Origin: Holothuria leucospilota
Lineage: Eukaryota
Reading direction: 5' to 3'
Assembly: GCA_029531755.1 (NCBI GenBank)
Contig: CM055969.1
Coordinates: 23,687,285-23,751,284 of the forward strand
Length of the DNA: 64,000 nt
Translations under genes and position numbers: made by a program
Notes under the pieces: model-generated
Seen by the model: only the letters and a program-made list of their open reading frames with translations
What the model was told of the DNA's origin: nothing
Databases searched by the model: none
In this document: positions 1 through 64,000 of the stretch, piece by piece
Position numbering within the stretch: position 1 is the first letter of the stretch
Layout of the letters: each line of letters opens with the position of its first letter

Positions 1-42
1 GGTTTCTGTCTCTGAACATAGGGAGTAAGATGACTGATTCTT

Positions 43-1545
43 TGCCAAAGGCAGGCAAGGAATCTGTGCTATGGTGATGTCGTGTATGTGTGTATGTGTA
101 TGTATGTGACCCCTAGCTTGTAAACACGATATCTCAAGATAGCACTGACCGACACATTTCAGATTTAGTGTATACATTCGTCATGTTGAGAGGAAGAAGC
201 CTATTGTTTTTGGTGGAGGTCAAAGGTCATTTGAAGTCACCAGAGGTCAAAAACCAAAAGCTTTGTAAACACGATATCTCAAGTAAGCAATGACCGACAC
301 TTTTCATATTTAAGTAAACAGATTTGTCATGTCAAGAGGAAGAACCCTGTAGTTTTTGGTAGAGGTCAAAGGTCATCTGAGGTCACCAGAGGTTAAACTG
401 CTAAAACTTCGTATTAAACGGCTTGTAAACACGATACCTCAAGGTAGCAATGACTGACACTTTTCATATTTGGTATATGGATTTGTCATGTTGTGAGGAA
501 GGATCCTATTGTTTTTGGTGAAGGTTAAAGGTCATTTGAGGTCACCGGAGGTAAAAGGCCAAAATGCTTGTAATCACGATATCTCAAGATAGGAATGACT
601 GACACTTTTCATATTTGGTATATAGATGTATCATGTTGAGAGGGAGAACCCTGGTGTTTTTGGTGGAGATCAAAGGTCATTTGAGGTCACCAGAGGTCAA
701 AGACCAAAAACCTTGACATCGTGGTATGTCAAGATAGGAATGGCCGATATAGATTTGTCATGTTGAGAGGAAGAATGCTGTTGTGTTTGGTAAAGGTCAA
801 AGGTCATGTGAGGTCACCAGTGGTTAAACTGCAAAAACCTTGTAAAATGGCTTGTAATCACTATATCTCAAGATAGCAATGACAGGCACTTTTCATATTT
901 GGTATATAGATTTGTCATGTTGAGAGAAAGAGCCCTATTGTTTTTGGTGAAAGTCAAAGGTCATTTGGGGACCCTGGAGCTAAAAAACTGAAAAGCTTGT
1001 AAACACAATATCTCAAGATAGGAATGAAGGACACTTTTTCGCATTTGGTATATAGATTTGTCATGTAAGGAAGAATCCTATTGTTTTTGGTGGAGGTCAA
1101 AGGTCATCTGTGGTTACCATAGGTCAAAAAGTGAAATTTCCCAAGAATTCCCAAGATTGCCATCTGGGGTAATCAAAGGTCAAAAAGCAAAGTTTTCCAA
1201 GAAGTCCCAAGATCATCATCTGAGGTCACCAAGGGTCAAAAAGCAAAATTTCCCAAGAATTCCCAAGATTGTCATCTGGGGTCACCAGAGGTCAAAAAGC
1301 AAAATTTCCCAAGAATTTTCAAGATCCAAGATCCATTGGAGTTGAATCCCTTTCGAGACACTTCCGTTTTTCCTTTTTGTTATATTTGGTGGGGTTCAGA
1401 GGTCATGTGAGGTCAGTAGAGATCAAATTGTTAAAACATCGTAAAATGATGTAGTCAAGAAAGATAAATTTGAGGGATAAACCTCAGTGCAACAAAGCAT
1501 CCCCATTCGGCAAGGAATCACTAAGCCTTTGGGCTTTCTAGTTTT
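43..1545 (+). mobile_element. Family A composite MITE-like element. Layout: hairpin-like 5' terminus (..ggcaggcaaggaatc), (TG)n at 86-108, about 7 satellite monomers of ~145-150 bp (114-1060), ~66-bp subrepeats (1130-1330), then the 3' terminus ..cattcggcaaggaatcactaagcctttgggctttct.
   Basis: The same ordered structure recurs in reverse orientation at 39459-40978 and as a satellite-free ~240-bp copy at 26653-26890. Both termini carry GGCAAGGAAT in inverted orientation. Confidence 0.75.
217..249 (+). promoter_or_regulatory. Example of the AGGTCA half-site cluster carried by every satellite monomer: AGGTCAaAGGTCAtttgAAGTCAccagAGGTCA (DR1 + DR4 + DR4 spacing)
   Basis: The motif is read directly. 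It is reiterated in each ~145-bp monomer of families A and B on both strands, e.g. 365-398, 513-546 and 8448-8470, and as tgacct..tgacc in minus-orientation copies. Confidence 0.4.
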
Positions 1546-2285
1546 AGAAAAGCAGAATACAACCAGGGAATGATAAAAATATTCTCTACAAGACAAAAAA
1601 AATCACCTTCCAAAAAAGTCTTCAAAATGTTTGGAAAATCAAAAGTTCCTCTTTAGTTTAATTTTCTAGTGCAAACACTGACTACGCCACATATTTACAA
1701 TAGAACTTATGCATACTACGTCACAGAACACCGGCAGAGGTAAGCGTGGATCATTACAACTTACACCAACACAAATGCAGACAGCTGATTTGTGTACTGG
1801 TCGGAATACGTGCGCGAGTCTACTACTGTATGTGCACACAGTGTGCTTCATTTTTTGCCCTCCAAAATGACCTCTGGGTGACGTCAAAACGTAAGGTCTG
1901 TTAGATGTTTCTGTAGCTATGCAAAGAAAGCTTACATGTTGAAAGATTCATTTGGTACAATTGTACATGTGTACACAACTGGCCAATCATAGGGAGGCAG
2001 GCAGTACATATAGAGGTGTTTCACCGATGTCACATGATGGTGCATCTCTTTGGTTGTTAGCATTTTGTGGGGCAAGCATCCATTGTGTCACAGTAGTGTC
2101 TATGGTTATTCTGTGTGTGTGTGCTGTAAATATGCTTACTGTTTGAGTGCTGTGCCCGATAATCCCAATCACGTGACATCAAATGAAATACCTGTATACA
2201 ACATATCTTGTATACACACTACTACACAAGCGTGTAGTAAAGTCATTGCATATAACTGCTCATCATGTTCTCTCCAATATCTTAG

Positions 2286-2417
2286 GGGATTGATGTTCCT
2301 AGAGAAGAACTTTGGTGGTGTCGTACAGGAGATGAACTTGAAACCAGAAGATGGACAGCTGCTAGCAGCAGTGAACCAGGAACTGAAACAATATGTCAGT
2401 TTGCTGGAAAAAGTCAA
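2286..2417 (+). CDS. MARS1: Methionyl-tRNA synthetase (cytoplasmic, MARS1-like) internal exon; translates ...GLMFLEKNFGGVVQEMNLKPEDGQLLAAVNQELKQYVSLLEKVK
   Basis: In-frame match to the MetRS anticodon-binding region (human ...[41 protein letters not shown]...). Acceptor AG at 2284-2285, donor GTATGT at 2418. Phase is consistent with the next exon (aa|a = Lys). Confidence 0.8.
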
Positions 2418-3161
2418 GTATGTAACCTCTGTATGAAATTATGGGTACTCTAGTGCAGTCAATGGTCTGTTTCTTATGTGAAATAATTGAAAATGAGTGA
2501 AGATATAATTGTTAAAAGATTGTCATGCAAATTGATTTTGACCATATTCAAAGCATATACAAGCCCATTTCTCACAACACTTTGTGAATTGCCCTGTTTT
2601 GAAAAATGACTTTGTAGAGTGGAACATTCTTAGCAAATTGGATAAGGTCTTGTTAGAAGGATGCATGTAGCATTATAGTGACCATTGCTGGAAAGGTCAA
2701 ACAGGCATGAATGTAATCAAGAATTCAGCTTGCTATGAATTTTGTAGTGAGGAATGAAGGCTGGTTCACAATTCCAAATTTTCACGTGCTGTAAAGGTTA
2801 AGAACTACATACTGTAAAGTCACCCTTTGCTCTTCCTGGCCATTCACAGATATAGCTCAGAGAGGAACAGTGTTCAACTTTCATAGCTTTACGGCACTAA
2901 ACTGAAGTATGAATCGCCTTTAGAGTGTCAGTAGTTTCCACATAGTAAAATATTTATTACTATGTAGAAATAGATCTTGTATTGTTCTCATATTCAGAAA
3001 TAACATGTTGTTGTCTTTATTTAACCTATCCCATTACTGGCTAATGTGCATTCATTGAGCATGTCAGGTCAAATTGTCACCTTTAATCATATGATGTTTT
3101 GTTCACCAAATACTCAGTTCCATTCATGTCATAGTAACTTTACGTACAATTGTTTTTGTAG

Positions 3162-3266
3162 AATCCGAGATGCTCTGCGTCATATCCTGAACATCTCCCG
3201 TTTTGGGAACCAACACATCCAGGCCACCAAGCCATGGGTTCTAGTCAAGGGGTCTGAGAAGGAGAA
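3162..3266 (+). CDS. MARS1: MARS1-like exon; [35 protein letters not shown]
   Basis: Matches human [34 protein letters not shown]. Acceptor ttgtag|, donor GTAAGT at 3267. Phase 2 joins to exon 3. Confidence 0.85.
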
Positions 3267-4506
3267 GTAAGTTTATGTTTAATTGCATGCTGCCTTCCTT
3301 TTTCTGCTAGTGTTAAAGTATTGGTTAATTTAATGTGTTTTTCTTTGTTACTGCTGATACACTGTCAGGGATGTGTCCACACCAGGTGGCACAAGGTCAG
3401 TCTTGGCACCCAGGACTTGTACATTTACCAAACACAGATTTAAAATTGGTCAGATTTAGCTGGGGTGTTTCTTTGGTATATGTTTAGCACAAAACTATCT
3501 GTCTACCATTTTGGGGACTGAGGAGTCACAATTTCCTGCCAGAACTCAATACTATTTGGGCACATTTCTGCACTGTGTTTGAATACTGTCATGAAATTTC
3601 TCATCACATCCAAAAATTCATGTTGTTGATGTATCGTCATTTAGAAAATACTTCATGTATCTGCAAAGATTTTGAGCTGATGTCATAGACATCTGTCCAT
3701 TAGGGTCCGGGATGACGGGCTATGGTTCGGGTTTGGGGTGAAATTTTTCATAATTAAGTGTCACTCTGTGAATGTAACTATAGATGTACCGCTCCCCATC
3801 TCCTTCCCTGTTTTATTTATTTTATTTTTATTTCAACCTTCAAGGGTAAAACTCATTTAGCAATTGATACAAAATGCTAATCTTACATGAGGCCCTCAAT
3901 GTAGTTCAAAATTTAAGAAGTATAAAAAGTGAAAACATGTATATATGTACAAATAAAGAACAAAAGGTAAATGAAAATAATACACAGAAGTGAACCTATA
4001 CAGTACTAGAAAGTTCAAAGTTCAGGCCCTTAAATTTTTTTTTTTTGCTCCATTTCTTTCTTTCTTTCTTTTTTCAATGCTTGTTCATAAGTTATGTACA
4101 TGTAATTTACATACAGGGGTAATACATTACATTGTAGTGTGCATCCTTTACTTTGGGCTAGACATATTGTACATGATCAAGGCTCGTGATAATATACCTG
4201 CCCATGTGGAATTAAAAGCACATGCATACATCTATGAACATTTCTTTTGAATGCAGGATAACACAAAACATTCCATATGTACAGTACAATGGTTTTATAA
4301 TATTATGATCTCTTTGTTTAGCAAAACTACTCAACAGTGGTGCAGAGCAATGGTTTTGAACCCTTCAAGTATCTAAAAGCTGGGAATACACTTTCATATG
4401 TCAGATTGGGACAATTATTGGGGATTCCACTAGTGGGACTGGGAGAAATTTTGAATATTTGTAGAAGGGATGCATGCAATCACAATGGCCTTTGTGTGTT
4501 TCTGAT

Positions 4507-5540
4507 GCAAAGCTTGTAAACACAATATCTCAAGATAGTCCTTAATGTGGTATATAGTCATTTTTAGAGCTCTATTGTTTCGGGTGGAGGTCAGAGGTCA
4601 TTTGAGGTCACAGAGGTAAAAGCTGCAAAGCTTTAAACGCAATATCTCAAGACAGGAATGTGGATATTTTAATACTTTTATATAGATTTGTCATATTGAG
4701 AGGAATAACCTATTTTTGGTAAAGGTCAAAGGTCATCTGAGGTTACCAGAGGTGAAACTACGAAAACCCAAGAAAACTGCTTGAAAGCACAATATTTCAA
4801 TATGCAAAACATTGAAGGGTCTCATGTCTAGCATGTGATTGCCCGTATTGAGGACAAGAATCATGTTGTGTTTGATATTGTTTTTGTGGAGGTGAAAGAT
4901 CATTTGAGGTTACCATATAAGTAAAATTTTGCAGAGCTCATTAACACAGAAGAAGGGTAAACCTTGATGGGTTTTATGCTTAGCTTTACATGCTCTACAT
5001 TTAATGCAAAACCTCTTTGCATTTTGATGGAGTTCAAAGGTCTTTTTAGGTTATCAAAAGTCAAAATGTACAAATGTGTTAAACATGATACCACAAGAAG
5101 TGTTACTTGAAGGATCTTTCACTTAGCATGGAGATGGTTGACAATAAATTCAACACCTCTGTTGTTCTGGTGGAGGTCAAAAGTCTTTTGAGGTCACCAG
5201 AGGTCTAACAGAAAACCTGGTAAACAAGATGTCTTAATAAGGATAATTTTGTAAGATGTAATAATTTGCACGTAGATGCTCCATAGCAACAGTTGATAAC
5301 TAAAAGAACCTTACAGTGTTTGGTGGAGATAAAAAGGCATTTGAACTCACAAATGTCAAACTAGGAAAACCTTGTTAACATCATATCCCAGGAAGGGAAG
5401 CTTTGGCGACTCTTGTACTTGACAGATAGGTGCCAAATCTTATATAAAGAATAGAAGAAACCTATTGATTCTATTGGAAGTCAAAGGTCATTTGGGCTCA
5501 TGAGAGGTCTAGCTGTGAAATTATGTAAGCCTAATATATC
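4507..5540 (+). repeat. Degenerate older array of the ~145-bp satellite (cttgtaaacacaatatctcaag...ggaggtcagaggtcatttgaggtcac...), without the terminal modules
   Basis: Diverged monomers are recognisable at about 4507, 4635, 4790, 5040, 5160, 5320 and 5465. Confidence 0.55.
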
Positions 5541-6169
5541 TCAAGAACTGAAATAGTACATGTCAAGATCTTTTGTTCTCCCACCACCGATCACTGCCCA
5601 GCGCTCCCCCTCACTACTTAAAATTACCCCGCACCAAGCAGAATGAAAGGATTTGACATGTAGACTGGGCGTATTTTCTTTGCAAGGAATCAGAGAACAG
5701 ACATTCTGGTTACTTGATGTGACCACTGCTTTGAACCTTATTGGCCAAAATATCACAATGCCTTTGTAACTTTTAAGATTAAACACTGCACCATACACAT
5801 TTACCGTAACTCCTCCTTAATAATATACTAAATTACACACACTCCTTTGTCCTCCCGGACACAAGTCCACAATAGCCATCCAGTGCAGTGAATGACTGAT
5901 GACAGTACTACATGACTTATGCACTGCCACATCGTTGGAGGCAGGGGACATACTCCCTTTTGGCTCTTCAGTGTTTGTTACCTTAGAATACAAAGGAATC
6001 AGTTTTGTTCAGAACAGAGTACTCACAGCTACCATAGCTATTCAGGTATTAGATACAACTCAGGCACACAACATACGTGTTTGCATAACAAAAAGAGAGG
6101 AACCCATTCCTGTGTCCACCAAATCCCTTGAGCTATCCCTGACTCTTTGTAAACTTTGTAAATTCCATG

Positions 6170-6660
6170 ACTTTTCCGTTTGGAAAATCAATACTTTTCC
6201 CTAAATTCCCTGCTTGCTAGTAACCTTATACAGTGTGCAGACTATAATCTCATAAGAAAACATTAAAAGTTAATTAACTTGAGAATAAAAAAAACAACCT
6301 TGAACCAACAGCTTATTGCTCTTGGATGAAAAATTAGTTAAACTTTGACCCAAAATGACATTTGACTTCCTAATTTTAGATTCTTAATGCTTCAAATGGA
6401 TGACTCCCTGACTTTTACCTGTTTGGAAAAATCAATACTTTTCCCTGAATTCCCTGCATGCTAGTAACCTTGTACATTGTGCAGACTATAGTCTCATAAG
6501 AAAACATTAAAAGTTAGTTAACTTGAGAATAAAAAAAACAACCTTGATCCAACAGCTTATTGCTCTTGGATGAAAAATCAGTTAAACTTTGACCCAAAAT
6601 GACATTTGACTTCCTAATTTTAGAGCCTTGATGCTTCAAATGGATGTCCCTTAGCTCTTA
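6170..6660. repeat. Tandem duplication of two ~243-bp units, immediately 3' of the NAT stop codon
   Basis: Near-identical copies: ttggaaaatcaatacttttccct(a/g)aattccctgc...ctaattttaga... repeated at about 6177 and about 6420. Confidence 0.8.
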
Positions 6661-6705
6661 CACTCTTCTGTACAGTAACATCAGATTGTATTACATGCAT
6701 ACACA

Positions 6706-7605
6706 TTATATCAGTTTGCTAAATTTGAAGACTTTTTCAAGCTTCTTGACTGAATATTGAGGATAATGTTCCAGAAAAAAGTCCATCAGTTCTGTCTTTT
6801 TCATGGTAACCCTTTCTGTGGTGTCATCCTTCAGGTTGTAAAATGTTGCATGGGTCTGACCATCTAAACACACAATGTTTACATGTAATTGCTCAGTTAA
6901 GAATGTAGAGAAGAGTAAACTGTCAAATGGCTTACTGAAGATACTGCCACGTTTGACATACTCTTGCCACTTTCCAATGAATGTGGACCATGCGACTTGT
7001 TTACTGAGCCTGTACTCTAACATTAGTTGCCAACGTTCCCCATTTGAGTCGCATATGACTGGTGTGTCAGGATCAGGGGCTAAAGGAATGCAAAGCAGCA
7101 AAATGTCATTCTTTGTCTTGAAAAATTTGATCTTAAATTTATGAAATGTGTATACAGGGGACTCCCTCTCAAAATCAAGGGGAACAGCTGTATAGAGGGG
7201 GTATCTCATGCCAGGGTCCACCAGATGGCGACTTCCAGGGTAAGAAATATCACAGACGATGGTGCTGATATGGGTGTCTTTGTCAATAGGCCTATCTATT
7301 ATTGGATGGTTCATACCAGGTATGTGGTAGGTGATATGTCCAAGTTGCTCTAGTATGACCTTGGTGAAAGGATTTATCCAGATACAGGTCCCCCCTTGGC
7401 CTGACAGAATGTGGTATTTGAAATCTTCAGGCGTCAAGTCTGGGAACTTTCCTGCCAAAAGGTTTATGTTCGTGAAAGGTAGACTTTTCTTTATCCCTTT
7501 GATCACATCATTCAGGAAGTCCAATGATTTTCCTCCAGCATGCACTTGTGAACGGCATATCCCTAAACTGTTGTCTAGGAAAGTGAATGCTTCCTCCTTT
7601 GTCAA
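6706..7605 (-). CDS. NAT: Arylamine N-acetyltransferase (NAT), complete intronless 299-aa CDS
   Basis: An uninterrupted 900-nt ORF. The N-terminus MTKEEAFTFLDN resembles human NAT1 MDIEAYLERIGY. SLPFTNINLL aligns with VPFENLNIH. GQGGTCIWIN aligns with RGGWCLQVN and places a Cys at the catalytic Cys68 position. THISTIVCD aligns with MIHLLLQVTID and places a His at the His107 position. HLVDPGM aligns with YIVDAGFG and places an Asp at the Asp122 position. Length is 299 aa, typical for NAT. Confidence 0.85.
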   Translation of the reverse strand: MTKEEAFTFLDNSLGICRSQVHAGGKSLDFLNDVIKGIKKSLPFTNINLLAGKFPDLTPEDFKYHILSGQGGTCIWINPFTKVILEQLGHITYHIPGMNHPIIDRPIDKDTHISTIVCDISYPGSRHLVDPGMRYPLYTAVPLDFERESPVYTFHKFKIKFFKTKNDILLLCIPLAPDPDTPVICDSNGERWQLMLEYRLSKQVAWSTFIGKWQEYVKRGSIFSKPFDSLLFSTFLTEQLHVNIVCLDGQTHATFYNLKDDTTERVTMKKTELMDFFLEHYPQYSVKKLEKVFKFSKLI

Positions 7606-7676
7606 CAGGTACGGTACTTCTTTGCCTTGTGTTGTCTAAATGGTAGAAAGATAATTAAAAGAATGTTACCATTTCT

Positions 7677-8718
7677 GGTTTCGATGATAAGAGAAACCTA
7701 TGCATTCATGATGGCATATGTGTGTATGTATGTGTGTATGTGCATGCACTCACCCACGTGGCCTTAGCGGGTGTGAGAGCTCTGCTCTCGCAGCGTCTCT
7801 CCTAGCTCACACGCGGATAGAAACCGGCGTAGCTGCCTGAAAATTCGGCAACTGCGAAGAGAAGTGGCTGCACATGTCTGCCTTGGAGCGCAGCTTGCCC
7901 TCAAGCACGTACATCCACTCGACTCGTTTGTGGGCAGCTCCGCTGCTGGGAATTTCTCTTGGATTCCCTACCCTACCGGGTCCTTGCCTGGTAGCCCGTA
8001 AGGCATGGAGTGTGCGTACTGTATGTGTGTGTGTATGTGTGTTTGTGACACTTTGCTCGTTAACATGATATCTCAAGAAGGGAAACTCTGACAGTTCTCA
8101 AACTTGGTACATAGATGCCCCATATTGAGAGGAAGAACCCTATTGTTTTTGGTAGAGTTCAAAGGTCATCTAGGGTCACCGGGGGTCAAACACTGAAAAC
8201 CTTATTAACATAATATCTCAAAGGAGGAAGCTTGGATAGATTTTATACGTAGTATGTGGATGCATTGTGGTGAAAAGATGAACCCTATCATTTTTGGTGG
8301 AGGTCATCTGGGGTCAATGGGGGTCAAACACTGAAAACCTTGTTAAAATGTATTTCCAGGTAGGAAGCTTGAATAGATTTCATACTTAGTGTGTGGATGT
8401 GTTATGGTGAAAAGATGGACCCTATTGTTTTTGGTGGAAGTCAAAGGTCATCTTGGGTCACGAGAGGTAAAAAAGCAAAATTTCCCTAGAATTCCCAATA
8501 GTTTGATGTGGGTTCACCAGAGGTCAAAGAGCAAAATTTCCCAAGAATTCCCAAGATCGTCATCTGGGGTCACCAGAGGTCAAAATGCAAATTTCCCAAG
8601 AATTAAATGGGAACACAAAACAGTATTTTTCCAACATGTTAAGATAGCATTTGACCATTGACTGAAAGATATGGGACATCATGGATTTATCTGGAATAGA
8701 ACATATATCATCGAAACC
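7677..8718 (+). mobile_element. Family B composite MITE-like element, copy 1. Layout: 13-bp TIR GGTTTCGATGATA inside a hairpin, (TG)n, about 3 satellite monomers (8050-8460), ~66-bp subrepeats (8470-8620), then the inverted TIR at 8706-8718.
   Basis: The 5' end ggtttcgatgataagagaaacc is itself a hairpin. Its 3' end is the reverse complement of the 3' end of the copy at 52801-56077. The element lies 72 bp upstream of the NAT start codon. Confidence 0.75.
7741..8020. mobile_element. GC-rich ~280-bp insertion that splits the (TG)n microsatellite of family B copy 1; candidate SINE-like insertion
   Basis: Absent from the otherwise collinear copy at 55935-56040, where the (CA)n tract is uninterrupted. 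Local GC is far above the flanks. TG-repeat sequence resumes on both sides. Confidence 0.5.
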
Positions 8719-9112
8719 TCAATGCATTTTTGCATTCTGGTTCTTAAAATAGTGCAGACAAGCTGCTAACAACAATGTTGATAATAAACACACTCAACAT
8801 TCTTCAATGATAAATCTCCATACCTCTTTCAGTATTGGCCTCAGAAATTAAGCTGGGGTCTGGTTTAATGCTGATGCAATGCCGCTTGTTAATCGTAATC
8901 AGATGTCCCTAAGATCCCGTACAAACTACAGATTTGTTTCTCCAATCATCATAAGTGTCTCATAATCTCTCTCACATATGCAAAAATTATAGGCTTACAC
9001 AAACTGACAGGGTTATGCTTAGGTCTATTGCATTGTAATTCATATGGATATGAAGTTACTAGAGAAGATTGTTCTCTTCGGCAACTGCTTGAGACGGGAT
9101 ACCCACTAGCCA

Positions 9113-10540
9113 GAAGGTTCACTAGATAAAAAATGTACTTAACCTAAAATCTACTTTAGATTAAAGGTGGCATTAGGATTCATGTCAGTTGCAGAATAAG
9201 GTTGAGGATTCCAGGATAGCCTTGTGTAGGATTAGGGTTTGGGCTCGGTTTATGGTTAGGATTAAGTTTTGTGTCAGGATGTTTGGTATAATGAACCTTC
9301 GATTAAGGAAACCTTGGGGTAGTGAACCCTGCCTTTGAAGAACACTCTTTTGTTTAAGCAAGCCTTGTCTCAGTTTCAAGTAAGGAGGGGGGGAGGGGGT
9401 TGCTGGCACTTCTGAGTGAGGGATATTCCCATGACAACAACATGAGCAGCATATATCGTTATGATATTTTTGTGTACAGTTGTTGATTCTCAAGGCTGTT
9501 TTGATTTTATTTTGTGAAGTTTTGCTTTTAAAGTAGTGATTTTGGCCTAAAACTCAGAAAATGATGGGGATGCAAGATAGTTCAATCAAATTGTAAATTG
9601 TCATTTAGCTGCAACTTTGTGCATGTCTCTTAGTACTTACTTTTCTCACTACTTTATTTTGTAGCTGAACTACATATTACAACTAGTTTAGTGTTAGGCT
9701 TATGTGGCTAACACCAGTGTCATACAAGGGTGCATGAATGAAAGTCCATTAAAAAGTGCCTTTCAGTTCTTAGCATATAAGAAAATAGTACTTACCATAT
9801 TTGAAGAGAAAACTCTTTCACTTCCAAATAGCTCTTTCTTCTTAAAATCAGAAAGCAGTGGGTGCTTATGTTTGAATTTCCACACTAACCATAGAGTTGC
9901 AGCTCTTGCAGTGTGACACAAGTGTTTATAGACTTCCATACTGTGTCATTTGAAAGATGCTTGTAGCTAGTATAGCAATCCTAAATTCTGTATGAACTAA
10001 GAGAACAAGTAAATGACCATAGTATTCAAATCGGATATGTTGTCCCATTTTACATTGTATCCTGTTTTATTACAGGAAAGGCAAAGATACATCATTCCTG
10101 TATTCAAGTCCACATTTTCAGTATCCCCTGAAATGTGTGGGAATAGCTGTATCTACTCTATAGCTATTTAGAGCAGTGTTCACTAGATGGCATGATGCTA
10201 GAATTCAATAGGAGGATTTAGCCATCAGGCGGCTATGTATTTCACCCGAGAAAATGGCCTTTTCCTGGGAAACTTTGGCTAAACGAGCCTATTGAATTCT
10301 AGCGACATGGAAGGTTCACTAGACTGAAGATCCTGACTCCATATTTAATCTTAACCCTAACTGTAATCCTCAACCAAGCGCTAATCCTGCCTGAGGATAA
10401 TCCTTAGCCTAATCCTAAACGTTATTATGCATGCCCAAATCCTATCCCTAAATTTAGCCCAAAGTAAACTTTTGGTCAAGCAGATCTTCAGTCTAGATCG
10501 CGAAAATTTGTTCTAGTGAACCTTCGGCTTTGTGGATATC
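9113..10540. mobile_element. Foldback-like element with ~230-bp inverted arms (9113-9340 and 10290-10540). The arms begin gaaggttcactaga and are rich in AGGATT / TAATCCT subrepeats.
   Basis: The reverse complement of the right arm aligns to the left arm: gaaggttcactaga..ggttgaggatt..gtcaggat..gtgaaccttc. Confidence 0.55.
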
Positions 10541-11657
10541 CTGTTGTTTATATGCCCTACTGTACCTTTTATAAATAACAAGAGCTGCTGAACAACTAGT
10601 ATGTCTACATGCTACTGTTACTCTTTAGGTAAAGAACAGAAAAGGTTATGCCTGATAAATGTTTTGGCCACACACAATGTTGTTTAAAGTGTGTATACCT
10701 TCAATTTTTATCACAGGGATCAATTAAAATGTTATTTCTGTCTTTACTTGTTTGGGAAAAGAAATGTATGTTTACTTTCCATCTGACACATCATGAACGC
10801 CAAGAGCATTGTCAAAGTTGGTGTTTGGGTTTAGATAACCCAAACCCTATGTTCTGACATCTCTATGTTCCGACACTATAACCCTAATAATTTCACCCTA
10901 ACCTAACCCATACCTTAACACTGACGTTTGTGTGTACTTGTCAAAATATACAGATGTTGGAACAAAAAGACGTCAGAAAAGAGAGCAGTCCCTAGGCTAA
11001 GGAAGAAACCTTATAGCTATGTTGGACTATATGACTACATGACCATTCTGAAACAGAAAGTTGTAACACACTACTCAAACTTTAGATGAAGAAATAAGTA
11101 AGAATATATACTTACATATTTGTTTGCTTCCTGGTAACATCAAATTTTGCAACAGTTGTGGCATGCTTTATCAATGTGACCAAGATTGGTATCTCTCTGA
11201 TCAAATTTAATCTTTGTCGTGTCTAAGAAAAATCCAGGTGCCTACTTTATGGTGAACTAAATGCCACCAGAGCTGTAGCTTGGTACTCTGTGCAATCTCT
11301 AAATTACCCCTGGGTCAACTCATCATTGCTTATTACAGTAGTCTTCTGTCCATATCATTTAAACAAATACTTTGAATAGCTGCAGAAAAGGCCTATTGGT
11401 GCAAAAGTCAGAGTATTTCAGTTTTTTCTACTGTCATTTGATGTTTAGCGACAAGTTGTTAAATTTTAGAGTTGTTTGTGCAAGTAGTATTCTTTTCATT
11501 CGCAATGTTTGTCTTGTTTAAATTCTGGACTTCGTTCTCTGTAAGAGATATACTGTTGCTCAAGTATGTTGTTTATCAAATTGAAGGTTAGACAGACTTT
11601 AAGTGTATTTTAAACTAGTTCATGAGCAGGTTAAGCTTTGCAAGGATTGAATATTAT

Positions 11658-11822
11658 ACAAATAATGAATGTTTATGAGTGCGATAGTATGAACAATTTC
11701 ATGAGTTGAAAGATTAAACGTTCTATTCAACGAGGCGAAGCCGAGTTGAATAGAACGTTAAAGCTTTCAACGAATGAAATTATTCATACTATCGCACGAA
11801 TGAAAAACATTCATTATTTGTT
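11658..11822. repeat. Long imperfect palindrome (~75-bp arms, ~14-bp loop), followed by a 21-bp tandem duplication at 11900-11941
   Basis: Left arm: acaaataatgaatgttt..gcgatagtatgaacaatttcat..gttgaaag..aacgttctattcaac. The right arm is its reverse complement with a few mismatches. Confidence 0.75.
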
Positions 11823-11984
11823 TTATATAACACCTTATAATTTTGCTAGTAGTTGGTTAAGTTTGTGTTTTGGCGGTCACTATGGATTCATGTTTGTCCT
11901 TGTAGTAGCTCCATGGTTTGTCGTTTTCTCTCCATGGTTTGTCGTTTTCTAACTACGCGTTTATGTAGGCCTGCCTGATATAGA

Positions 11985-12180
11985 GGGATTCTTTGTGACG
12001 TCAAGCGCGTTGGATTCTCAGGCACTGAAGGGCAAAACACACATACGCAGTAAGCGTATTTACAGCACACGCGCATGGCATTACCATAGATACTTCTGTG
12101 ACACAATGGACGCTTGTCCTTCAAAACCAAAGAGACGCGCGATCACTTGACGTCGGTGAAACAATGTACGATCCCCAGTG
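11985..12180 (+). repeat. Dispersed repeat family C. Other copies: 15440-15610 (+) and about 1950-2180 (-).
   Basis: Shared segments: agtatttacag(c/t)acac..catg.c.t...tgtgacacaat..a.gcttg..aaagagacg.gcga.c..tgac. The CCKYAYC peptides in the artefact ORFs at 2050 (+) and 11888 (-) reflect the same repeat. Confidence 0.55.
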
Positions 12181-13800
12181 CTGCAGTGATTTATTGAGAC
12201 GCGGCATAGCTTGTACGTAGCACGCTCAATGCATCGCTGACTCATTGCCGTGGGTTAGTATATACTAACCAATGACCGTGGGTTAGTATATACCGGTACT
12301 AACCAACGGTGGAGCACCGCTATCTTGATGATAGTGCCGAATCATGCATGGCATGTGACCACCAATCTTCCAATCAGATGTAGAGAAATTAATAAGGTGT
12401 TATATAAAAAAGTATAGTACATGCTATTAATGTGACAGTGCCAACAATCCAGTTTTTAGCTGAAGTTTAAGGTCAAAAGTGCTCACCCTTAGCTGACGTA
12501 ATTAACTGACCCAAGTACAGGTATGATTTTAGAATCATGTGACAAGTTTGAGTTGAAATTTTAACCCCATAGTTTAGCTATGGCCAGAGCAGGGTAGAAA
12601 TGAGTTTGTAAACAAAGGGCATGGACATATTCTGCCCCTCTGTCAACATTTGTCCAACCGTGCTGTTTCTCCCACGTCAATCAGTAGATCTTTATGAAAT
12701 GTGGACACAACAATCCTTGGGTTGTGGGCTGTGTAGAGTTGTCAAAAATGTGAGTTAGTCATTCATTGGTCATTTAGGGCTGCTGTTTGTAAATATGCCA
12801 GAAGCTTGTTTACAAGATAGAGCTACTGTTTTGGGTGTGGTATCATTGGTCATGAGAGGTCTCCCAGGCTTGCATCACCAGTACATACTTGTGGGGAGAA
12901 AATCTGGCATCCCAACCACCCTAGCTTGTAGGAAATTGCATCCTTAAAACATAACTTTGTCATTAGAATTCTGCGTCTACTTTGATTGTGTCACCATCCG
13001 TATGGGAGAAAACTTGGCATCTCAAAGCATAAACTTGTAACTGGACTTTTGCAGTTGAATTTGGATATTTCCCTTGTATAGAATGGAGCAGTTCAAATTA
13101 GAAGCTTAAGAAGAACTGCTGCTTTTATTCATTATTACTGCTTTGTAGAGAAATTAATGAAGTGCTCAGTCAGTTCGAATTTTACCTAAATGCTATGAGT
13201 GCATCCTTTTGTATAAAGGCAGGCAGAGCTGAAAGGAGGTAGGGTGTGAAAAATTTCACTACAGCAAGATTTTGAAAATTGATTTAAATATTCCAGGGAC
13301 TCTCCCACTAAACTCCAGGACTTACCAGTTGTTGCCTAGGTAGACCTTTCTTTCAGTCTGGAAAGGTGCCATGCATGACAGGTGTAAAAGTCTGACAGGT
13401 GAGAAGGCCATGTTAAGTCATAGTGTCCCACCATGGGATATATCTACTTTGGGGAGTAGAACGAGGGGGGGTGGTTAATGTTTGTTTTTTGCCATCTGGC
13501 ATCCAAGGGAGTTTTAGCAAAAAGCTTACATTTGTAGAACGTATAATTGCTTCTTGGCTGTTTGCCTAGAATACTGAACAAGTGAACAGTCTCTTTTCAG
13601 TTCAGCAAGCCGAGTATGAAGCCATGGTGAAGCTGTCTAAACATTCAAGTACTGCTCAGCACTGACCATGGGTGGAGGGGTCACCAGTGTCCATCCCCAA
13701 GCTACTTTGGTTAGGTTTTTGAAGCACCAATGATTGGCCTCTTGACTTGGTGTTGAGTTATAAAACTTAATTTATCATTTTTTTGTTTTTACTTCGCCAG

Positions 13801-13984
13801 GAGACGTGCTGGTACCGTGACTTCTCTCTGTGTGAATATTTCTTGTCTCTTGTCTGTGATGCTTTATCCTTACTTACCAGACACCAGTAGGATCATCCAG
13901 GAACAGCTGAATGCACCCTCTGATGTAAATGTCCTGACTGGGGACTTCTTCTGTTACTTAGAGGCTGGCCATAAAATAGGAGTG
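13801..13984 (+). CDS. MARS1: MARS1-like exon; (K)RRAGTVTSLCVNISCLLSVMLYPYLPDTSRIIQEQLNAPSDVNVLTGDFFCYLEAGHKIGV
   Basis: Matches human [41 protein letters not shown]...LCTLPAGHQIGTV. Acceptor cgccag|, donor GTGAGA at 13985. Confidence 0.85.
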
Positions 13985-15121
13985 GTGAGAAACTTATACC
14001 TTGAGATGTTTTTTTTTCTGTGTGTCTTTTTATACATCACTGTAAGGTACCATGACAATATCATAGGCTGCTGAAGCTTGCTGGGGGCTGCTACAGCTGC
14101 CTCAGGCAAACTTCAGCTGTGCTATAGGGGCTGCAGCCATGCTTGTTGCTTTACCTATTACAACAGTGGGAATAAGAGTCAGTCCTGCTACTGTAATGTG
14201 TACAGCAACAAAGCATGGATAAAGCTGCTGCAGCTTGGCTTAGGCAGCTGCAGCTTGACTGAGGTAGCTGCAGCTTGGCTGAGACTTGTGCAGCTTGTGG
14301 CTTTGCTATTTTAATGAGGTGTCTGACTTGAATGTTAATGTAATGCTTTTTAACAGGTTGTTATACTTTGTTTTAGACCATTGCGAATCCTTCAAAATTT
14401 CAGTAGGGGATGAAAACTCCCTTCCCTCCACAAAAAATGCAAACATTCATGGAAAAAGAAAGATGGATGTTTCAAAATTTTTTGAAAGAGAAATACTGTT
14501 AAGTGCAGATTATATCAGAATTTTTGTCAAATTGACCTTATGGATTTTTTGATGGGATGATCAAAGTATGCTTTGCTATCATTCATTTGTGAGCAACATT
14601 AAATTTCACCCCTTGGTCATGGGGACATAAAAAAAATTTGTGCAGATTTTTTTTTTTAATTTACACAGAAAACTTGAATATTTTGTAAATTTTGTATGAA
14701 ACAAATAAATATGGAATTTCTCCAGATTTGTATGTCATACCCTTGGTTCACACAATTCTGTAACTTTGTGCCCAATTCATTAAGCTTTTCAGTGACATTT
14801 GTACTTTTGGTTCTTGTTTATAGAAAAACTTTGATAACATAGAAAATTTGTTTCTGTACAGTGCAGTAAAGCTGCATTTTGTCAAACTTTAAATGGTCGT
14901 TATCAATAAACCTTTACACTTGTTTTATTGTCACTGTGATGTTGCAATGGGACTTTGATAGAGAAGGCAGATTTGGAACACATTGAGCATTAAAGGCAGG
15001 TAATTAATAGGCAAAGTCAACTGATGAGGTAATTACCTCATAAGTTGGCATTGCTTATTACTTGTAAGCATTTATAGTGTATAATGACTTGTTTCAATTT
15101 GAAAATTTTGTTACCCTCCAG

Positions 15122-15199
15122 CCCAAGCCATTGTTTGCAAAGATTGAGCAGGGCCAGGTAGACGAACTGAAGAAGAGATTTTCTGGTACTCAGAAGGAG
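15122..15199 (+). CDS. MARS1: MARS1-like exon; PKPLFAKIEQGQVDELKKRFSGTQKE
   Basis: Matches human [25 protein letters not shown]. Acceptor ccctccag|, donor GTAAGG at 15200. Confidence 0.8.
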
Positions 15200-17399
15200 G
15201 TAAGGAAAAGCAAGTAGCGGGTTTTAGCCAGACAGTTTAAATTGGGCATTGCACCAGGTTTGGATTTTACACTTTCACTCTGCTGGTTTGACAATTTAGC
15301 ACCCAGTTTGAATTTTATCCCACATGGATTAAGGACCATTTTAACCAAAACCATCTACTCTCTGTGGTAGTTCCTTATGGTGACTTGATTGATGCTACAG
15401 AGGTGTTTCATGTGATGTCTTATTTTTGGAATAATTGTCTTTCCTGCCGGTCACAGCACATGCACAGTAATAGTATTTACAGTACACACCCAAGGCATGA
15501 CCTTGAATACAATTGTGACACAATAAATGCTTGACAGGCAAAGAGTCCTGCAGCCAAAGAGACGTGCGACCATGTGACTTTAGTGAAACACCTCTGTTGG
15601 CATTTTAACCTGTAAATTGACAGGTGAGAATATATTCCCAGTAAGAACCATGAAAGTGTCATTAATGTCAGTGCTATATTGTCCTTTGTTTCCTGGTGTC
15701 TGCATTTTTTAAATTGTCTGTTGGTTTGTTTTTAACATATATACCTTTTCATCTCAGAGTACTGTTTATTAACAATGTATGAGACATAAGTGACTAAATG
15801 TAATGCACAAATGCATGAGGGCAGATTGTTTAATAGTTTGTCAGCCTATGTGCAACTGAGTTACATCTCAGTTTAAGGTTTTTTGCAACATAAATCCATT
15901 CAAATGGGACAATTTGAATCCAACCCTCTGAAATACCTCAGTCATGTTCCCATGATTTTGTTCTCAAAAGGAAGTTGAATGTACTTTCTTGAACAGTACT
16001 ACAACCTCAATATAGGCTTTAGCCTACATAATACCTGATTTGTTATTGGTGCCTCAAAAGTTTGCACAGTTTTGGAAGTACAGAATTTTACAGCTGAACA
16101 AGATATGTGTTTCTTTTGAACTTTAAAAAGGAGCTGAATCTTAACAGAAGTGTTAGAGAACATGGAGGGGTGTTGTAACTTCAATTAGGTGGATGGAAAC
16201 CAGTCTCCTGAAAAAAGTGGAACATTATCTCTAGATATTTATACAAGCTACTTATTTAAAAGTGCTGAATTCTTGACTGTATACAGGTATTCAGTTCCCC
16301 CTTTTACCAGTCCCGTTGGTCTACAGTATGATTTCAGAGAAGTGTCAAAGAAGTGTCAAATTCAAGGGCCAATTTGCTCATCCCAAATGTTTCAAATTCT
16401 CCCCACAAAGGTTTATCTTATCTCTCTTCCATTTTCAAGGGCTGACTGAGTACCTCCCACAAAGTAGCTGCATTACCCATGGGGAATACTCATTGAGCTG
16501 AAGTATTAACCTATCAGGCCATTTTCCGAACAGTTTATCATCATGTATTGCGAAGAAACTGAATTTATTGCCCTTCTGTCCTGCCTTTGTGCTGTGTAAT
16601 AGTCATCTAAATCTCACTGATCGGTACATGTCATTTCCCAATCAGTGGCTTTGAATTTTTGTAGGCACAGTTTGAATTTGCCCTCATTTTATGTATCAGT
16701 TCTGCATAGCACAGTGATAAATCATAAAATTAAGGGACTTTTGCTAAACATGTGTTTTGCAATGATGAGAATGTTCCTTTAAAAGACTTGTCATTTAGTT
16801 TTTTGTCATTTGCTGGCAGTCTGCCAGCATTCCATGAGGACAATTTTAATTTCAGATGTATGAACTTATTTCAATAGGTGGACCCTTTTCAAAATAGCAG
16901 TTACAAAGGATTATGAAACAGAGTTTTGGTATGTGTCATTACTCGTCAATGAAATTTTACTGTGGTCAAAAACAGACACGCACCAAAACTCTATTCCATA
17001 ACACTTTGTAATTACTATTTGGAAAAGGGTTTATTGGCATTCCATCAATTTAGTGTGAAATGAGTGAATGCAAAGAATAAACGTGTAATGTTTACAATAC
17101 TGCCTGAAAAACTAAATTTTATTATAAAAGATAACTCTTGGACTGGTCTTATACAAAATGGCTTTAGCATGCAGTGGGAGTTTTGATTGTCTTAGAAGTT
17201 AGAAAATTAAACACTTAAAACAAAGGACTCTGCTGTGCATAAGGACCATATGGGGTGCACTGCATTAAAAGAGGGGATAGTTCAAACATGGACCCATTAA
17301 GAATTAATGCACCTGTACAAATCAAGTGATATCAAGAGATCTAACTGATATAACAGAACCTACAAGACTGTTTTCATTTAATACTGTACATCATTCCAG

Positions 17400-17519
17400 A
17401 ATGATTCATCAGCCCCTCCTAAGGAACCTGCCAAACCATCTCCACCAGCTCAAGCAGACCCAGACCCTACTGCCAGCCCTGAGGACATCAAAAGGCTTAC
17501 AGGGGAAGTTACCAAGCAG
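17400..17519 (+). CDS. MARS1: MARS1-like exon (linker before the WHEP domain); NDSSAPPKEPAKPSPPAQADPDPTASPEDIKRLTGEVTKQ
   Basis: The ...EVTKQ end matches human ...IQALMDEVTKQ. Acceptor cattccag|, donor GTAAAG at 17520. Confidence 0.75.
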
Positions 17520-18396
17520 GTAAAGTGGTCTTTGCAAGATCATCCTTGAAAAATAAGGTTTGCTTTACATGCTTTACTTAAGTCAGTTATGTTTCATATG
17601 TAGGAGTGTCTTGTCAATCATGCAAGTGAAAAAGAACGAACACTATAACACTCACATGCCATGAAAAGGCCCCTTACAGAAACACACACTTCTAAGTTCC
17701 CGATATATGGGCCTTTGATCAGGTTTTCAGCAGAACGTTTATACTCATGCAGGATCGATAGAAGATTGTCACTATGGCAACTGCCGGTACTGCTTTTCTG
17801 TGTAGAGCTATTCTGGGGAAAGATAATCAGCTTAAGAGAGATAACAACTGCAGACAGGAAATGAGAGTCACTGGTCAGAGGACTCAAGAAATAAACATTA
17901 CATGCAAGGCTGCACAATTTCTGTCAAAACCTGTAAGGGGCCTTGCCTGACATGCGGTTCTAATGTCGCACTTCACACCATTTATCGGTTTCAAAGCAAA
18001 TTACAGTGGCTTGCTGCAGTCTGTATTCCTTAACGTTCTCAAGCTACTGGCTACTACACTACTGTGCAGCTGTTGAGTTCATCATAAAGGGGCCTTAATT
18101 ATTAAGGCATTTTGTATTTCGTCCCCTGTTCCAATCTTACACTCGAGTGACAAGGGATTAGGCAACATACTGCATTTTTACAGTATTTGGTATGATCCAC
18201 CTATCATTTTGATGTCCACCTTTAAGTTGCTGCCCTGCACTTAGGCCATCCAGTTTGTAGCAGACTCGATAAAAATGGTTATCTGTATTTGTTGCGATAA
18301 AAGAAGTCAAGTTAACCATATTTGTTCATTAGTCATTGGTCACAACTTTGTGAATTCAAACTGACTTTCTGTTTTACATAATTCTGTGTGGTACAG

Positions 18397-18558
18397 GGTG
18401 ATTTAGTTCGCAAACTGAAGACTGAAAAAGCTGAAAAGTCTACGATTGATGCAGAGGTGAAAAAATTATTGGCTCTGAAGAAGGAATTGGCTTTGGCATC
18501 AGGGGAAAAACCAGAAGAAGGCAAAAAAGGAAAAAGCAAAAAAGAGAAAAAGAAATAG
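18397..18558 (+). CDS. MARS1: MARS1-like terminal coding exon (WHEP domain and lysine-rich tail); [53 protein letters not shown]
   Basis: Matches human [48 protein letters not shown]. Acceptor gtacag|, stop TAG at 18556-18558. AATAAA lies 13 nt downstream. Confidence 0.85.
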
Positions 18559-18570
18559 ATCATCAGAACT

Positions 18571-18576
18571 AATAAA
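18571..18576 (+). promoter_or_regulatory. Polyadenylation signal AATAAA for the MARS1-like gene
   Basis: A canonical hexamer 13 nt after the stop codon. Confidence 0.6.
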
Positions 18577-21500
18577 TCTGGGTCACCCTGATGGTTTATG
18601 CAAATTGTGCTCTTGTTTGTTATGATTCATTGCAACTGGTTTAACATCATGTTTTGACAATGTCTTGGAAAGCAATATACGTGCCAGTAACAGGTATGAG
18701 GTATGGAAACATTTAACTTTTTAGTACCGGTACTTTGTTTTTCTTTTCTTTTACTTGAAACCTTTTCCTCCCAGTATTGTTCTAGTAATGTATTTACATA
18801 CATTTATCACATTTTATTTAGTATGTTATCAGTTTTGAAGAGAACTCTCTTTAATACAACTACAATTAGGTTCTGTTACTTTTGAGCTGTTAAGCAGCTA
18901 TTAAAATTCTGGAGTTGCTGAAAGTAGGTGACAGTCATGTAAAAGTATTTCTGAGGCTTGAACCACAGTAAAGTGTGTGGTTGATCATGAAGTAGAAAAC
19001 GATTTATTAAATGTAAAGTGAGTTTCTGATGCACAATGAGGAAATTTCATGAGCTTAACTCATGAGATTAACATCTGAGGAATATAATGAGAAGTGCCCT
19101 GACAGTTTCATTTTGTAATTGTGCGATTAAGATTTCTCTCGATATGTATTTTTTTCGGTATACATTGCTTTGCATGGCTTGTGTCTGCATATAAACCAAT
19201 ATATCAACCAATTTTTTACTTGATTAGCCATTTTACAGTCAGTTTTAAAAACTGTCAAAATTAAATGAAGTACATTTTGCATGATACAGTTATACTCCTA
19301 ATAAATTAAATCTTCCTTTTATGACCTTTGACCTTTGTTGAAAACTATTTTTTCCTGTAATGATATGCTAATCTCTGGCAATCTTTGTTTTCTCTCACCT
19401 GTACATGTCACATTATCTGGCACTGAATTATACTAAGTGCCGTAAGGTAGCACAACAGGTCTCAAGTTTCTTTAAGTGCCAAGTTACAACTGTGACTTAT
19501 AACTTATAACTATGTATCAACAGTGTAGGGGTAGTGAGGAGGGGTAAGTCACCCCCTCTCCCAACCCCACCTCACTGCCATGTCTTAACTTTGGTGCAGT
19601 GTGCTTGCAATCAGGAACCAGGTGTAAAAGAATTTTGCAAGATTCCAGTAGATTCTCCTTTGCTTATAATATAATTGCAGCCAAGGGCGTAGATTTCTTT
19701 TCAACTTTTGGGGGGATGGGGTAAACTTTGCAAATGTGGAACGCGTGCACAGAGAGCGCGAAGCACGAGCCCATGACAGGTGGGGTCCAGGGGCCCGCCT
19801 TAGGGCCCCTGGTGGGGTCCATGGGGCAAAGCCCCGGTGGGGGTGCAGGGGGCAAAGCCCCCGGAAGCTCCTGGGTTTTAATGTCTCAGAAGTGCCAGGA
19901 AGACTGTTTTAAGGGGTTATTTTCAGTGGTAATGTTCTTTGGTAGGCAATTGGTATATTCATGCATTTAGGAAATAGCCTACTATTTTGAGCACATACTG
20001 TAACTCGTTGATAAGCTTCACTGGATTGAAATTGTACAAGAGCAACAATGTCCTGTTAAGCTTAAAAGGCAGGGATCAACATATAGGGTCATACCAGTAC
20101 CAGACAACTGGATTTTGAATTCGGAGATCATTGCAAATCCTGCAAGTTGGCTTGAGATCAGTGGCATCGCCAGATTTTTTGTGATTGGGGGTCCATAGAT
20201 GATGTCGTAATAATACTTCAGTTCCCCAAGTCTGCTTAAATTACGCCTTTATTTTTCATGCGTTCCTGCATTTGCATGCAGCAGTTTTGATCTTTCATTT
20301 GTCACTACATAAAGGTGTCGTCCTAGGGAAGGGGTTCCCCTCCCCTTTAAGAATTTTTTTATTACTTTAAGGTAGTTTAGATGCAAAATGGTGCTATCTT
20401 TGTGATGTTTTTTGGAACTGATCATATATGGCTGGAAAATGTCCATAATTTAGTGAATGTTAATTTTTGGTAAGGTAAAAGAAGAGAATATGTTGTCTAT
20501 TAAGAGACAGATACGTTGTCAACAAATCTCCTGAAGCCCCCTCCCTTCTGTCTATTTTACTGCCTTCTGGGAAAGTTTTTACACAAAAATATGTGCATGG
20601 AGTCCACAGAAACATTCTTGAGTTATTACGAAATATGTCCTTTCCTTCATTGTGCATTGTGAAAGGGCATCTAAGGCTAGCAGATACCTGAATAGGACCT
20701 CCTGAAAGCTCTGCATTAAATCATATTAATTTTTTGGGGCGGGGAGGCAATTAAATAATGCGTATACTACCTAACATCCAAATGATAATATAGAGTACGA
20801 CGCTGAACACTTCACAACTATCGTATTTTTACTACTTTTGAACTAAAATCCGGACGAACAGCTGCCAGCAATGAAAAATGAGAGGGAGGGAGAGTATAGG
20901 TGCAGGGAGGTGACATTAGAAATCCCTGACAGGTGTAGTAAAAGGGGTGAAGGACTAATAAGAGCATTACAGAGTGTTGTTTTCGTCATAAGTGTATTAA
21001 CAATCACCATCTATTCCGATAATTGCTCAGCGCAAACCGGCGAAGCTCTGGTAAAATTTTTTGAAACATGTTTAACGGCAGATACGTACTTCCAACCTTC
21101 TACATCATGCTATATATTAGATTGAAAGATCCCATATTGGTGCGAGGTCCCCCACAGATGTTTGGAGATGTATATCTGTTCTTCGGAAAGTGTCGTGATC
21201 AGAACAGTTTCGTGTATTATTATCTTAATAATGGTCATGACATGGAGTGTAAACAGTGACGAATAATATTTCCATTACAAAACCTGCATTTAGACTCTAC
21301 ATCGAGACACTTTCAATTGCCCAACAAACCTACATGCACTGCCATAAGCCAGTCTTTTACCTATTAATTTGTAAACTTTCAACATTTTGCTGCTGTGCTT
21401 CTCTGAAAGTTGCTATTGGAAGATATTGATAAGATGAGTGACAGTGACGTAACGTTGGAAGCGCGCGGAGCGCGCGAAAATTTTGATAGATTGCCAACAA

Positions 21501-24500
21501 TTTGCTAAAATTCTGATGGTTTGAGAAACATTTGTCATAGAAAGTGAAGCGAGATTGAAAAAATTTCTCATGAAAATGAAGAATAGAATATACTTTCCAT
21601 CATACATGTATCTGTAGACTGAAACATTGGGGGGGATGATTACATGGGCCATCCCCTCCTGGGATTTATGCCCATGATTGCAGCATTGTCAAGTGGTTTT
21701 TTTTTTTTTTCAGGCCCAATTTTTTTCTCACAGGCCAAATTTAATACTTTTGTGGGCAACACTTTGCTTAGGCATTGTCATTAGAGAAACCTCTGAGATC
21801 AAGCATGTCTATTTGTTTGTATTTCAATGCAACTTATTACAACCTCATCATGAGTCAGTTGTTCAGTTTTAAGTCATAATGACAGTATTGTATTCCCTCT
21901 TTAGTCTGTTTCCCATGAGGACAATATGCTCACAGTGCAAAATTACAACTTTTTTCATCAAGATGTGGAAATCTTATGAAAATTGTTTTACCCAACTAAC
22001 ATTGTGCTATCTAGACATGTCAAAAAAGTTATTTAACACCCCTGCCAAACCTGGAATATGCCCCTGACAAATTTTCTGAAATGCTGAATCTGGTCAAATT
22101 TGGCTCAGTTGTTGCTATTTTATCCCAAATTGTGGATGTGTTCATTATCCTACATTTCTACCTTTACAAAAAAATTTGGAAGAACCTTTTAAATGCATAA
22201 CTCTTCTTCAGTTAAAGATAAACGTGGGCCTATTTTCACTTCCACTTTTATGCACATTTAGTTCTATTATCAGCAAAAAAAGCTCCTCCCCTGTCCTCAC
22301 AAAACTGACAGGACCAGATGTTAATTTTTCTCTTTTTTTGACATGGCCTTATGAGGTTATCAGGCTGTCATGGTCAGAAGTATTCTTATATCAAATTTTG
22401 ACAGAAACCAATGTTTTGTTTAGTCTCTATCAATTTAGTCACATTTTTCTTACTTTTCATTCAAATTTCATCTTTTCTTTTCACTTTCTTTACAAAATAG
22501 CACAAACTATTATCATGGAACTGTAAATGTGTGCTCTGAAGAATCAAATTCATATGCATGTCATCTTAAACAGACTTGCCTTTGCATAATTTTAACCGTA
22601 AAAGTTCCACAAATCTTGATAAACAATTTGATATGACAGAAAAAGAATTGATTGGTTAAAGATTAGAATAGTGAACTGAAAATGTTGCAGGATTTTTTGG
22701 AATATACCACGTCCTTCTCTCACAAATACATGTTTTAAGGACGTGGGTATATGTTTTGTTTGTTAAAACATGTGGCTTGGATATTTTTGTTTATAAAAGT
22801 TATTTGGTTCGGAAGTTTGGTTGTCACAAAGATTTTACAAGGACAGTTTTTCTCATCTTATTGCCCTATTTCATATAGTGAAATGCATATGTATAATAAG
22901 ACATTGGGAGAGAATTCAGGTGCATATTAATTCATGAAATCAGGGATTTTTATTGCATTTTGATGGTAAAGGTACTACATTTGTTAGCAGCCAAAGCAAC
23001 TTAATAAAACTTGTCAAACTTAATAATGTGATGTAATGTTTTTCTTTTCCTTTTTTTCAATGGGGAGGGGGGGGGGGACTTCACTTTGAACTGATCTAAT
23101 GTTCTGTGTTGGCAAGGAGGGAGTTACAGTAAAACCCCATTACCAGTGAAAGTTTAATCTTATCAATACTTTACGTGTGACCAAAGTCTGTATCAGAGAT
23201 GCTACCAGCATTTACCCAAAAAATCTGAAAATTTTGTAAGATGTCAAACTGCCGGATAGACGATCACAGTAAACTAGTACACAAAGTCTGTCCAGTACTT
23301 AATGATTCTCCATGCAGTGCCATCTGCGTAAGGTACTTGGTACAACAAATACATTTGCGTACTATCAGTGGTTTGTGTTGGACTATCTCTCAGATCATGC
23401 AACAGAGCAGACTTTTTTTTGTAAATTTGACCAAAAATTTGGGAACCAAAAAAGTGTTTTCTAATGTCAAAAAAATTTGAATTTTTGATGGGCATTCCAA
23501 AAAAATCTGATTTCAGACTAAAATCTGAAAAGTGGCATCTCTGCTGTATGCATATGGTCACACCTACTACAGCAAATGGCTTTGTCTTTCCATACCACTT
23601 TTCAGGAAAACAGACCATTCTTATCCAAAATCCTTCTGTTTCAAGACCAGACACATGACACATTGACCCCCCCTCCCCCACCCACACATCACCACCTTCA
23701 GCAAGTTTAATCCTAACTTGCACAACTGTTCAAATTCCAGAACTGAAAACAGAAGCCCCATTCCCCAAGAGAGCTTAGCCTCAAAGAAGCTTTATTCCAT
23801 ATGACTTTTTGTGGCCCCATTCACCTCTTGTGACCTAGTTGCCTATAGTCAGCAAAACATTCAATTGACAATGCACCTTACATGGCTGGCTTCTTTGCAT
23901 TGAAATGGTTTCACTATGGTACTTGAGAGCCCCCTTTTGGCTTCTTGCACAATCCCATGTACCTAAATGGTCAAAAACTTGCTTCAACCTTACCACTGCA
24001 GCAGACTCCAGTCAGACAAACCAAACATTTATTTTTTTGTAAGGCTATGTGACTGGCAATTGCTCAAGCTGGTTTAAAAACTACCAGTCTTGGTTGCAAA
24101 TCAAAGCATGCTACAAGACACTTGGCGAGGGGGTGGTTGACATCAATTGTGTCATGCAAACCTGTATCGTGTGCAGCTGGCTTCATATGTGAATGCCAGA
24201 ACCAAGACAGGTCTTAAAAGGATAACATCTCAAAAGATGAAAGATACATTTTACAAAAGGATTCACTATCCAAGATGTGTATCAACAGAGGTAAAAAAGG
24301 ACCTGCTCCGTGATGTAAAGAACTATCTACATTTAAACAAGAATACACTCTTGAATAAATGGAACTCTCAAAAAAAATTTTGTCTTTATTTTTTTTATTG
24401 TATAAAGCAGCTGAAAGACTTCTACAAAACAAAAGAGTAAGGCACACATTTTATACTCTACATATACATCTTTGTTAAGTTTTTATTATAGAACTCCGCT

Positions 24501-24774
24501 TTAAAGAAATCACTTTTAATCCTCCCCAGACTCTAAAAAAGGTTTATAGTGAATCAGATGCCATACATTAGCACAAAGGTTACTTATGATGTGATACTCT
24601 AATAAAAACATGCATGTGATAAACAACTTAGTTACTATGGTGTTACTATCACCTTTGCTTAAAGGGCACACAAAGTTTGCAGGGTCATACCTCCATATAT
24701 TCACATAGCGATGAACGAGAAAATGCCACTTATTGAACCATATGCACAAGTGATATACAATTTTACCATCTCCT

Positions 24775-25620
24775 TTGACAAATCACAACGATTTTACTAC
24801 GTCAAATCTTCCATTTTCTTTGGCCATGCTGCTTCCATTTCATCTGCATACGTATGAATGGATCTTAAAAACATTTCTTACGAGTAAATTCAATCCATGT
24901 TACAGCTTTAAGCTTAATTTTTTTTTTTGGGCAGTGATTATTACATAATTTTATACGTATCTTCCACACATGATTATTTCCCACCAATTCTATTGGTCAG
25001 GAAAAATGCAAGCATTGCTTAAGCCTTACATAGCTTTGTGAAAACTAGCAAAAAAAGATTTCTCCTAATGAAGCCTTTTCACTAAAAAAAAAAAAACAAA
25101 AAAATGAGAAAACAGGACAAACATAGAACACTTCACAACCACACACATTTCTACTCCAAATAAACACTCTGCCCCTCACCCCTTTGACAAATCACAAAGA
25201 TTTTAAGTCAAATCTTCCATTTTCTTTGGCCATGCTGCTTCCATTTCATCTGCATACGTATGAATGGATCTTAAAAACCTTTGTTGCGAGTAAATTCACT
25301 CCATGTTACAGCTTATTACAGATTATTACATAATTTTATACATATCTTCATAATCTTCCACACATGATTATTCCCATCAATTCTATTGGTCAGGAAAAAT
25401 GCAAGCACTGTTTAAGCCTTATACAGCTTTGAGAAAACTAGCAAAAGAAGATTTCTCCTAATGAAGCCTTTTCACTAAAAAAAAAGAAAAAAAAAAGTGA
25501 GAAAACACAACAAACATAGAACACTTCACAATCACACACATTTCTACTCCAAACAAATACTCTGCCCCTCACCCCCACCCTCACCCCACCCCCGACAAAA
25601 GACATTAAAAACATTTGATA
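24775..25620. repeat. Tandem duplication of two ~425-bp units in intergenic DNA
   Basis: gacaaatcaca(a/c)gattttac..tcttccattttctttggccatgctgcttccatttcatctgcatacgtatgaatggatcttaaaaac.. is repeated at about 24777 and about 25195, including the poly-A segment and the acacttcaca(a/t)ccacacacatttctactccaaa(t/c)aaa(c/t)actctgcccctcaccc tail. Confidence 0.8.
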
Positions 25621-26652
25621 AAAAAAGAGCAAACAATAAATCTCTTATGACCCCTACTCGTTCAATACTATACAAACTCATACCTAATTAACAACTACAA
25701 CTAGTACTACTTTGAGGTTTTACCACTTTTCTAACATGCCAAACATTCTGAATTGGGTCAAGGGTCACAAAAGATATAGATCTGGCAACATGTAAAGATC
25801 CACTTTAAACACCATTGAAAACCCTTTCATTCTTACCAACTAGAAACAAAATCATTAATTACTATTCCACACAACTGAGAAGTTATAACATATTTTCCAA
25901 AGTCTCCTTCACTCTTTGACAAAGAGCCAAAGGGAAATAACCAACCCCTAATCCTGGAGGAGTTTTGCTCCCTGAAGGAGTTACAAACCTAAGCGACACT
26001 AAGAATAAAGCAACCAACCTCTTGACCTTCAGACCTCTACATCATGGGTCTGTCAAGTGTGGCCCCGTTCCAGACTAGCTGAAAAGTGCAGATATTACAC
26101 ATAATTTTATCCTAAAGGCCAAGAATTTTAGAACTTGTAATAGTAGCAGAGAAAACTGAGTTATGCAATGCAAAAAATTCTTCATCCAATCAAACCTATC
26201 AAATTCAATAAGACAACAACCCTTCTTTTATTTAAATACATAAAATATATACCTTCTTATCTCTCTGTTTTTTATTTCCTTTGATGTTTTATGTCACTCA
26301 GACAAAACACTTATGTCTAAACCATTATTAAAAAGAAAAGATTTTTGTATATCATGACATCATTGGACAATAAAAGACATGCCGAAAACTGTTACATATT
26401 TGAAATTTTTCATACCCTATTTACTTTCTTCATGTTGGTCAAATTTGAATAAGTGTGTTTTAACAGTATATTTAATTACCCTTAGCAAATGCGAATGTAA
26501 GCAGAGAACATGTCTCCACAGTAGAAATAAAGTGCAAGAGTTTTTCTGAGATTCATAGTTAACTTTGCAACTACCACCCATAAGACGAAAGAGCCCAGAG
26601 GAAGAATCCATAGGAAAATCTATAAACTACAGCTCCAAAGATTTATGTATAA

Positions 26653-26890
26653 CCAGAAAGCCAAAAGGCTTAGTGATTCCTTGCCAATGAAACTTAAAAA
26701 GCAATCTTCGAAGCACCAATCATGTTTGCTAATGACGTTCTCTCCCTAAACTCATGTTTTGAGGTTACCCTTCTTGAGATAGTGTTTACAAGCTAAGTGT
26801 CACATACACACACATACATACAGCAGACACACACATACATACGGCTAACATGGCATCACCGTTGCATAGATTCCTCTATGTCAGGGAATC
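26653..26890 (-). mobile_element. Family A element in minimal (MITE) form: both termini and the (AC)n tract, no satellite array
   Basis: Runs accagaaagccaaaaggcttagtgattccttgcc..cttcttgagatagtgtttacaagc..gtcacatacacacac..catcaccgttgcatagattcct. About 240 bp. Confidence 0.7.
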
Positions 26891-27584
26891 AAAAGCTTTG
26901 TCTGGTCTCAACCTTTCTCAAATTCACATAGTAGGCCTAGGCCTATACATACTGAAAAGTTTGTATGATGTACGCCACAGAATTACGCCAAATTATGTCA
27001 TGCAATGGGACTAATATTTCACGGTATACCGGTATTTTTGTAAGTACAAGTATATACCGGTACCCATATGTTACCACCCATCATAAGATACCAAAGTATC
27101 GATGAGAACCGTACCCGATGGTACTGCGAAAATATTTTTTGAAAATACAATTGAATGGAATATTACTGAATTATAAACACCACATCCATTGGATAACTGC
27201 CTTGCATTTTTTATATTAAATTATAAACCTGAAACGTGCATTTGATAATTATTTTTCACCATTCCAATAACAAATTTCACCTCGGAAATGTTAATTTTAA
27301 TGTTATCCTATGTTGCTAATGAGTACCCTTGTGACGTTTGTTTTAACTTGGAGAATAAAAGTTTGCAAAAACAGCTTTGCGTTGTATTTGTAACTCATCT
27401 AAGCTTTAAACTATTATAGAAAATATTATTAACCAATGGAGGAGTACAACAGTATTTATGAAAAACTATACATGAAAACATACAGCTTCCTCAAAATGTG
27501 CTTGCAGCATAATGGTTCCGTAAGTATAGGCCTACACATTACTATGCATAGTATACAGTGTGCAGATATTTACTAACATACTGG

Positions 27585-28612
27585 AAGCCCAGCACCAAGC
27601 GGTCCTACTAATTAGAGCCCGGCTGTCCATGTACGTACAAATCAACCGCCGTAAAGAAGTTCAATTGTTTAGCAAACGTATTAACAGCAAATTGGTACGT
27701 AAATCACACGTATAGTAATATTAAACAAGTTTGTCCCCCCCCCCCCCAAAAAAAAAAAGCCAATTACTGTATGTGTTAAGTTAGGCTATGTTGTCACATC
27801 ATGGGGGAAAAACTTTAATTGATCAGATTAGCAGGCCCGTAGCTGGGGGGAAACCACTTTGAGGGGTCACATCAAAGTAGGATTGTCGCTGGCCTGGGGG
27901 AGGGGGCGTCCCTCCCCTTTGAAAAGTTTTTGTCTTTTTCAAGGAGCCTAGATGCAAAATGGTGTGAGATCATTTCAAAATTTGACAGAAGTAGTCTTGA
28001 AGGTTTAGTTATTTTTTCTTCGTTTTTGATTTTCCAGGGGGGCAAGTGTCCCCCCTTGCCTCAACCTTGGACGCCCATGTTGTCAGAGCTAATGAAATTA
28101 CGGTATGATCACGAATGTACCTCTAGTTATTTTCACATACAGGATTCCGTCTGCCGGGAAAGAAAAGTGGCCGAGTGGGCGGAGAATAATCCCCTACACT
28201 TTTTAAAGTAACATGCCCGTCACTCAACTGTTGATGCCCATTCAAGCTGAGGCACTCCAGGCAGGCCTATGGACCCGGCAAACTTTGCAGTAACTTTGCC
28301 AAAACACTGAACATGATCTTTGAAATTTATGATTGATAAAAATTAATATTGTCAATGCAGACTCATTGACTCATTCTGTAATTACTTTTGTTAAAAAAAT
28401 ATAAATAAAATCATACTTTTGCCTTCAAAATACAACATTGAAAAGGTATTTTTCGGCCACCAAGTTCTTTAGGCAGTCAACTTTATTGTACCTCATTACG
28501 TACATTTACGATGCTTCTATAATGTACACTCATGTATAGCCAGGCTAAGTTTAGGTAGCACAGGGCGAGCCGGGCTAAAATTAGTAGGACCCCACCAAGT
28601 GACTGCTATCCG
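27585..28612. mobile_element. About 1-kb segment bounded by ~25-bp inverted repeats (..ggtcctactaatt.agagcccgg.. versus ..ccgggctaaaattagtaggacc..). It contains a family D motif.
   Basis: Inverted match between 27597-27625 and 28570-28600. The interior carries gggggagggggcgtccctcccctttgaaaag...agatgcaaaatggtg at 27890-27965. Confidence 0.45.
27890..27965. repeat. Family D dispersed motif (G-run..TCCCCTCCCCTTT..AGATGCAAAATGGTG). Other copies about 20325-20400, 34625-34700, 51015-51075, and a partial copy at 39235-39365.
   Basis: Shared strings ccctcccctttgaaaag / ccctcccctttaagaa / ccctcccctttggaaa, followed by agatgcaaaatggtg / cgcaaaatggtgctatc / caaaatggtggcat. Confidence 0.5.
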
Positions 28613-30789
28613 GAATTGCGACTGAACGAAACATAAACTGGGGAGTACTGTACAATTGCCACAAACCCCATTAGCAATATCATGGCACCCTTAAGGGAAG
28701 AGTTGGCGCTCTATTCCCTTCTACCATAGCACCACAGTGGACACAGGTTGGGCCAAGTCCAGGGTAACATATGGCGGAGCCACTCCATGAATGTTGCGAA
28801 TAAGGGTCCAAGGAACCATTAACTGACATCCATGTACCAATATTCCATTTTCAATAGTACATAGTCGGGCCGAAGCCACAGTCGGGAGAATGGCAGTGAC
28901 AAATAATGCTATCTATGCTCAAATCTTTTTGTTCTTATTGTGAGTCAAGTATTCACTTCTCTTAAATAAGAAGAGTATAAATATTGCTGCCACATCCCTA
29001 GCCACATCCCGGCCATAATCTTAACCAAAGTCTCTCACAGAACAAACTATAAATGGAACTTCGAAGCCCACAGTACTGCCATGCAACTAGGCCAACTTGG
29101 CTATTTCACACCATCTTACCGTGTAATGCATATACACAAACACAGGGTGTAGGCCCACATGTGCTTGTTTTTAGGTGTTTTAGTATCATAAAGAGGGGTA
29201 GGTACTGCATGCACGCACTGTATATTACTAGTTTACTACATAAGTATCCGTTCGATACTGTCCACAAATCGATGGACTGTACTCGACTACGTACGCATTA
29301 TGTAGGCCTATGAGTTGATAGATCGAATGTGGCCTACTGTCTTTGTGATTTGCTACAAAGCATGAAAAATTTGCTGCATGAAATGTGAACTAGGGTTGTA
29401 GCCTACCCACAAATATTAGCAGAAAATTTTGTTGTGGTTCACTGACCTGGCGCGGACCAGAGTAGCTACAACCCTGACTCTCTATCACTTAATAAGCTTA
29501 GTTTTGAGCTGATGAATCTAAACATTTTTGCAGGTATTTTGTGTTAAAAACTGGACTATTTTCTCTAATGGAACCAGTATTGCGGTATTACCGGTACCAT
29601 TTGTGGCAGTACCAAATTTCAGCGGTACCGTGAAACCTTACAGGGGACTAGGCCTATGCCACGCCAACTTATTGTTAACACCCCAGTCTCAGAAAGCATA
29701 ATCCTGCAGCCTGACACTACAATACATTACTGTTGGTTACTGCAGACATAGGCCTACTGTGTATTTGGCTTAAGGTGTAGGCTAGGCTAACATTAGTGTT
29801 TGTTATAGTACCGACATTCACTTTAGTATGCCCCCCCCCCCCCCCCCAATGACGTCGGCATCGTGCACCAAAGCGGGCAAAGCCAGTACGGCATACAATT
29901 TCATTTGCCACAGATCTGCATGAAAACTCTTGAACTTTCCTGTATGGGCCTAGGCTATACTCGTAGGTAGGTCTTGGCCTAACTGATTTCTACAAATCAT
30001 TAGCCAGCTGCCTACATGTAACTTTGTAAGACCCTTCATTCTAACGATACTTGCACTTAGTAACACTAACAGTTAGTCACAGGCTGTCCTAGCGTTATAC
30101 AGTAAACGAGTAAGTTAATACCTTAGGCTATATACAGTACATATAATAGTGGAAAGGTAGCGCACTTCACAGCCTTTCGCCTTTCGGTACCAACTTCGCC
30201 TGCCTGAATCACGCTGTTCATGCCTTATTCTCCGTTATCAATTCACAACAATCTTCCAATCGTGCCCGTACAGCACTTCTGTGGTATGACGACTCATTTG
30301 GACCGATAAATGTGTTTAAAAAAAGGAATATTTTTCTGCGAAAATTTCGTTTGCACATGATCACGTTTAGTCGTCGCGATGGTGACGTCACTTGTATAAA
30401 GGGATTTCCCCCATCTTCGAAATCCGGTCCTCCCACTGGATAGTTCGGCCTATCGTCATGAGAGACTCACTACGTCAGGACAACTATCCAATGGGAGAGC
30501 TGAATACCATCAGCTAACAGCTATCATGATCTTCTGGATACGGATGCCCTTGGGGTATGGTTAAGTTTTACAGACCGTGTAGTAAATATACGTAGACCGT
30601 TATCACATTATTGATATGAATGGTTCATCACAGCTACCGTAGAATGCAGACCTTTAAAGAAAATGCCAATTTTGACCTCAAATGACTTCTAATCTTCATG
30701 AAATTTTAGGACAAATATGTACTACATAAAAGCCAGCTACACAGCAAGTTTCAAGTTAAACCAAGTTCTACATTCAAAGATATTGTGCT

Positions 30790-31206
30790 TGGACGATTTT
30801 GGCCCTTTTCACCTCTGGTGACCCCAAATGACCTTTGACCTCTACCAAAAACGATAGGGATCACCTTCCTGATATGGGCCATGCACATGCCAAGTATGAG
30901 ATTCCTTGAAGTTACACATCTTGAGATAGAGTGTTTACAAGCAATTTCTATGGCGTTCACTATTTGACCTCTCGTGACCCCAAATGACCTTTGAGCTTCA
31001 CCAAAAACAATAGGGATCATCTACTCAATATAGGGTATCCACATGCCAAGTATGAGGTTCCCCAAGATTACCTTTCTTGAGATAGAGTGTTTACAAGCAG
31101 CGTCACACACACACACATACATACGCACACACACACATACACACACACATACACACACACGCCATCACCATCGCATAGATTCCTTGCCTGCCTTCGGCAA
31201 GGAATC
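30790..31206 (-). mobile_element. Family A element, truncated copy: two satellite monomers, (AC)n and the terminal hairpin attccttgcctgccttcggcaaggaat
   Basis: tgaccccaaatgacctttgacctctaccaaaaac.. monomers, then gtcacacacacacac..gccatcaccatcgcatagattccttgcctgccttcggcaaggaatc. Confidence 0.65.
31095..31160. repeat. (AC)n / (ACAT)n microsatellite module of family A elements. Equivalent tracts at 86-108, 26790-26850 and 40880-40935; family B tracts at 7700-7740, 8021-8046 and 55935-56040.
   Basis: Direct reading of the dinucleotide runs adjacent to the element hairpin terminus. Confidence 0.85.
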
Positions 31207-31443
31207 AAAAATATGAATCAAGATTTTACCAGCATTATTGTAGCAGTTGAAGATATGCCCTAAAATGAAAACAATGTGCATGTTATATCTTCCTTTATAA
31301 GTATTTTGAAATTATTCCAAAATTAAAGTCACCTTTTTAGTATGTTATGTACCTTAAACTAAACTTTAGTAACTCATGGCATGATAAACATGGCATGAGC
31401 TGGATGGGACTTCACCTCTCTTTCATTGAAAAGGTTAAATTGA

Positions 31444-31566
31444 TCAAAACTCCAGGAGGTAAACTTGACCAAGTTGATCACCACAAATTATTTCCATCGA
31501 TGAGTTGTCACCAGTGGCTCTTGTAAGCATTGATGAAATAGGAGCTTGGCAGTTGAACTGACCAAT
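31444..31566 (-). CDS. Terminal coding exon of the WD40 gene; IGQFNCQAPISSMLTRATGDNSSMEIICGDQLGQVYLLEF*
   Basis: Acceptor ctcttccctccag|. In-frame stop TGA at 31444-31446. Confidence 0.6.
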   Translation of the reverse strand: MGQFNCQAPISSMLTRATGDNSSMEIICGDQLGQVYLLEF

Positions 31567-32481
31567 CTGGAGGGAAGAGTAAATGACGGCAGGCATTTTT
31601 AACACACAACAGGCAGACATTTTTAACATTACATGAATGCTTGATACATACGTGCCCTGGTAGTGGGAATACCACTCCAATTAACTTAAAAATACATAAA
31701 GTCAAGGACAACTGTGGAAATGAAAAGCAGTCTTCTTGAGATAACAGTTGAGTACCCTATCAAGGAAAACCAGTTTTCCATCAAAGGAATAACCGATACT
31801 CCTCTTTCAGTCAATGAATCTCATGACAGCTCTCAAAGGACATGTATTATTCTCATCAAATATAAAAGGGTGCCATTATACCTGTAGCAAGTGTGGGCCT
31901 GATAATCAGTATTCATTATTGCTATGCGCAGATATTGCTCATTTTAGTCCGGCAAAGGTAACAATCAAAGTCACTTACAAACAACACACCAAACATCAGT
32001 TAAGGTTACTTAAGAACCCCATACTAAACAACAGTGAAAGTTATTTTAAAAACACATACTAAACAAAAGTAAAGGTCACTTAGGAACGTCATACTAAACA
32101 ACTGATATTACTAGACCAATACTTCACACAAAGGTTATGTGATTTTCTTATTTCTGATGTTAAGTCATTGTGTTTCACCTCATGTAAATAAAACGACACA
32201 TCATGATATTAAAGGAAGATTAGAAGCCTGTAGTTTTGGGCACATTAGGCTCATTCCCTAACTCTGGCATCCGACTAATACTGGCCCATATTGATAATTA
32301 AATTATCATATATCTATAACATTGGTTACTGGTCAGTACAATAACATCTAACATCTTTATGTACTAAGTCCTGAATACCAGGAATTTGTACTTCTGTTTC
32401 ATATTTGTGCATCTCTCGGTGAAAATTTAAGTGATGCAGCATGCAAGTAAGAGGTGAGGACAACACAGTACAATATGTTAC

Positions 32482-32607
32482 CTGTATCAATCTTTGGAGG
32501 CTACACCCATCTTCAGGTTTTTTCCAGAGCTTCATTCTGGCATCAGCAGAGGCAGTGATGATAACATCTTCTTCAACACTTATGCTGGTAACACTTTCCC
32601 CATGAAC
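32482..32607 (-). CDS. WD40 exon; VHGESVTSISVEEDVIITASADARMKLWKKPEDGCSLQRLIQ
   Basis: Acceptor tttcatag|, donor GTAACA. Confidence 0.65.
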
Positions 32608-33466
32608 CTATGAAATGATGTCCAAAATCATAAGGAATTATTTCCAAAATGACAGAAAGGAATTACAAACACAGGATCACACAGTCATTTAAAGAAAAAG
32701 TGACTGGGGTGTTATGAGAAGAAAGCTCTGATCAAAAATTTCACATGTCTGATTTTATTCTCAACAGGAACAATCACAGACAGATGAAACTTTTCAAAGC
32801 ATTCATGAAGAACACAAAGAATATTTCATTATATGACTTCAACTCTTCATGAATGAAACGAATAGTAATACACTAATTGTTGAGTCATCAACATATCAGT
32901 GCAATACATTGAGAAACATGCAGTTAATTGTATTTGTAGATATATTCTTTCATAGCATTTCAGAAGAAGGCATCGTAAAACACAAAAGCATGTCAAGGTT
33001 AAAATAGCCACAAAAACATTGAAACCAATGTCACACAACTAGTTCAGATCAGAAATACATCACACACAGACACAAATGTATCTTAATACTTTTAAAATTA
33101 CTTATACATCACACACGGACACAAATGTATCTTAATACTTTTAAAATTACTTAACAAGCAGACACTCCTTACACTTACACTAGAATGTCTTTTCATTGAC
33201 AGGTGTTTCTTTGTATACTGTATAGCGGGAAATTTCCGCGAGGCTAATATTTGGCGAATCTGTACCTTGTTCACATATTTGTGGAGTGAAGAATTCGCTG
33301 TTGCAGGCAACCAACATAGCCTCGTACATACTAACAAAAGTACTTTCGCGGGTCTTAAATATGCGGTTAGATACTTGGTCGCGAAAAGCGCGAAAATTTA
33401 ACCCCGTGAAAATTTCCCACTATACAGTAACATACACCTTCTTTAAACTGGGGAGGGCAAACGTAC

Positions 33467-33640
33467 CTTTCTGTATCTTTCTTCCTCAGGCAGAGATTCA
33501 TCGGTGACATATACTGAGCCATCCTCAAGACCGAGCAGCAACTTGGTTTTATTCAATTCTTCCTTCTCTTCTTTCTTCCAAGGGGTGAGACAGCAAGCGA
33601 CTGAACTCATGTCAAGGTCTAAGACTGATTCAGTAAGCGT
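33467..33640 (-). CDS. Exon encoding a Lys/Glu-rich linker; TLTESVLDLDMSSVACCLTPWKKEEKEELNKTKLLLGLEDGSVYVTDESLPEEERYRK
   Basis: Acceptor ttcttctgcag|, donor GTACGT. Phase 0 on both sides. Whether it joins directly to the 37328 exon is unverified. Confidence 0.6.
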
Positions 33641-34551
33641 CTGCAGAAGAACCATATATGATAGGAATTAAATCTTATAGAGGCTAAATCCTATGGACTT
33701 CATTCAGTACTAAGGGCAACTAAGAGGATCCGAGGGTTCAGGTGTAAAGAGCCCTAGGATGTCAAATTCATTGGTACAATTAATAACCTATTTACTCATA
33801 AAATGTACTGAGAGTGTGTAATTTTTCCAAAAGGGGGTTTCTTATTGGGGATGAGTTGTCATTTCAAATTCTTACCATACACTGCACATTACCATACACT
33901 TCTCATGCATGGGGGTGGGGTAGGGGTAGTAGGGTGCAAGTTTTCAACCAGATGAAAACTGTTCATTTATTGAGCAGTGCATATGAAAAATTTTTACAGC
34001 GGAGAGTTTAATGGAGGGCAGGCATTTAACAGAGTAGATGCAGTAAATTACAACAACTGTCACTGCCGAACAGAATCTCATATATGCAAACTTTGCAAGA
34101 TGAAAATGAGGAACACCACCTCATGGCACTCGGAGCACTGTGTGGTTTCAGTCAAGTTTAATGTACCATAAACCTTCTTAACAAACCCTACACAAAAGGG
34201 GGAAGCCCCCTCCCCCCAAGACTGCTATAGCATTCCAACAGTCAAGGAGTTCTTAAACAGTTTTTCAATAATACGTAAAACAACAAAAAATCAGAAGAAA
34301 ATACACCTTCGACTATTTCAGTCACACATTTCTCACAAATGACTCAACTTTCTCAATCAACTGCCAAGTGGCCAGGGCCTGAATCTTCTGAGTACGGAAC
34401 TGATTCTACTGGGCAACCTATACAAGCTGCAGGCTACACAACTTTCACCTAGGCCTACCCCTTTTGACTAAGCATCTGACCCACAAACCATCAGAATGCA
34501 ATGAATAGCTGCAAATTAACAGCTACTACGTAACATAATACGAACAAAGTG

Positions 34552-36470
34552 TGGACATAGCAGACCTGCCAACATTTGAAAACTGGAAATAGGAACACAG
34601 CGGCGTCATTTTGGAGAATCCGCCAACCTGGGGGTGGGGTCTTAGTGGAGGGGGTGTCCCCCTCCCCTTTGGAAATTTTTTGAAGTTTAAATACTCTTAG
34701 AATCAAAATGGTGGCATATTTAAGGAATATGTATCAAATTTTTAAACAGGCAAAATTACAAATTTATAGGCTGTATTTTAAAAGATTGGATGATTGGTAG
34801 GCCTATGTCTGCTGGAATTGTAGCCTAAACAAAATGCAAAAATTAACACACCCCATCACAGTGATAAGGCTAAGGTTTAGTTAGTCTATAATGCAAGCAA
34901 ATTGAACTTTGAACTAGTTCCCGGCAGTGCTGATTACATCCCTTTTTACATTATGAGTGCAAAAAACTTTCAGATTATGTTACTTGTTACTGTTAGGCTG
35001 GGCAGGCTAGGCTGCATGGTAATGTTAGTCATGTTACACACTTAGCCTAACACAAACTTCATTTAGGTGTAGGCCTATGTGAACGATTCTTGGCGGGGTT
35101 TACGCAATGTATTCAGGAAAAAAAATCATATAAAACATTCCCACCTATTTCATAATCTCCGCGACTTTCGTAGTTCAAAAGTTAGACCTCAACGTACCCC
35201 TTAAGTTCAGGCCTGGCCTAGCCTAGGGTACCTAGGCCTAGTTCTCACGTACACTTTGTTCCCTGAACTAGGCCTAGGCTATTGCAACACAAACTTTTGA
35301 CCGCATATTACTGTGAGAGTAATATCGTCTGCGTGCGTTGCTGCAGTGATTGTTGCTATATACGCGTATGCGCGTGTATGAACGTAACTATAGTTATGGA
35401 CTATGTCACAATTAAACAGCAGTGCGTGCTATTTAGCAAATTAGCATACAATAGTGTGAACGTCCTAGTAACACGATTTAGCAGTTTAATAGAATGTTTA
35501 AAAAACAAAACAGGATCGTTTGTGTAAATCAAAAATTTTTGTCTCTTTTTGGACACTAAGTGCAAATAATCTTAGAATGAAGGGTCTTAAACATATAAAG
35601 GACCCATAGAGGTCAATTATGTAGGAGTATACGTGAATTTGAGAAAGTTCGAGACCATTCAAAATTTTTGAAGGTGCGGTAGCCCAATTTTGACAATGGG
35701 TATATTGCTGACCTAGTATGGGAAGCCCCAAAGCTTCCCAAATACTAGGTCAGCAGACTGCGGACTAGGCCTGGCCTAGCCTAGGCTAGACAGCAAACAT
35801 GTGCTATTTGGCTATGCCGCACGCGCAGCCGCACTTAGCTTTGGCTACGTTACCGTTCGTATGATACGGCGAACTACGGTACCGAAAAACGCCTGCAGGG
35901 TCGCAGCTTACTGTCCAAAGTTTAATACTCAAAAACTTTGTTGCTGGTCTTCCGTTCAAAATTGAACACTTTCATAAGTACTTTGTTCAATCTTCAAATA
36001 TTCTTTTTCATCCTTCTTAATCTCAAACAACATCATTGCGATTAGTCCCACTGGTTATCAAACAAACATGCACTATGTATTGCGTATATACCGTATACGT
36101 ACGTACCGACCGCAGGTGCCACACGGACTTCGCGGTCGGTCCGTAGGCGCAGCTGTGGTGCTTTGTAAAGCATTAACTACAACGATCGTTGCGGATATAA
36201 CTGTCAGTGTGCACATATCCTGAGACATTTTAGCGCGCACGCCGGATGTCGCATACATAATGCTGAAGTCTTGCTGAAGTACACGTAAACCCCATACAAG
36301 TTCGATCCACGAATCATGATGCGTGACATGCGTTCAAATAATTATGTTGCAAGGATATTTCTTGTACTATTTTGGGGTGGCCGCTAGAAATCGGAACGTT
36401 CCGATATTTTGCTATGTACGGACTCAAAAATCGGAACGGTTCCGATTAAATCGGAACGGTTGGCAGGTCT
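34552..36470. repeat. Inverted 13-14-bp repeat (cagacctgccaac) bounding ~1.9 kb of AGGCCT-rich sequence that contains a family D motif. Possible degraded DNA element.
   Basis: 34560 gcagacctgccaac versus 36455 gttggcaggtctg. Family D motif at 34620-34720. Confidence 0.3.
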
Positions 36471-37327
36471 GACATAGGCTAGGGCTAACATTATTGTCTA
36501 CTGAAAATGTTATCCTAACAAAAGTCAGTCTATACTAGGACCTTCAGTAACCATTACTAGAGGGAAATGATGTTACCTCCTAGCTGGTCACTTTTGGACA
36601 AACCCTAGCATTTTTGACACACTCGGCTATCATTTGTTAAGGACATAGAAAGTTTGCTATCAATCCAGGTCAAACAAAGTACCAACATTGCTAGTCCTCC
36701 CTGTTCAACCACATGTTAAAACACTACTGTAACTAACCTACACTGAATACATTCTACATTATGTTGCATGCATATCATGCATGCATAGCTAGCTATAGCT
36801 GTGCATGCTGGTGAGAACCAAGTTGAAGTTAGCAAGAGACACAAACTCCAGTTCACAGATGCAACTAGCAAACCAAAGAGTTATACCACAGAGAAAGCTA
36901 CTCAACTACACAATCAGAGCCATGTACACTTTCACAGTATAGCCTGTGTTTTTGTGCTACACAGGGATGACTGCATGTTTTCCAAGCTAGAAAGTTCATG
37001 CCTAAAACATACTTAAATCATGTGAAAGTCACAGAAGGTACACCAAAGGCAAAGAGCAGAAGAGTAAAAGTCAGATAAAGAGATAAACCAATGACACTTT
37101 GAACCAGTAAACAAAAAACAAATCAGAGTACACAAAAGTTTACATAGAAGTTAAACGAAATAACATGTGTCACAGATTCACCTCTGTGATGAATCTCAGA
37201 GTACGACAAAATGACCTCTGACACCAAGCTAAACCATAACAAATGAATCTCAGTATGCTCTAGTGTTCCAAATTTCTCTGTCAGTCATTTAACTCCTACA
37301 ATATGCACTAACGAGAAAAATTCTTAC

Positions 37328-37430
37328 CTTTTGTTGTAGTGTGATGAATGCTGCTTTATTTCTACTCACAAATCCTGTCACACAGGTATTTGAAGGCAGC
37401 CAATGAATGCAAGATGCCCACTCACTCAAT
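37328..37430 (-). CDS. WD40 exon; (R)LSEWASCIHWLPSNTCVTGFVSRNKAAFITLQQK
   Basis: Acceptor ttatttcag|, donor GTAAGA. Confidence 0.7.
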
Positions 37431-37888
37431 CTGAAATAAAAAATACAAAGTCTAACATTGTTTGTTTGCGGTAGGATGATGTTTAATATATTCTGAATGA
37501 CTGAAAACACAGTCACTGTCCATGAATGGTAATAGTCCACAACTTGAAGATATCACAAAAGAGACTTTCAAATGTTGGACAAATCAAACTAAATTTGTCT
37601 CAGAAAAAATTTGGTAAACTTACTATATTCAAAAATTAGTCAAGATCACAATAAACAAATTCAATCTTTAAAAGCCTTTTGCCAAAGCACCAGCAAGCAA
37701 ACAAAATAAAGTTCCCAAAAAATTAAAATATTCTGTGAGAGAGTTGTAGATTCAAAATGGAATTAAATATGACAACCTTTTTGAGATGGTAAACCATATT
37801 TTTAATACTATGTAGATGCAGGCTTAATACTGTATGTGCATCCTGCATGAAAATTTGGGACACATAAAACTAGGAGAATGCATCATAC

Positions 37889-38065
37889 CTTAGCTTTGTT
37901 TGCTTCCAATTTCCTCTAGCTATGCCTTCAACGGTTTGTACTGTGTTCCATGAAGTGACATATAGTATGTCTTCTGTCACATTATATGACATCCCACTAA
38001 CTGGATTCACTTCAGACTTTGCCTCTGGTCTGACACATGCCATCAATAGTTTGTCTTGCTTTAAT
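37889..38065 (-). CDS. WD40 exon; (R)LKQDKLLMACVRPEAKSEVNPVSGMSYNVTEDILYVTSWNTVQTVEGIARGNWKQTKL(R)
   Basis: Acceptor gtttcacag|, donor GTATGA. Phases 1 and 2 are consistent with the flanking exons. Confidence 0.7.
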
Positions 38066-38982
38066 CTGTGAAACAAGCAATATACACCTGAAAATATTAC
38101 ATCTTCAATTACTGACATTAAGAGGCAGAGTGGGTGAGGGGTTACATGTATACCAAAAATATAACATAAATTTTCAGATGCTATAATATTTAAAAGAGTA
38201 CCAGTCATTCTGTAAACCTTATTTTAAAGAGGCTGATGTTGCATCGTCCCAAACATATTTAGCAATATGAGCATATTACTAAAAACAAGTGGAGACTATA
38301 CTTTGATTGGCATAAGTTTAAACAAAAGCATCACTCAGATTGGTCAATGACTTGAGAAAAGTGATGCAGATCACTCAGTAGTGTACCACAGTCCACACAG
38401 CAGTGGCACTGTGTGGATATACTCTTGGGCAAATTAAACTCAGTATAAACCATTGCAGTATTGTAGAAAAGGTGCACTTGCCCACTGTCTTCCTTTGAAG
38501 ATGGAGGAGGGGTTACAACTTAAATTAGTAGGGAGAATTATTTCTGTCTGGGGTGAAATTTTTTGGCATTTAAGTATCAGCTGCTTTAAAAAATTTCCGT
38601 TTGTCTCTGTGTATTTTTTACTACATTTCGGAAATGATAAATACTGTTAACTGAAATTAATGTAACGGATTTAATATTCTTCATGAATTTATCAACTGAG
38701 AAATAAAAATATTGATGCATGATTAAACAGAGCCATACATAACTTCGGAAACAGGGAAACTACTTTCATTACAGTAACAGCATTTAGCCTTTACATACAT
38801 TTTCTCGCAAATACGTGGATGCCCAATTATTAGAATCCTTGACAAAATAAAGAAGTCATTCTGCTATCCAAGTAGTACAAAGACGGCATTTTGAATGATC
38901 CCACTTCCTCCTACTAAACCAGTTTTATTTCTTCCCAGTATTTTCTCAACAGATAATCCAGCTTTATAAGTGCCATACTCAC

Positions 38983-39110
38983 CTGATGTCAATCGTCTTT
39001 AGGCTTTGTGGATTATTTATCTGCCAGAGTGCAAGCACGCCATCATTGCTCCCAAATACTACTCTCTTGTCATTGATAAATGCAGCACAGTTGATTGAAC
39101 AGTCAAAAAC
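38983..39110 (-). CDS. WD40 exon; VFDCSINCAAFINDKRVVFGSNDGVLALWQINNPQSLKTIDI(R)
   Basis: Acceptor tttctcaag|, donor GTGAGT. Ends in phase 2. Separated from the upstream exon by the family A element at 39459-40978. Confidence 0.75.
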
Positions 39111-39458
39111 CTTGAGAAAAGATATAAAGTTACCTTATATTTTTCTGATTAATCAAGTTTTTGAATGAAATAAAGGTAAATGAATACTGTAATACAGGTC
39201 CATAGCCAGACAAGGTAATGAAAAGGGGTGAAACAACTTCTAAAGGGGGGGGGGATAATTTTGGGGGGCAATGCATAATTAAATGGATTAAGGCAGTAGT
39301 AATTTTGAAATCTGTAGGAGGCCAAAAATTTCCTGAGGGGACTGCCCCTCACCCCTCTCTCCCATTAGCTACAGGCTTGCTGCAATATCACTCCATTCCT
39401 TCATCTTATCAGCATTAAATTCAAAGGTAGAATCATGCTGTCATCGACTCTGAGATGA

Positions 39459-40978
39459 ACCAGAAAGCCCAAAGGCTTAGTGATTCCTTGCCGAATGGGG
39501 ATGCTTTGTTGCACTGAGGTTTATCCCTCAAATTTACAAGTATCACAAGTATTCAACATCCCTGTCTTGAAATGTCATGTTTTTAAATGCATTTGGTCTT
39601 TGACCTCTGATGACCTCTACTGACCTCTGACCTCCAATCGATCTTGGATCTTGAAAATTCTTGGGAAATTTTGCTTTTTGACCTCTGGTGACCCCAGATG
39701 ATGATCTTAGGAATTCTTGAGAAATTTTGCCTTCTGACCTTTTGTGACCCCAGATGACACTCTTGGGAATTCTTGCTTTTATACGTCTGGTGACCCCATG
39801 ACAATCTTGGGAATTGTTGAGAAATTTTGCTTTTTGACTGCTGGTGACCCCAGATGATGATCTTGGGAATTCTTGGGAAATTCTGCTTTTTGACCTCTGG
39901 TGACCCCAGTAACAATCTTTGGAATTCTTGGGAAATTTTGCATTTTGACCTCTGGTGACCCCATATGACGATATTGGGAATTCTTGGGAAATTTTGTTTT
40001 TTGACCTCTGGTGACCTCAGATGACCTTTGACCTCTACCACAAACAACAGGGTCCTTCCTCTCAACATGATAAATCTATATACCAAATATGAAAAGTGTC
40101 GGTCACTGGCAACTTGAGATATCGCGTTTACAAGCCGTTTATGAGGTTTTCGCAGTTTAACCTCCGGTGACCTCAGATGACCTTTGACCTCTACCAAAAC
40201 AATAGGCTTCTTCCTCTTGACATGACAAATCTGTATACCAAATATGAAAAGTGTCCTTCACTCCTATCTTGATAAATTGTGATTACAAGGTTTTCAGTCT
40301 TTTACTTCCAGTGACCTCAAATGACCTTTGACCTTTACCAAAAACAATAGGGCTCTTCCTCTCAACATGACAAATCTATATACCAAATATGAAAAGTGTC
40401 GGTCATTGCTAACTCAAGATATCGTGTTTACAAGCTGTTTATGAGGTTTTCGCAGTTTCACCTCCGGTGACCTCAGATGCCCTTTGACCTCTACCAAAAA
40501 CAATAGGCTTCTTCCTCTTGACATGACAAATCTGTATACCAAATATGAAAAGTGTCGGTCATTGCTACCTTGAGATATCATGTTTACAAGGTTTTTGCTT
40601 TTTGACCTCTGGTGACCTCAGATGACCTTTGACCTCTACCAAAAACAATAGGCTTCTTCCTCTTGACATGACAAATCTGTATACCAAACATGAAAAGTGT
40701 CGGTCATTGCTACCTTGAGATATCATGTTTACAAGGTTTTCACTTTTTGACCTCTGGTGACCTCAGATGACCTTTGACCTCTACCAAAAACAATAGGGTT
40801 CTTCCTCTCAACATGACAAATCTATATACCAAATATGAAAAGTGTCAGTCATTACTTACTGGAGATATCGTGTTTACAAGCAAGGCGTCACATACACACA
40901 CACACATACACACATACGCACACACACACACACGCCATCACCATCGCATAGATTCCTTGCCTGCTTTCGGCAAGGAAT
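39459..40978 (-). mobile_element. Family A composite element, complete copy in reverse orientation (intronic in the WD40 gene)
   Basis: Begins accagaaagcccaaaggcttagtgattccttgccgaatgggg and ends ..gtcacatacacacacac..gccatcaccatcgcatagattccttgcctgctttcggcaaggaat. Contains ~66-bp subrepeats at 39600-40010 and ~145-bp monomers at 40010-40870. Confidence 0.8.
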
Positions 40979-41686
40979 AAAAAAAAATGAACCGCATCCT
41001 TTGATTGTAATTTGCTTCTTCACTTCTCACATGGTTTGGCTTCATCACTTAAAGATTAAGATAACTATGCCTTCCATCCTTTACACAGCCAAAAAACCCC
41101 ATCAAACAGCAAAGATAAAACTACTCTTAAGAGCCCTGAAGAATAGGAGAGCAGGGCTACAGAATAAAATACATAAGCATGCAAGCAAGCAAACAAACAC
41201 CACAGCTTTAACAGGGAACAACATGAGTTCCAAATATGAGGAGGTTTAATATCAATGAATTCATCCTATTCACAAAGACCTATCCTCGTTTTCCAGATCA
41301 TTGATTCCTAGGACACACCCATTGCAATCTATGTTCATGAAATAAAACTCCAAAAACTTCAAAAATTCCTTTCTGATCATTTGACATTACTGATGAGGAA
41401 GGCAGCAGCTTTACATTTAAATATAAATCAAATTACAGATGCACGTGTGTAAAATCAAATATTAACATTAATTTTAAAGACTTCTTTTGAGAACTGTGGC
41501 ATTACCTCGATCCCACCCCATCCCACTGCAACTCTTCTATGGAACAAATAAATGACTTCCTATATATTCATAATTCCAGTATGACCTACTTGTAAAAACA
41601 TTCACATTATATTTCTAGCATATACAAAAACTTCTGGAATATGCAAAGAGGATTTTTTACTTGTTTTTTGCTTTTCATTGACATAC

Positions 41687-41765
41687 CCTCCACATGTACA
41701 CTTTACAGAATCCAGGATCTGTGGTATCATTTGGGTTTCTGTACCACAGGGTTGCTTCACCATCC
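41687..41765 (-). CDS. WD40 exon; (R)DGEATLWYRNPNDTTDPGFCKVYMWR
   Basis: Acceptor tttctttgcag|, donor AGG|GTATGT. An alternative donor after ..GFCK (aaa|gtgtac) is possible. Confidence 0.6.
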
Positions 41766-42560
41766 CTGCAAAGAAACAAAGTGAGCATATTAGACTATCT
41801 CAGACTAAGTGAACTTTATAAGTTCTGTTAACAAGAGTTAGAAATGATCTTTTTTGTGACCAGTCTTCCAGCTGTGTTCTTTCTATCTGACAAAAACCTA
41901 AAACTGCTAAATAAAGCTATGATCTTAGAAGGAACACAAGCTTTTTTGTTGTTGGTACCTCACTTGATACCTTGAACTTCACATGTTTATTCCTAGAGGA
42001 TTCTGCTATTTAAGTTATGCTTTCAGCAATTTGAAATAAATACACATTCTGTTGTTTAAATTAAAGGGGAACTAACCTGAAGTAGCAAAAATGGTACAAA
42101 ATAGATCTGCAGCTTTTGCAAGGGAAATTTCAACATGTAAGTACTGGCTTCACAGGAAATATTAAAATTAATAAAAGAAAAATGAAAACTTTCAGCAGCC
42201 AAAAATAAGTAATTTGTACCATGGAGTAAAATATGGCATGGTGACAGGACTCACAGTCTCTGGGTGACTGATGAATGGGACAATATGCTTTATTGAAAAC
42301 TGTGCTTATTCAATACAGCAGCCAATATTCAGGCAGTTTAAGACCTTGCTGACTGGAGGAATACCCAGTTCTCATCTGTCAATCAAAAGTCATTGGGGAG
42401 TATTGTTATACAAAGTTGTCTATCCCAATGATATGGCTGCTACTTTTTTAAGTGTTACGAGGGTTGAAGTGGATGGTAATTAACTTCTGGCACAAGTTTA
42501 CATCCTGACCAGACATACCATAGTTTCTGTTCTTTAGCAGAAGACTTAAGTTTATCATAC

Positions 42561-42652
42561 CTGCTTGTAGTGACCATGATATTCCCAGAGGGAGACTCTG
42601 CAACTGAGGTAACAGCGTCAGTGTGAACACCAAAATCTGATTGGATGGAATG
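42561..42652 (-). CDS. WD40 exon; HSIQSDFGVHTDAVTSVAESPSGNIMVTTS(R)
   Basis: Acceptor tttctacag|, donor GTATGA. Ends in phase 2. Separated from the upstream exon by the 4.5-kb inverted-repeat element. Confidence 0.75.
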
Positions 42653-43419
42653 CTGTAGAAATAAATTCAAAAAGTTTTTTTCCTTTAACTACTATCCTTA
42701 CATATTTGTAACGTTGTTCAGAGCATGGAAGAAACTTTGAGATTGATCAAATTAACACTTCTTGAGATCTTGTTTTCAAAACATATCTGGCAACTCTCAC
42801 TACTTGCTTCTGACAGCCTATCATCTCAAAGTCAAATGTTTCAATCTCACCATGTATTATACCATTGGCACAGGTACTGGGTTCCTGCACCTTTGGGACA
42901 GTATAATTCCATGACTTTTTCACAACCCTTTCAAGACCAAATTATGACAAGTCAATGGCCAAGTCACCCCAAGTGCATTTTCTTGACCATAAAAGTCTGG
43001 GACAAAAATATGCATGACATGAAAGTCCTTTTAGCCCCAATTTTTGTACAAGCTGAACTGTTAATCAGGCTTGCATCAAAACAAGACAAAACTCCAGCTC
43101 TATAAGCACAATGTGCGCTCAAGTGAATAATGACTTGTGGTGCTTAATAAGTAGTTCCAGTGGCTACCAGGGCTTGGCCGGATCATATGTCCAGATTGAG
43201 CACGGTTGTGAAGATACAACTCGCTGGACTAAAACCACAGAATGTGAAAGTTACTGACCATCACTAATAAGACTTTCCCGGGCTGTGGGGGACTACTCGG
43301 GATTGTAGGCTTTAGGGTATTTTCATGGCATGTGTACCTGACATGCATTCAAAAGAAGTTACACCATCTGCACAAAATTCCATCAATTTTCCAAGACTCC
43401 TGTCATTTTATTCAATATT

Positions 43420-46400
43420 TCATGACTTTTTTAGGCCTGGACTGTAAAAAGGGAATTCCATGACCAGGGCTGTAACCGAGTCCACCTAATCCGAGTCCGA
43501 GCCAATTCCGATTCCAGTGACCCCAATTCCGGGCCAATTCCGAGTCCGGTACCACTCGAGTCCAAGCCGAGTCCGAGTCCAGAGGACCCGAGTCCGAGCC
43601 GAGTCCGAGTCCATCCCATAAGTAAATGTGCAGTAAAATCCTTGGAAATTGGCAGCGCCGCAGTGTAGTGTGAATACAGTAGCATGAGTGCAGGTACAGG
43701 TACCAGCTGGTCATGAGTACGGGTACCAAGCCATGGGCCTGGGTACAGGTATGGGAACCAGGCCATTAGTACAGATGGGGGCCGGTACAGGTATGGGTAA
43801 CATGTCATGAGCCCGGGCACGGGTACTGGTCATGAGTATGTGGTTTTGAGTTTGGGTATGGTATGTATGCCAGGTCGTGAGAAGCTGGTATGGGTGCAAG
43901 TCCCGGGTTACGAACTTGAGCACAGACTAGGGGTAACACACCACGAGTATCGACACCGTCACGTCTCAAGAACTTTCATACCCAAGTGTAGGTATGAAAG
44001 TTCAAACTTGAAGGAATTTAATGAGCACTGGTACAGGATCTGACCAGGTGGTATGGGTGCAGTTACATGGTGATGAGTATAATTATAGGCACCACCAGCT
44101 ACTATCATGGGTACAAGAATAATATTAGGTGTACTTAGTAACAAGTTTGGCAGCCACTCTATATGAGTATCATATACAGTATCTGGAATATTTACAAAGT
44201 TCTAGAACACAACCACTGCAATGTCTGGTACTCAGGTGCCCTTCTCTGGGGGGCATGCCCACCCCTAAGTTTCTCCTAGCCCCTCAAAAATTGCCCAAAT
44301 TCCATAAAGGCTAGTAGTGAAGACATACAGATATCCCCAGAAATGTTAGCTTAAAATATATTAAAGCCCAGCTGCAAATTAAATCTTCATATTGTAGCCC
44401 TGCCCCGCCCCACCACACCCACCGTCCAAAAAAATATGTCGCAACATCCTTACAATTGCCCCTGCTGATGCCTGTACTGACACGTCATTATCTCTATGGT
44501 TTGAAGTGAAGTGCAATTTTCATACCTGTTACACTACTTGATTTCAAGTACACAAAACTTACAACTTTGGAAAATTAGTATTGATTATTTTCTGATGCCT
44601 ATAAACATATAGCTAATTCACTGCCAATTTGTGTTATTGAACTTCACACCTTGTAATCCTAAAGGCTGATGGTCAGTGCTTGAATAGCTTAATCAACTTG
44701 AACCATGGGCTTGTTGTATGAACCAACAAGGATGTATTGGAGCAACTACCTACTATTTACAGTACAATCAAAGCCAATTAACAGTTTTTACAACAAAAGC
44801 AGTCAGATTTGCTGGGTCTGAGAGTTTAAGAGGAGACTATACAAATCTCCAAAGCACTGGAAGATTCAAAGATTCAAGGAAAATACAAACTACACTATAG
44901 CTGTATGTTACCTAAATAATACCTCGAGTTGTGCCTAATCCGTTCACTGGTACAATATGTGCCTATTGATTGTTACACATCTTACACAATGCAAACAATG
45001 AACATAGGTCTGTGCCTTGCCTTGCAGAACATTGTCAGTGGATCTCCTAAATCCTATTCAAACCATAAGTTATTATAGGCTCTGAAGGAGGTGATACTTT
45101 TTTGCATCCTGTCTTCTGTAACAAATTTTACAAAAAGGCTATACTGTGTAGACTATATGCTAAGGAAGGCTTAGTATGAAACTGCTACAAATGGGGCAGT
45201 TCTTGCATTTGTAAGTTTTATCCAGATAAGATGTAAACATAGAGCAGGATATCAATAGCTTCTGTTGATGTATATGAATTTTGCAGTACTAACTGTACAG
45301 ATCAGTCATGTGCATGAATGGAGCTTAAATTTAGTAAACTTAATTTATTGTCGTTCAAGGACCTTTGTACTTTTGATGAGGGTATATGCAGAGGGCAGGT
45401 GGTGGCCGGATGGGGATCAACTGGGAGAGTAGGCTATAGGCCTTTACTGAGGCCTATATTGCCAACATCACAAATCTTGGTTACAATTAAAGGCAGTCCT
45501 CAGATCCAGTTGAGCCCAGTTGCACTAGTATATAGACCTACATGATCTGAAGTACAGTGTATGTTGTACCCACGGACTTCAATACATGGACAGAGGATTG
45601 CGCAATCAATACGGTCGCCACCGTTCGAACAAATTTTGGCTAACCAAGATGGCCGCCGGGCTACTACCTTTTGCCCAATTTGACGATGAATCTGCAACAT
45701 TTCAGACAAAATATCAGTATGAATGGAAGAACAATATCACAGTCCTCCATTCTTTTTGATGAATTTGACCTGAGCTTGCATTCTTTCGAAAATATTACAA
45801 GTTTCTCACACAATCTGTCGATACTGAGCCACTTGAGCAAGTCCAAACTTTTACACACAAGACTATACCAGGCAGCCATATTGGTAAGCCTACTCGTGTA
45901 CGTACACTGTGGCGACAATTTACGCACAGGACGTTAGTGCAATATGCTCTGTCCATGTATATAAGAAGTCCGTGGTTGTACCACACAGTATTAACAGAAT
46001 GCACCTGTAGTAAGTCAAGACTATAAATTTGTACATGTAGTACCAGTTCTGCTAGAAAGTTCTGCTTTACATTTAAGTTACGTAGTCGTTCCTTGCTACC
46101 TATAGTATACTACAGCAGCTTACCTGGGGAAAACAGTTCATTGACTGGTACGGTTTTAACTTTTATGGTTCAGTTTTAATCAGTTCATCATCATGTATAG
46201 TACTGCAGCATGAACAACTCATCTCCCTCATGGACGACACACGGTGCAGTATGAGTAAGAAGCTTTTTAAAAACTTTTAGGTTGAATCTATCTAGCAAGC
46301 GCTAATGCTCGTAACCACTTGCCAACAAGACCAGCTGCTGATATGTACTGGACATGTACTGTAGATCTTTCATGCAGCCAGCATAAGGACTTTGAAGCGC

Positions 46401-47930
46401 AGTATATTGTTGGGCCTATGCCTAACAGTTAGAACTCATTCTGTGCACTGTGCAAGCTGCAACTGAACTATGTGTGTATATGATTCATTGGTGCAATACA
46501 TATACACTGTACTATACATGAATGAGTATACATAACTGCAGCTGGTTTTGCATAGGCATTGACAAACATTGTCCTGTTAGCTTTACTAGTGACTAACGTG
46601 TCCATGCAACCTGAAGCCTGCAGTAGCTGCAGAGATAGCATGCCATATATACAGTATCAAAGAGCATGGAGTATAACCAGAGACACTGCAGCCTGCATGC
46701 ACTTGGCCTTCAAGCCATTTCACTTTACCATGATGACGTTGATAAAAATTTACCTCTGAAGGCCAAACATCATGCTCTAGGTGATTACTGTATTATATTT
46801 GATGTGCTTACACACTCAACCCTCCCCATTGTCAGGTTTCAGGTTGCTCCCCCTTCCCCCCACCTTTGGGCACCCTGCCCCCTCAGGCAGTCATGGCATA
46901 ATCACTGATAGCCTATTGCACAATTCTCAGACTGCTTTTGAGTTAGTGTAAGTAAACACTATAGGTCTCAGGTAGTCAGTTATAGGTCAGTGAGCACCCC
47001 CCACTACCTGTACATACACCCCATCAAAAGAGATATGTTCAAAAATGCTGCCAGACTCTGACTCGACTCTGACTTGGACACAGCTTGGTCTCGAGGCCTT
47101 CAGGACTCTGACTTGGATTCTAACCATCAACTCAGACCTTGCTCAGACTTGGGACAGGTGGACTTGGCTCCAACCCATTTAACTTCACATCTTGCAGACT
47201 AGTGGTCACTGCTTGAATGGATAAATCAGTTTAACTTGAATAACCTGAAGGAATGTGTCAGTTCTTCAATCAAAGAATTTCTGTAGCTGGGTAATGACAA
47301 TGGTTAATGCCACTGTTGCAATTACAGGAACTAGGCATGATACAAGTTCAACCAGGCATGTATCATGTAGCACTTTTCCAACTAACTTAGAGGGCCATTT
47401 CTGTTAAAACCTCTTCTTTACAGTATTTCATACATTCTTGAATATTTAGTTCATTGGTTACAAGACCAGACCAATTAATTTTCCCGTGTACACCTGGCTA
47501 GCCTGGAGTCCCAGGGGGACTTAGCAAATCCTTTTCCCAAGAAAAAGCCCTTGCCCTGCCTACAAAATTCCAACCTGAGTAAGTTTCAATCCCAGCTGAT
47601 TCTCAATAAATAACTCCCATGTCCCCACTGTTGCAAACATACCCAGGGGCACTTTTCCCAGACAGTAGGCTGATAGCCCAGTGGTAAATATGAGCTAATA
47701 TGCTAGGGGGCATCAAATTTTCACTTAAGTGGACTCGGCTGGACTCGGCTCAGAGTCCGAGTCCAGTTGCAGCCCATTCCGGGCCAATTCCGATTCCAGG
47801 ACCTCCCATTCCAGGCCAATTCCGAGTCCAGAAAAAACTGGACTCGAGTCCGGAATTGAGTCCGAGTCCGGACTCGGGTGTTACAGCCCTGTCCATGACT
47901 TTATCATGACTTCTCCAGGCTTTACTGTAA
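43420..47930. mobile_element. About 4.5-kb element bounded by ~200-bp inverted terminal regions that contain (GAGTCC)n hexamer arrays. The interior has degenerate tandem motifs (ggtacaggtatggg..; gactctgacttgga..) and no recognisable transposase.
   Basis: 43425-43620 is the reverse complement of 47730-47925 (gcctgga..catgac.agggctgtaac plus the gagtccgagtcc runs). Lies in an intron of the WD40 gene. Confidence 0.55.
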
Positions 47931-48718
47931 CCATTCCTATACACTTTCTTCAAAAGTTTCCATTTTTCACTTGCTCCCTGTCTGAGCTTCAATATTTGAC
48001 TTCACTTAACTGGAAATACTGAACATAAATGCACAGATATGGCATACAACTAAAGTAGTTACTATCAGTATTAAACCATTCAGCCTCACCAATAAACTTT
48101 GACAATGTGGAACATCTTCAAAATCTCTAGATTTGAGGCACCAATCACCAGATTTATTTCAGGATTATCTCCAGGTTCACAGATTTGTAGACTGGCAGGT
48201 CTGTTACTTGGGTTTCATAGAGTAACACTGGAGGTGCCAACCACCAGCTTTATTTCAGGATTATCTCCAGGTTCACAAATTTGTAGACTAACAGGTCTGT
48301 TACAATGTTTCAAAGAGAAACGTGCAGCTACCACACAGTATACACCTGTTGCTACATAACATGATGGACTGGCTTCCCTAAAAATGGTCAACTGTTACAT
48401 TTTTTATTTTACCTATGAATGTACAGTTCAGGTGAAACATTGAACTTAAAGACACCATTGACTGACATGAACAATTTCAACAGAAAAGCATTTCAGAGCT
48501 TCTTGCATTTTCAACAGTCTAAGGTCATGGGTTTGATAATGTGGTACACCCCACTGAGACAATAGATTTATGGGGTGTGGAAAACAGATCTTTTTTAAGC
48601 ACAATCAAGACAGCTTGCATCCACATGTACGAAGCATAAAAGGGCTTGAAACCTGCACGCAATTTGCTAAATGTAAAACCTATGAAATTTTGGAGTTAAG
48701 TTGTTCTGTATCACTTAC

Positions 48719-48838
48719 CACAGGGGTCCAGAGTTTAACTGTTCTGTCCAAGGAGGCTGACACGACCAACCCATTGCTGGCTATTCCTACAGCGGTCACT
48801 CTGTCAGCATGGCCAGTCAAGGTACACAATTCATTACC
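48719..48838 (-). CDS. WD40 exon; GNELCTLTGHADRVTAVGIASNGLVVSASLDRTVKLWTPV
   Basis: Acceptor cttcttttaag|, donor GTAAGT. Phase 0 on both sides. Confidence 0.8.
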
Positions 48839-49224
48839 CTTAAAAGAAGACAGAAGACTCATTTTAATGCCTTTGATCACTATCTTTCCCACACCATACA
48901 GCCCAAGAGTACAATGACCTCTGTTTTTGAGTGCACCTCATATCCCTTGTTGCAACTAAAATTTGTGAAAGGCATGATCTTTTTATTCTACTGACAGTAT
49001 TGTTGTTATGCCTTCTAAGACCATATAAAAGGAGGTACATTGTAATACAAATTCCACCATGCACTGACCAACCAAACAGAACACACTGCATACTTCAAGT
49101 GCCAATTACATCTTCAGCCACAAAGCCATTGCATTCAGAAATACGGCACTGTAAGACAAGCTTCATTCAACTTGAAATCCTTAAACTTTGCTATCATCTG
49201 GGTTTCAATACTTCACTGACCTAC

Positions 49225-49403
49225 CTGCAGTGGTTTCCAGATCTGGTAGGTTCCATCATCAGCAGCAGATGCCACCATCACTTCCTCCAGTTTGACCTTT
49301 GACTGCTTGTCCATCTTCTTCCTACTATGTTCCTCCTTCCACTCTTCTTTGTATGTCATGGTGGCCCAGTCCTCCCCCTCTTCCATTTCTGCTATTTGTT
49401 CTT
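49225..49403 (-). CDS. Exon encoding an acidic, Lys/Glu-rich insertion followed by a WD blade; (E)EQIAEMEEGEDWATMTYKEEWKEEHSRKKMDKQSKVKLEEVMVASAADDGTYQIWKPLQ
   Basis: Acceptor gattgccag| in phase 1 completes the Glu codon. Donor GTAGGT. Confidence 0.7.
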
Positions 49404-51251
49404 CTGGCAATCAGACAAATAAACTTAGCATTTTCCCAGGAATGCTTTTTCTAGTGATATTACATTTTTCCTCAGTAATTAATTTATTGGTTCCTGGACA
49501 AATGTATAGTGGACAGTCCCAATCGGAAAACATTCTCGACCCCCCCTCCCAATTACCATCTACTAAGTTCCTATCCTGGATGATTTTGGATTATTCTGTG
49601 GGGTAAGATGTCTCATTGTAATAGTTCAGAATCGTCCAACGAGACACTTCCTGGAATGGGAAATGCCCAGATGGAATTGTCTAGATAGAAGTCACCCAGG
49701 AAATGTTCTCAAGGCAAAAATTGTCGGGGAAGGGGGGAGGGGTGTGTCTGCCGGTGGGGAGTTGTCCAGTCACAACTTAATAATTAACATTTATAAATCT
49801 ATCACTGTGACTTTATACTGATGATGTACATGCAAGTTACAGCTACACATTATTTCATACTTTGCTAAAGATGATTTTAAGCAAACAAAGAGGACAAGGA
49901 CAACAATTATGATTCAGATTTGTCAAACTTGTAGACACAGAATAAGATCTAATTATAACTAGATAATTAATTGCAATTTTTGGTTCCAGGTGAAGCCGGG
50001 AACTGTAGTTGTCATTCACCTGTTGAGCCTGCAATGAACCCGCCACGACCCCGACTGTGACTACTTTTCATATCTGTTGCCGGCTTTGGCATTAGGTAAG
50101 TGCACCGTACATGCGATGGCAAAATGCACTCAGTTAAGCCGAAACCGTATGAAATAGTTTTCAAAGGTTTGCTTCTAATAATTCATATCCATCGCCAGCT
50201 TGGGAAATTTGCCCAAACGCACCATACACGAGACTTCCACAAGTTGCACTCGCGGTGTGTAAGTCGAAACTGCGTTAGCGACGTTCAGTCAGATTGTGGC
50301 GTCATAGGAGATTCCACTGTCGTTTGCATGCACTGCAGTGATTTTGCGTCAGGCAAAAGTACACTGTACAGTATATATTAACTACATACATTCATTTTTA
50401 TTTTATAATGTGGGTAGAAATACTGTTAACCTAACTTAAGCATTAGGCAAACCTTCACTATCTTGCTAAGCCAACAAGCCAATAGTGGCTAGCCTACCTT
50501 TTTTAACTAACATTGCTGCACTAACATAGTTCTAGGCTACTTACAAAGTTCCATCATTCCTTGTGTTAATTTTGCACTGCCTGTACATGGTTAGGTAAGC
50601 TGAATTGCAACGTGCACGTGCATACTATGCTTAGTTGAGGCGATCACCGCCTAGAACCATTCACAAGTTTTCCTTTGATTGAAAGATCTTCTTGCAGAAG
50701 TGAAAAGTTTCAGTGAAAGTGAGATTCTAAAGTTGACTTCTTAACCAAGTTCTCTCTTCACCTGAGTGACTTCAGCCCCCCCTCATACTAATGAATTATA
50801 CCAAAGATAAAGTTTAAAACTTTTTAATTACAAACATGCACCACCTTGCAATAAATCTTTCAACCTTCAGTACGAACCAATCTTTTATGACTATGTTCGT
50901 TAATATTTGAATAAGATCCTCTCATAAGATGTATCATAAATACATTGGTGTACCTAGAAAGTTGTCAAGCACTGTGAATACTTCCTGTGTCACCTCTTGG
51001 AGGGGATGATTCCCTGAGAGGGATCTAAGGGGAGGGGGTGCTGCCCTCCTGTTTAAGAAATGTATCTTACACGCAAAATGGTGCTATCCTTGGCCAAGTT
51101 TTCAACTGATTACATGTGTTTTATAGAAATCGACCTAGTGAATGTTCCTTGTGGCATGATATTCTTCACTGACTGGGAATGTTGGTAGACTACTCCCCCC
51201 TCTATTCCCCCTACTGCACCACTGCCTGTACACAAGAAATCTACTACTCAC

Positions 51252-51396
51252 CTTCTTCAGTGCTTTTTCCAGATGGGATAAAAATATCACAGGAGTTGAC
51301 TCCCCTCTCATGAGCAGGAATGGTTGTTATTTCTACACCACGGTGAGACCAGATTTTCAGCTCCCCATTGGTGGATCCAGACACTATACATCCATG
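51252..51396 (-). CDS. WD40 exon; HGCIVSGSTNGELKIWSHRGVEITTIPAHERGVNSCDIFIPSGKSTEE(E)
   Basis: Acceptor tgtttctacag|, donor GTGAGT. Ends in phase 1. Confidence 0.75.
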
Positions 51397-52035
51397 CTGT
51401 AGAAACAGATTCAAAAGCATCACGTTAGCTAGCTAGGAACAACAAAAAGGTGGCTGCTCAGTATGAACCACACTATGCTATACCACAAAGACATGTACAG
51501 TCACTCTTATGCAACAACAGTTACCATTTACCACTTTAACTCATAGATGACTAGGATTACAACCAATCTTGTTTGTAAGGTATCACAACTTGGAATTTGG
51601 TGAGCAATTTCCCCTCTTCAACCTGTGCAATCATGACTGAAGAAAAAGTAATACCATCTATGCACACCTCAACAGTTTTATAATATTGTAACACACTATC
51701 ATGTTTCCAACACTGATCTAAAAAGCATTTAGTTTCCACATTGGCAACTAATTTCATGTGGTAGAAGAATGGGGTTTGGTCACTGTCACATTTAAATGTA
51801 CAAATGAATACCCCACAGACAAGGCCATGGAGGAGGGTGAGATGCATGATAACATAGCAACAGAGCCTTGGTGGGAACAGTCAGCCTAGCAGACAGAAAC
51901 TGCACAACCATAACATATTACCATTCACTGGTAAGGGAGGGGATGGGGGGGGGGGGTTTAATCCTGGTAAGGTCAGGAACCAACAGTTATATCTCGACTT
52001 GAACCAATTGGTTGGAAACTGGGACGTTAAACCTC

Positions 52036-52064
52036 ATCTAACCTAACCTAACCTAACCTAACCA
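52036..52064. repeat. (CCTAA)n pentanucleotide microsatellite, about 5 units
   Basis: taacctaacctaacctaacctaacc read directly. Intronic. Confidence 0.8.
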
Positions 52065-52138
52065 ACAGTTATATCTGAGACTCCATGTGGCTGTGTACAG
52101 CTCAATACAAAGCCTTTCACATTACTTAACTGACTCAC

Positions 52139-52246
52139 ACTAAAGGCAACAGAAGTCACTGCAGATGAGTGACCCTTCATTGTAACTTTAGCTTGCTGCT
52201 TCTTGAGATTCCACAACTTAACAAGGCAGTCATTGGATCCAGTCAC
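52139..52246 (-). CDS. WD40 exon; VTGSNDCLVKLWNLKKQQAKVTMKGHSSAVTSVAFS
   Basis: Acceptor ctcctcctag|, donor GTGAGT. Joins ..DNGEYL|VTGSND.. across the satellite-containing intron. Confidence 0.8.
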
Positions 52247-52800
52247 CTAGGAGGAGAAGGAAAAATACAAGAAATAACAGATGCAAGTCCAAACAGTTGT
52301 GGAAAGAACTTAAATCGCATGACAAAATTGCAAGTACCATGGATCAGACTTGTAGTGAGTATATACTTGTACTCACAGTTCTGCACAATTGTCTGTACTC
52401 ATACTTATGAGAATGAATTTATACTCATACTCATACTAACAACCAAAGATACTCTGCTTGTACTCATACTCATGACAATGTACTCACAGTACAAGTCTGC
52501 TATGGATGCCCCATAGTACCGCCAACACAACTGCCACTGTTGCCACTTTTTTGTCCAAAGCTGTACCAATATATATTGAGTCTGAACTTAATCTCATCAC
52601 AAGGAGTATCTTAAACTTTTCCATACAAACATTTAGATTTTATACCACAAAGGACAGACTTCTCTTTGATTATACATGAAAAAAGCAGTAAAATTAGTTA
52701 TCAGCAGTTCACACAAGTGGTTAGGGAAACATAAATATTACAGACAATGTTTCCACACTTCTAAGATTTATTCTAAAACCAGAATGCAAAAATGCATTGA

Positions 52801-55800
52801 GGTTTCGATGATATACTGTATGTTCTATTCCAAATAAAGCCAAGATGTCCCATACCTTTCAGTCAATGGTCAAATGCTATCTTAACATGTTGGAAAAATA
52901 CAGTTTTGTATTACTATTTAGTCTTGGGAATTCTGGGGAAATTTGCGTTTTGACCTCTGAAGACCCCAGATGATGATCTTGGGAATTCTTGGGAAATTTT
53001 GCTCTTTGACCTCTGGTGAACCCATGTGATATTCTTGGGAAATTTTGCTTTTTTTACCTCTGGTGACCCTAGATGACCTTTAAACTCCACCAAAAACAAT
53101 GGGGTACATCTTCTCACTATAACACATCAATTTACCACGTATGAAATCTATTCAAGCTTCCTACCTGGAGATATCATCTTGAAAAGGTTTTCAGACATTG
53201 ATCTCTGGTGACCCCAGATGACCTCTGACCTCCACCAAAAACAATAGGATTCATCTTCTCACTATAACGCATCTACATACTAAGTATGGAATCTATCCAA
53301 GCTTCCTACCTGGAGATATTGTGTTAACAAGATTTTCAGAGTTTAATCCCCAGTGACCCCAAAAGAACTTTGACCTCCACCAAAAATGATAGGATTCTTC
53401 CTCTTACTATAACGCATCTACATACAAAGTATGAAATTTATCCAAGCTTCCTACCTGGAGATATCAGGTTAACAAGGTTTTCAGGGTTTGACCCCTGGTG
53501 ACCTAAAATGACCTTTGACCTCCACCAAAAATGATAGGCTTCTTCCTCTTACCATAATACATCTACATACAAAGTATGAAATTCATCCAAGCTTTGTAAC
53601 TCACGTTATTGTGTTAACAAGATTTTCAGGGTTTGACCCCCGGTGACCCCAGATGACCTTTCACCTCCATCGAAAATGATACTGTTCTTCCTCTTACCAT
53701 AACGCATCTATATACAAAGTATGAAATTCATCCAGGCTTCCTACCTCGAGATATTGTGTTAACAAGGTTTTCAAAGTTTGACCCCCGGTGACCCCAGGTG
53801 ACCTTCGATCCCCACCAAAAACAATAGGGTTCTTCCTCTTAGTATGGGGCATCTATGTACCAAGTTTGAGAACTGTCACAGTTTCCCTTCTTGAAATATC
53901 GTGTTAACGAAGTTTTCAGGGTTTGACCCTCAGTGACCCCAGATGACCTTTCACCTCCACCAAAAATAATAGGATTCTTCCTCATACCATAATGCATCTA
54001 CATACAAAGTATGAAATTCATCCAAGCTTCCTACCTCAAGATATTGTGTTAACAAGGTTTTCAGAGTTTGACCCCCGGTGACCCCAGGTGACCTTTGACC
54101 CCCACCAAAAACAATAGAGTTCCTCCTCTTAATATGGGACATCTATGTACCAAGTTTGAGAACTGTCACAGTTTCCCTTCTTGAAATATCGTGTTAAAGA
54201 AGTCTTCAGGGTTTGACCCCCGGTGACCCCAGATGACCTTTCACCTCCACCAAAAATAATAAGGTTCTTCCTCATACCATAATGCATCTACATACAAAGT
54301 ATGAAATTCATCCAGGCTTCCTACCTCGAGATATTGTGTTAACAAGGTCTTCAAAGTTTGACCCCCGGTGACCCCAGGTGACCTTTGACCCCCACCAAAA
54401 ACAATAGAGTTCCTCCTCTTAATATGGGACATCTATGTACCAAGTTTGAGAACTGTCACAGTTTCCCTTCTTGAAATATCGTGTTAAAGAAGTCTTCAGG
54501 GTTTGACCCCCGGTGACCCCAGATGACCTTTCACCTCCACCAAAAATAATAAGGTTCTTCCTCATACCATAATGCATCTACATACAAAGTATGAAATTCA
54601 TCCAGGCTTCCTACCTCGAGATATTGTGTTAACAAGGTTTTCAAAGTTTGACCCCTGGTGACCCCAGGTGACCTTTGACCCCCACCAAAAACAATAGGGT
54701 TCTTCCTCTTAATATGGGACATCTATGTACCAAGTTTGAGAACTGTCACAGTTTCCCTTCTTGAGATATCGTGTTAACGAAGTTTTCAGGGTTTGACCCC
54801 CGGTGACCCCAGATGACCTTTCACCTCCACCAAAAATGATAGGGTTCTTCCTCATACCATAACGCATCTACATACAAAATATGAAATTCATCCAAGCTTC
54901 CTACCTCAAGATATTGTGTTAACAAGGTTTTCAGAGTTTGACCCCCGGTGACCCCAGGTGACCTTTGACCCCCACCAAAAACAATAGGGTTCTTCTTCTC
55001 AATATGGGGCATCTATGTACCAAGTTTGAGAACTGTCACAGTTTCCCTTCTTGAAATATCGTGTTAACGAAGTTTTCAGGGTTTGACCCTCAGTGACCCC
55101 AGATGACCTTTCACCTCCACCAAAAATAATAGGATTCTTCCTCATACCATAATGCATCTACATACAAAGTATGAAATTCATCCAAGCTTCCTACCTCAAG
55201 ATATTGTGTTAACAAGGTTTTCAGAGTTTGACCCCCGGTGACCCCAGGTGACCTTTGACCCCCACCAAAAACAATAGAGTTCCTCCTCTTAATATGGGAC
55301 ATCTATGTACCAAGTTTGAGAACTGTCACAGTTTCCCTTCTTGAGATATCGTGTTAAAGAAGTTTTCAGGGTTTGACCCCCGGTGACCCCAGATGACCTT
55401 TCACCTCCACCAAAAATAATAGGGTTCTTCCTCATACAATAATGCATCTACATACAAAGTATGAAATTCATCCAGGCTTCCTACCTCGAGATATTGTGTT
55501 AACAAGGTTTTCAAAGTTTGACCCCTGGTGACCCCAGGTGACCTTTGACCCCCACCAAAAACAATAGGGTTCTTCCTCTTAATATGGGACATCTATGTAC
55601 CAAGTTTGAGAACTGTCACAGTTTCCCTTCTTGAGATATCGTGTTAACGAAGTTTTCAGGGTTTGGCCCCCGGTGACCCCAGATGACCTTTCACCTCCAC
55701 CAAAAATGATAGGGTTCTTCCTCATACCATAACGCATCTACATACAAAATATGAAATTCATCCAAGCTTCCTACCTCAAGATATTGTGTTAACAAGGTTT

Positions 55801-56077
55801 TCAGAGTTTGACCCCCGGTGACCCCAGGTGACCTTTGACCCCCACCAAAAACAATAGGGTTCTTCTTCTCAATATGGGGCATCTATGTACCAAGTTTGAG
55901 AACTGTCAGAGTTTCCCTTCTTGAGATATCGTGTTAACGAGCAAAGTGTCACAAACACACATACACACACACACACACACATACACACACACACATACAC
56001 ACACACACACGAACATACACACATACATACACACACACGCCATCATGAATGCATAGGTTTCTCTTATCATCGAAACC
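52801..56077 (-). mobile_element. Family B composite element, copy 2, carrying a greatly expanded satellite array: about 10 x 290-bp dimers, ~66-bp subrepeats at 52920-53060, and (AC)n at 55935-56040
   Basis: Termini ggtttcgatgata (52801-52813) and tatcatcgaaacc (56065-56077). Seven identical or near-identical artefact ORFs recur at exactly 290-bp spacing (53951, 54241, ... 55691), with identical pairs 1,160 bp apart (53951=55111; 54821=55691). Confidence 0.8.
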
Positions 56078-56162
56078 AAAAACAGCTTGCAATTTCTGTA
56101 AAAGTGCAATCGTTTCCTTGAAATCGCCCTCTTGAATACTGCAATTTCTCTAATCTTCTTAC

Positions 56163-56291
56163 CAAGTATTCACCATTGTCAGACCAGGCACAAGATGTAA
56201 TCCAGTCTTTATGACAGCTGTGTAATCTCATCTCTGCATCATTTTTACTTTTCTTCAGACTTCGTGAATCAGTTGCCCAAATTACTATCAT
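56163..56291 (-). CDS. WD40 exon; MIVIWATDSRSLKKSKNDAEMRLHSCHKDWITSCAWSDNGEYL
   Basis: Acceptor tttttttgaag|, donor GTAAGA. Lies immediately 3' of the 3.3-kb satellite-bearing element, which is intronic. Confidence 0.75.
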
Positions 56292-56925
56292 CTTCAAAAA
56301 AAGAAGTATCACTATGAAAAAAGTATCTTACAAGTGTAAAGGGGGGGGGGAAGGACACAATAGGGTGCTGTTATGGAGGCAAATGCACTTCCCACAGCTG
56401 CAAGAAATGAGGCCCTCCCCTCATCACCTATAAAAACTGAACAGTGTGGATGCAATACAAATTGTACAGAATTACAAAAATCATGTCCTTTATGAGAAAA
56501 TTCAGTACCTTCAAAAATCCTTAAGTGCATTATCCACACTGTCATTCTACATTCAAATTGAAAGTTGACCTATCCGTAGTTACTGACTCAAGAATAGTGA
56601 TACTGGTCCTCTTTGGCACAGGTGATCCTTTCCTTCCCCAAGCAAATTTTGCAACCACCTCACAGAAGATGTACATAAATCTTGAGCATGTTCACAGATC
56701 ACCATCACTTCTTGGTAGATCATATAGTGATACACAGACCATGGGATGCCTAACATACCTTCAGAATACTGTTACAACTGGAAACTGCTTACTTGTCTCT
56801 GGTATCATGATTATTAAGTGTTACCTTTATGGTTATTACATGTCAAGAAAGCACACTACGGTACACTTTAACAAGTCAGTTTCTGCTATAAATCTTACAA
56901 AGCACACAGAGACCAGTTTGCCTAC

Positions 56926-57028
56926 CTTGTCTCTCGTCACAGCAGCCAGCTGCCTGCTGTCTGGACTGAATGCTATGTCACTGATAGGTGCTGCACTTTC
57001 AGCATACAATGTACATAGTAACAAAGGC
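56926..57028 (-). CDS. WD40 exon; (T)PLLLCTLYAESAAPISDIAFSPDSRQLAAVTRDK
   Basis: Strong acceptor tttctcttacag|, donor GTAGGC. Phase matches the upstream exon. Confidence 0.75.
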
Positions 57029-57654
57029 CTGTAAGAGAAATTTACATGAGATTGCTGATGAAACTCACAACCACAGCACACAAAATGAGAGCCAGGATAA
57101 TTCATAAACAAAGTTATTACTGAATTTCATTCCAGATTCACCAACAAATACACACACCTACTAACATTCATGCTGAATGACAGCTAATAATTCCTTAAAA
57201 GACATAATAGCAACAAAGTTTATGACAAGACAAAAGTATCACAAACACTGTTCAACTTCTACCTACCTACAAGCAGCTATTTCTTGACAGTATGTCCAAC
57301 ACTAAGGATTAGGGAAAGAAGGCATGGACCCCAAAAATTTGTCAAACAAATATTTTCAAGTAGGCTTCACAATAATCCAACTAAGACATAAACCCATGAT
57401 CTTTTAAGAGTCTTCATCATTCACCAATGGTGACAAGATTTCAGCAGCCATTTACACCATTAAGGCAACCACTTGACCATAAACCATTAAGAAAGCTCCA
57501 CAAAGTATATGTCAAATATCATATTGCTTACAGCTGTGACATTTTGCAAACCATAATCCACAGAAATAATACATTTCCCCACAGATGCATAGAAACAAAG
57601 TCATCCACTAGTATTGACATGGTTCCAACAAACTTATACCATAAACAAACTTAC

Positions 57655-57818
57655 GTCACCATACGTTTCTTAACTTCATCAAGCTCCCAGATCATGACTG
57701 TAGCATTCTCAAAGGCAGCTGCAGACAAATTAGATTTGCTTCCAGCTGCTACTGCCATCACTGGTATGTGAGCGGTTGTTAAATTTGTCCAATGAGAACC
57801 ATCCTCTCCTGACAGAAT
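57655..57818 (-). CDS. WD40 exon; ILSGEDGSHWTNLTTAHIPVMAVAAGSKSNLSAAAFENATVMIWELDEVKKRMV(T)
   Basis: Acceptor ttataacag|, donor GTAAGT. Ends in phase 2. Confidence 0.75.
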
Positions 57819-58263
57819 CTGTTATAAGAATACAAGAGAAGTCTGGCTTTCTTTAATTCTGGCCTTCTTTGAAACCAAATCATGTGTAAGTTTATCAGTG
57901 TCCTATTAAGGATTTTCTTTCTTAACATATGCATTCAGTTCACTTCACAGTACTTGTATCAACTTCACACATGCAAAAACAGTATTAAAAACTTTTATAC
58001 TTTCCTTATTTTCACTATTCACTTTTTATTCTGTGTTTGATTTTTATGTATAAGTATGAATATCATGCTGATTCTCTTAATATGAGTACAATGGGAAATT
58101 AAATTCTTTCACAGTTTGTGAAACTGATTTGAAACTTTTGCAGATTTGTCTGCTTGCTGTCACCAGAGAAAGTCGGTATGTATGCAACAATATTGAACTT
58201 CACAACTATCAACCCCTCCCCCCAATTATATCAAATAAAAAAAATAACAAATTAAGGCTATAC

Positions 58264-58527
58264 CTCCAAAATGCCAGACTGGTATCCTACTAAGATACAT
58301 TTCACACTGTAATTGACCAGACACCAAGCTAGCCCACACACTCTAGATTCTTGGTGCTGAACTTCAAATCTGATCTTCTTCAAAGTGACTTCCATCACTG
58401 ACACTACACCATTGTGAAAACCTGTTACTAGACACGCATCTTCCGGACTGAAGGCACAGACAGTTGCAGGAGGCTTGCCATGGAGACTCTTAGAGTAAAG
58501 CTGTCTGCCAAGAGTTCCAGACCAGAC
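58264..58527 (-). CDS. WD40 exon; VWSGTLGRQLYSKSLHGKPPATVCAFSPEDACLVTGFHNGVVSVMEV...CILVGYQSGILE
   Basis: An 88-codon open frame. Acceptor ttttccctccag|, donor GTATAG. Continues the repeat begun in the previous exon (..DDHSLK|VWSG..). Confidence 0.75.
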
Positions 58528-59138
58528 CTGGAGGGAAAATAGTGATCCAACCATTATGATTACCAGTCTTTTCTCGCACTTACAGGAAACTCCCTTGACT
58601 TGACTATCCCCAAAATTAGTAACAATAAGAGAATGTGTATTCCTTATTCAATAAAACACAATGGAAATAACTCACATACACAGTTCCCAGGCTCACACAG
58701 GTAGAGAGAAAACTATCAGATCTCAGTAATTGTGGGAAATATGGAGTGCCAGAATTGCAAAATTTTGGAAGTAATAACAATAGAATAGGAAAATGACAAT
58801 TAATTGAAACATGAATATACAATAATATTATTTTCAGACCCATCCCAAACTCCTTCCCAAATGAAGTGGGGGCATTAAAAGAGAACATAAGGACAAAATA
58901 TCTAGAATCAGAAAGCTTTAGCCAGCGATGAGCTTCACACTATTACATCATTTTAACCATAATTTACACTGTTTCTGTAGAGTAATGTGCCTTAATCCAA
59001 AAAATGTGAAAAACTGAAAAGCCTCATCAAAAAATTCATCCCAAGGAGAACACTAATAACTTATAAACATTTATTACAGCATTCTCAAGCACATGAATAT
59101 GGAATACAAAACATGGTCATCAGTAACCATTGACCTAC

Positions 59139-59237
59139 CTTCAAGCTGTGGTCATCACTGACAGTAACCAATTCCAGACCTGAAGGAGCAAATCGCAGCT
59201 GGTTGATTGGTTGACTGTGACCTTTCAAACATCCAAC
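59139..59237 (-). CDS. WD40 exon; VGCLKGHSQPINQLRFAPSGLELVTVSDDHSLK
   Basis: Acceptor tattcatag|, donor GTAGGT. Phase 0 on both sides. Confidence 0.8.
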
Positions 59238-59934
59238 CTATGAATACAAAGAAATAAAACACAACGGCTCACTTCAGCTTTGTTTCATATTTACTATTAA
59301 TTATCTTCAAATGCTCCAATTGTGCTCATTACAATTCTATTTATCTCTTAAAGGTAAACATTTCATTCATTTAACAGAAAAATTTTCAAATATTAAAAAC
59401 TGATGTTTATAGATACAGAATGATAGATAATTCAGACTAAGGCAATATGGTAGCTTTGTAGCTTTCTTTTCCAGAAATATGGTAACTTTCTTTCTCATAG
59501 AAAAAGAAATTCAATTACTTGTTGCTCAGGAATAATTTGTTTGCCAAAACTTTCAAAAATTCAAATGATGCAACTTCCATGACTCAATGCATAATATTTT
59601 GAGGAGATAAAGCTATTGCTGGAGAGTTTATTGGTAAGACTGAATGGTGAGATAATGATTAAATCTATTTTCTTTGTATGTCATGTTAATGCATTTTAAA
59701 CCCAATATTTCCCTATAAGCCTGTTCATCCCTAAAATACTCAACTCCAATTTTTCTTCCATTTTTCATTTTTTTTAACATGTGCCCTTGGCAATGCATAT
59801 TTTTGAACTACATGCACTAATGGTGGCATTTCCCTTTCCAATTCTCACATGTTAGCCCTAGGGGTTGAAATGTTGTCAGGAATCAAAATAAGGTTTGGGA
59901 AATACTGAATAACAGTCACAAAAGGAGTATATTT

Positions 59935-61525
59935 TAGGGGTCAACCGATAATCGGATCGGACATCGGGCCGATGTTTAGGACAATCGACAAAACATCAGA
60001 TCAGTGAAATATAGCAAATTGCACTTGCCGATGTTCCATGAGTCGAAAATTTCATTCAAGTACATCAGGGGACATATAGTGATAGTGGTTTCTTACAACA
60101 CAGAAATGAACAGATAAATAGGATTAATCATTTTACTACGACCGACAATAGCCCTTGTGATCGAATAGAGCTGTCAATTTCTGTTTAATTTCCTAAATTC
60201 CGTATCAACAGTGTAATGCATAAACTGGCTCTACTGACAAGCACTATGATATTCGCAATATGCACAAGCTTTAAAATCTGTACGTAGAGTCTAGCCATCA
60301 TGTCACCCACTTTTTTTCAATTCACCGAAATTTATCAATGAATGAAACACAGTGTGGAATTCACAGTCATTGATTGTATGTTTGATATAGGGCCGAAATG
60401 TACGCAAACATGGATACCTTATGCATGTCAGTGTTCGGTACAGAGAAGTTAAAGTGAAATACACCATGAAAGCACAGTAAAGCCAGTGCATGTGTAGGTC
60501 TGTAATTGTATGCAAACACCCATACATTAGGCTATGCACCTGCTCTGTAATGACGTTGACGTACATAGCAAGAACATGGGGCATGGTCCGGGAAATAACA
60601 GTGTTTTTCGATCACTGCTTATACGACTAAATTTCCAGTTGTTTTAGTTGTTACATCATAGTTTGCAGTAGTTATTACAGATGCTTTTTATGTAAGACAT
60701 GCATGTTCATTTGTGTGAAATTAAGTGTGCCATGTACTTTTATGACTTTCATAATAAACAATGTCTGCAACATCACCCTGATACCCAAAACTTGTACTAG
60801 CTGCATAACTTTGCACACAGCACCCTCTCTAGCCAGCATGCATGGAACAAATATTTACGTACGGACATATAGTACATGCATGCAACACTCAAAACAAATT
60901 TACACGTGTAAGCCTAACAATCTGTTTATGTGTAGGTAAAGCATTGTAGGATGGTGCGAAATGGGCAAGTACATGCACTGAAATATCGCTGGCTAATTTG
61001 GTTTTAACGTTCATTAGTGTGAGCGACTTTGGCTACAAACAGAGAACATGTGAATCAATTTGTTAAGCCCCATCGTGTACAGTTTATAAGCAGATTTGGG
61101 CTACTGCTACGAACAGGATAACAAAGGTATTGCATTTTGTAGGTGAATAAGTAGGATTACTGTGAGTAGGTTAAAGTCAGTTCAATCACAGAATTATGTG
61201 CTATGAATGAAGAGTCACCGATAGTCTGCCAACTGCTTATTTTCAAAGCTTTATTTGGTCACTGAATTGTCATATAAGCATTGTTTTGTGAATGAAAGGT
61301 ATCAAAGCAAAACACAGGGGAAAAATACTAAACTTCCATTTTTTAAAGGCAAATTTGTTTACGCCGATATACATGCTCAGGAATAAGGAATGTTTGATCG
61401 CACTGTTAAACGACGTAAAAAGCACTGATAGTGAAAATATCAGATCAGATCGGATACCGGCCAATGTTGTGATAAAAACATCGCACATTGGATCGGCAGC
61501 AAAAAAACACATCGGTTGAGCCCTA
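59935..61525. mobile_element. Nonautonomous hAT-like DNA transposon (MITE, 1,591 bp). TIRs TAGGG(G/C)TCAACCGAT; 8-bp TSD gtatattt / ctatattt.
   Basis: The left end taggggtcaaccgataatcgg is the inverse of the right end ..atcggttgagcccta. The flanking 8-mers at 59927-59934 and 61526-61533 match at 7 of 8 positions. No transposase ORF inside. Intronic in the WD40 gene. Confidence 0.65.
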
Positions 61526-61687
61526 CTATATTTTTCCTTACACATTTCAGTTCGTTTCAACTTTCTATGCAGTGGCTAGACTATGACAACTGACTCACTT
61601 AATTCTTGACAACTCCATGAATTGCATTTTCATCGTAAATTAACCTCACAAGCAAGTTACATGTTGCCAAGGCAACCATTAACTTAC

Positions 61688-61807
61688 CATAACACCAGTA
61701 TTAGCAGACCACATCATAACCGCACCATCCAAAGATGCTGAAGCCAGATAAACATCATTCGGTGACCAGGCAACAGATCTAACAGCTGACTTGTGGCCTC
61801 TTAGAAC
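61688..61807 (-). CDS. WD40 exon; VLRGHKSAVRSVAWSPNDVYLASASLDGAVMMWSANTGVM
   Basis: Textbook WD repeat. Acceptor cttattatag|, donor GTAAGT. Phase 0 on both sides. Confidence 0.85.
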
Positions 61808-62335
61808 CTATAATAAGTACACAGAACAGAAGCATGTTATTTCCTTTTATGGAAGGATTCTACAGAAATAATACTAACACCTATAGACCAAAGTTTCTTG
61901 AAAAACAATATCCTTTTAAACCTACTGGTCAAAAAACCTAAAAATTTCACACAGAAAGACTTCAAAACAGTTGGTTGACTGAGTAAGACACAAAGTACAG
62001 CTTTCCAGTCCTCATCCCCTCCCAGATCTCCCCTCCCTCCTCCATCTTCCTTTTCCCCACCTACCCTGCCTACCTCTTTCTCCCACAAACCACACCACTC
62101 CCCTTATACTGTACTTGTCATAGATGACAAACAAAACCTAACATTTAAAGCCTAAAGAACAAATTGCCTGTCTTGCAAGTTTTTTTCCTGCTTGTTCAGT
62201 AATTACATCCTAACTTTGGGTCATCCTAAAATGATACAATGTCCAAAGTTATCCTAAGTATGTTCCCTTTGCAATAAATTGACATCCATCCACTTTACTA
62301 AAATGGCTTTCCTAAAACAAGTAACGATTTCTTAC

Positions 62336-62591
62336 TGCCAATCTCTTCTTGTCAACAGAGTCCCAAATCTTCAATGTAGAATCCCAGCTTGCTGTTACAA
62401 CCTTTCTCCCACCACTATGAAAGGCCACACAGTTGATGGGCCTCTTCTCATATAGGGTACAGACCAGACTGCCATTGCGTCCATCCCATAGTTTCACCGA
62501 ACAATCCCAAGATGCTGATGCTATCATGCTGCCCCCTTTATCTGCACAGCACCAACTAACTTGTCGACGATGGTCTTTCATCTGGGATAAT
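62336..62591 (-). CDS. WD40 exon; (R)LSQMKDHRRQVSWCCADKGGSMIASASWDCSVKLWDGRNGSLVCTLYEKRPINCVAFHSGGRKVVTASWDSTLKIWDSVDKKRLA
   Basis: Two WD repeats (SWDCSVKLWD, SWDSTLKIWD). Acceptor caatgtag| in phase 1 completes the Arg codon from the previous exon. Donor GTAAGA. Confidence 0.8.
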
Positions 62592-62988
62592 CTACATTGC
62601 AAAACAACATCACAAAATGCTTGCAAAATATTGAAAGAATATTACCACTGTTGTCTACAAGCACTTCCAAAAAATATCAAATTTTGCTGTTTCTATCATT
62701 TTTAAAATTATGATCTGTTTCAAAATTCCAAACTCATCAAGCTTATTTTATTGGTATTGCCCATGAAACCTTTCAAATTGAATGTACCTGACACAGGATT
62801 CAGAATTTGGTAATTCATACCTGATAGTCCACACCTACTCACAAGGACAAAACATGACAACCAAAAAAAATTTCAATAACACATCTATACAACAGCCAGT
62901 GACAAAATCTAGCATCCCAGGTTTAAATTATTAATTATGTGGACATTTCCTGAATAAAACCAAGAGTTCAATATTCTATAAAACTTAC

Positions 62989-63113
62989 CTATGGCCCTGC
63001 TGGAGATCCCAAAGACTGAGTTGTCCATCTCGGGATGCAGACACTAGACGATCCTTCCCAACAAAACATATGCTTGTAATAGCATCAGAGTGGCCATGGA
63101 AACTTCTATATTC
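62989..63113 (-). CDS. WD40 exon; EYRSFHGHSDAITSICFVGKDRLVSASRDGQLSLWDLQQGH(R)
   Basis: Canonical GH...WD repeat. Acceptor ttttaacag|, donor GTAAGT. Ends in phase 2. Confidence 0.8.
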
Positions 63114-63889
63114 CTGTTAAAACAACAAAAATAAGCTGAAACTTACATTACCATTACAGGTAGTACACCCTGATTAACCACTCAATTGTAGGCACAAATA
63201 GGGACAGTATTACCTCCAAGCAATTTTCTGTTGCCTGTGATGGTTCCAAAAAGCTCTCTAATGGTGCCACTTAATTTACTGTACATGTAGGTCATATTTG
63301 TGATAAGGACTTTTTCAATGCAACATACAGCCAAAGGTCACATAGACTGAAAGTTTCTGCCCTTTAACTTTCTACTTAACATGAAGTGTCAAATATTTAT
63401 TACAAGAAAACTATTTAAATATCTTTCATTGTTGTATCCCATGGATTTAGTAAAATCTGCAATTGTCCCAGTATGGTTTTATACACAAAACAAAAACAGA
63501 GATATCGTAAGTAACATGTACAAATTTTACAAGTTACTTGGACACTGGAATTCCAGTGTCTAAATTTTAAGATTTGCGACACAAATAGGACTGTATTTCT
63601 AATACATGCATATGGTTTGAAGCTAATCACTGAATCGTGTATAATCGTGTATAAGCTACAATGCTTGAAGATAACAGTTAGTATAACATACATCAAAATA
63701 CATGTCAACATGCGGTGCTCAGTAAAAAATTGTACCATAACCCATTCATCAGTTTCTTAACCCTTCTTGATTATTACTGTGACAGTGTCACATAAATAAG
63801 TAATTATACATGTTATCTCAACGTTACAAAATGACTCAAACAAGAACGCTATGAATCGTAACAATTTTTCTTCAAAAAACAGTTCAAAC

Positions 63890-63985
63890 CTTTCCTGTAT
63901 TCAGGTCATACACCTTCACAGTGGAGTCTTTGGTGCCGCAAGCAAAGAACTGATTGCCAGGAGACACATCTACACATGTGACAGG
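63890..63985 (-). CDS. Multi-WD40 protein exon (5'-most in the window; the gene continues beyond 64000); PVTCVDVSPGNQFFACGTKDSTVKVYDLNTGK
   Basis: WD40 blade. Acceptor ttctttcag|, donor GTTTGA. Phase 0 joins cleanly to the next exon (..NTGK|EYRSFHGH..). Confidence 0.7.
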
Positions 63986-64000
63986 CTGAAAGAAGAAAGG

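Follow-up and report, generated by a model that had tools for sequence, protein, structure and literature searches.

A 145-bp satellite carried by two related families of probable non-autonomous Helentrons in the sea cucumber Holothuria leucospilota

Results

Gene context and coding content

The window, by which the whole 64-kb stretch of DNA that was analysed is meant, is eukaryotic and AT-rich, with a GC content of about 0.38. The last exon of an arylamine N-acetyltransferase gene corresponds to an open reading frame on the minus strand (6706-7605). Of the 299 residues of its translation, 298 are the same as in HOLleu_19901 of Holothuria leucospilota, the single difference being an artificial TTG start. 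According to a transcript contig, the exons of this gene are located at 11116-11227, 9796-9987 and 6077-7636 on the minus strand. Besides, the window contains seven copies of a modular repeat element, which together occupy about 9.5 kb or 15% of its length. Copies A1, B1 and C lie on the plus strand and A2, A3, A4 and B2 on the minus strand, the letters A and B denoting two related families. From this exon map, B1 falls into the final intron of the N-acetyltransferase gene, in antisense orientation and at a distance of 40 nt from the acceptor.

The sole long open reading frame within any copy was found at 39583-40197 in A4, where it is a read-through of the repeats; none of at least 110 aa was present in the other copies of the window. 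The proteins that match its translation are without Pfam domain, except for one marginal COMMD3. Among the remaining open reading frames of the window, the ten longest were scanned with Pfam and revealed no Rep, helicase, endonuclease or transposase, and an autonomous Helentron (with Rep, helicase and endonuclease) was not found within the window. Nothing was detected when the entire window was scanned with Rfam and for tRNAs. Descent from a SINE or an RNA gene is thus not supported, either for the elements or for a 274-bp insert that is present in B1. When this insert was submitted to a permissive Rfam scan, the sole hit was below threshold and fell within the (TG)n tract; the insert also showed no clear terminal repeats.

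Seven copies of one modular element

BLAST of the modules against the window gave E-values from 1e-11 to 1e-73. Six copies had been listed in an earlier sequence-only reading of this DNA, and all six proved to be real by these matches; copy C, the seventh, was absent from that list. The complete copy A1 (36-1541, plus strand) measures 1506 bp and is flanked by gatgacT/ and /TTtt, where the slash marks the element boundary. Its 5' terminus (36-64) consists of the subTIR GATTCTTTGCC (36-46), which differs by one mismatch from the family form GATTCCTTGCC, a loop of 7 nt and the complementary inverted repeat GGCAAGGAATC (54-64), and so forms the 5' hairpin. It is followed by a (TG)n/TGTATG microsatellite (81-108), an array of seven 145-bp monomers (118-1136, by nhmmer segmentation and Tandem Repeats Finder) and an array of four 56-bp subrepeats (1103-1325). 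The 3' terminus (1509-1541) comprises the subTIR GGCAAGGAATC (1509-1519), the hairpin AAGCC-tttg-GGCTT (1523-1536) and the terminal TCTAG (1537-1541). The second complete copy of family A, A4 (39460-40978, minus strand), is 1519 bp long and contains six monomers and about seven 56-bp subrepeats; its 5' terminal G is missing.

Family B is represented by two complete copies. B1 (7677-8740, plus strand, 1064 bp) starts with the subTIR GGTTTCGATGAT (7677-7688) and the inverted repeat GAAACC (7693-7698). Its (TG)n tract (7709-7744 and 8019-8047) is interrupted by the 274-bp insert (7745-8018), and is followed by three monomers (8059-8480), 56-bp subrepeats (8447-8604), the 3' subTIR ATCATCGAAACC (8707-8718), the hairpin AATGCA-tttt-TGCATT (8721-8736) and the terminal CTGG (8737-8740). 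B2 (52779-56077, minus strand, 3299 bp) carries a (TG)n tract of 62 nt, 20 monomers and about three 56-bp subrepeats.

The remaining copies are short, truncated or degenerate. A2 (26653-26890, minus strand, 238 bp), which belongs to a separate subfamily of A, consists of an eroded 5' hairpin, (TG)n, about 30 nt of the first monomer and the unique part. When its 3' terminus was read, the subTIR, the hairpin and CTGG were all found intact, although its stem is counted below among the variably eroded ones. A3 (about 30660-31206, minus strand, with an approximate left limit) is 3'-truncated. It has a perfect 5' hairpin, a (TG)n tract of 58 nt, two monomers of a diverged variant with a period of about 156 bp and a third, eroded one; neither a 56-bp block nor a 3' terminus was detected in it by BLAST and the monomer profile. 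The interval 26653-31206 was also considered as a single composite, running from the 5' end of A3 to the 3' end of A2. It was rejected as the primary reading, A2 having its own 5' end; as a read-through unit it is possible. Copy C (about 4423-5709, plus strand, 5' limit tentative) is an old, degenerate, A-like element with about seven eroded monomers, of which the 3' end, ..GCAAGGAATC..ATTCTGG/TT, is still legible.

These coordinates refine the sequence-only reading in several respects. The copies were placed correctly, and some of their ends were not: the elements run 22 nt past what had been taken for the 3' TIR (36-1541, 7677-8740 and 52779-56077). The supposed full copy at 30790-31206 exists as a 5' half only, with the ~156-bp variant monomers and without 3' terminus. 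The copy of about 240 bp at 26653, said to be free of satellite, comes near to this description, although strictly it has kept some 30 nt of the first monomer. Subrepeats that had been put at about 66 bp have an actual period of 56 bp according to Tandem Repeats Finder. Finally, what had been described as a 3.3-kb array at 52801-56077 is a 3.3-kb element that contains a 2.9-kb array of 20 monomers.

Module order and internal arrays

Order and orientation of the modules were constant in the direction of the element in each of the seven copies, as the sequence-only reading had maintained when it ascribed one ordered architecture to both families. The 5' terminal-repeat hairpin is followed by CTATGC..TGATGGCG, an impure (TG)n tract of 25-62 nt, the 145-bp monomers and the 56-bp subrepeats, after which come a unique part, the inverted terminal repeat and 22 conserved bases. 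Periods of 145 and 56 were returned by Tandem Repeats Finder. A profile search located the monomers always on the strand of their own element in all copies, and the array copy numbers vary between loci (seven monomers in A1, six in A4, three in B1, 20 in B2, two in A3 and about seven in C).

The 56-bp unit is composed of the last ~35 nt of the monomer and TTTCCCAAGAATTCCCAAGAT. The second array has therefore arisen from the junction that closes the first one. The interior of the B2 array is a 290-bp higher-order repeat of two monomers, with an identity of 91% at lag 2 versus 75% at lag 1 and with some pairs being 100% identical. B1 and B2 match each other at 94% in their first monomers and at 81% in their last ones. 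Together, the higher-order repeat and the matching end monomers indicate that the long array grew via internal amplification of a dimer.

Copies outside the window

A search of the protein collection with the translated repeat ORF of A4 matched at least 15 'hypothetical proteins' of H. leucospilota, which are spread over no fewer than 11 contigs. Further matches were obtained in two Logan contigs and in about 20 short ENA metagenome contigs. From this second set, six contigs were examined, and the ENA ones among them are Tara marine metagenomes. The same ends with different flanks were present in independent copies on the Tara or Logan contigs L005, L007, L008 and L009. L005 contains a complete family-A element (1416-2673) with five monomers and four subrepeats, which is bounded by ttttt/GATTCCTTGTCGAAGGCAGGCAAGGAATC and GGCAAGGAATCACTGAACCGTTTGGCTTTCTGG/TT and has unrelated flanks without duplication. 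On L007 the 5' end is preceded by a T-run, and on L008 and L009 the 3' ends are followed by TT. An exact-pattern scan of metagenome contigs with the 3' end of family A gave no match. Neither did a scan of viral contigs, likewise by exact pattern, with the core of the 56-bp subrepeat. Three metagenome contigs matched this core, which was attributed to chance, as the matches comprised 21-24 nt by BLAST.

Ends, hairpins and flanks

The termini of the elements were aligned together with 30 nt of flank. The likeness was found to begin with T/GATTCCTTGCC in family A and T/GGTTTCGATGAT in family B, and to end with ..TTCTGG/TT in A, in B and even in the degenerate copy C, and with TCTAG/TT in A1. Outside these limits no sequence was shared among the copies over the 30 nt aligned. 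Dispersed copies with unrelated flanks suggest that the elements have been mobile. According to a different explanation, the arrays would be plain satellites that by chance lie beside (TG)n, or segmental duplications of one locus, and would not be mobile. The variable array length and the local evolution of the arrays fit such an origin. However, corresponding non-repetitive 5' and 3' modules bound the arrays in constant orientation at each locus, and A2 possesses the ends with almost no satellite. Moreover, the flanks are unrelated directly outside the ends, and further copies on unrelated contigs have these ends too, with repeat-derived proteins on at least 11 contigs of H. leucospilota. Non-mobile satellites or duplications are therefore extremely unlikely.

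The subTIRs are 11 bp long in family A (GATTCCTTGCC and GGCAAGGAATC) and 12 bp in family B (GGTTTCGATGAT and ATCATCGAAACC), and are perfect in A3, A4, B1 and B2. Family A begins with GATTCCTTGCC, 7 nt and the complement GGCAAGGAATC, and GGCAAGGAATC occurs again 22 nt before the 3' end. Its tail contains the hairpin AAGCC-tttg-GGCTT and then TCTGG, which places the stem 5 nt from the end. Family B begins with GGTTTCGATGAT, 4 nt and GAAACC, and the complement ATCATCGAAACC is found 22 nt before the 3' end; the tail continues with the hairpin AATGCA-tttt-TGCATT and CTGG, the stem being 4 nt from the end. Hence the ends are asymmetric, with an inverted repeat that is terminal at the 5' side and subterminal at the 3' side. 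The 5' hairpins fold as the sequence-only reading had described, with -11.7 kcal/mol and z = -5.1 for A and -3.9 kcal/mol and z = -2.9 for B. The 3' hairpins fold as well; judged by energy alone, that of family A is weak (z = -1.1). A1 and A4 have kept its stem whole, and in A2, L005, L008 and L009 it is eroded to varying degrees.

With the external copies included, the 5' flank was a T at 8 of 8 ends and the 3' flank TT at 9 of 9 ends, often as part of T-runs; these T's were counted as flank and may belong either to the target or to the element. No target-site duplication of any length was observed at the five complete copies of the window or at L005. A search of the window with joined flanks revealed no paralogous empty site. 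A structural scan for CTRGTT with an upstream inverted 11-mer recovered A4, B1 and B2 and missed A1 because of the single mismatch in its 5' subTIR. Its other hits were few and are consistent with chance or with unrelated elements.

These ends bear on the class of the elements. True MITEs, i.e. deletion derivatives of a cut-and-paste DDE transposon with TIRs and target-site duplications, share with them the inverted repeats of 11-12 bp near both ends, the lack of coding sequence and the short length. Yet the 3' repeat is not terminal, as 22 more bases are conserved within each family, the two ends are asymmetric, and the duplication is absent from the five complete window copies and from L005. 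A MITE origin is consequently very unlikely. The sequence-only reading had proposed a family that behaves both as a MITE and as a seed for satellite DNA. The spread of short satellite arrays is upheld by the present data, whereas the MITE part is contradicted by a 3' repeat that is not terminal and by the missing duplications. It had also looked to other genomic instances for conserved ends and for flanks like target-site duplications. The conserved ends are there (L005, L007, L008 and L009) and the duplications are not. Since Helentrons are not expected to make such duplications, the latter are the wrong criterion.

Canonical non-autonomous Helitrons of the Helitron1 type begin with TC, end in CTRR, have a 3' hairpin but no terminal inverted repeats and insert between A and T. 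The 3' CTGG or CTAG of the elements fits CTRR, the hairpin lies 4-5 nt from the end and a target-site duplication is absent, as it should be for this type. However, the 5' ends read GATTCC or GGTTTC rather than TC, and the 5' flank is a T in 8 of 8 cases and not an A. In addition, the inverted repeats of 11-12 bp, the 5' inverted repeat and the internal microsatellite are diagnostic of Helentron or DINE-1-like elements and not of canonical Helitrons (PMC4067079). Together this makes an assignment to the Helitron1 type distinctly improbable.

Families A and B compared

The stretch behind the hairpin, the microsatellite, the monomer and the 56-bp unit are common to families A and B. Monomers of the A and B arrays have a mean identity of 65-72%, against 87% within A4 and 81% within B2, and the 56-bp unit of each copy is 85-93% identical to that of A1. 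The remainder of the termini differs between the families. Over the last 60 bp, A1 and A4 are 57-58% identical to B, 98% to each other, and B1 is 90% identical to B2. A2, with 75-77% in this part, was placed in a separate subfamily. Two positions distinguish the terminal hexamers GATTCC (A) and GGTTTC (B). Each of these differences is matched by a compensating one in the 5' inverted repeat (GGAATC versus GAAACC) and recurs in the 3' subTIR. This mirroring, at the 5' partner and at the 3' repeat, implies that three sites have changed together. Such a coordinated change provides indirect evidence that the 5' repeat, the sequence with which it pairs and the 3' repeat are read jointly in transposition.

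Discussion

Non-autonomous Helentrons as the probable identity of the repeats

The features of the repeats indicate that they are very probably two related non-coding, non-autonomous Helentron families of the HINE/DINE-1-like kind, which carry a 145-bp satellite. The assignment to this class is based on an inverted repeat placed terminally at the 5' side and subterminally at the 3' side, on the 22 conserved bases with a hairpin and CTRG, on the lack of a target-site duplication and on the T/TT flanks. DINE-1 or HINE elements have been defined by subTIRs of 12-15 bp, a 5' inverted repeat or palindromic subTIR, an internal microsatellite, optional central repeats, a short 3' stem-loop, flanks of TT or T-runs and no modification of the target site (Thomas et al., 2014; PMC4067079). 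When the elements were checked against this definition, they were found to possess subTIRs, a 5' inverted repeat, a 3' stem-loop and a microsatellite with repeats of fixed orientation, and to have no coding capacity.

If Helitron and Helentron biology may be extended to these elements, a Helentron Rep-helicase(-endonuclease) would mobilise them in trans. The Rep-helicase would nick the 5' end and unwind a single strand. The 3' subTIR and the hairpin would then act as a stop, after which the strand would be inserted into T-rich DNA without duplication. The internal arrays would hitch-hike during this process and might locally grow or shrink by unequal exchange or slippage, as in the case of the 20-monomer array of B2.

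Relation to known elements

Eleven Cg_HINE elements have been described in the oyster Crassostrea gigas (Vojvoda Zeljko et al., 2020; PMC7492417). Their central repeats of 140-180 bp mostly number five monomers or less, with 29 in the longest array (PMC7492417). As in our elements, a 5' subTIR of 11-12 bp is followed by an inverted repeat 1-12 bp away, a microsatellite, central repeats, a 3' subTIR and a palindrome (PMC7492417). Some have two consecutive arrays. A variable segment separates the microsatellite from the first repeat. They insert into TT or T-rich DNA without target-site duplication, the orientation of their repeats is fixed relative to the flanks, and related elements are separated by diagnostic changes in subTIR, inverted repeat and stem-loop. 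In contrast, their host is a mollusc and not an echinoderm, their microsatellite motifs are mostly of 4 nt, e.g. GTCY, instead of (TG)n, and in our elements the 56-bp units of the second array can be seen to stem from the tail of the 145-bp monomer.

Family membership at the sequence level is defined by an identical subTIR of at least 11 bp (Thomas et al., 2014; PMC4067079), and no such identity with the Cg_HINE elements was apparent from the available part of the oyster supplementary text. The strings GATTCCTT, GGTTTCGA and the reverse complement of GGTTTCGA are absent from that part, and its sole match to AAGGAATC falls within a monomer sequence. The absence of these subTIR strings from the part available suggests that the oyster and the sea cucumber elements are different families of the same kind.

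The resemblance to DINE-1 and HINE elements comprises the subTIRs, the partner of the 5' inverted repeat nested in the 5' subTIR (the DINE-1 form), the microsatellite, the optional central repeats, the 3' stem-loop, the flanks of TT or T-runs and the lack of coding capacity. On the other hand, the sequence of our elements is unrelated to the DINE-1 core. Furthermore, the 5' subTIR of our elements begins at the first base after the flanking T, versus 2-4 nt in, and their 3' subTIR is 22 nt from the end, versus 38-60 nt in mite families.

Members of this group listed previously include pearl, DTC84 and the sea-urchin element Tsp, and Helentron proteins have been recorded in sea urchins and in a sea star (PMC4067079). 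Tsp of Strongylocentrotus purpuratus (Cohen et al., 1985, per PMC4067079) is DINE-1-like, has tandem repeats and stems from the same phylum, although from another echinoderm class; it is likened to our elements by its listing alone. The sequence-only reading had pointed to pearl (Crassostrea virginica, Anadara), MgE (Mytilus) and DTC84 (Donax). By their description only, these resemble our elements in architecture, flanking modules and short arrays of satellite-like repeats of about 160 bp. In this respect the proposed link is justified, the difference being that they are bivalve elements and the present host is a sea cucumber. The MITE class that was attached to it has to be given up, as pearl, MgE and DTC84, once called MITE-like, are now regarded as HINEs, i.e. 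non-autonomous Helentrons (PMC7492417; PMC4067079). Good descriptions of such elements already exist for oysters, Drosophila and sea urchins. No description of satellite-carrying Helentron derivatives in sea cucumbers was found in the literature searched, and the sea cucumber is a new host example.

A conserved block in the monomer

Within the 145-bp monomer, conservation is strongest in the block CCTATTGTTTTTGGTGGAGGTCAAAGGTCATCTGRGGTCACC, which is kept in A, in B, in the diverged variant of A3 and in the old copy C. It contains three to four direct RGGTCA half-sites, including a canonical DR1, AGGTCAAAGGTCA, for which 13 exact matches were found in the window where 0 were expected. Conservation of the block for protein binding, e.g. 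as a putative nuclear receptor site of the HNF4/RXR type, might be proposed on the basis of these motifs, and we consider it a long shot. The block may equally be a sequence required to homogenise the arrays or a simple internal short repeat. If binding were nevertheless to be true, Helentron derivatives would scatter hormone-response-like arrays through introns and the surroundings of genes, of which the intron of the xenobiotic-metabolising N-acetyltransferase gene would be an example.

The current understanding of Helentrons or of the origin of satellite DNA is left unchanged by these elements. They add sea cucumbers to a range that includes insects, mites, bivalves and sea urchins. They reside within introns and account for at least 15 'hypothetical proteins' in the gene annotation of H. 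leucospilota, which a proper repeat library would clean.

The conserved block of the 145-bp monomer

The most conserved part of the 145-bp monomer of the HINEs (non-autonomous Helentrons) is the block CCTATTGTTTTTGGTGGAGGTCAAAGGTCATCTGRGGTCACC, which occupies monomer positions ~83-124 and is common to all arrays (for instance at 200-245 and, on the reverse strand, at 40590-40640 and 53043-55940). It contains 3-4 direct RGGTCA half-sites, and the DR1 AGGTCAAAGGTCA was matched exactly 13 times in the window versus 0 expected. In its sequence, the block resembles a nuclear-receptor response element. An exact AGGTCAAAGGTCA was found in isolation at 19322-19334 (reverse strand), inside ~30 nt that are similar to the monomer block (tagttttcaacaaaggtcaaaggtcat). 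This site is either a solo fragment of a monomer or a chance occurrence.

Other repeats were observed in the window besides the HINEs. Another dispersed repeat of ~145 bp, unrelated to the HINE monomer, is present in three copies that are 70-76% identical (2012-2158, reverse strand; 12030-12163 and 15448-15595, forward strand). A 393-bp unit, likewise unrelated to the HINEs, occurs as two tandem copies with 86-88% identity at 24772-25575. Finally, a 178-bp foldback element with AT-rich flanks lies at 11651-11828. It is built from two ~85-bp arms with 83% self-complementarity and has the appearance of a palindromic MITE without relation to the HINEs.

Position of the B1 copy and the microsatellite tract

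The family B copy B1 (7677-8740, forward strand) resides in the last intron of the arylamine N-acetyltransferase gene of Holothuria leucospilota (HOLleu_19901; 6077-11227, reverse strand, with exons at 11116-11227, 9796-9987 and 6077-7636), where the acceptor site is 40 nt away. The 3' UTR of this gene holds a tandem repeat of two 244-bp units (6164-6646).

The (TG)n tract of B1 is split by a single-copy, GC-rich (~58%) insert of 274 bp (7745-8018), which is absent from the other family B copy, B2 (52779-56077, reverse strand). The insert matched neither Rfam nor tRNA, clear terminal repeats were not found in it and no second copy was detected within the window. Unrelated additional DNA was also present in or adjoining the microsatellite of three copies on external contigs, L007 (~360 bp), L006 and L010. 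Because of the B1 insert and this extra DNA, the microsatellite tract appears to be a hot spot where sequence is acquired, a property also reported for oyster HINEs.

Copies in metagenomes and in annotated proteins

Holothurian HINE copies with 75-98% identity to the window modules were found in open-ocean or reef metagenome assemblies (L005-L010). L005-L007, L009 and L010 are ENA metagenome contigs, four of them from Tara Oceans or Tara Pacific, and L008 is a Logan contig (SRR27871390). Presumably they derive from Holothuria species, as larvae, gametes or environmental DNA.

The protein search, which was performed with a translated accidental ORF across the repeats of the family A copy A4, also revealed (among matches P0014-P0052) 15 H. 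leucospilota proteins that carry the annotation 'hypothetical protein', HOLleu_07304, 07151, 28923, 19653 and 20668 among them. These are translations of the HINE repeat and therefore probably annotation artefacts. A weak match (E = 9e-4) was obtained as well with a model of COMM domain-containing protein 3, into which element sequence may have been taken.

A candidate read-through unit

The 3'-truncated family A copy A3 (~30660-31206, reverse strand) has a proper 5' end at 31206. The first family A 3' terminus downstream of it, in identical orientation, is the proper 3' end of A2 at 26653 (26653-26890, reverse strand). The 4.55-kb segment 26653-31206 (reverse strand) bounded by these two ends is a candidate read-through unit, which in principle could be mobilised with host DNA aboard.

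Follow-up and report, generated by a model that had tools for sequence, protein, structure and literature searches.

The arrays of ~145-bp repeats found in the window, the whole stretch of 64,000 nucleotides of Holothuria leucospilota DNA that was analysed, belong to non-autonomous Helentron-type transposons of the HINE/DINE-1-like kind, of which they form the central tandem repeats. Seven HINE copies, E1 to E7, make up approximately 15% of the window (Table 1). The arrays had been called satellite in a preliminary description, but they lie inside transposable elements, as internal repeats with definite bounds. The element architecture, the position of the motif within each unit, its conservation pattern and the lack of constraint after insertion were all demonstrated. 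The account of these features that we consider probable is that the AGGTCA core at the end of each repeat of a Helentron-type element would be an array-building junction, which decays neutrally after insertion and which resembles DR1 and DR4 hormone response elements only incidentally.

The elements share a layout in which a 5′ subTIR and an internal IR are followed by a (TG)n microsatellite, then by the arrays of 145-bp and of 56-bp repeats, and finally by the 3′ subTIR and a hairpin ahead of the terminal CTGGTT. The family A subTIR is 14 nt long (5′ GATTCCTTGCCGAA, 3′ TTCGGCAAGGAATC), with the hairpin AAGCC-tttg-GGCTT and the terminus CTGGTT; the family B subTIR pair is 12 nt long (GGTTTCGATGAT / ATCATCGAAACC), with the hairpin AATGCA-tttt-TGCATT and a CTGGTT end as in family A. 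The internal IR, GGCAAGGAAT, begins 6 nt past the 5′ subTIR, and in both families the 3′ subTIR starts 35–36 nt from the element end and the hairpin ends 6–7 nt before the terminus. The (TG)n tract lies ahead of the first monomer in E1, E3, E4, E5, E6 and E7 and in the external copies L002, L004, L005 and L006, and the core is oriented toward the right flank in all elements. Within family A, E1, E5 and L004 are delimited by common 5′ and 3′ ends, as are E3 and E6 within family B; L004 is an unrelated Tara Oceans contig, in which a complete family A copy with the same termini lies at 1417–2675. When metagenomes were scanned with the core pattern a single contig, L002, was obtained.

Table 1. 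Positions of the HINE copies in the window and of the parts of E1.
Element	Feature	Position	Strand	Remarks
E1	HINE family A, complete	37..1543	+	ATTCTTTGCCAAAGGCAGGCAAGGAATC 5′ at 37-64, GGCAAGGAATCACTAAGCCTTTGGGCTTTCTAGTT 3′ at 1509-1543; includes 180-1060, the interval first flagged
E1	Left flank: 5′ subTIR (ATTCyTTGCC) and internal IR (GGCAAGGAAT)	37..64	+	Same module in E4, E5, L004, L006
E1	(TG)n-like microsatellite closing left flank	81..108	+	Microsatellite at equivalent place in E3-E7 (sequence reading, TRF)
E1	145-bp array, seven monomers, each with DR1+DR4+DR4 core at its end	114..1128	+	TRF period 145, core scan, nhmmer
E1	Monomer cores	217-251, 363-397, 522-556, 667-701, 794-828, 951-985, 1094-1128	+	
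E1	Second array, four 56-bp units, AAAATTTCCCAAGAATTCCCAAGAT plus 3′ two-thirds of core (GTCATCTGGGGTCACCAGAGGTCAAA)	1103..1325	+	TRF period 56, 83% matches
E1	Solitary terminal core variant (GGTTCAgAGGTCAtgtgAGGTCAgtagAGATCA) ahead of right flank	1393..1427	+	E5 counterpart at 39599-39633
E1	Right flank: 3′ subTIR GGCAAGGAAT, hairpin AAGCC-tttg-GGCTT, terminus TCTAGTT	1509..1543	+	
E2	HINE, old and degenerate, seven heterogeneous monomers 4506-5512	4424..5721 (5′ limit approximate)	+	Eroded flanks by eye: GATTCCactagtgGG... / ...gcaaggaatcagagaacagacattctggtt
E3	HINE family B, three monomers 8054-8473, 56-bp units 8447-8604	7677..8742	+	Termini GGTTTCGATGAT... and ATCATCGAAACCTCAATGCATTTTTGCATTCTGGTT
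E7	HINE with family A flanks, ~245 bp: left flank, microsatellite, ~40 nt of one monomer, right flank	26651..26895	-	Lacks tandem repeats and the AGGTCA core within these limits
E4	HINE, family A left flank, two D-type monomers 31099-30807	30650..31205 (3′ limit approximate)	-	Right flank not recognised within these limits
E5	HINE family A, complete: six 145-bp monomers 40885-39999, ~seven 56-bp units 40025-39647, terminal core 39633-39599	39458..40978	-	
E6	HINE family B, complete: 20 monomers 55943-53052, then 56-bp units 53041-52922	52777..56077	-	Monomers form a 290-bp two-monomer higher-order repeat (TRF period 290, 9.9 copies, 91% matches)

The 5′ flanks of the insertions read TTTTTG in E4, L002, L004 and L006, T9 in E5 and TTTTT in E6, and the 3′ ends read ...GGTT, or GCTT in L007. 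Flanking direct repeats that would mark a target-site duplication were looked for around the copies and none were found at any of them. A paralogous unit of L004, read as an empty site, would fit a simple insertion behind ACTT, the match being inexact at ~75% identity. The 64-kb window contained no ORF for the Rep, helicase or AP endonuclease of an autonomous Helentron, and the only ORF of at least 110 aa inside the elements (39583–40197, in E5) simply reads through the repeats. The 204-aa product of the E5 ORF matched 39 spurious "proteins", 18 of them from H. leucospilota on chromosome-scale contigs with identities of up to 90%. These matches are unannotated, lack Pfam domains and lie in varying frames, and a protein-coding reading of the arrays was rejected as resting on annotation artefacts; the one exception among them was a weak match (P0049, a COMM-domain protein with a repeat-derived segment). 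A structured RNA element and a structured ssDNA element were also rejected, as positions 1–9000 gave no Rfam match at E ≤ 0.1 and DNA folding of six monomer strands was no better than that of shuffles (z −0.5 to +2.45).

HINEs are DINE-1-like non-autonomous Helentrons (Thomas et al. 2014, PMC4067079) that include Cg_HINE of the Pacific oyster (Vojvoda Zeljko et al. 2020, PMC7492417). The related elements cited beside Cg_HINE are Pearl, DTC84 and MgE of bivalves and the Tsp elements of sea urchins (PMC7492417), and Helentron proteins have been reported from sea urchin (PMC4067079). As in these HINEs (PMC4067079, PMC7492417), the holothurian elements are non-coding, with a 5′ subTIR near the terminus, an internal IR and a microsatellite that closes the left flank, followed by a central array of 140–180-bp satellite-like repeats in fixed orientation, sometimes as two arrays in succession, and by a 3′ subTIR with a short hairpin near the end; the flanks appear to be T-rich, with no visible target-site duplication. 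The pairing of identical flanks with different repeat types is shared with group 2 of Cg_HINE, and Cg_HINE also has a fairly conserved segment common to otherwise divergent monomers. One obvious difference is that the host is a holothurian, and a full-text literature search for a HINE described from a sea cucumber found none. The microsatellite is (TG)n, while that of the oyster elements is mostly a tetranucleotide, and the 3′ subTIR lies closer to the end than the 38–60 nt of mite HINEs. The conserved segment is here a DR1+DR4+DR4 row of AGGTCA, for which no report was found in any HINE, and the four-hexamer core was not seen in the portion of the oyster monomers compared, mainly those of cluster CL1 among 13 clusters (PMC7492417). 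A bivalve origin, which the architecture had first suggested, was rejected on the lack of the core in these oyster monomers and because every named relative of the NAT ORF is from Holothuria leucospilota.

The core has the consensus AGGTCA-a-AGGTCA-tytg-RGGTCA-ccrg-RGGTCA and recurs in the ~45 monomers of ~145 bp. A scan with the 35-nt core AGGTCAAAGGTCATTTGAGGTCACCAGAGGTCAAA, allowing up to 11 mismatches, located 49 places, on the + strand between 217 and 8584 and on the − strand between 30807 and 55841, and nhmmer gave 45 near-full monomers in the window, the number stated previously being about 45. The window contains 127 AGGTCA hexamers, compared to 37 ± 5 in shuffles. Spacers of 1, 4 and 4 nt are present in the consensus of every monomer type, so that the motif was correctly described as DR1+DR4+DR4 at the level of the consensus, and the family B example that was quoted agrees with the sequence at 8156–8190. 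With RGKTCA as the half-site the window gave 69 DR4 and 13 DR1+DR4+DR4 matches, every one of which falls within a repeat element. The statement that every monomer carries the cluster was too strong: four exact AGGTCA are kept in 3 of the 45 window monomers and four RGKTCA in 12, and none of the seven monomers in the E1 array at 114–1128, six of whose cores lie inside 180–1060, has all four half-sites. By the same RGKTCA measure DR1 is intact in 22 of 45 monomers, the first DR4 in 33 and the second DR4 in 23. Variation at position 1 of the hexamers is largely A/G and is tolerated by RGKTCA. The C at position 5 is lost from hexamer 4 in 25 of 68 monomers and from hexamer 1 in 16 of 68, and in 10 of these 16 it is a G, giving the AGGTGA of the B2 consensus.

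Each repeat unit closes on its 3′ side with the hexamers, which form a short internal direct repeat spaced at 7, 10 and 10 bp. Units of 145 bp and of 56 bp alike terminate in this core, as does the final solitary copy, and it is inside the core that the longer units give way to the shorter ones. Two monomers are missing exactly one sub-unit, of 7 nt at 8290–8330 and of 10 nt in L002. No copy of the core lies upstream of the first monomer, an observation that counts against a role in junction formation or slippage.

The divergence between the consensuses of the monomer types was 0.129 in the core and 0.375 in the 60-nt middle of the monomer, which differs at ~37% of its positions. It was lowest, at 0.083, in the 18 nt directly 5′ of the core (CCCTATTGTTTTTGGTGG), which contain no half-site and are conserved at least as well as the core, and was 0.16 in the first 22 nt of the next monomer. 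The core had been described as the most conserved part of the monomer; this is true when it is compared with the middle but not when it is compared with the adjacent 18-nt block. Within the core, half-sites diverged by 0.11 and spacers by 0.20. As judged from these consensuses, conservation of the core between monomer types is clearly real, and the core, its hexamers in particular, is retained better than the middle of the monomer. The bases that a receptor would contact are not singled out, because the spacers and the half-site-free flanking block are also conserved.

Within families the core accumulated changes at the same rate as the rest of the monomer. Mismatch to the family consensus in core and rest was 0.103 and 0.114 in family A, 0.025 and 0.032 in B1, and 0.077 and 0.087 in B2. 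Private singleton substitutions in family A were found at 31 of 1149 core positions (0.0270) and 81 of 3232 positions elsewhere (0.0251), giving a ratio of 1.08 (p = 0.74) with a 95% confidence interval, computed from the counts, of ~0.71–1.63; the ratio in family B was 1.19. Singleton rates were 0.029 for half-sites, 0.024 for spacers and 0.025 for non-core positions, with no difference between half-sites and spacers. The sample consisted of 33 + 23 monomers from ~10 loci, so that constraint weaker than ~25% falls within its margin. Recruitment of the external copies through the core peptide would bias it toward a conserved core, and there was still no difference between core and rest. Neither the singletons nor the between-type divergence gave sequence constraint focused on half-site bases over spacers and flanks. 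The preliminary description had suggested selection on a receptor-binding motif, which is not borne out by this comparison of core and non-core substitutions, the computational half of the refutation test set in that description; since private substitutions were equally frequent in both, no host-level selection on the motif was found.

Mismatch was lower in the core than in the rest in L002 (0.09 and 0.26, p = 2e-5) and in group C (0.14 and 0.26, p = 1e-3). Protection of the core was also considered for the old copy E2 and was rejected, as the early signal arose because monomer types were mixed; with the closest type consensus as the reference for each monomer it had mostly gone, the core being no better preserved than the non-core sequence in six of seven monomers (not significant).

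These data are best explained if the motif is conserved only in the element lineage, jointly with ~50 nt of flanking sequence that carries no receptor motif, and would decay at a neutral rate once inserted. Its abundance would then be due to transposition of the element and amplification of the internal array, and not to the maintenance of individual genomic copies. The anatomy of the elements points to a role for the core as shared junction homology, through which slippage or unequal exchange may build the arrays and change their length, because units of both lengths and the solitary copy all end in it. Given neutral decay and conservation in the element lineage only, the likeness to DR1/DR4 hormone response elements is most likely incidental, representing at most a latent binding potential. 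The second possibility raised in the preliminary description, in which the motif serves the element itself, agrees with the position of the arrays as central repeats of Helentron-type transposons. The survival of the core, and above all of its hexamers, beyond that of the monomer middle across divergent types counts against the explanation by neutral decay and incidental likeness.

A rather unlikely reading is that a host nuclear receptor of RXR, HNF4, COUP-TF or TR type genuinely binds the row of hexamers. Binding would open chromatin or drive transcription in favour of mobilisation, and active master elements would keep the row on that account, with inserted copies decaying neutrally, much as has been proposed for heat-shock elements in the Helitrons of Caenorhabditis. 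This would be consistent with the retention of the hexamers and of DR1/DR4/DR4 spacing in the A, B1, B2, D and L002 types beside a 37% diverged middle, and with RGKTCA-compatible variation at hexamer position 1. The solitary terminal copy (AGGTCAgAGGTCAgtagAGGTCAtcagAGGTCA) has retained its hexamers and changed its spacers, as selection for a hexamer-binding protein in active elements predicts, which counts against an incidental likeness. Echinoderms have a single rar and a single rxr gene (PMC8834484), whose recognition of such elements is putative. There is a precedent in the Helitrons of Caenorhabditis, a rolling-circle family that scatters dense, tandemly overlapping canonical transcription factor motifs (HSE clusters) near and inside genes. 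In these, ChIP-seq demonstrated that HSF-1 binds the clusters, and genes nearby were shown to be heat-inducible (Garrigues et al. 2019, PMC6927752); in the holothurian elements receptor binding is putative, and the evolution of the sequence gives no sign that inserted copies keep the motif. Receptor use by the element is also at odds with the extension of the conserved block into 18 half-site-free nt and the first 22 nt of the next monomer. Position 5 of the hexamer matters for receptor contact, yet its C is frequently lost from hexamers 4 and 1. E7 is a repeat-free copy, and to our knowledge the termini alone suffice for mobilisation of non-autonomous elements. The spacing adds little specificity, because any spacing from 0 to 5 would earn the label of a receptor element.

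It is doubtful, but conceivable, that a Helentron-derived family seeded a holothurian genome with thousands of DR1+DR4+DR4 clusters, 2–20 per insertion, of which a gene-near subset may be bound by receptors of RXR-partner, HNF4 or COUP-TF type. The neutral decay result spans ~56 monomers, and receptor binding may still be needed by master elements that are active, or by a minority of insertions. If true, an echinoderm would possess an enhancer network that transposons assembled and that responds to hormones or retinoids, in parallel with the nematode Helitron heat-shock elements.

The main proposal of the preliminary description, that many copies are hormone-response enhancers whose half-sites are kept by host selection, appears very improbable. 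The consensus is that of a canonical DR1 with DR4, and transposon-borne receptor elements are known from the DR2 retinoic acid response elements of primate Alu (Laperriere et al. 2007, PMC1785376). In both cases a high-copy repeat spreads RGKTCA direct repeats through introns and gene flanks, with most copies degenerate and consensus sites in a subset only; Alu, however, is a SINE with one DR2-type cluster, whereas the present elements are DNA transposons in which the array multiplies the DR1+DR4+DR4 cluster 2–20 times per insertion. The equal private substitution rates of half-sites, spacers and remaining sequence, the four usable half-sites in only 12 of 45 monomers and the unprotected core of E2 all argue against enhancers kept by the host. 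In favour of the enhancer reading, one copy is genic, as the NAT gene on the − strand has exons at 11227–11116, 9987–9796 and 7635–6077, taken from the spliced transcript L001 and bordered by GT..AG. This exon map places E3 in NAT intron 2, antisense and 41 nt from the splice acceptor, and not at the promoter, where it had been reported as lying 72 bp upstream of NAT. E6 apparently adjoins an exon, on a reading of the flank only.

A chromatin or structural role, in which the 145-bp unit and hexamers phased at 10 bp would position nucleosomes, or the repeat would be of a satellite or centromere type with a CENP-B-box-like core, is the least credible of these readings. The unit of ~145 bp is close to the size of the nucleosome core, the hexamers recur every 10 bp and the E6 array has grown to 20 monomers with a higher-order repeat. 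Conserved boxes of satellite monomers have also been discussed for the oyster HINE repeats (PMC7492417). Against such a role, the long homogeneous arrays without mobile-element flanks that characterise a classical satellite were not found within the window, where arrays are short (2–20 units) and transposon-flanked, one of them in the NAT intron and one beside the apparent exon; no post-insertion constraint was found, and single-strand folding of the monomers did not exceed that of shuffles.

An apparent satellite with hormone response elements is re-filed here as the cargo of a Helentron-type transposon, of a class undescribed for sea cucumbers in the literature searched and with relatives in oysters, flies and sea urchins. 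On the present sequence evidence a maintained regulatory function is disfavoured. Annotation pipelines translate these HINEs into "hypothetical proteins" in Holothuria leucospilota, and scans of holothurian genomes for DR1/DR4 motifs will be dominated by this repeat, which should be masked. The family is a tractable test case for the spread of receptor sites by rolling-circle transposons in a deuterostome.

A total of 127 AGGTCA motifs were counted in the 64-kb window, compared with 37 ± 5 expected from dinucleotide-preserving shuffles. The window was scanned for AGGTCAAAGGTCATTTGAGGTCACCAGAGGTCAAA, the core, a 35-nt DR1+DR4+DR4 row of four AGGTCA-like hexamers at the 3′ end of a monomer of ~145 bp. 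This gave 49 places at ≤11 mismatches, all inside arrays with periods of ~137–156 bp or 56 bp, and the same arrays were present in the output of Tandem Repeats Finder. A search with a profile built from the monomers recovered 45 near-full monomers in the window, in agreement with the preliminary description (about 45). The claim that every monomer carries the complete cluster held for the consensus of each monomer type, in which the 1-, 4- and 4-nt spacers were kept, but not for individual monomers, four RGKTCA hexamers being found in 12 of 45 and four exact AGGTCA hexamers in 3 of 45. Six of the seven cores of the first array fell within the flagged region (180–1060), and none of its seven monomers had all four half-sites. 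The observation is overall partly confirmed.

The arrays, initially described as satellite, instead sit inside mobile elements with recurring termini, seven copies of which (E1–E7) were located in the window by a pattern scan for these termini and jointly form 14.8% of its sequence. Read outward from each array, the common layout is a 5′ inverted-repeat module (GATTCCTTGCCGAAGGCAGGCAAGGAATC in family A, GGTTTCGATGATAAGAGAAACC in family B), a (TG)n microsatellite, 2–20 monomers of ~145 bp, a further array, of 56-bp units, in complete copies, a solitary core copy in family A, and a right flank comprising the 5′ repeat in reverse complement, a hairpin of 5–6 bp and the terminus CTGGTT. A complete copy with identical termini was found in an unrelated contig, L004. 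The 5′ flanks are T-rich (TTTTTG, T9, TTTTT), no target-site duplication flanked any copy, the sole empty site obtained was paralogous and inexact, and no autonomous partner was found in the window.

Coordinates of the elements and associated features (window positions unless a contig is named)
Feature	Position	Strand	Description
Array in E1	114-1128		seven monomers
E1	37-1543		
E2	about 4424-5721		
Tandem duplication	6164-6646		two copies, period 244, 93% matches
NAT ORF	6706-7605	minus	
L001 aligned blocks	11227-11116, 9987-9796, 7635-6077		
E3	7677-8742		family B
Segment within E3	7745-8010		~270 bp, GC-rich, unrelated
Shortened monomer	8290-8330		one 7-nt sub-unit missing
Tandem duplication	24772-25575		two copies, period 393, 88% matches
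E7	26651-26895	minus	~245 bp
E4	about 30650-31205	minus	
E5	39458-40978		
E6	52777-56077		
Array in E6	53052-55943	minus	20 monomers
L004, complete copy	1417-2675		
L004, host tandem repeat	200-1400 and 2700-3300		units ~100-200 bp
L006, insertion	730-1095		
L007, 56-bp units and right flank	1-575		

This is the layout described for Helentron-associated interspersed elements, which include DINE-1 in Drosophila, HINEs in mites and Cg_HINE in oyster (PMC4067079, PMC7492417). The shared features are subTIRs, an inverted repeat, a left flank closed by a microsatellite, central satellite-like repeats of 140–180 bp, a 3′ hairpin, T-rich flanks and target-site duplication that is not visible, and the window elements were therefore filed, on structural grounds, as HINE-like. 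The nearest described relatives in layout include the oyster Cg_HINEs, for which the retrieved passages on the monomer are without this core, and the sea-urchin Tsp elements, by their citation as DINE-1-like in PMC4067079.

Several copies depart from the common layout. E7 has intact family-A flanks and the microsatellite but ~40 nt of one monomer, without tandem repeats or the AGGTCA core; it is an internally deleted copy or else a variant that lacks repeats but is still able to transpose. E4 combines a perfect left flank of family A with D-type monomers, which are 34% different from A-type outside the core, and has no recognisable right flank, a composition that is evidence for module shuffling or truncation. 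Because E3 and L006, a Tara copy, hold different insertions at an equivalent position, in E3 within the (TG)n microsatellite, the microsatellite/repeat junction seems to be a hot spot of variable filler DNA, as likewise reported for the oyster Cg_HINEs. The window also contained two tandem duplications without the AGGTCA core (see table).

The ORF running through the E5 array was translated and used as a protein-database query, giving 39 matches. Eighteen were H. leucospilota entries on chromosome-scale contigs, with identities of up to 90% (17 "hypothetical proteins" and, in one case, an annotated COMM-domain protein that carries a repeat-derived segment), the remainder being Tara Oceans metagenome contigs and L007, a contig assembled from a sibling sequencing run. 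Core translations of both kinds were among the matches (A-type VKGHLRSPEVK, B-type GQRSPGVTGGQ), and seven external DNA loci had flanks and core as in the window with otherwise divergent monomers. The element family thus has copies throughout the genome in Holothuria. HINE-repeat translations make up, or are contained in, at least 18 annotated H. leucospilota proteins (P0011, P0016-P0018, P0021, P0024-P0025, P0028-P0030, P0032, P0034, P0044-P0046, P0049), among them HOLleu_07304 and, separately, a COMM domain-containing protein 3 model with a repeat-derived segment; these proteins are probably artefacts of annotation or fragments of the repeat that have been exonised. Complete or partial holothurian-type HINEs also occurred under a marine-metagenome label in L003-L006 and L008 (Tara Oceans PRJEB4352) and L002 (JACSEG010049578.1), so these plankton assemblies contain echinoderm DNA, from larvae or eDNA. 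The complete HINE of L004 sits in a different tandem repeat whose units also hold paired GGTCA motifs, e.g. AGGTCATTGGCCACAATGGTCAG. L007 (run SRR27871390, sibling of the NAT-contig run) was 75–84% identical to the window copies; if this run is RNA-seq, as we infer, another copy is transcribed, probably within a longer transcript.

Conservation was examined in 70 monomers aligned to the profile. Major-base frequencies, with sequence weighting, were 0.874 for the core, 0.83 for the 18 nt 5′ of it (CCCTATTGTTTTTGGTGG), 0.82 for the first 22 nt of the monomer (CTTGTAAACACGATATCTCAAG) and 0.71 for the 60-nt middle. Mean pairwise divergence between the consensuses of types A, B1, B2 and D, the four that were well sampled, was 0.375 in the middle, 0.159 in the first block, 0.129 in the core (half-sites 0.111, spacers 0.204) and 0.083 in the block preceding the core; in L002 the core mismatch was 0.09 vs 0.26 (p = 2e-5). 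The core is thus conserved where the middle has diverged, as had been proposed, but the most conserved part by between-type divergence is the preceding block, which contains no receptor half-sites. The conserved unit is a frame of ~85 nt spanning the monomer boundary.

Mismatch to the family consensus was the same in the core as in the rest of the monomer (0.103 and 0.114 in A, 0.025 and 0.032 in B1, 0.077 and 0.087 in B2). Private singleton substitutions, the cleanest proxy of post-insertion decay, occurred in family A at 31 of 1149 core sites and 81 of 3232 sites elsewhere, a ratio of 1.08 (Fisher p = 0.74; 95% interval from the counts about 0.71–1.63), with a ratio of 1.19 in family B and no difference between half-sites (0.029) and spacers (0.024). 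For E2, an old copy, the advantage of the core was not significant in six of seven monomers when each was set against the closest type. The core peptide was the means of finding the external copies, a bias that would favour a conserved core, and the conserved-core signal was absent despite this. Strong constraint on inserted copies is ruled out, an exclusion that reaches strong but not weak constraint. The suggestion of selection on the motif was contradicted in the computational half of its proposed refutation test, a core substitution rate equal to that of the rest, and a maintained hormone-response element is unsupported by sequence evolution.

The alternative suggestion, that the motif is part of the element's own biology, is supported. 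Each unit, 145 or 56 bp, terminates in either the whole core or the 3′ two-thirds of it, the switch from the 145-bp to the 56-bp array falls inside the core, and a final solitary core lies just before the right flank. The hexamers form a direct repeat at 7/10/10 bp, and exactly one sub-unit is missing from a monomer of E3 (7 nt) and from one L002 monomer (10 nt). The core probably serves as junction homology for duplicating, deleting and homogenising units, which would hold it uniform within an element lineage with no need for selection at insertion sites. The E6 array is a 290-bp two-monomer (B1+B2) higher-order repeat with 91% matches, and because the other copies hold far fewer units this suggests a local satellite-like expansion following insertion. 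Active elements may alternatively need a hexamer-binding protein, which might be a receptor of the host or a factor that the element encodes; persistence of the hexamers in the terminal core copy, where the spacers differ, and A/G variation at hexamer position 1, tolerated by RGKTCA, fit such a protein better than junction homology, but the C at position 5 is often lost (hexamer 4 in 25 of 68 monomers, hexamer 1 in 16 of 68), the motif-free flank is as conserved as the core, and the repeat-free E7 exists. A hairpin or structured-RNA role of the repeats found no support.

The only named relatives of the NAT ORF are H. leucospilota arylamine N-acetyltransferases (identity up to 65%), and its identity to a protein encoded on L001, a contig of run SRR27871391, is 97%. 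L001 appears to be a spliced transcript, because its alignment to the window in three blocks has canonical GT..AG borders. By this mapping E3 lies within NAT intron 2, antisense to the gene and with the acceptor 41 nt downstream; its distance of 72 bp from the ORF start was correctly counted, but the position is not promoter-proximal.

Binding has been measured for heat-shock-element clusters in Caenorhabditis Helitrons, which are bound by HSF-1 (PMC6927752), and for Alu DR2 elements (PMC1785376). Both are good functional precedents for the binding role proposed initially. The rar and rxr genes are present in echinoderms (PMC8834484), with response-element recognition by their products putative. 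The elements add a new holothurian representative to a kind of transposon already known, and the row of receptor-like motifs they carry is unreported and probably incidental. It is quite improbable that receptors bind the motif and that such binding has a biological use; if true, it would be a considerably more interesting finding.

Follow-up and report, generated by a model that had tools for sequence, protein, structure and literature searches.

Probable two-step tandem enlargement of the central repeat array in an intronic HINE/DINE-1-like element of a sea cucumber

The tandem array at 53062–55940 of the window (the whole 64-kb stretch of DNA that was analysed) probably belongs to an intronic HINE/DINE-1-like non-autonomous Helentron and was probably enlarged by an 870-bp tandem duplication followed by a nested 290-bp one. 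An initial annotation of the same DNA had described amplification of a ~1.16-kb higher-order unit in a very recent local expansion. The expansion is indeed recent, as the duplicate copies differ at 0.3–0.6% of positions, compared with 4.4% between dimer subtypes and about 2–7% between two copies of the element. However, the higher-order unit is 870 bp, the 1,160-bp spacing is a by-product of the later 290-bp duplication, and the amplification amounts to a single duplication of the 870-bp block.

The array consists of 19.9 monomers of 145 bp without indels and is 2.9 kb in length. TRF detects it with a period of 145 bp (19.6 copies, 76% matches), as the annotation had it, and with a period of 290 bp (9.9 copies, 91% matches, 0% indels). 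Two monomer types, A and B, are 77% identical to each other, whereas monomers of the same type in different dimer subtypes diverge by 4.4%. The 290-bp dimer from which the array was said to be built holds from 53787 on, where the two types alternate, but not for the first five monomers, all of which are A-like. The features of the array and its borders are as follows (copy B denotes the second copy of the family B element, at 7672–8751).

52922–53061, short array of 56-bp repeats (TRF: period 56, 2.2 copies)
53062–53786, edge monomers m0–m4, five in number, diverged, all A-like and non-dimeric (identity matrix, 71–86% mutual identity)
53787–55940, dimeric region, B and A alternating strictly (variable-site tables and difference counts)
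55817–55940, terminal monomer of type B, cut short at position 124 (94% identity to its counterpart in copy B, 8180–8056)
55950–56038, degenerate (CA)n/(CACATA)n microsatellite (TRF; also in copy B and the family A copies)

The edge monomers most resemble the two A-like monomers in copy B, which carries three monomers in all, in line with the approximate count given before. The terminal B monomers of both family B copies share the same truncation point and the same junction, and the one at 55817–55940 represents the last repeat of the ancestral element. A TGACCTCTGGTGACCCCAGATGAC block is common to the 56-bp repeats and the boundaries of the 145-bp monomers, and recurs in copy B as well as the family A copies. 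In all families in the window, the best-conserved part of each monomer is AGGTCA-A-AGGTCA-TCTG-(A/G)GGTCA, an arrangement of nuclear-receptor-type half-sites (DR1 plus DR4) that has no match in metagenome scans.

From 53787 to 55940 the order of subtypes is B1 A1 B2 A2 (B2 A2) B3 A3, then B1 A1 B2 A2 B3 A3, then a truncated B1, with the parenthesised dimer being the extra one. This order is not significant in itself (560 of 5040 permutations are as good, P = 0.11), so the case for duplication rests on mismatch counts and on sharp boundaries. The segments concerned are the following.

53843–55002, T1, first copy of the 870-bp duplication (now 1,160 bp, since S2 lies inside it)
55003–55872, T2, second copy of the 870-bp duplication (differs from T1 at 5/870 positions)
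54065–54354, S1, source of the younger 290-bp duplication (284-bp exact run at a lag of 290 bp)
54355–54644, S2, extra dimer, responsible for the change of lag from 870 to 1,160 bp (one mismatch against S1)

The 870-bp unit comprises six monomers, or three dimers. When T1 is compared with T2 after removal of S1, the five mismatches over 870 bp contrast with 10/145 in the left flank and 2/68 in the right flank, and five or fewer mismatches over such a length have a probability of about 1e-11 against the same-type background. For the S duplication the chance level is 3e-5, and the sole mismatch between S1 and S2 (1/290) lies at 54349/54639. The monomer at each junction is a hybrid and in register. 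At the 870-bp duplication it is m13, with a head like the terminal B monomer and a tail like m5 (crossover interval 55003–55038), and the junction of the S duplication lies at 54355–54366. The repeated block is present in two copies only, and what resembles a third, partial copy is the original flank.

The insertion of 290 bp inside T1 explains why the upstream part of the block matches at a lag of 1,160 bp while the remainder does so at 870 bp. Identity had been stated for units 1,160 bp apart, but this applies to one segment only, in which 53843–54184 equals 55003–55344 over 342 bp, whereas at a lag of 870 bp, 54569–55038 matches 55439–55908 with one mismatch in 470 bp. The expected peaks of identity at multiples of 1,160 bp are likewise replaced, in the full array, by peaks at 870 bp (97.1–97.4%) and 1,160 bp (96.6–97.1%). 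With one 290-bp dimer removed, only the 870-bp peak persists (98.8%), as the other lags give 95.2–95.7% and the 1,160-bp lag falls to 95.2%. The artefact ORFs behave in the same manner. The identity of those at 53951 and 55111 and of those at 54821 and 55691, as well as the distinctness of the ORF at 54241, is reproduced, but the second pair is separated by 870 bp.

The exact 342-bp match at 1,160 bp would also be expected if unequal crossing-over had duplicated an eight-monomer unit of that length, with subsequent loss of one 290-bp dimer from the second copy, a course of events with which the subtype order is as compatible as it is with the 870-bp duplication. This is made very unlikely by the derived bases at 54204/54494 and 54262/54552, which are common to S1 and S2 and absent from the corresponding dimer of T2, because their presence in both B2–A2 dimers of the first copy would call for two parallel changes or an extra conversion. 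Those two dimers are, moreover, 1/290 apart from each other and four or five differences away from the dimer of the second copy. The same two shared bases place the 290-bp duplication after the 870-bp one, and the single site that conflicts with this order lies outside the duplicated segment.

Four of the five differences between T1 and T2 fall within 94 bp (54475–54568; P about 0.02), a cluster that hints at an additional conversion event outside the two-step scheme. That conversion may act in the array bears on a further explanation, in which the array did not change in length and an existing stretch was overwritten with neighbouring sequence by out-of-register gene conversion. Identical in-register hybrid junctions would result, but a tract of 870 bp shifted by exactly six monomers and a second tract of 290 bp would both be needed, and the array must have grown at some stage given that the sister element has three monomers and the other copies five to nine; conversion in place of growth is thus decidedly unlikely.

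For the two duplications themselves, sister chromatids or homologues most likely exchanged homologous sequence out of register. The unequal crossing-over proposed initially fits the in-register hybrid junctions, but is not singled out by them, since replication slippage or out-of-register conversion would be expected to leave the same junctions, and one sequence cannot separate these processes. The ancestral element would have contained a small number of A-like 145-bp monomers and, beside the microsatellite, a terminal monomer of type B that was truncated, and older rounds of duplication of the 290-bp A+B unit would have brought the array to about 12 monomers. In the first recent event, a six-monomer block of 870 bp would have been duplicated in tandem with breakpoints in register inside two B monomers; in the second, a 290-bp dimer within the first 870-bp copy would have been duplicated with breakpoints in register inside two A monomers. 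Together, the two events would account for the present 19.9 monomers. Growth by tandem duplication is ordinary behaviour for such arrays, and the array appears to have no function of its own.

The 88 protein clusters matched by an array artefact ORF are mostly H. leucospilota 'hypothetical proteins' that come from many different large scaffolds, and TARA Oceans contigs are also among the matches to the array artefact ORFs. The 63-aa ORFs were considered as coding sequence and rejected, as 290 is not divisible by three, each dimer brings a stop that ends the ORF, and the precomputed Pfam column is empty for 88/88 matching proteins. The matching H. leucospilota 'hypothetical protein' entries are very probably annotation errors. 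One H. leucospilota match spans a contiguous B-A-B unit with 92% amino-acid identity. Because the A/B dimer occurs there as well, it is older than this locus and did not originate at it.

The array lies inside an element whose limits were defined by homology to copy B, which is in the reverse orientation. The non-array parts of the two copies are 93–98% identical.

52777–56082, minus strand, whole predicted non-autonomous Helentron (HINE-like), family B copy 1 (homology limits against the copy at 7672–8751)
52777–52798, minus strand, 3′ terminus ...TTCTGGTT with the palindrome AATGCA-TTTT-TGCATT at 52783–52798 (folding)
52801–52813, plus strand, 3′ subterminal inverted repeat GGTTTCGATGATA as read on the plus strand (four perfect matches in the window)
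56056–56077, minus strand, 5′ subterminal inverted repeat (56065–56077) with a complementary short repeat (56056–56061) (perfect repeat match; 6-bp hairpin)

The 5′ end of the element is at 56082 and the 3′ end at 52777. The 13-bp subterminal inverted repeats are perfect in both family B copies (52801–52813/56065–56077; 7677–7689/8706–8718 in copy B), and family A has a 13-bp subterminal pair of its own, ATTCCTTGCCGAA / TTCGGCAAGGAAT. The family B repeats are located 5 nt from the 5′ end, from which they are separated by a run of five T, and 24 nt from the 3′ end. The 3′ palindrome, 6 nt from the terminus, folds as single-stranded DNA with −8 kcal/mol (z −4.5; equalled by 0/200 shuffles). The family A copies and L002 (a repeat with a period of 436 bp, not 435 bp) likewise have the TTCTGGTT end and a palindrome, which in both cases reads AAGCC-N4-GGCTT and lies at the same place. 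The 5′ hairpin GGTTTC...GAAACC is weak (6 bp, z −1.7), compared with the 10-bp equivalent of family A (z −3.4). In four copies, a microsatellite separates the 5′ module from the central repeats. At four insertions, the flanks carry no direct repeat and the ends on the element strand are T runs, with exact boundaries that are provisional. The window holds about five copies of such elements. The GC-rich insertion in copy B has no match in Rfam.

A classical MITE was rejected as the identity of the element, because its inverted repeats are subterminal, the copies remain homologous for another 24 nt and 5 nt outside them, and flanking direct repeats are absent. The DINE-1/HINE elements carry a 3′ palindrome, a microsatellite and 12–15-bp subterminal inverted repeats, with central tandem repeats as an optional part, have T-run ends and insert at TT (PMC4067079). 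The sea-cucumber element shares the structural hallmarks, and probably the insertion preference, to judge from T-run ends without a flanking direct repeat at four insertions, although its 3′ subterminal repeat is nearer to the end than in mite HINE families (24 nt compared with 38–60 nt; PMC4067079). It is therefore classified as a HINE/DINE-1-like non-autonomous Helentron on the basis of structure, no autonomous Helentron with the same ends having been seen in the window. The initial annotation had not identified it as a Helentron. None of the ORFs of at least 90 aa in the window is Rep- or helicase-like, as judged by eye and with few of them run against protein-family profiles.

The module order corresponds to that of elements described in oysters in 2020, which have a 5′ subterminal repeat with a complementary repeat, a microsatellite, ~150-bp central repeats, a 3′ subterminal repeat and a palindrome, and some of which contain two consecutive repeat arrays, as here (PMC7492417). 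The oyster elements are dispersed in gene-rich regions at T-rich sites without target-site duplication, as appears to hold here, and their arrays reach a maximum of 29 monomers, against about 20 here (PMC7492417). The two groups have no sequence relationship, the host here is an echinoderm, and the present copy has an A/B dimer and a duplication history resolved into two steps. The bivalve tandem-repeat 'MITEs' pearl and DTC84 (PMC3879986), later reassigned to HINEs, are likewise short, with a microsatellite beside at most about five central repeats of ~160 bp, but differ in sequence and host, and the sea-cucumber array extends far beyond five repeats. Among echinoderms, the sea urchin Strongylocentrotus purpuratus has Tsp elements (Cohen et al., 1985) that are listed as DINE-1-like (PMC4067079). 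The sea-cucumber family is probably so far undescribed, while the kind of event that it records is already known.

The presence of the A/B dimer and of some subtype variants in H. leucospilota might point to a master copy elsewhere in which both duplications took place and from which they were brought to the intron by transposition. However, the two family B copies in the window diverged about ten times earlier than T and S were formed, and long arrays are thought to lower the mobility of an element (model cited in PMC7492417), so an origin outside the locus is unlikely and the two events appear to have occurred in situ.

Allelic differences in marine invertebrates are expected to span a range that includes 0.3–0.6%, as would suit an assembly artefact in which haplotype variants or mis-joined reads were falsely placed in tandem. 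An artefact is nevertheless extremely improbable, since the array, at only 2.9 kb, is free of indels, its junctions are clean and in register, and single long reads would normally span it.

The position of the array within an intron of a WD40 gene, as initially proposed, is upheld by minus-strand exons on both sides that cover consecutive profile positions of the second beta-propeller of TEP1. The element is inserted between them in the sense orientation.

52058–52246, minus strand, ORF holding the downstream WD40 exon, TEP1-like (Pfam PF25047 profile positions 152–186)
56083–56312, minus strand, part of the ORF holding the upstream WD40 exon, TEP1-like (PF25047 profile positions 130–148)

A further exon at 51244–51423 corresponds to PF25047 positions 189–227, and the order of the exons is collinear with the second-propeller profile of TEP1. 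A homologue search with one WD40 exon returned a single weak match, which does not yield the gene structure. The window also carries an N-acetyltransferase ORF, for which, as for three H. leucospilota artefact ORFs, exact-protein searches returned no match.

It is a highly improbable, though conceivable, reading of the repeat sequence that the conserved half-site block could be a putative platform for protein binding (by a host nuclear receptor or the Helentron Rep), or that transposon-driven rolling-circle re-initiation, in place of host recombination, might have produced the duplications. If the block does bind protein, growth of the array in the TEP1-like intron would alter regulatory dose.

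The array constitutes a case, resolved to breakpoints and order of events, in which Helentron-derived central repeats grow stepwise toward a satellite. Its importance is limited, as such growth has been proposed before for oysters and for Drosophila, where the central repeats of DINE-TR1 grow into satellites (Thomas et al., 2014; PMC4067079). The literature searched yielded no paper on satellite DNA of holothurians, and elements of this type are now extended to sea cucumbers. As in higher-order satellites such as primate alpha satellite, the copies of the block are more similar (99.4%) than monomers of the same type (95.6%), which in turn are more similar than A and B (77%); unlike alpha satellite, the block is present as two copies only, in a 2.9-kb array inside an intronic transposon, and is not homogenised.

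Tandem Repeats Finder reports a single array at 53062–55940, with 19.6 copies and 76% matches at a period of 145 bp, and 9.9 copies, 91% matches and 0 indels at a period of 290 bp. The array was cut from 53062 into successive 145-bp monomers (m0–m19) and every pair was compared. The first five monomers (m0–m4) are all of one A-like kind, with a mutual identity of 71–86%, and strict alternation of the two monomer types, B and A, starts at m5. The consensus sequences of A and B are 77% identical, and monomers of the same type are 94–100% identical. The initial annotation was therefore right about the 290-bp dimer of ~145-bp monomers, although this organisation begins only at 53787. According to the variable sites, A and B each fall into three subtypes, in the order B1 A1 B2 A2 [B2 A2] B3 A3 / B1 A1 B2 A2 B3 A3 / B1 (truncated), an order that is not significant by itself (560 of 5040 permutations are as good).

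The array had been described as amplified with a period of 1,160 bp. As reported, the artefact ORF at 53951 is identical to that at 55111, and the one at 54821 to that at 55691, and the ORF at 54241 differs; however, the second pair is spaced 870 bp apart. When any one B2–A2 dimer is taken out, identity at lag 870 is 98.8%, whereas every other lag, 1,160 included, gives 95.2–95.7%, and the peak thus lies at 870 bp rather than at 1,160 bp. The signal is real, but its period was misread and it was overstated as higher-order amplification. The longest matches are as follows.

53843–54184 and 55003–55344: lag 1,160 bp, 342 bp, exact
54569–55038 and 55439–55908: lag 870 bp, 470 bp, one mismatch
54065–54348 and 54355–54638: lag 290 bp, 284 bp, exact

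The array data fit two nested tandem duplications, T (870 bp) and S (290 bp), with the following copies.

53843–55002: T1, first copy of the 870-bp duplication, extra dimer included
55003–55872: T2, second copy of the 870-bp duplication
54065–54354: S1, copy of the 290-bp duplication
54355–54644: S2, copy of the 290-bp duplication

With the extra dimer left out, T1 and T2 show 5 differences in 870 positions (0.57%), and S1 differs from S2 at 1 of 290; against a background of 4.4% divergence between same-type monomers of different subtype, the chance probabilities are ~1e-11 for T and ~3e-5 for S. The left flanks of the T copies (145 bp) show 10 differences, five of them within the last 37 bp, and the right flanks (68 bp) show two. 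The junction monomer m13 begins as the terminal B monomer does and ends as m5 does, which places the T exchange within a 36-bp interval (55003–55038). A second hybrid, m8, combines an A2 head with an m6-like tail, and its exchange falls within 12 bp. Derived bases common to S1 and S2 (C at 54204/54494, A at 54262/54552) are absent from T2, and the sole seemingly conflicting site (54366/54656) is outside the duplicated segment; S therefore postdates T. The alternative in the initial annotation, duplication of a 1,160-bp unit with a 290-bp deletion afterwards, requires two additional parallel changes. Before T and S, the array comprised 11.9 monomers. Four of the five T1/T2 differences fall within 94 bp (54475–54568 vs. 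55345–55438; P ~0.02), a cluster that may be a short gene-conversion tract.

Out-of-register homologous exchange is expected to leave in-register hybrid junctions of same-type monomers; slippage during replication, or template switching, would yield an identical product, and such junctions could also be mimicked by out-of-register gene conversion. Had the exchange involved two homologues, the divergence of 0.3–0.6% may partly represent pre-existing allelic differences, and is thus an upper bound on age, not a clock reading. The non-array parts of the element carrying the array (52777–56082) are 93–98% identical to those of its reverse-oriented sister, copy B (7672–8751); by this measure T and S are younger than the separation of the two copies by a factor of about ten.

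The element ends, 52777 and 56082, were set by comparison with copy B. In minus-strand order, the element begins with five consecutive T, then a 13-bp subterminal inverted repeat (GGTTTCGATGATA) and its short complementary repeat (GAAACC); next come a (TG)n-type microsatellite, the 145-bp array, a short 56-bp array, a 108-bp unique block, the second subterminal repeat, a palindrome (AATGCA-TTTT-TGCATT) and the end TTCTGGTT. The related family A (~35–1545 and 39462–40985) has different subterminal repeats (ATTCCTTGCCGAA) and a strong 5′ hairpin (z −3.4), with the same module order as family B and the end TTCTGGTT common to both; its elements contain 5–7 monomers, with at most seven 56-bp repeats. 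Family A-type elements occupy a sizeable share of the window, as the following copies and fragments.

35–1545, minus strand
39462–40985, plus strand
30807–31184, plus strand
4506–5500, minus strand
19322–19334

No target-site duplication was found in the flanks of the four insertions compared. This architecture matches the definition of HINE/DINE-1 non-autonomous Helentrons (PMC4067079) and the oyster Cg_HINE elements (PMC7492417), and by its modules the array carrier is a predicted HINE/DINE-1 non-autonomous Helentron. Sea-urchin Tsp elements have been classed as DINE-1-like (PMC4067079). Growth of central repeats within Helentron-derived elements has already been described in oysters and Drosophila; in oyster, arrays of at least five monomers account for 9% of the sample, with a maximum of 29. 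The present array grew in an ordinary way for an already known kind of element. The literature searched included no paper on holothurian satellite DNA.

The placement of the array in an intron of a WD40 gene is supported by flanking ORFs that match consecutive positions of the TEP1 second beta-propeller profile.

56067–56312, minus strand: profile positions 130–148
52058–52246, minus strand: profile positions 152–186
51244–51423, minus strand: profile positions 189–227

All three matches are under the Pfam curated whole-protein cut-off, as expected of short exon fragments, and the case for TEP1-like exons rests on their consecutive order. With such matches on both sides, the element is intronic within a TEP1-like WD40 gene; it has gene-sense orientation and takes up most of the intron.

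Copy B is short, as noted initially (about three monomers), and contains one B monomer besides two of the A-like kind. This B monomer is 94% identical to m19, with which it shares both the truncation point and the form of its junction with the microsatellite. A GC-rich insertion of ~290 bp (7745–8030) interrupts the microsatellite of copy B; it has no match in Rfam, and its only similarity elsewhere in the window is a 25-bp microsatellite match. A gap of 67 bp separates the 5′ end of copy B from an arylamine N-acetyltransferase ORF that is intact and intronless (6709–7605, minus strand; homologues carry Pfam PF00797). This ORF shares 65% identity with H. leucospilota proteins and 97% with a product predicted from a Logan-assembled contig; H. 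leucospilota has a cluster of N-acetyltransferase paralogues, HOLleu_34476–34479, on one chromosome.

A search with the 63-aa artefact ORF of the array gave matches to 88 protein clusters, mostly H. leucospilota 'hypothetical proteins' on many different large scaffolds, with some TARA Oceans contigs. Protein P0026 aligns without gaps across a B–A–B stretch (92% amino-acid identity) and P0035 spans the other junction type, indicating that the A/B dimer was not created at this locus. Dozens of HOLleu_* 'hypothetical proteins' of 51–110 aa (within P0011–P0098) are translations of the 145-bp repeat, and are very probably false gene models. A plankton metagenome scaffold (L002, positions 1–1891; TARA Oceans, ENA ERZ28655349) with a family-A-type 3′ end carries the repeat as a 436-bp trimer (88.5% identity at lag 436, 72.6% at lag 145), which indicates that multi-monomer duplication is recurrent in this repeat family. 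The monomers of L002 are increasingly diverged toward the 3′ end of the element.

When all repeat families are compared, the best-conserved part of the monomer is a series of AGGTCA direct half-sites, reading AGGTCA-A-AGGTCA-TCTG-(A/G)GGTCA on the minus strand, with the spacing of a nuclear-receptor DR1 plus DR4. It is present in every 145-bp monomer (for example, at 40166–40200 and 53062–53095). The window contains 13 exact DR1 matches against a chance expectation of none, and 12 of these fall within monomer-bearing stretches; the 56-bp repeats retain the DR4 part. Two unrelated two-copy tandem duplications are located at 24772–25575 (period 393 bp, 88% matches) and 6164–6646 (period 244 bp, 93% matches).
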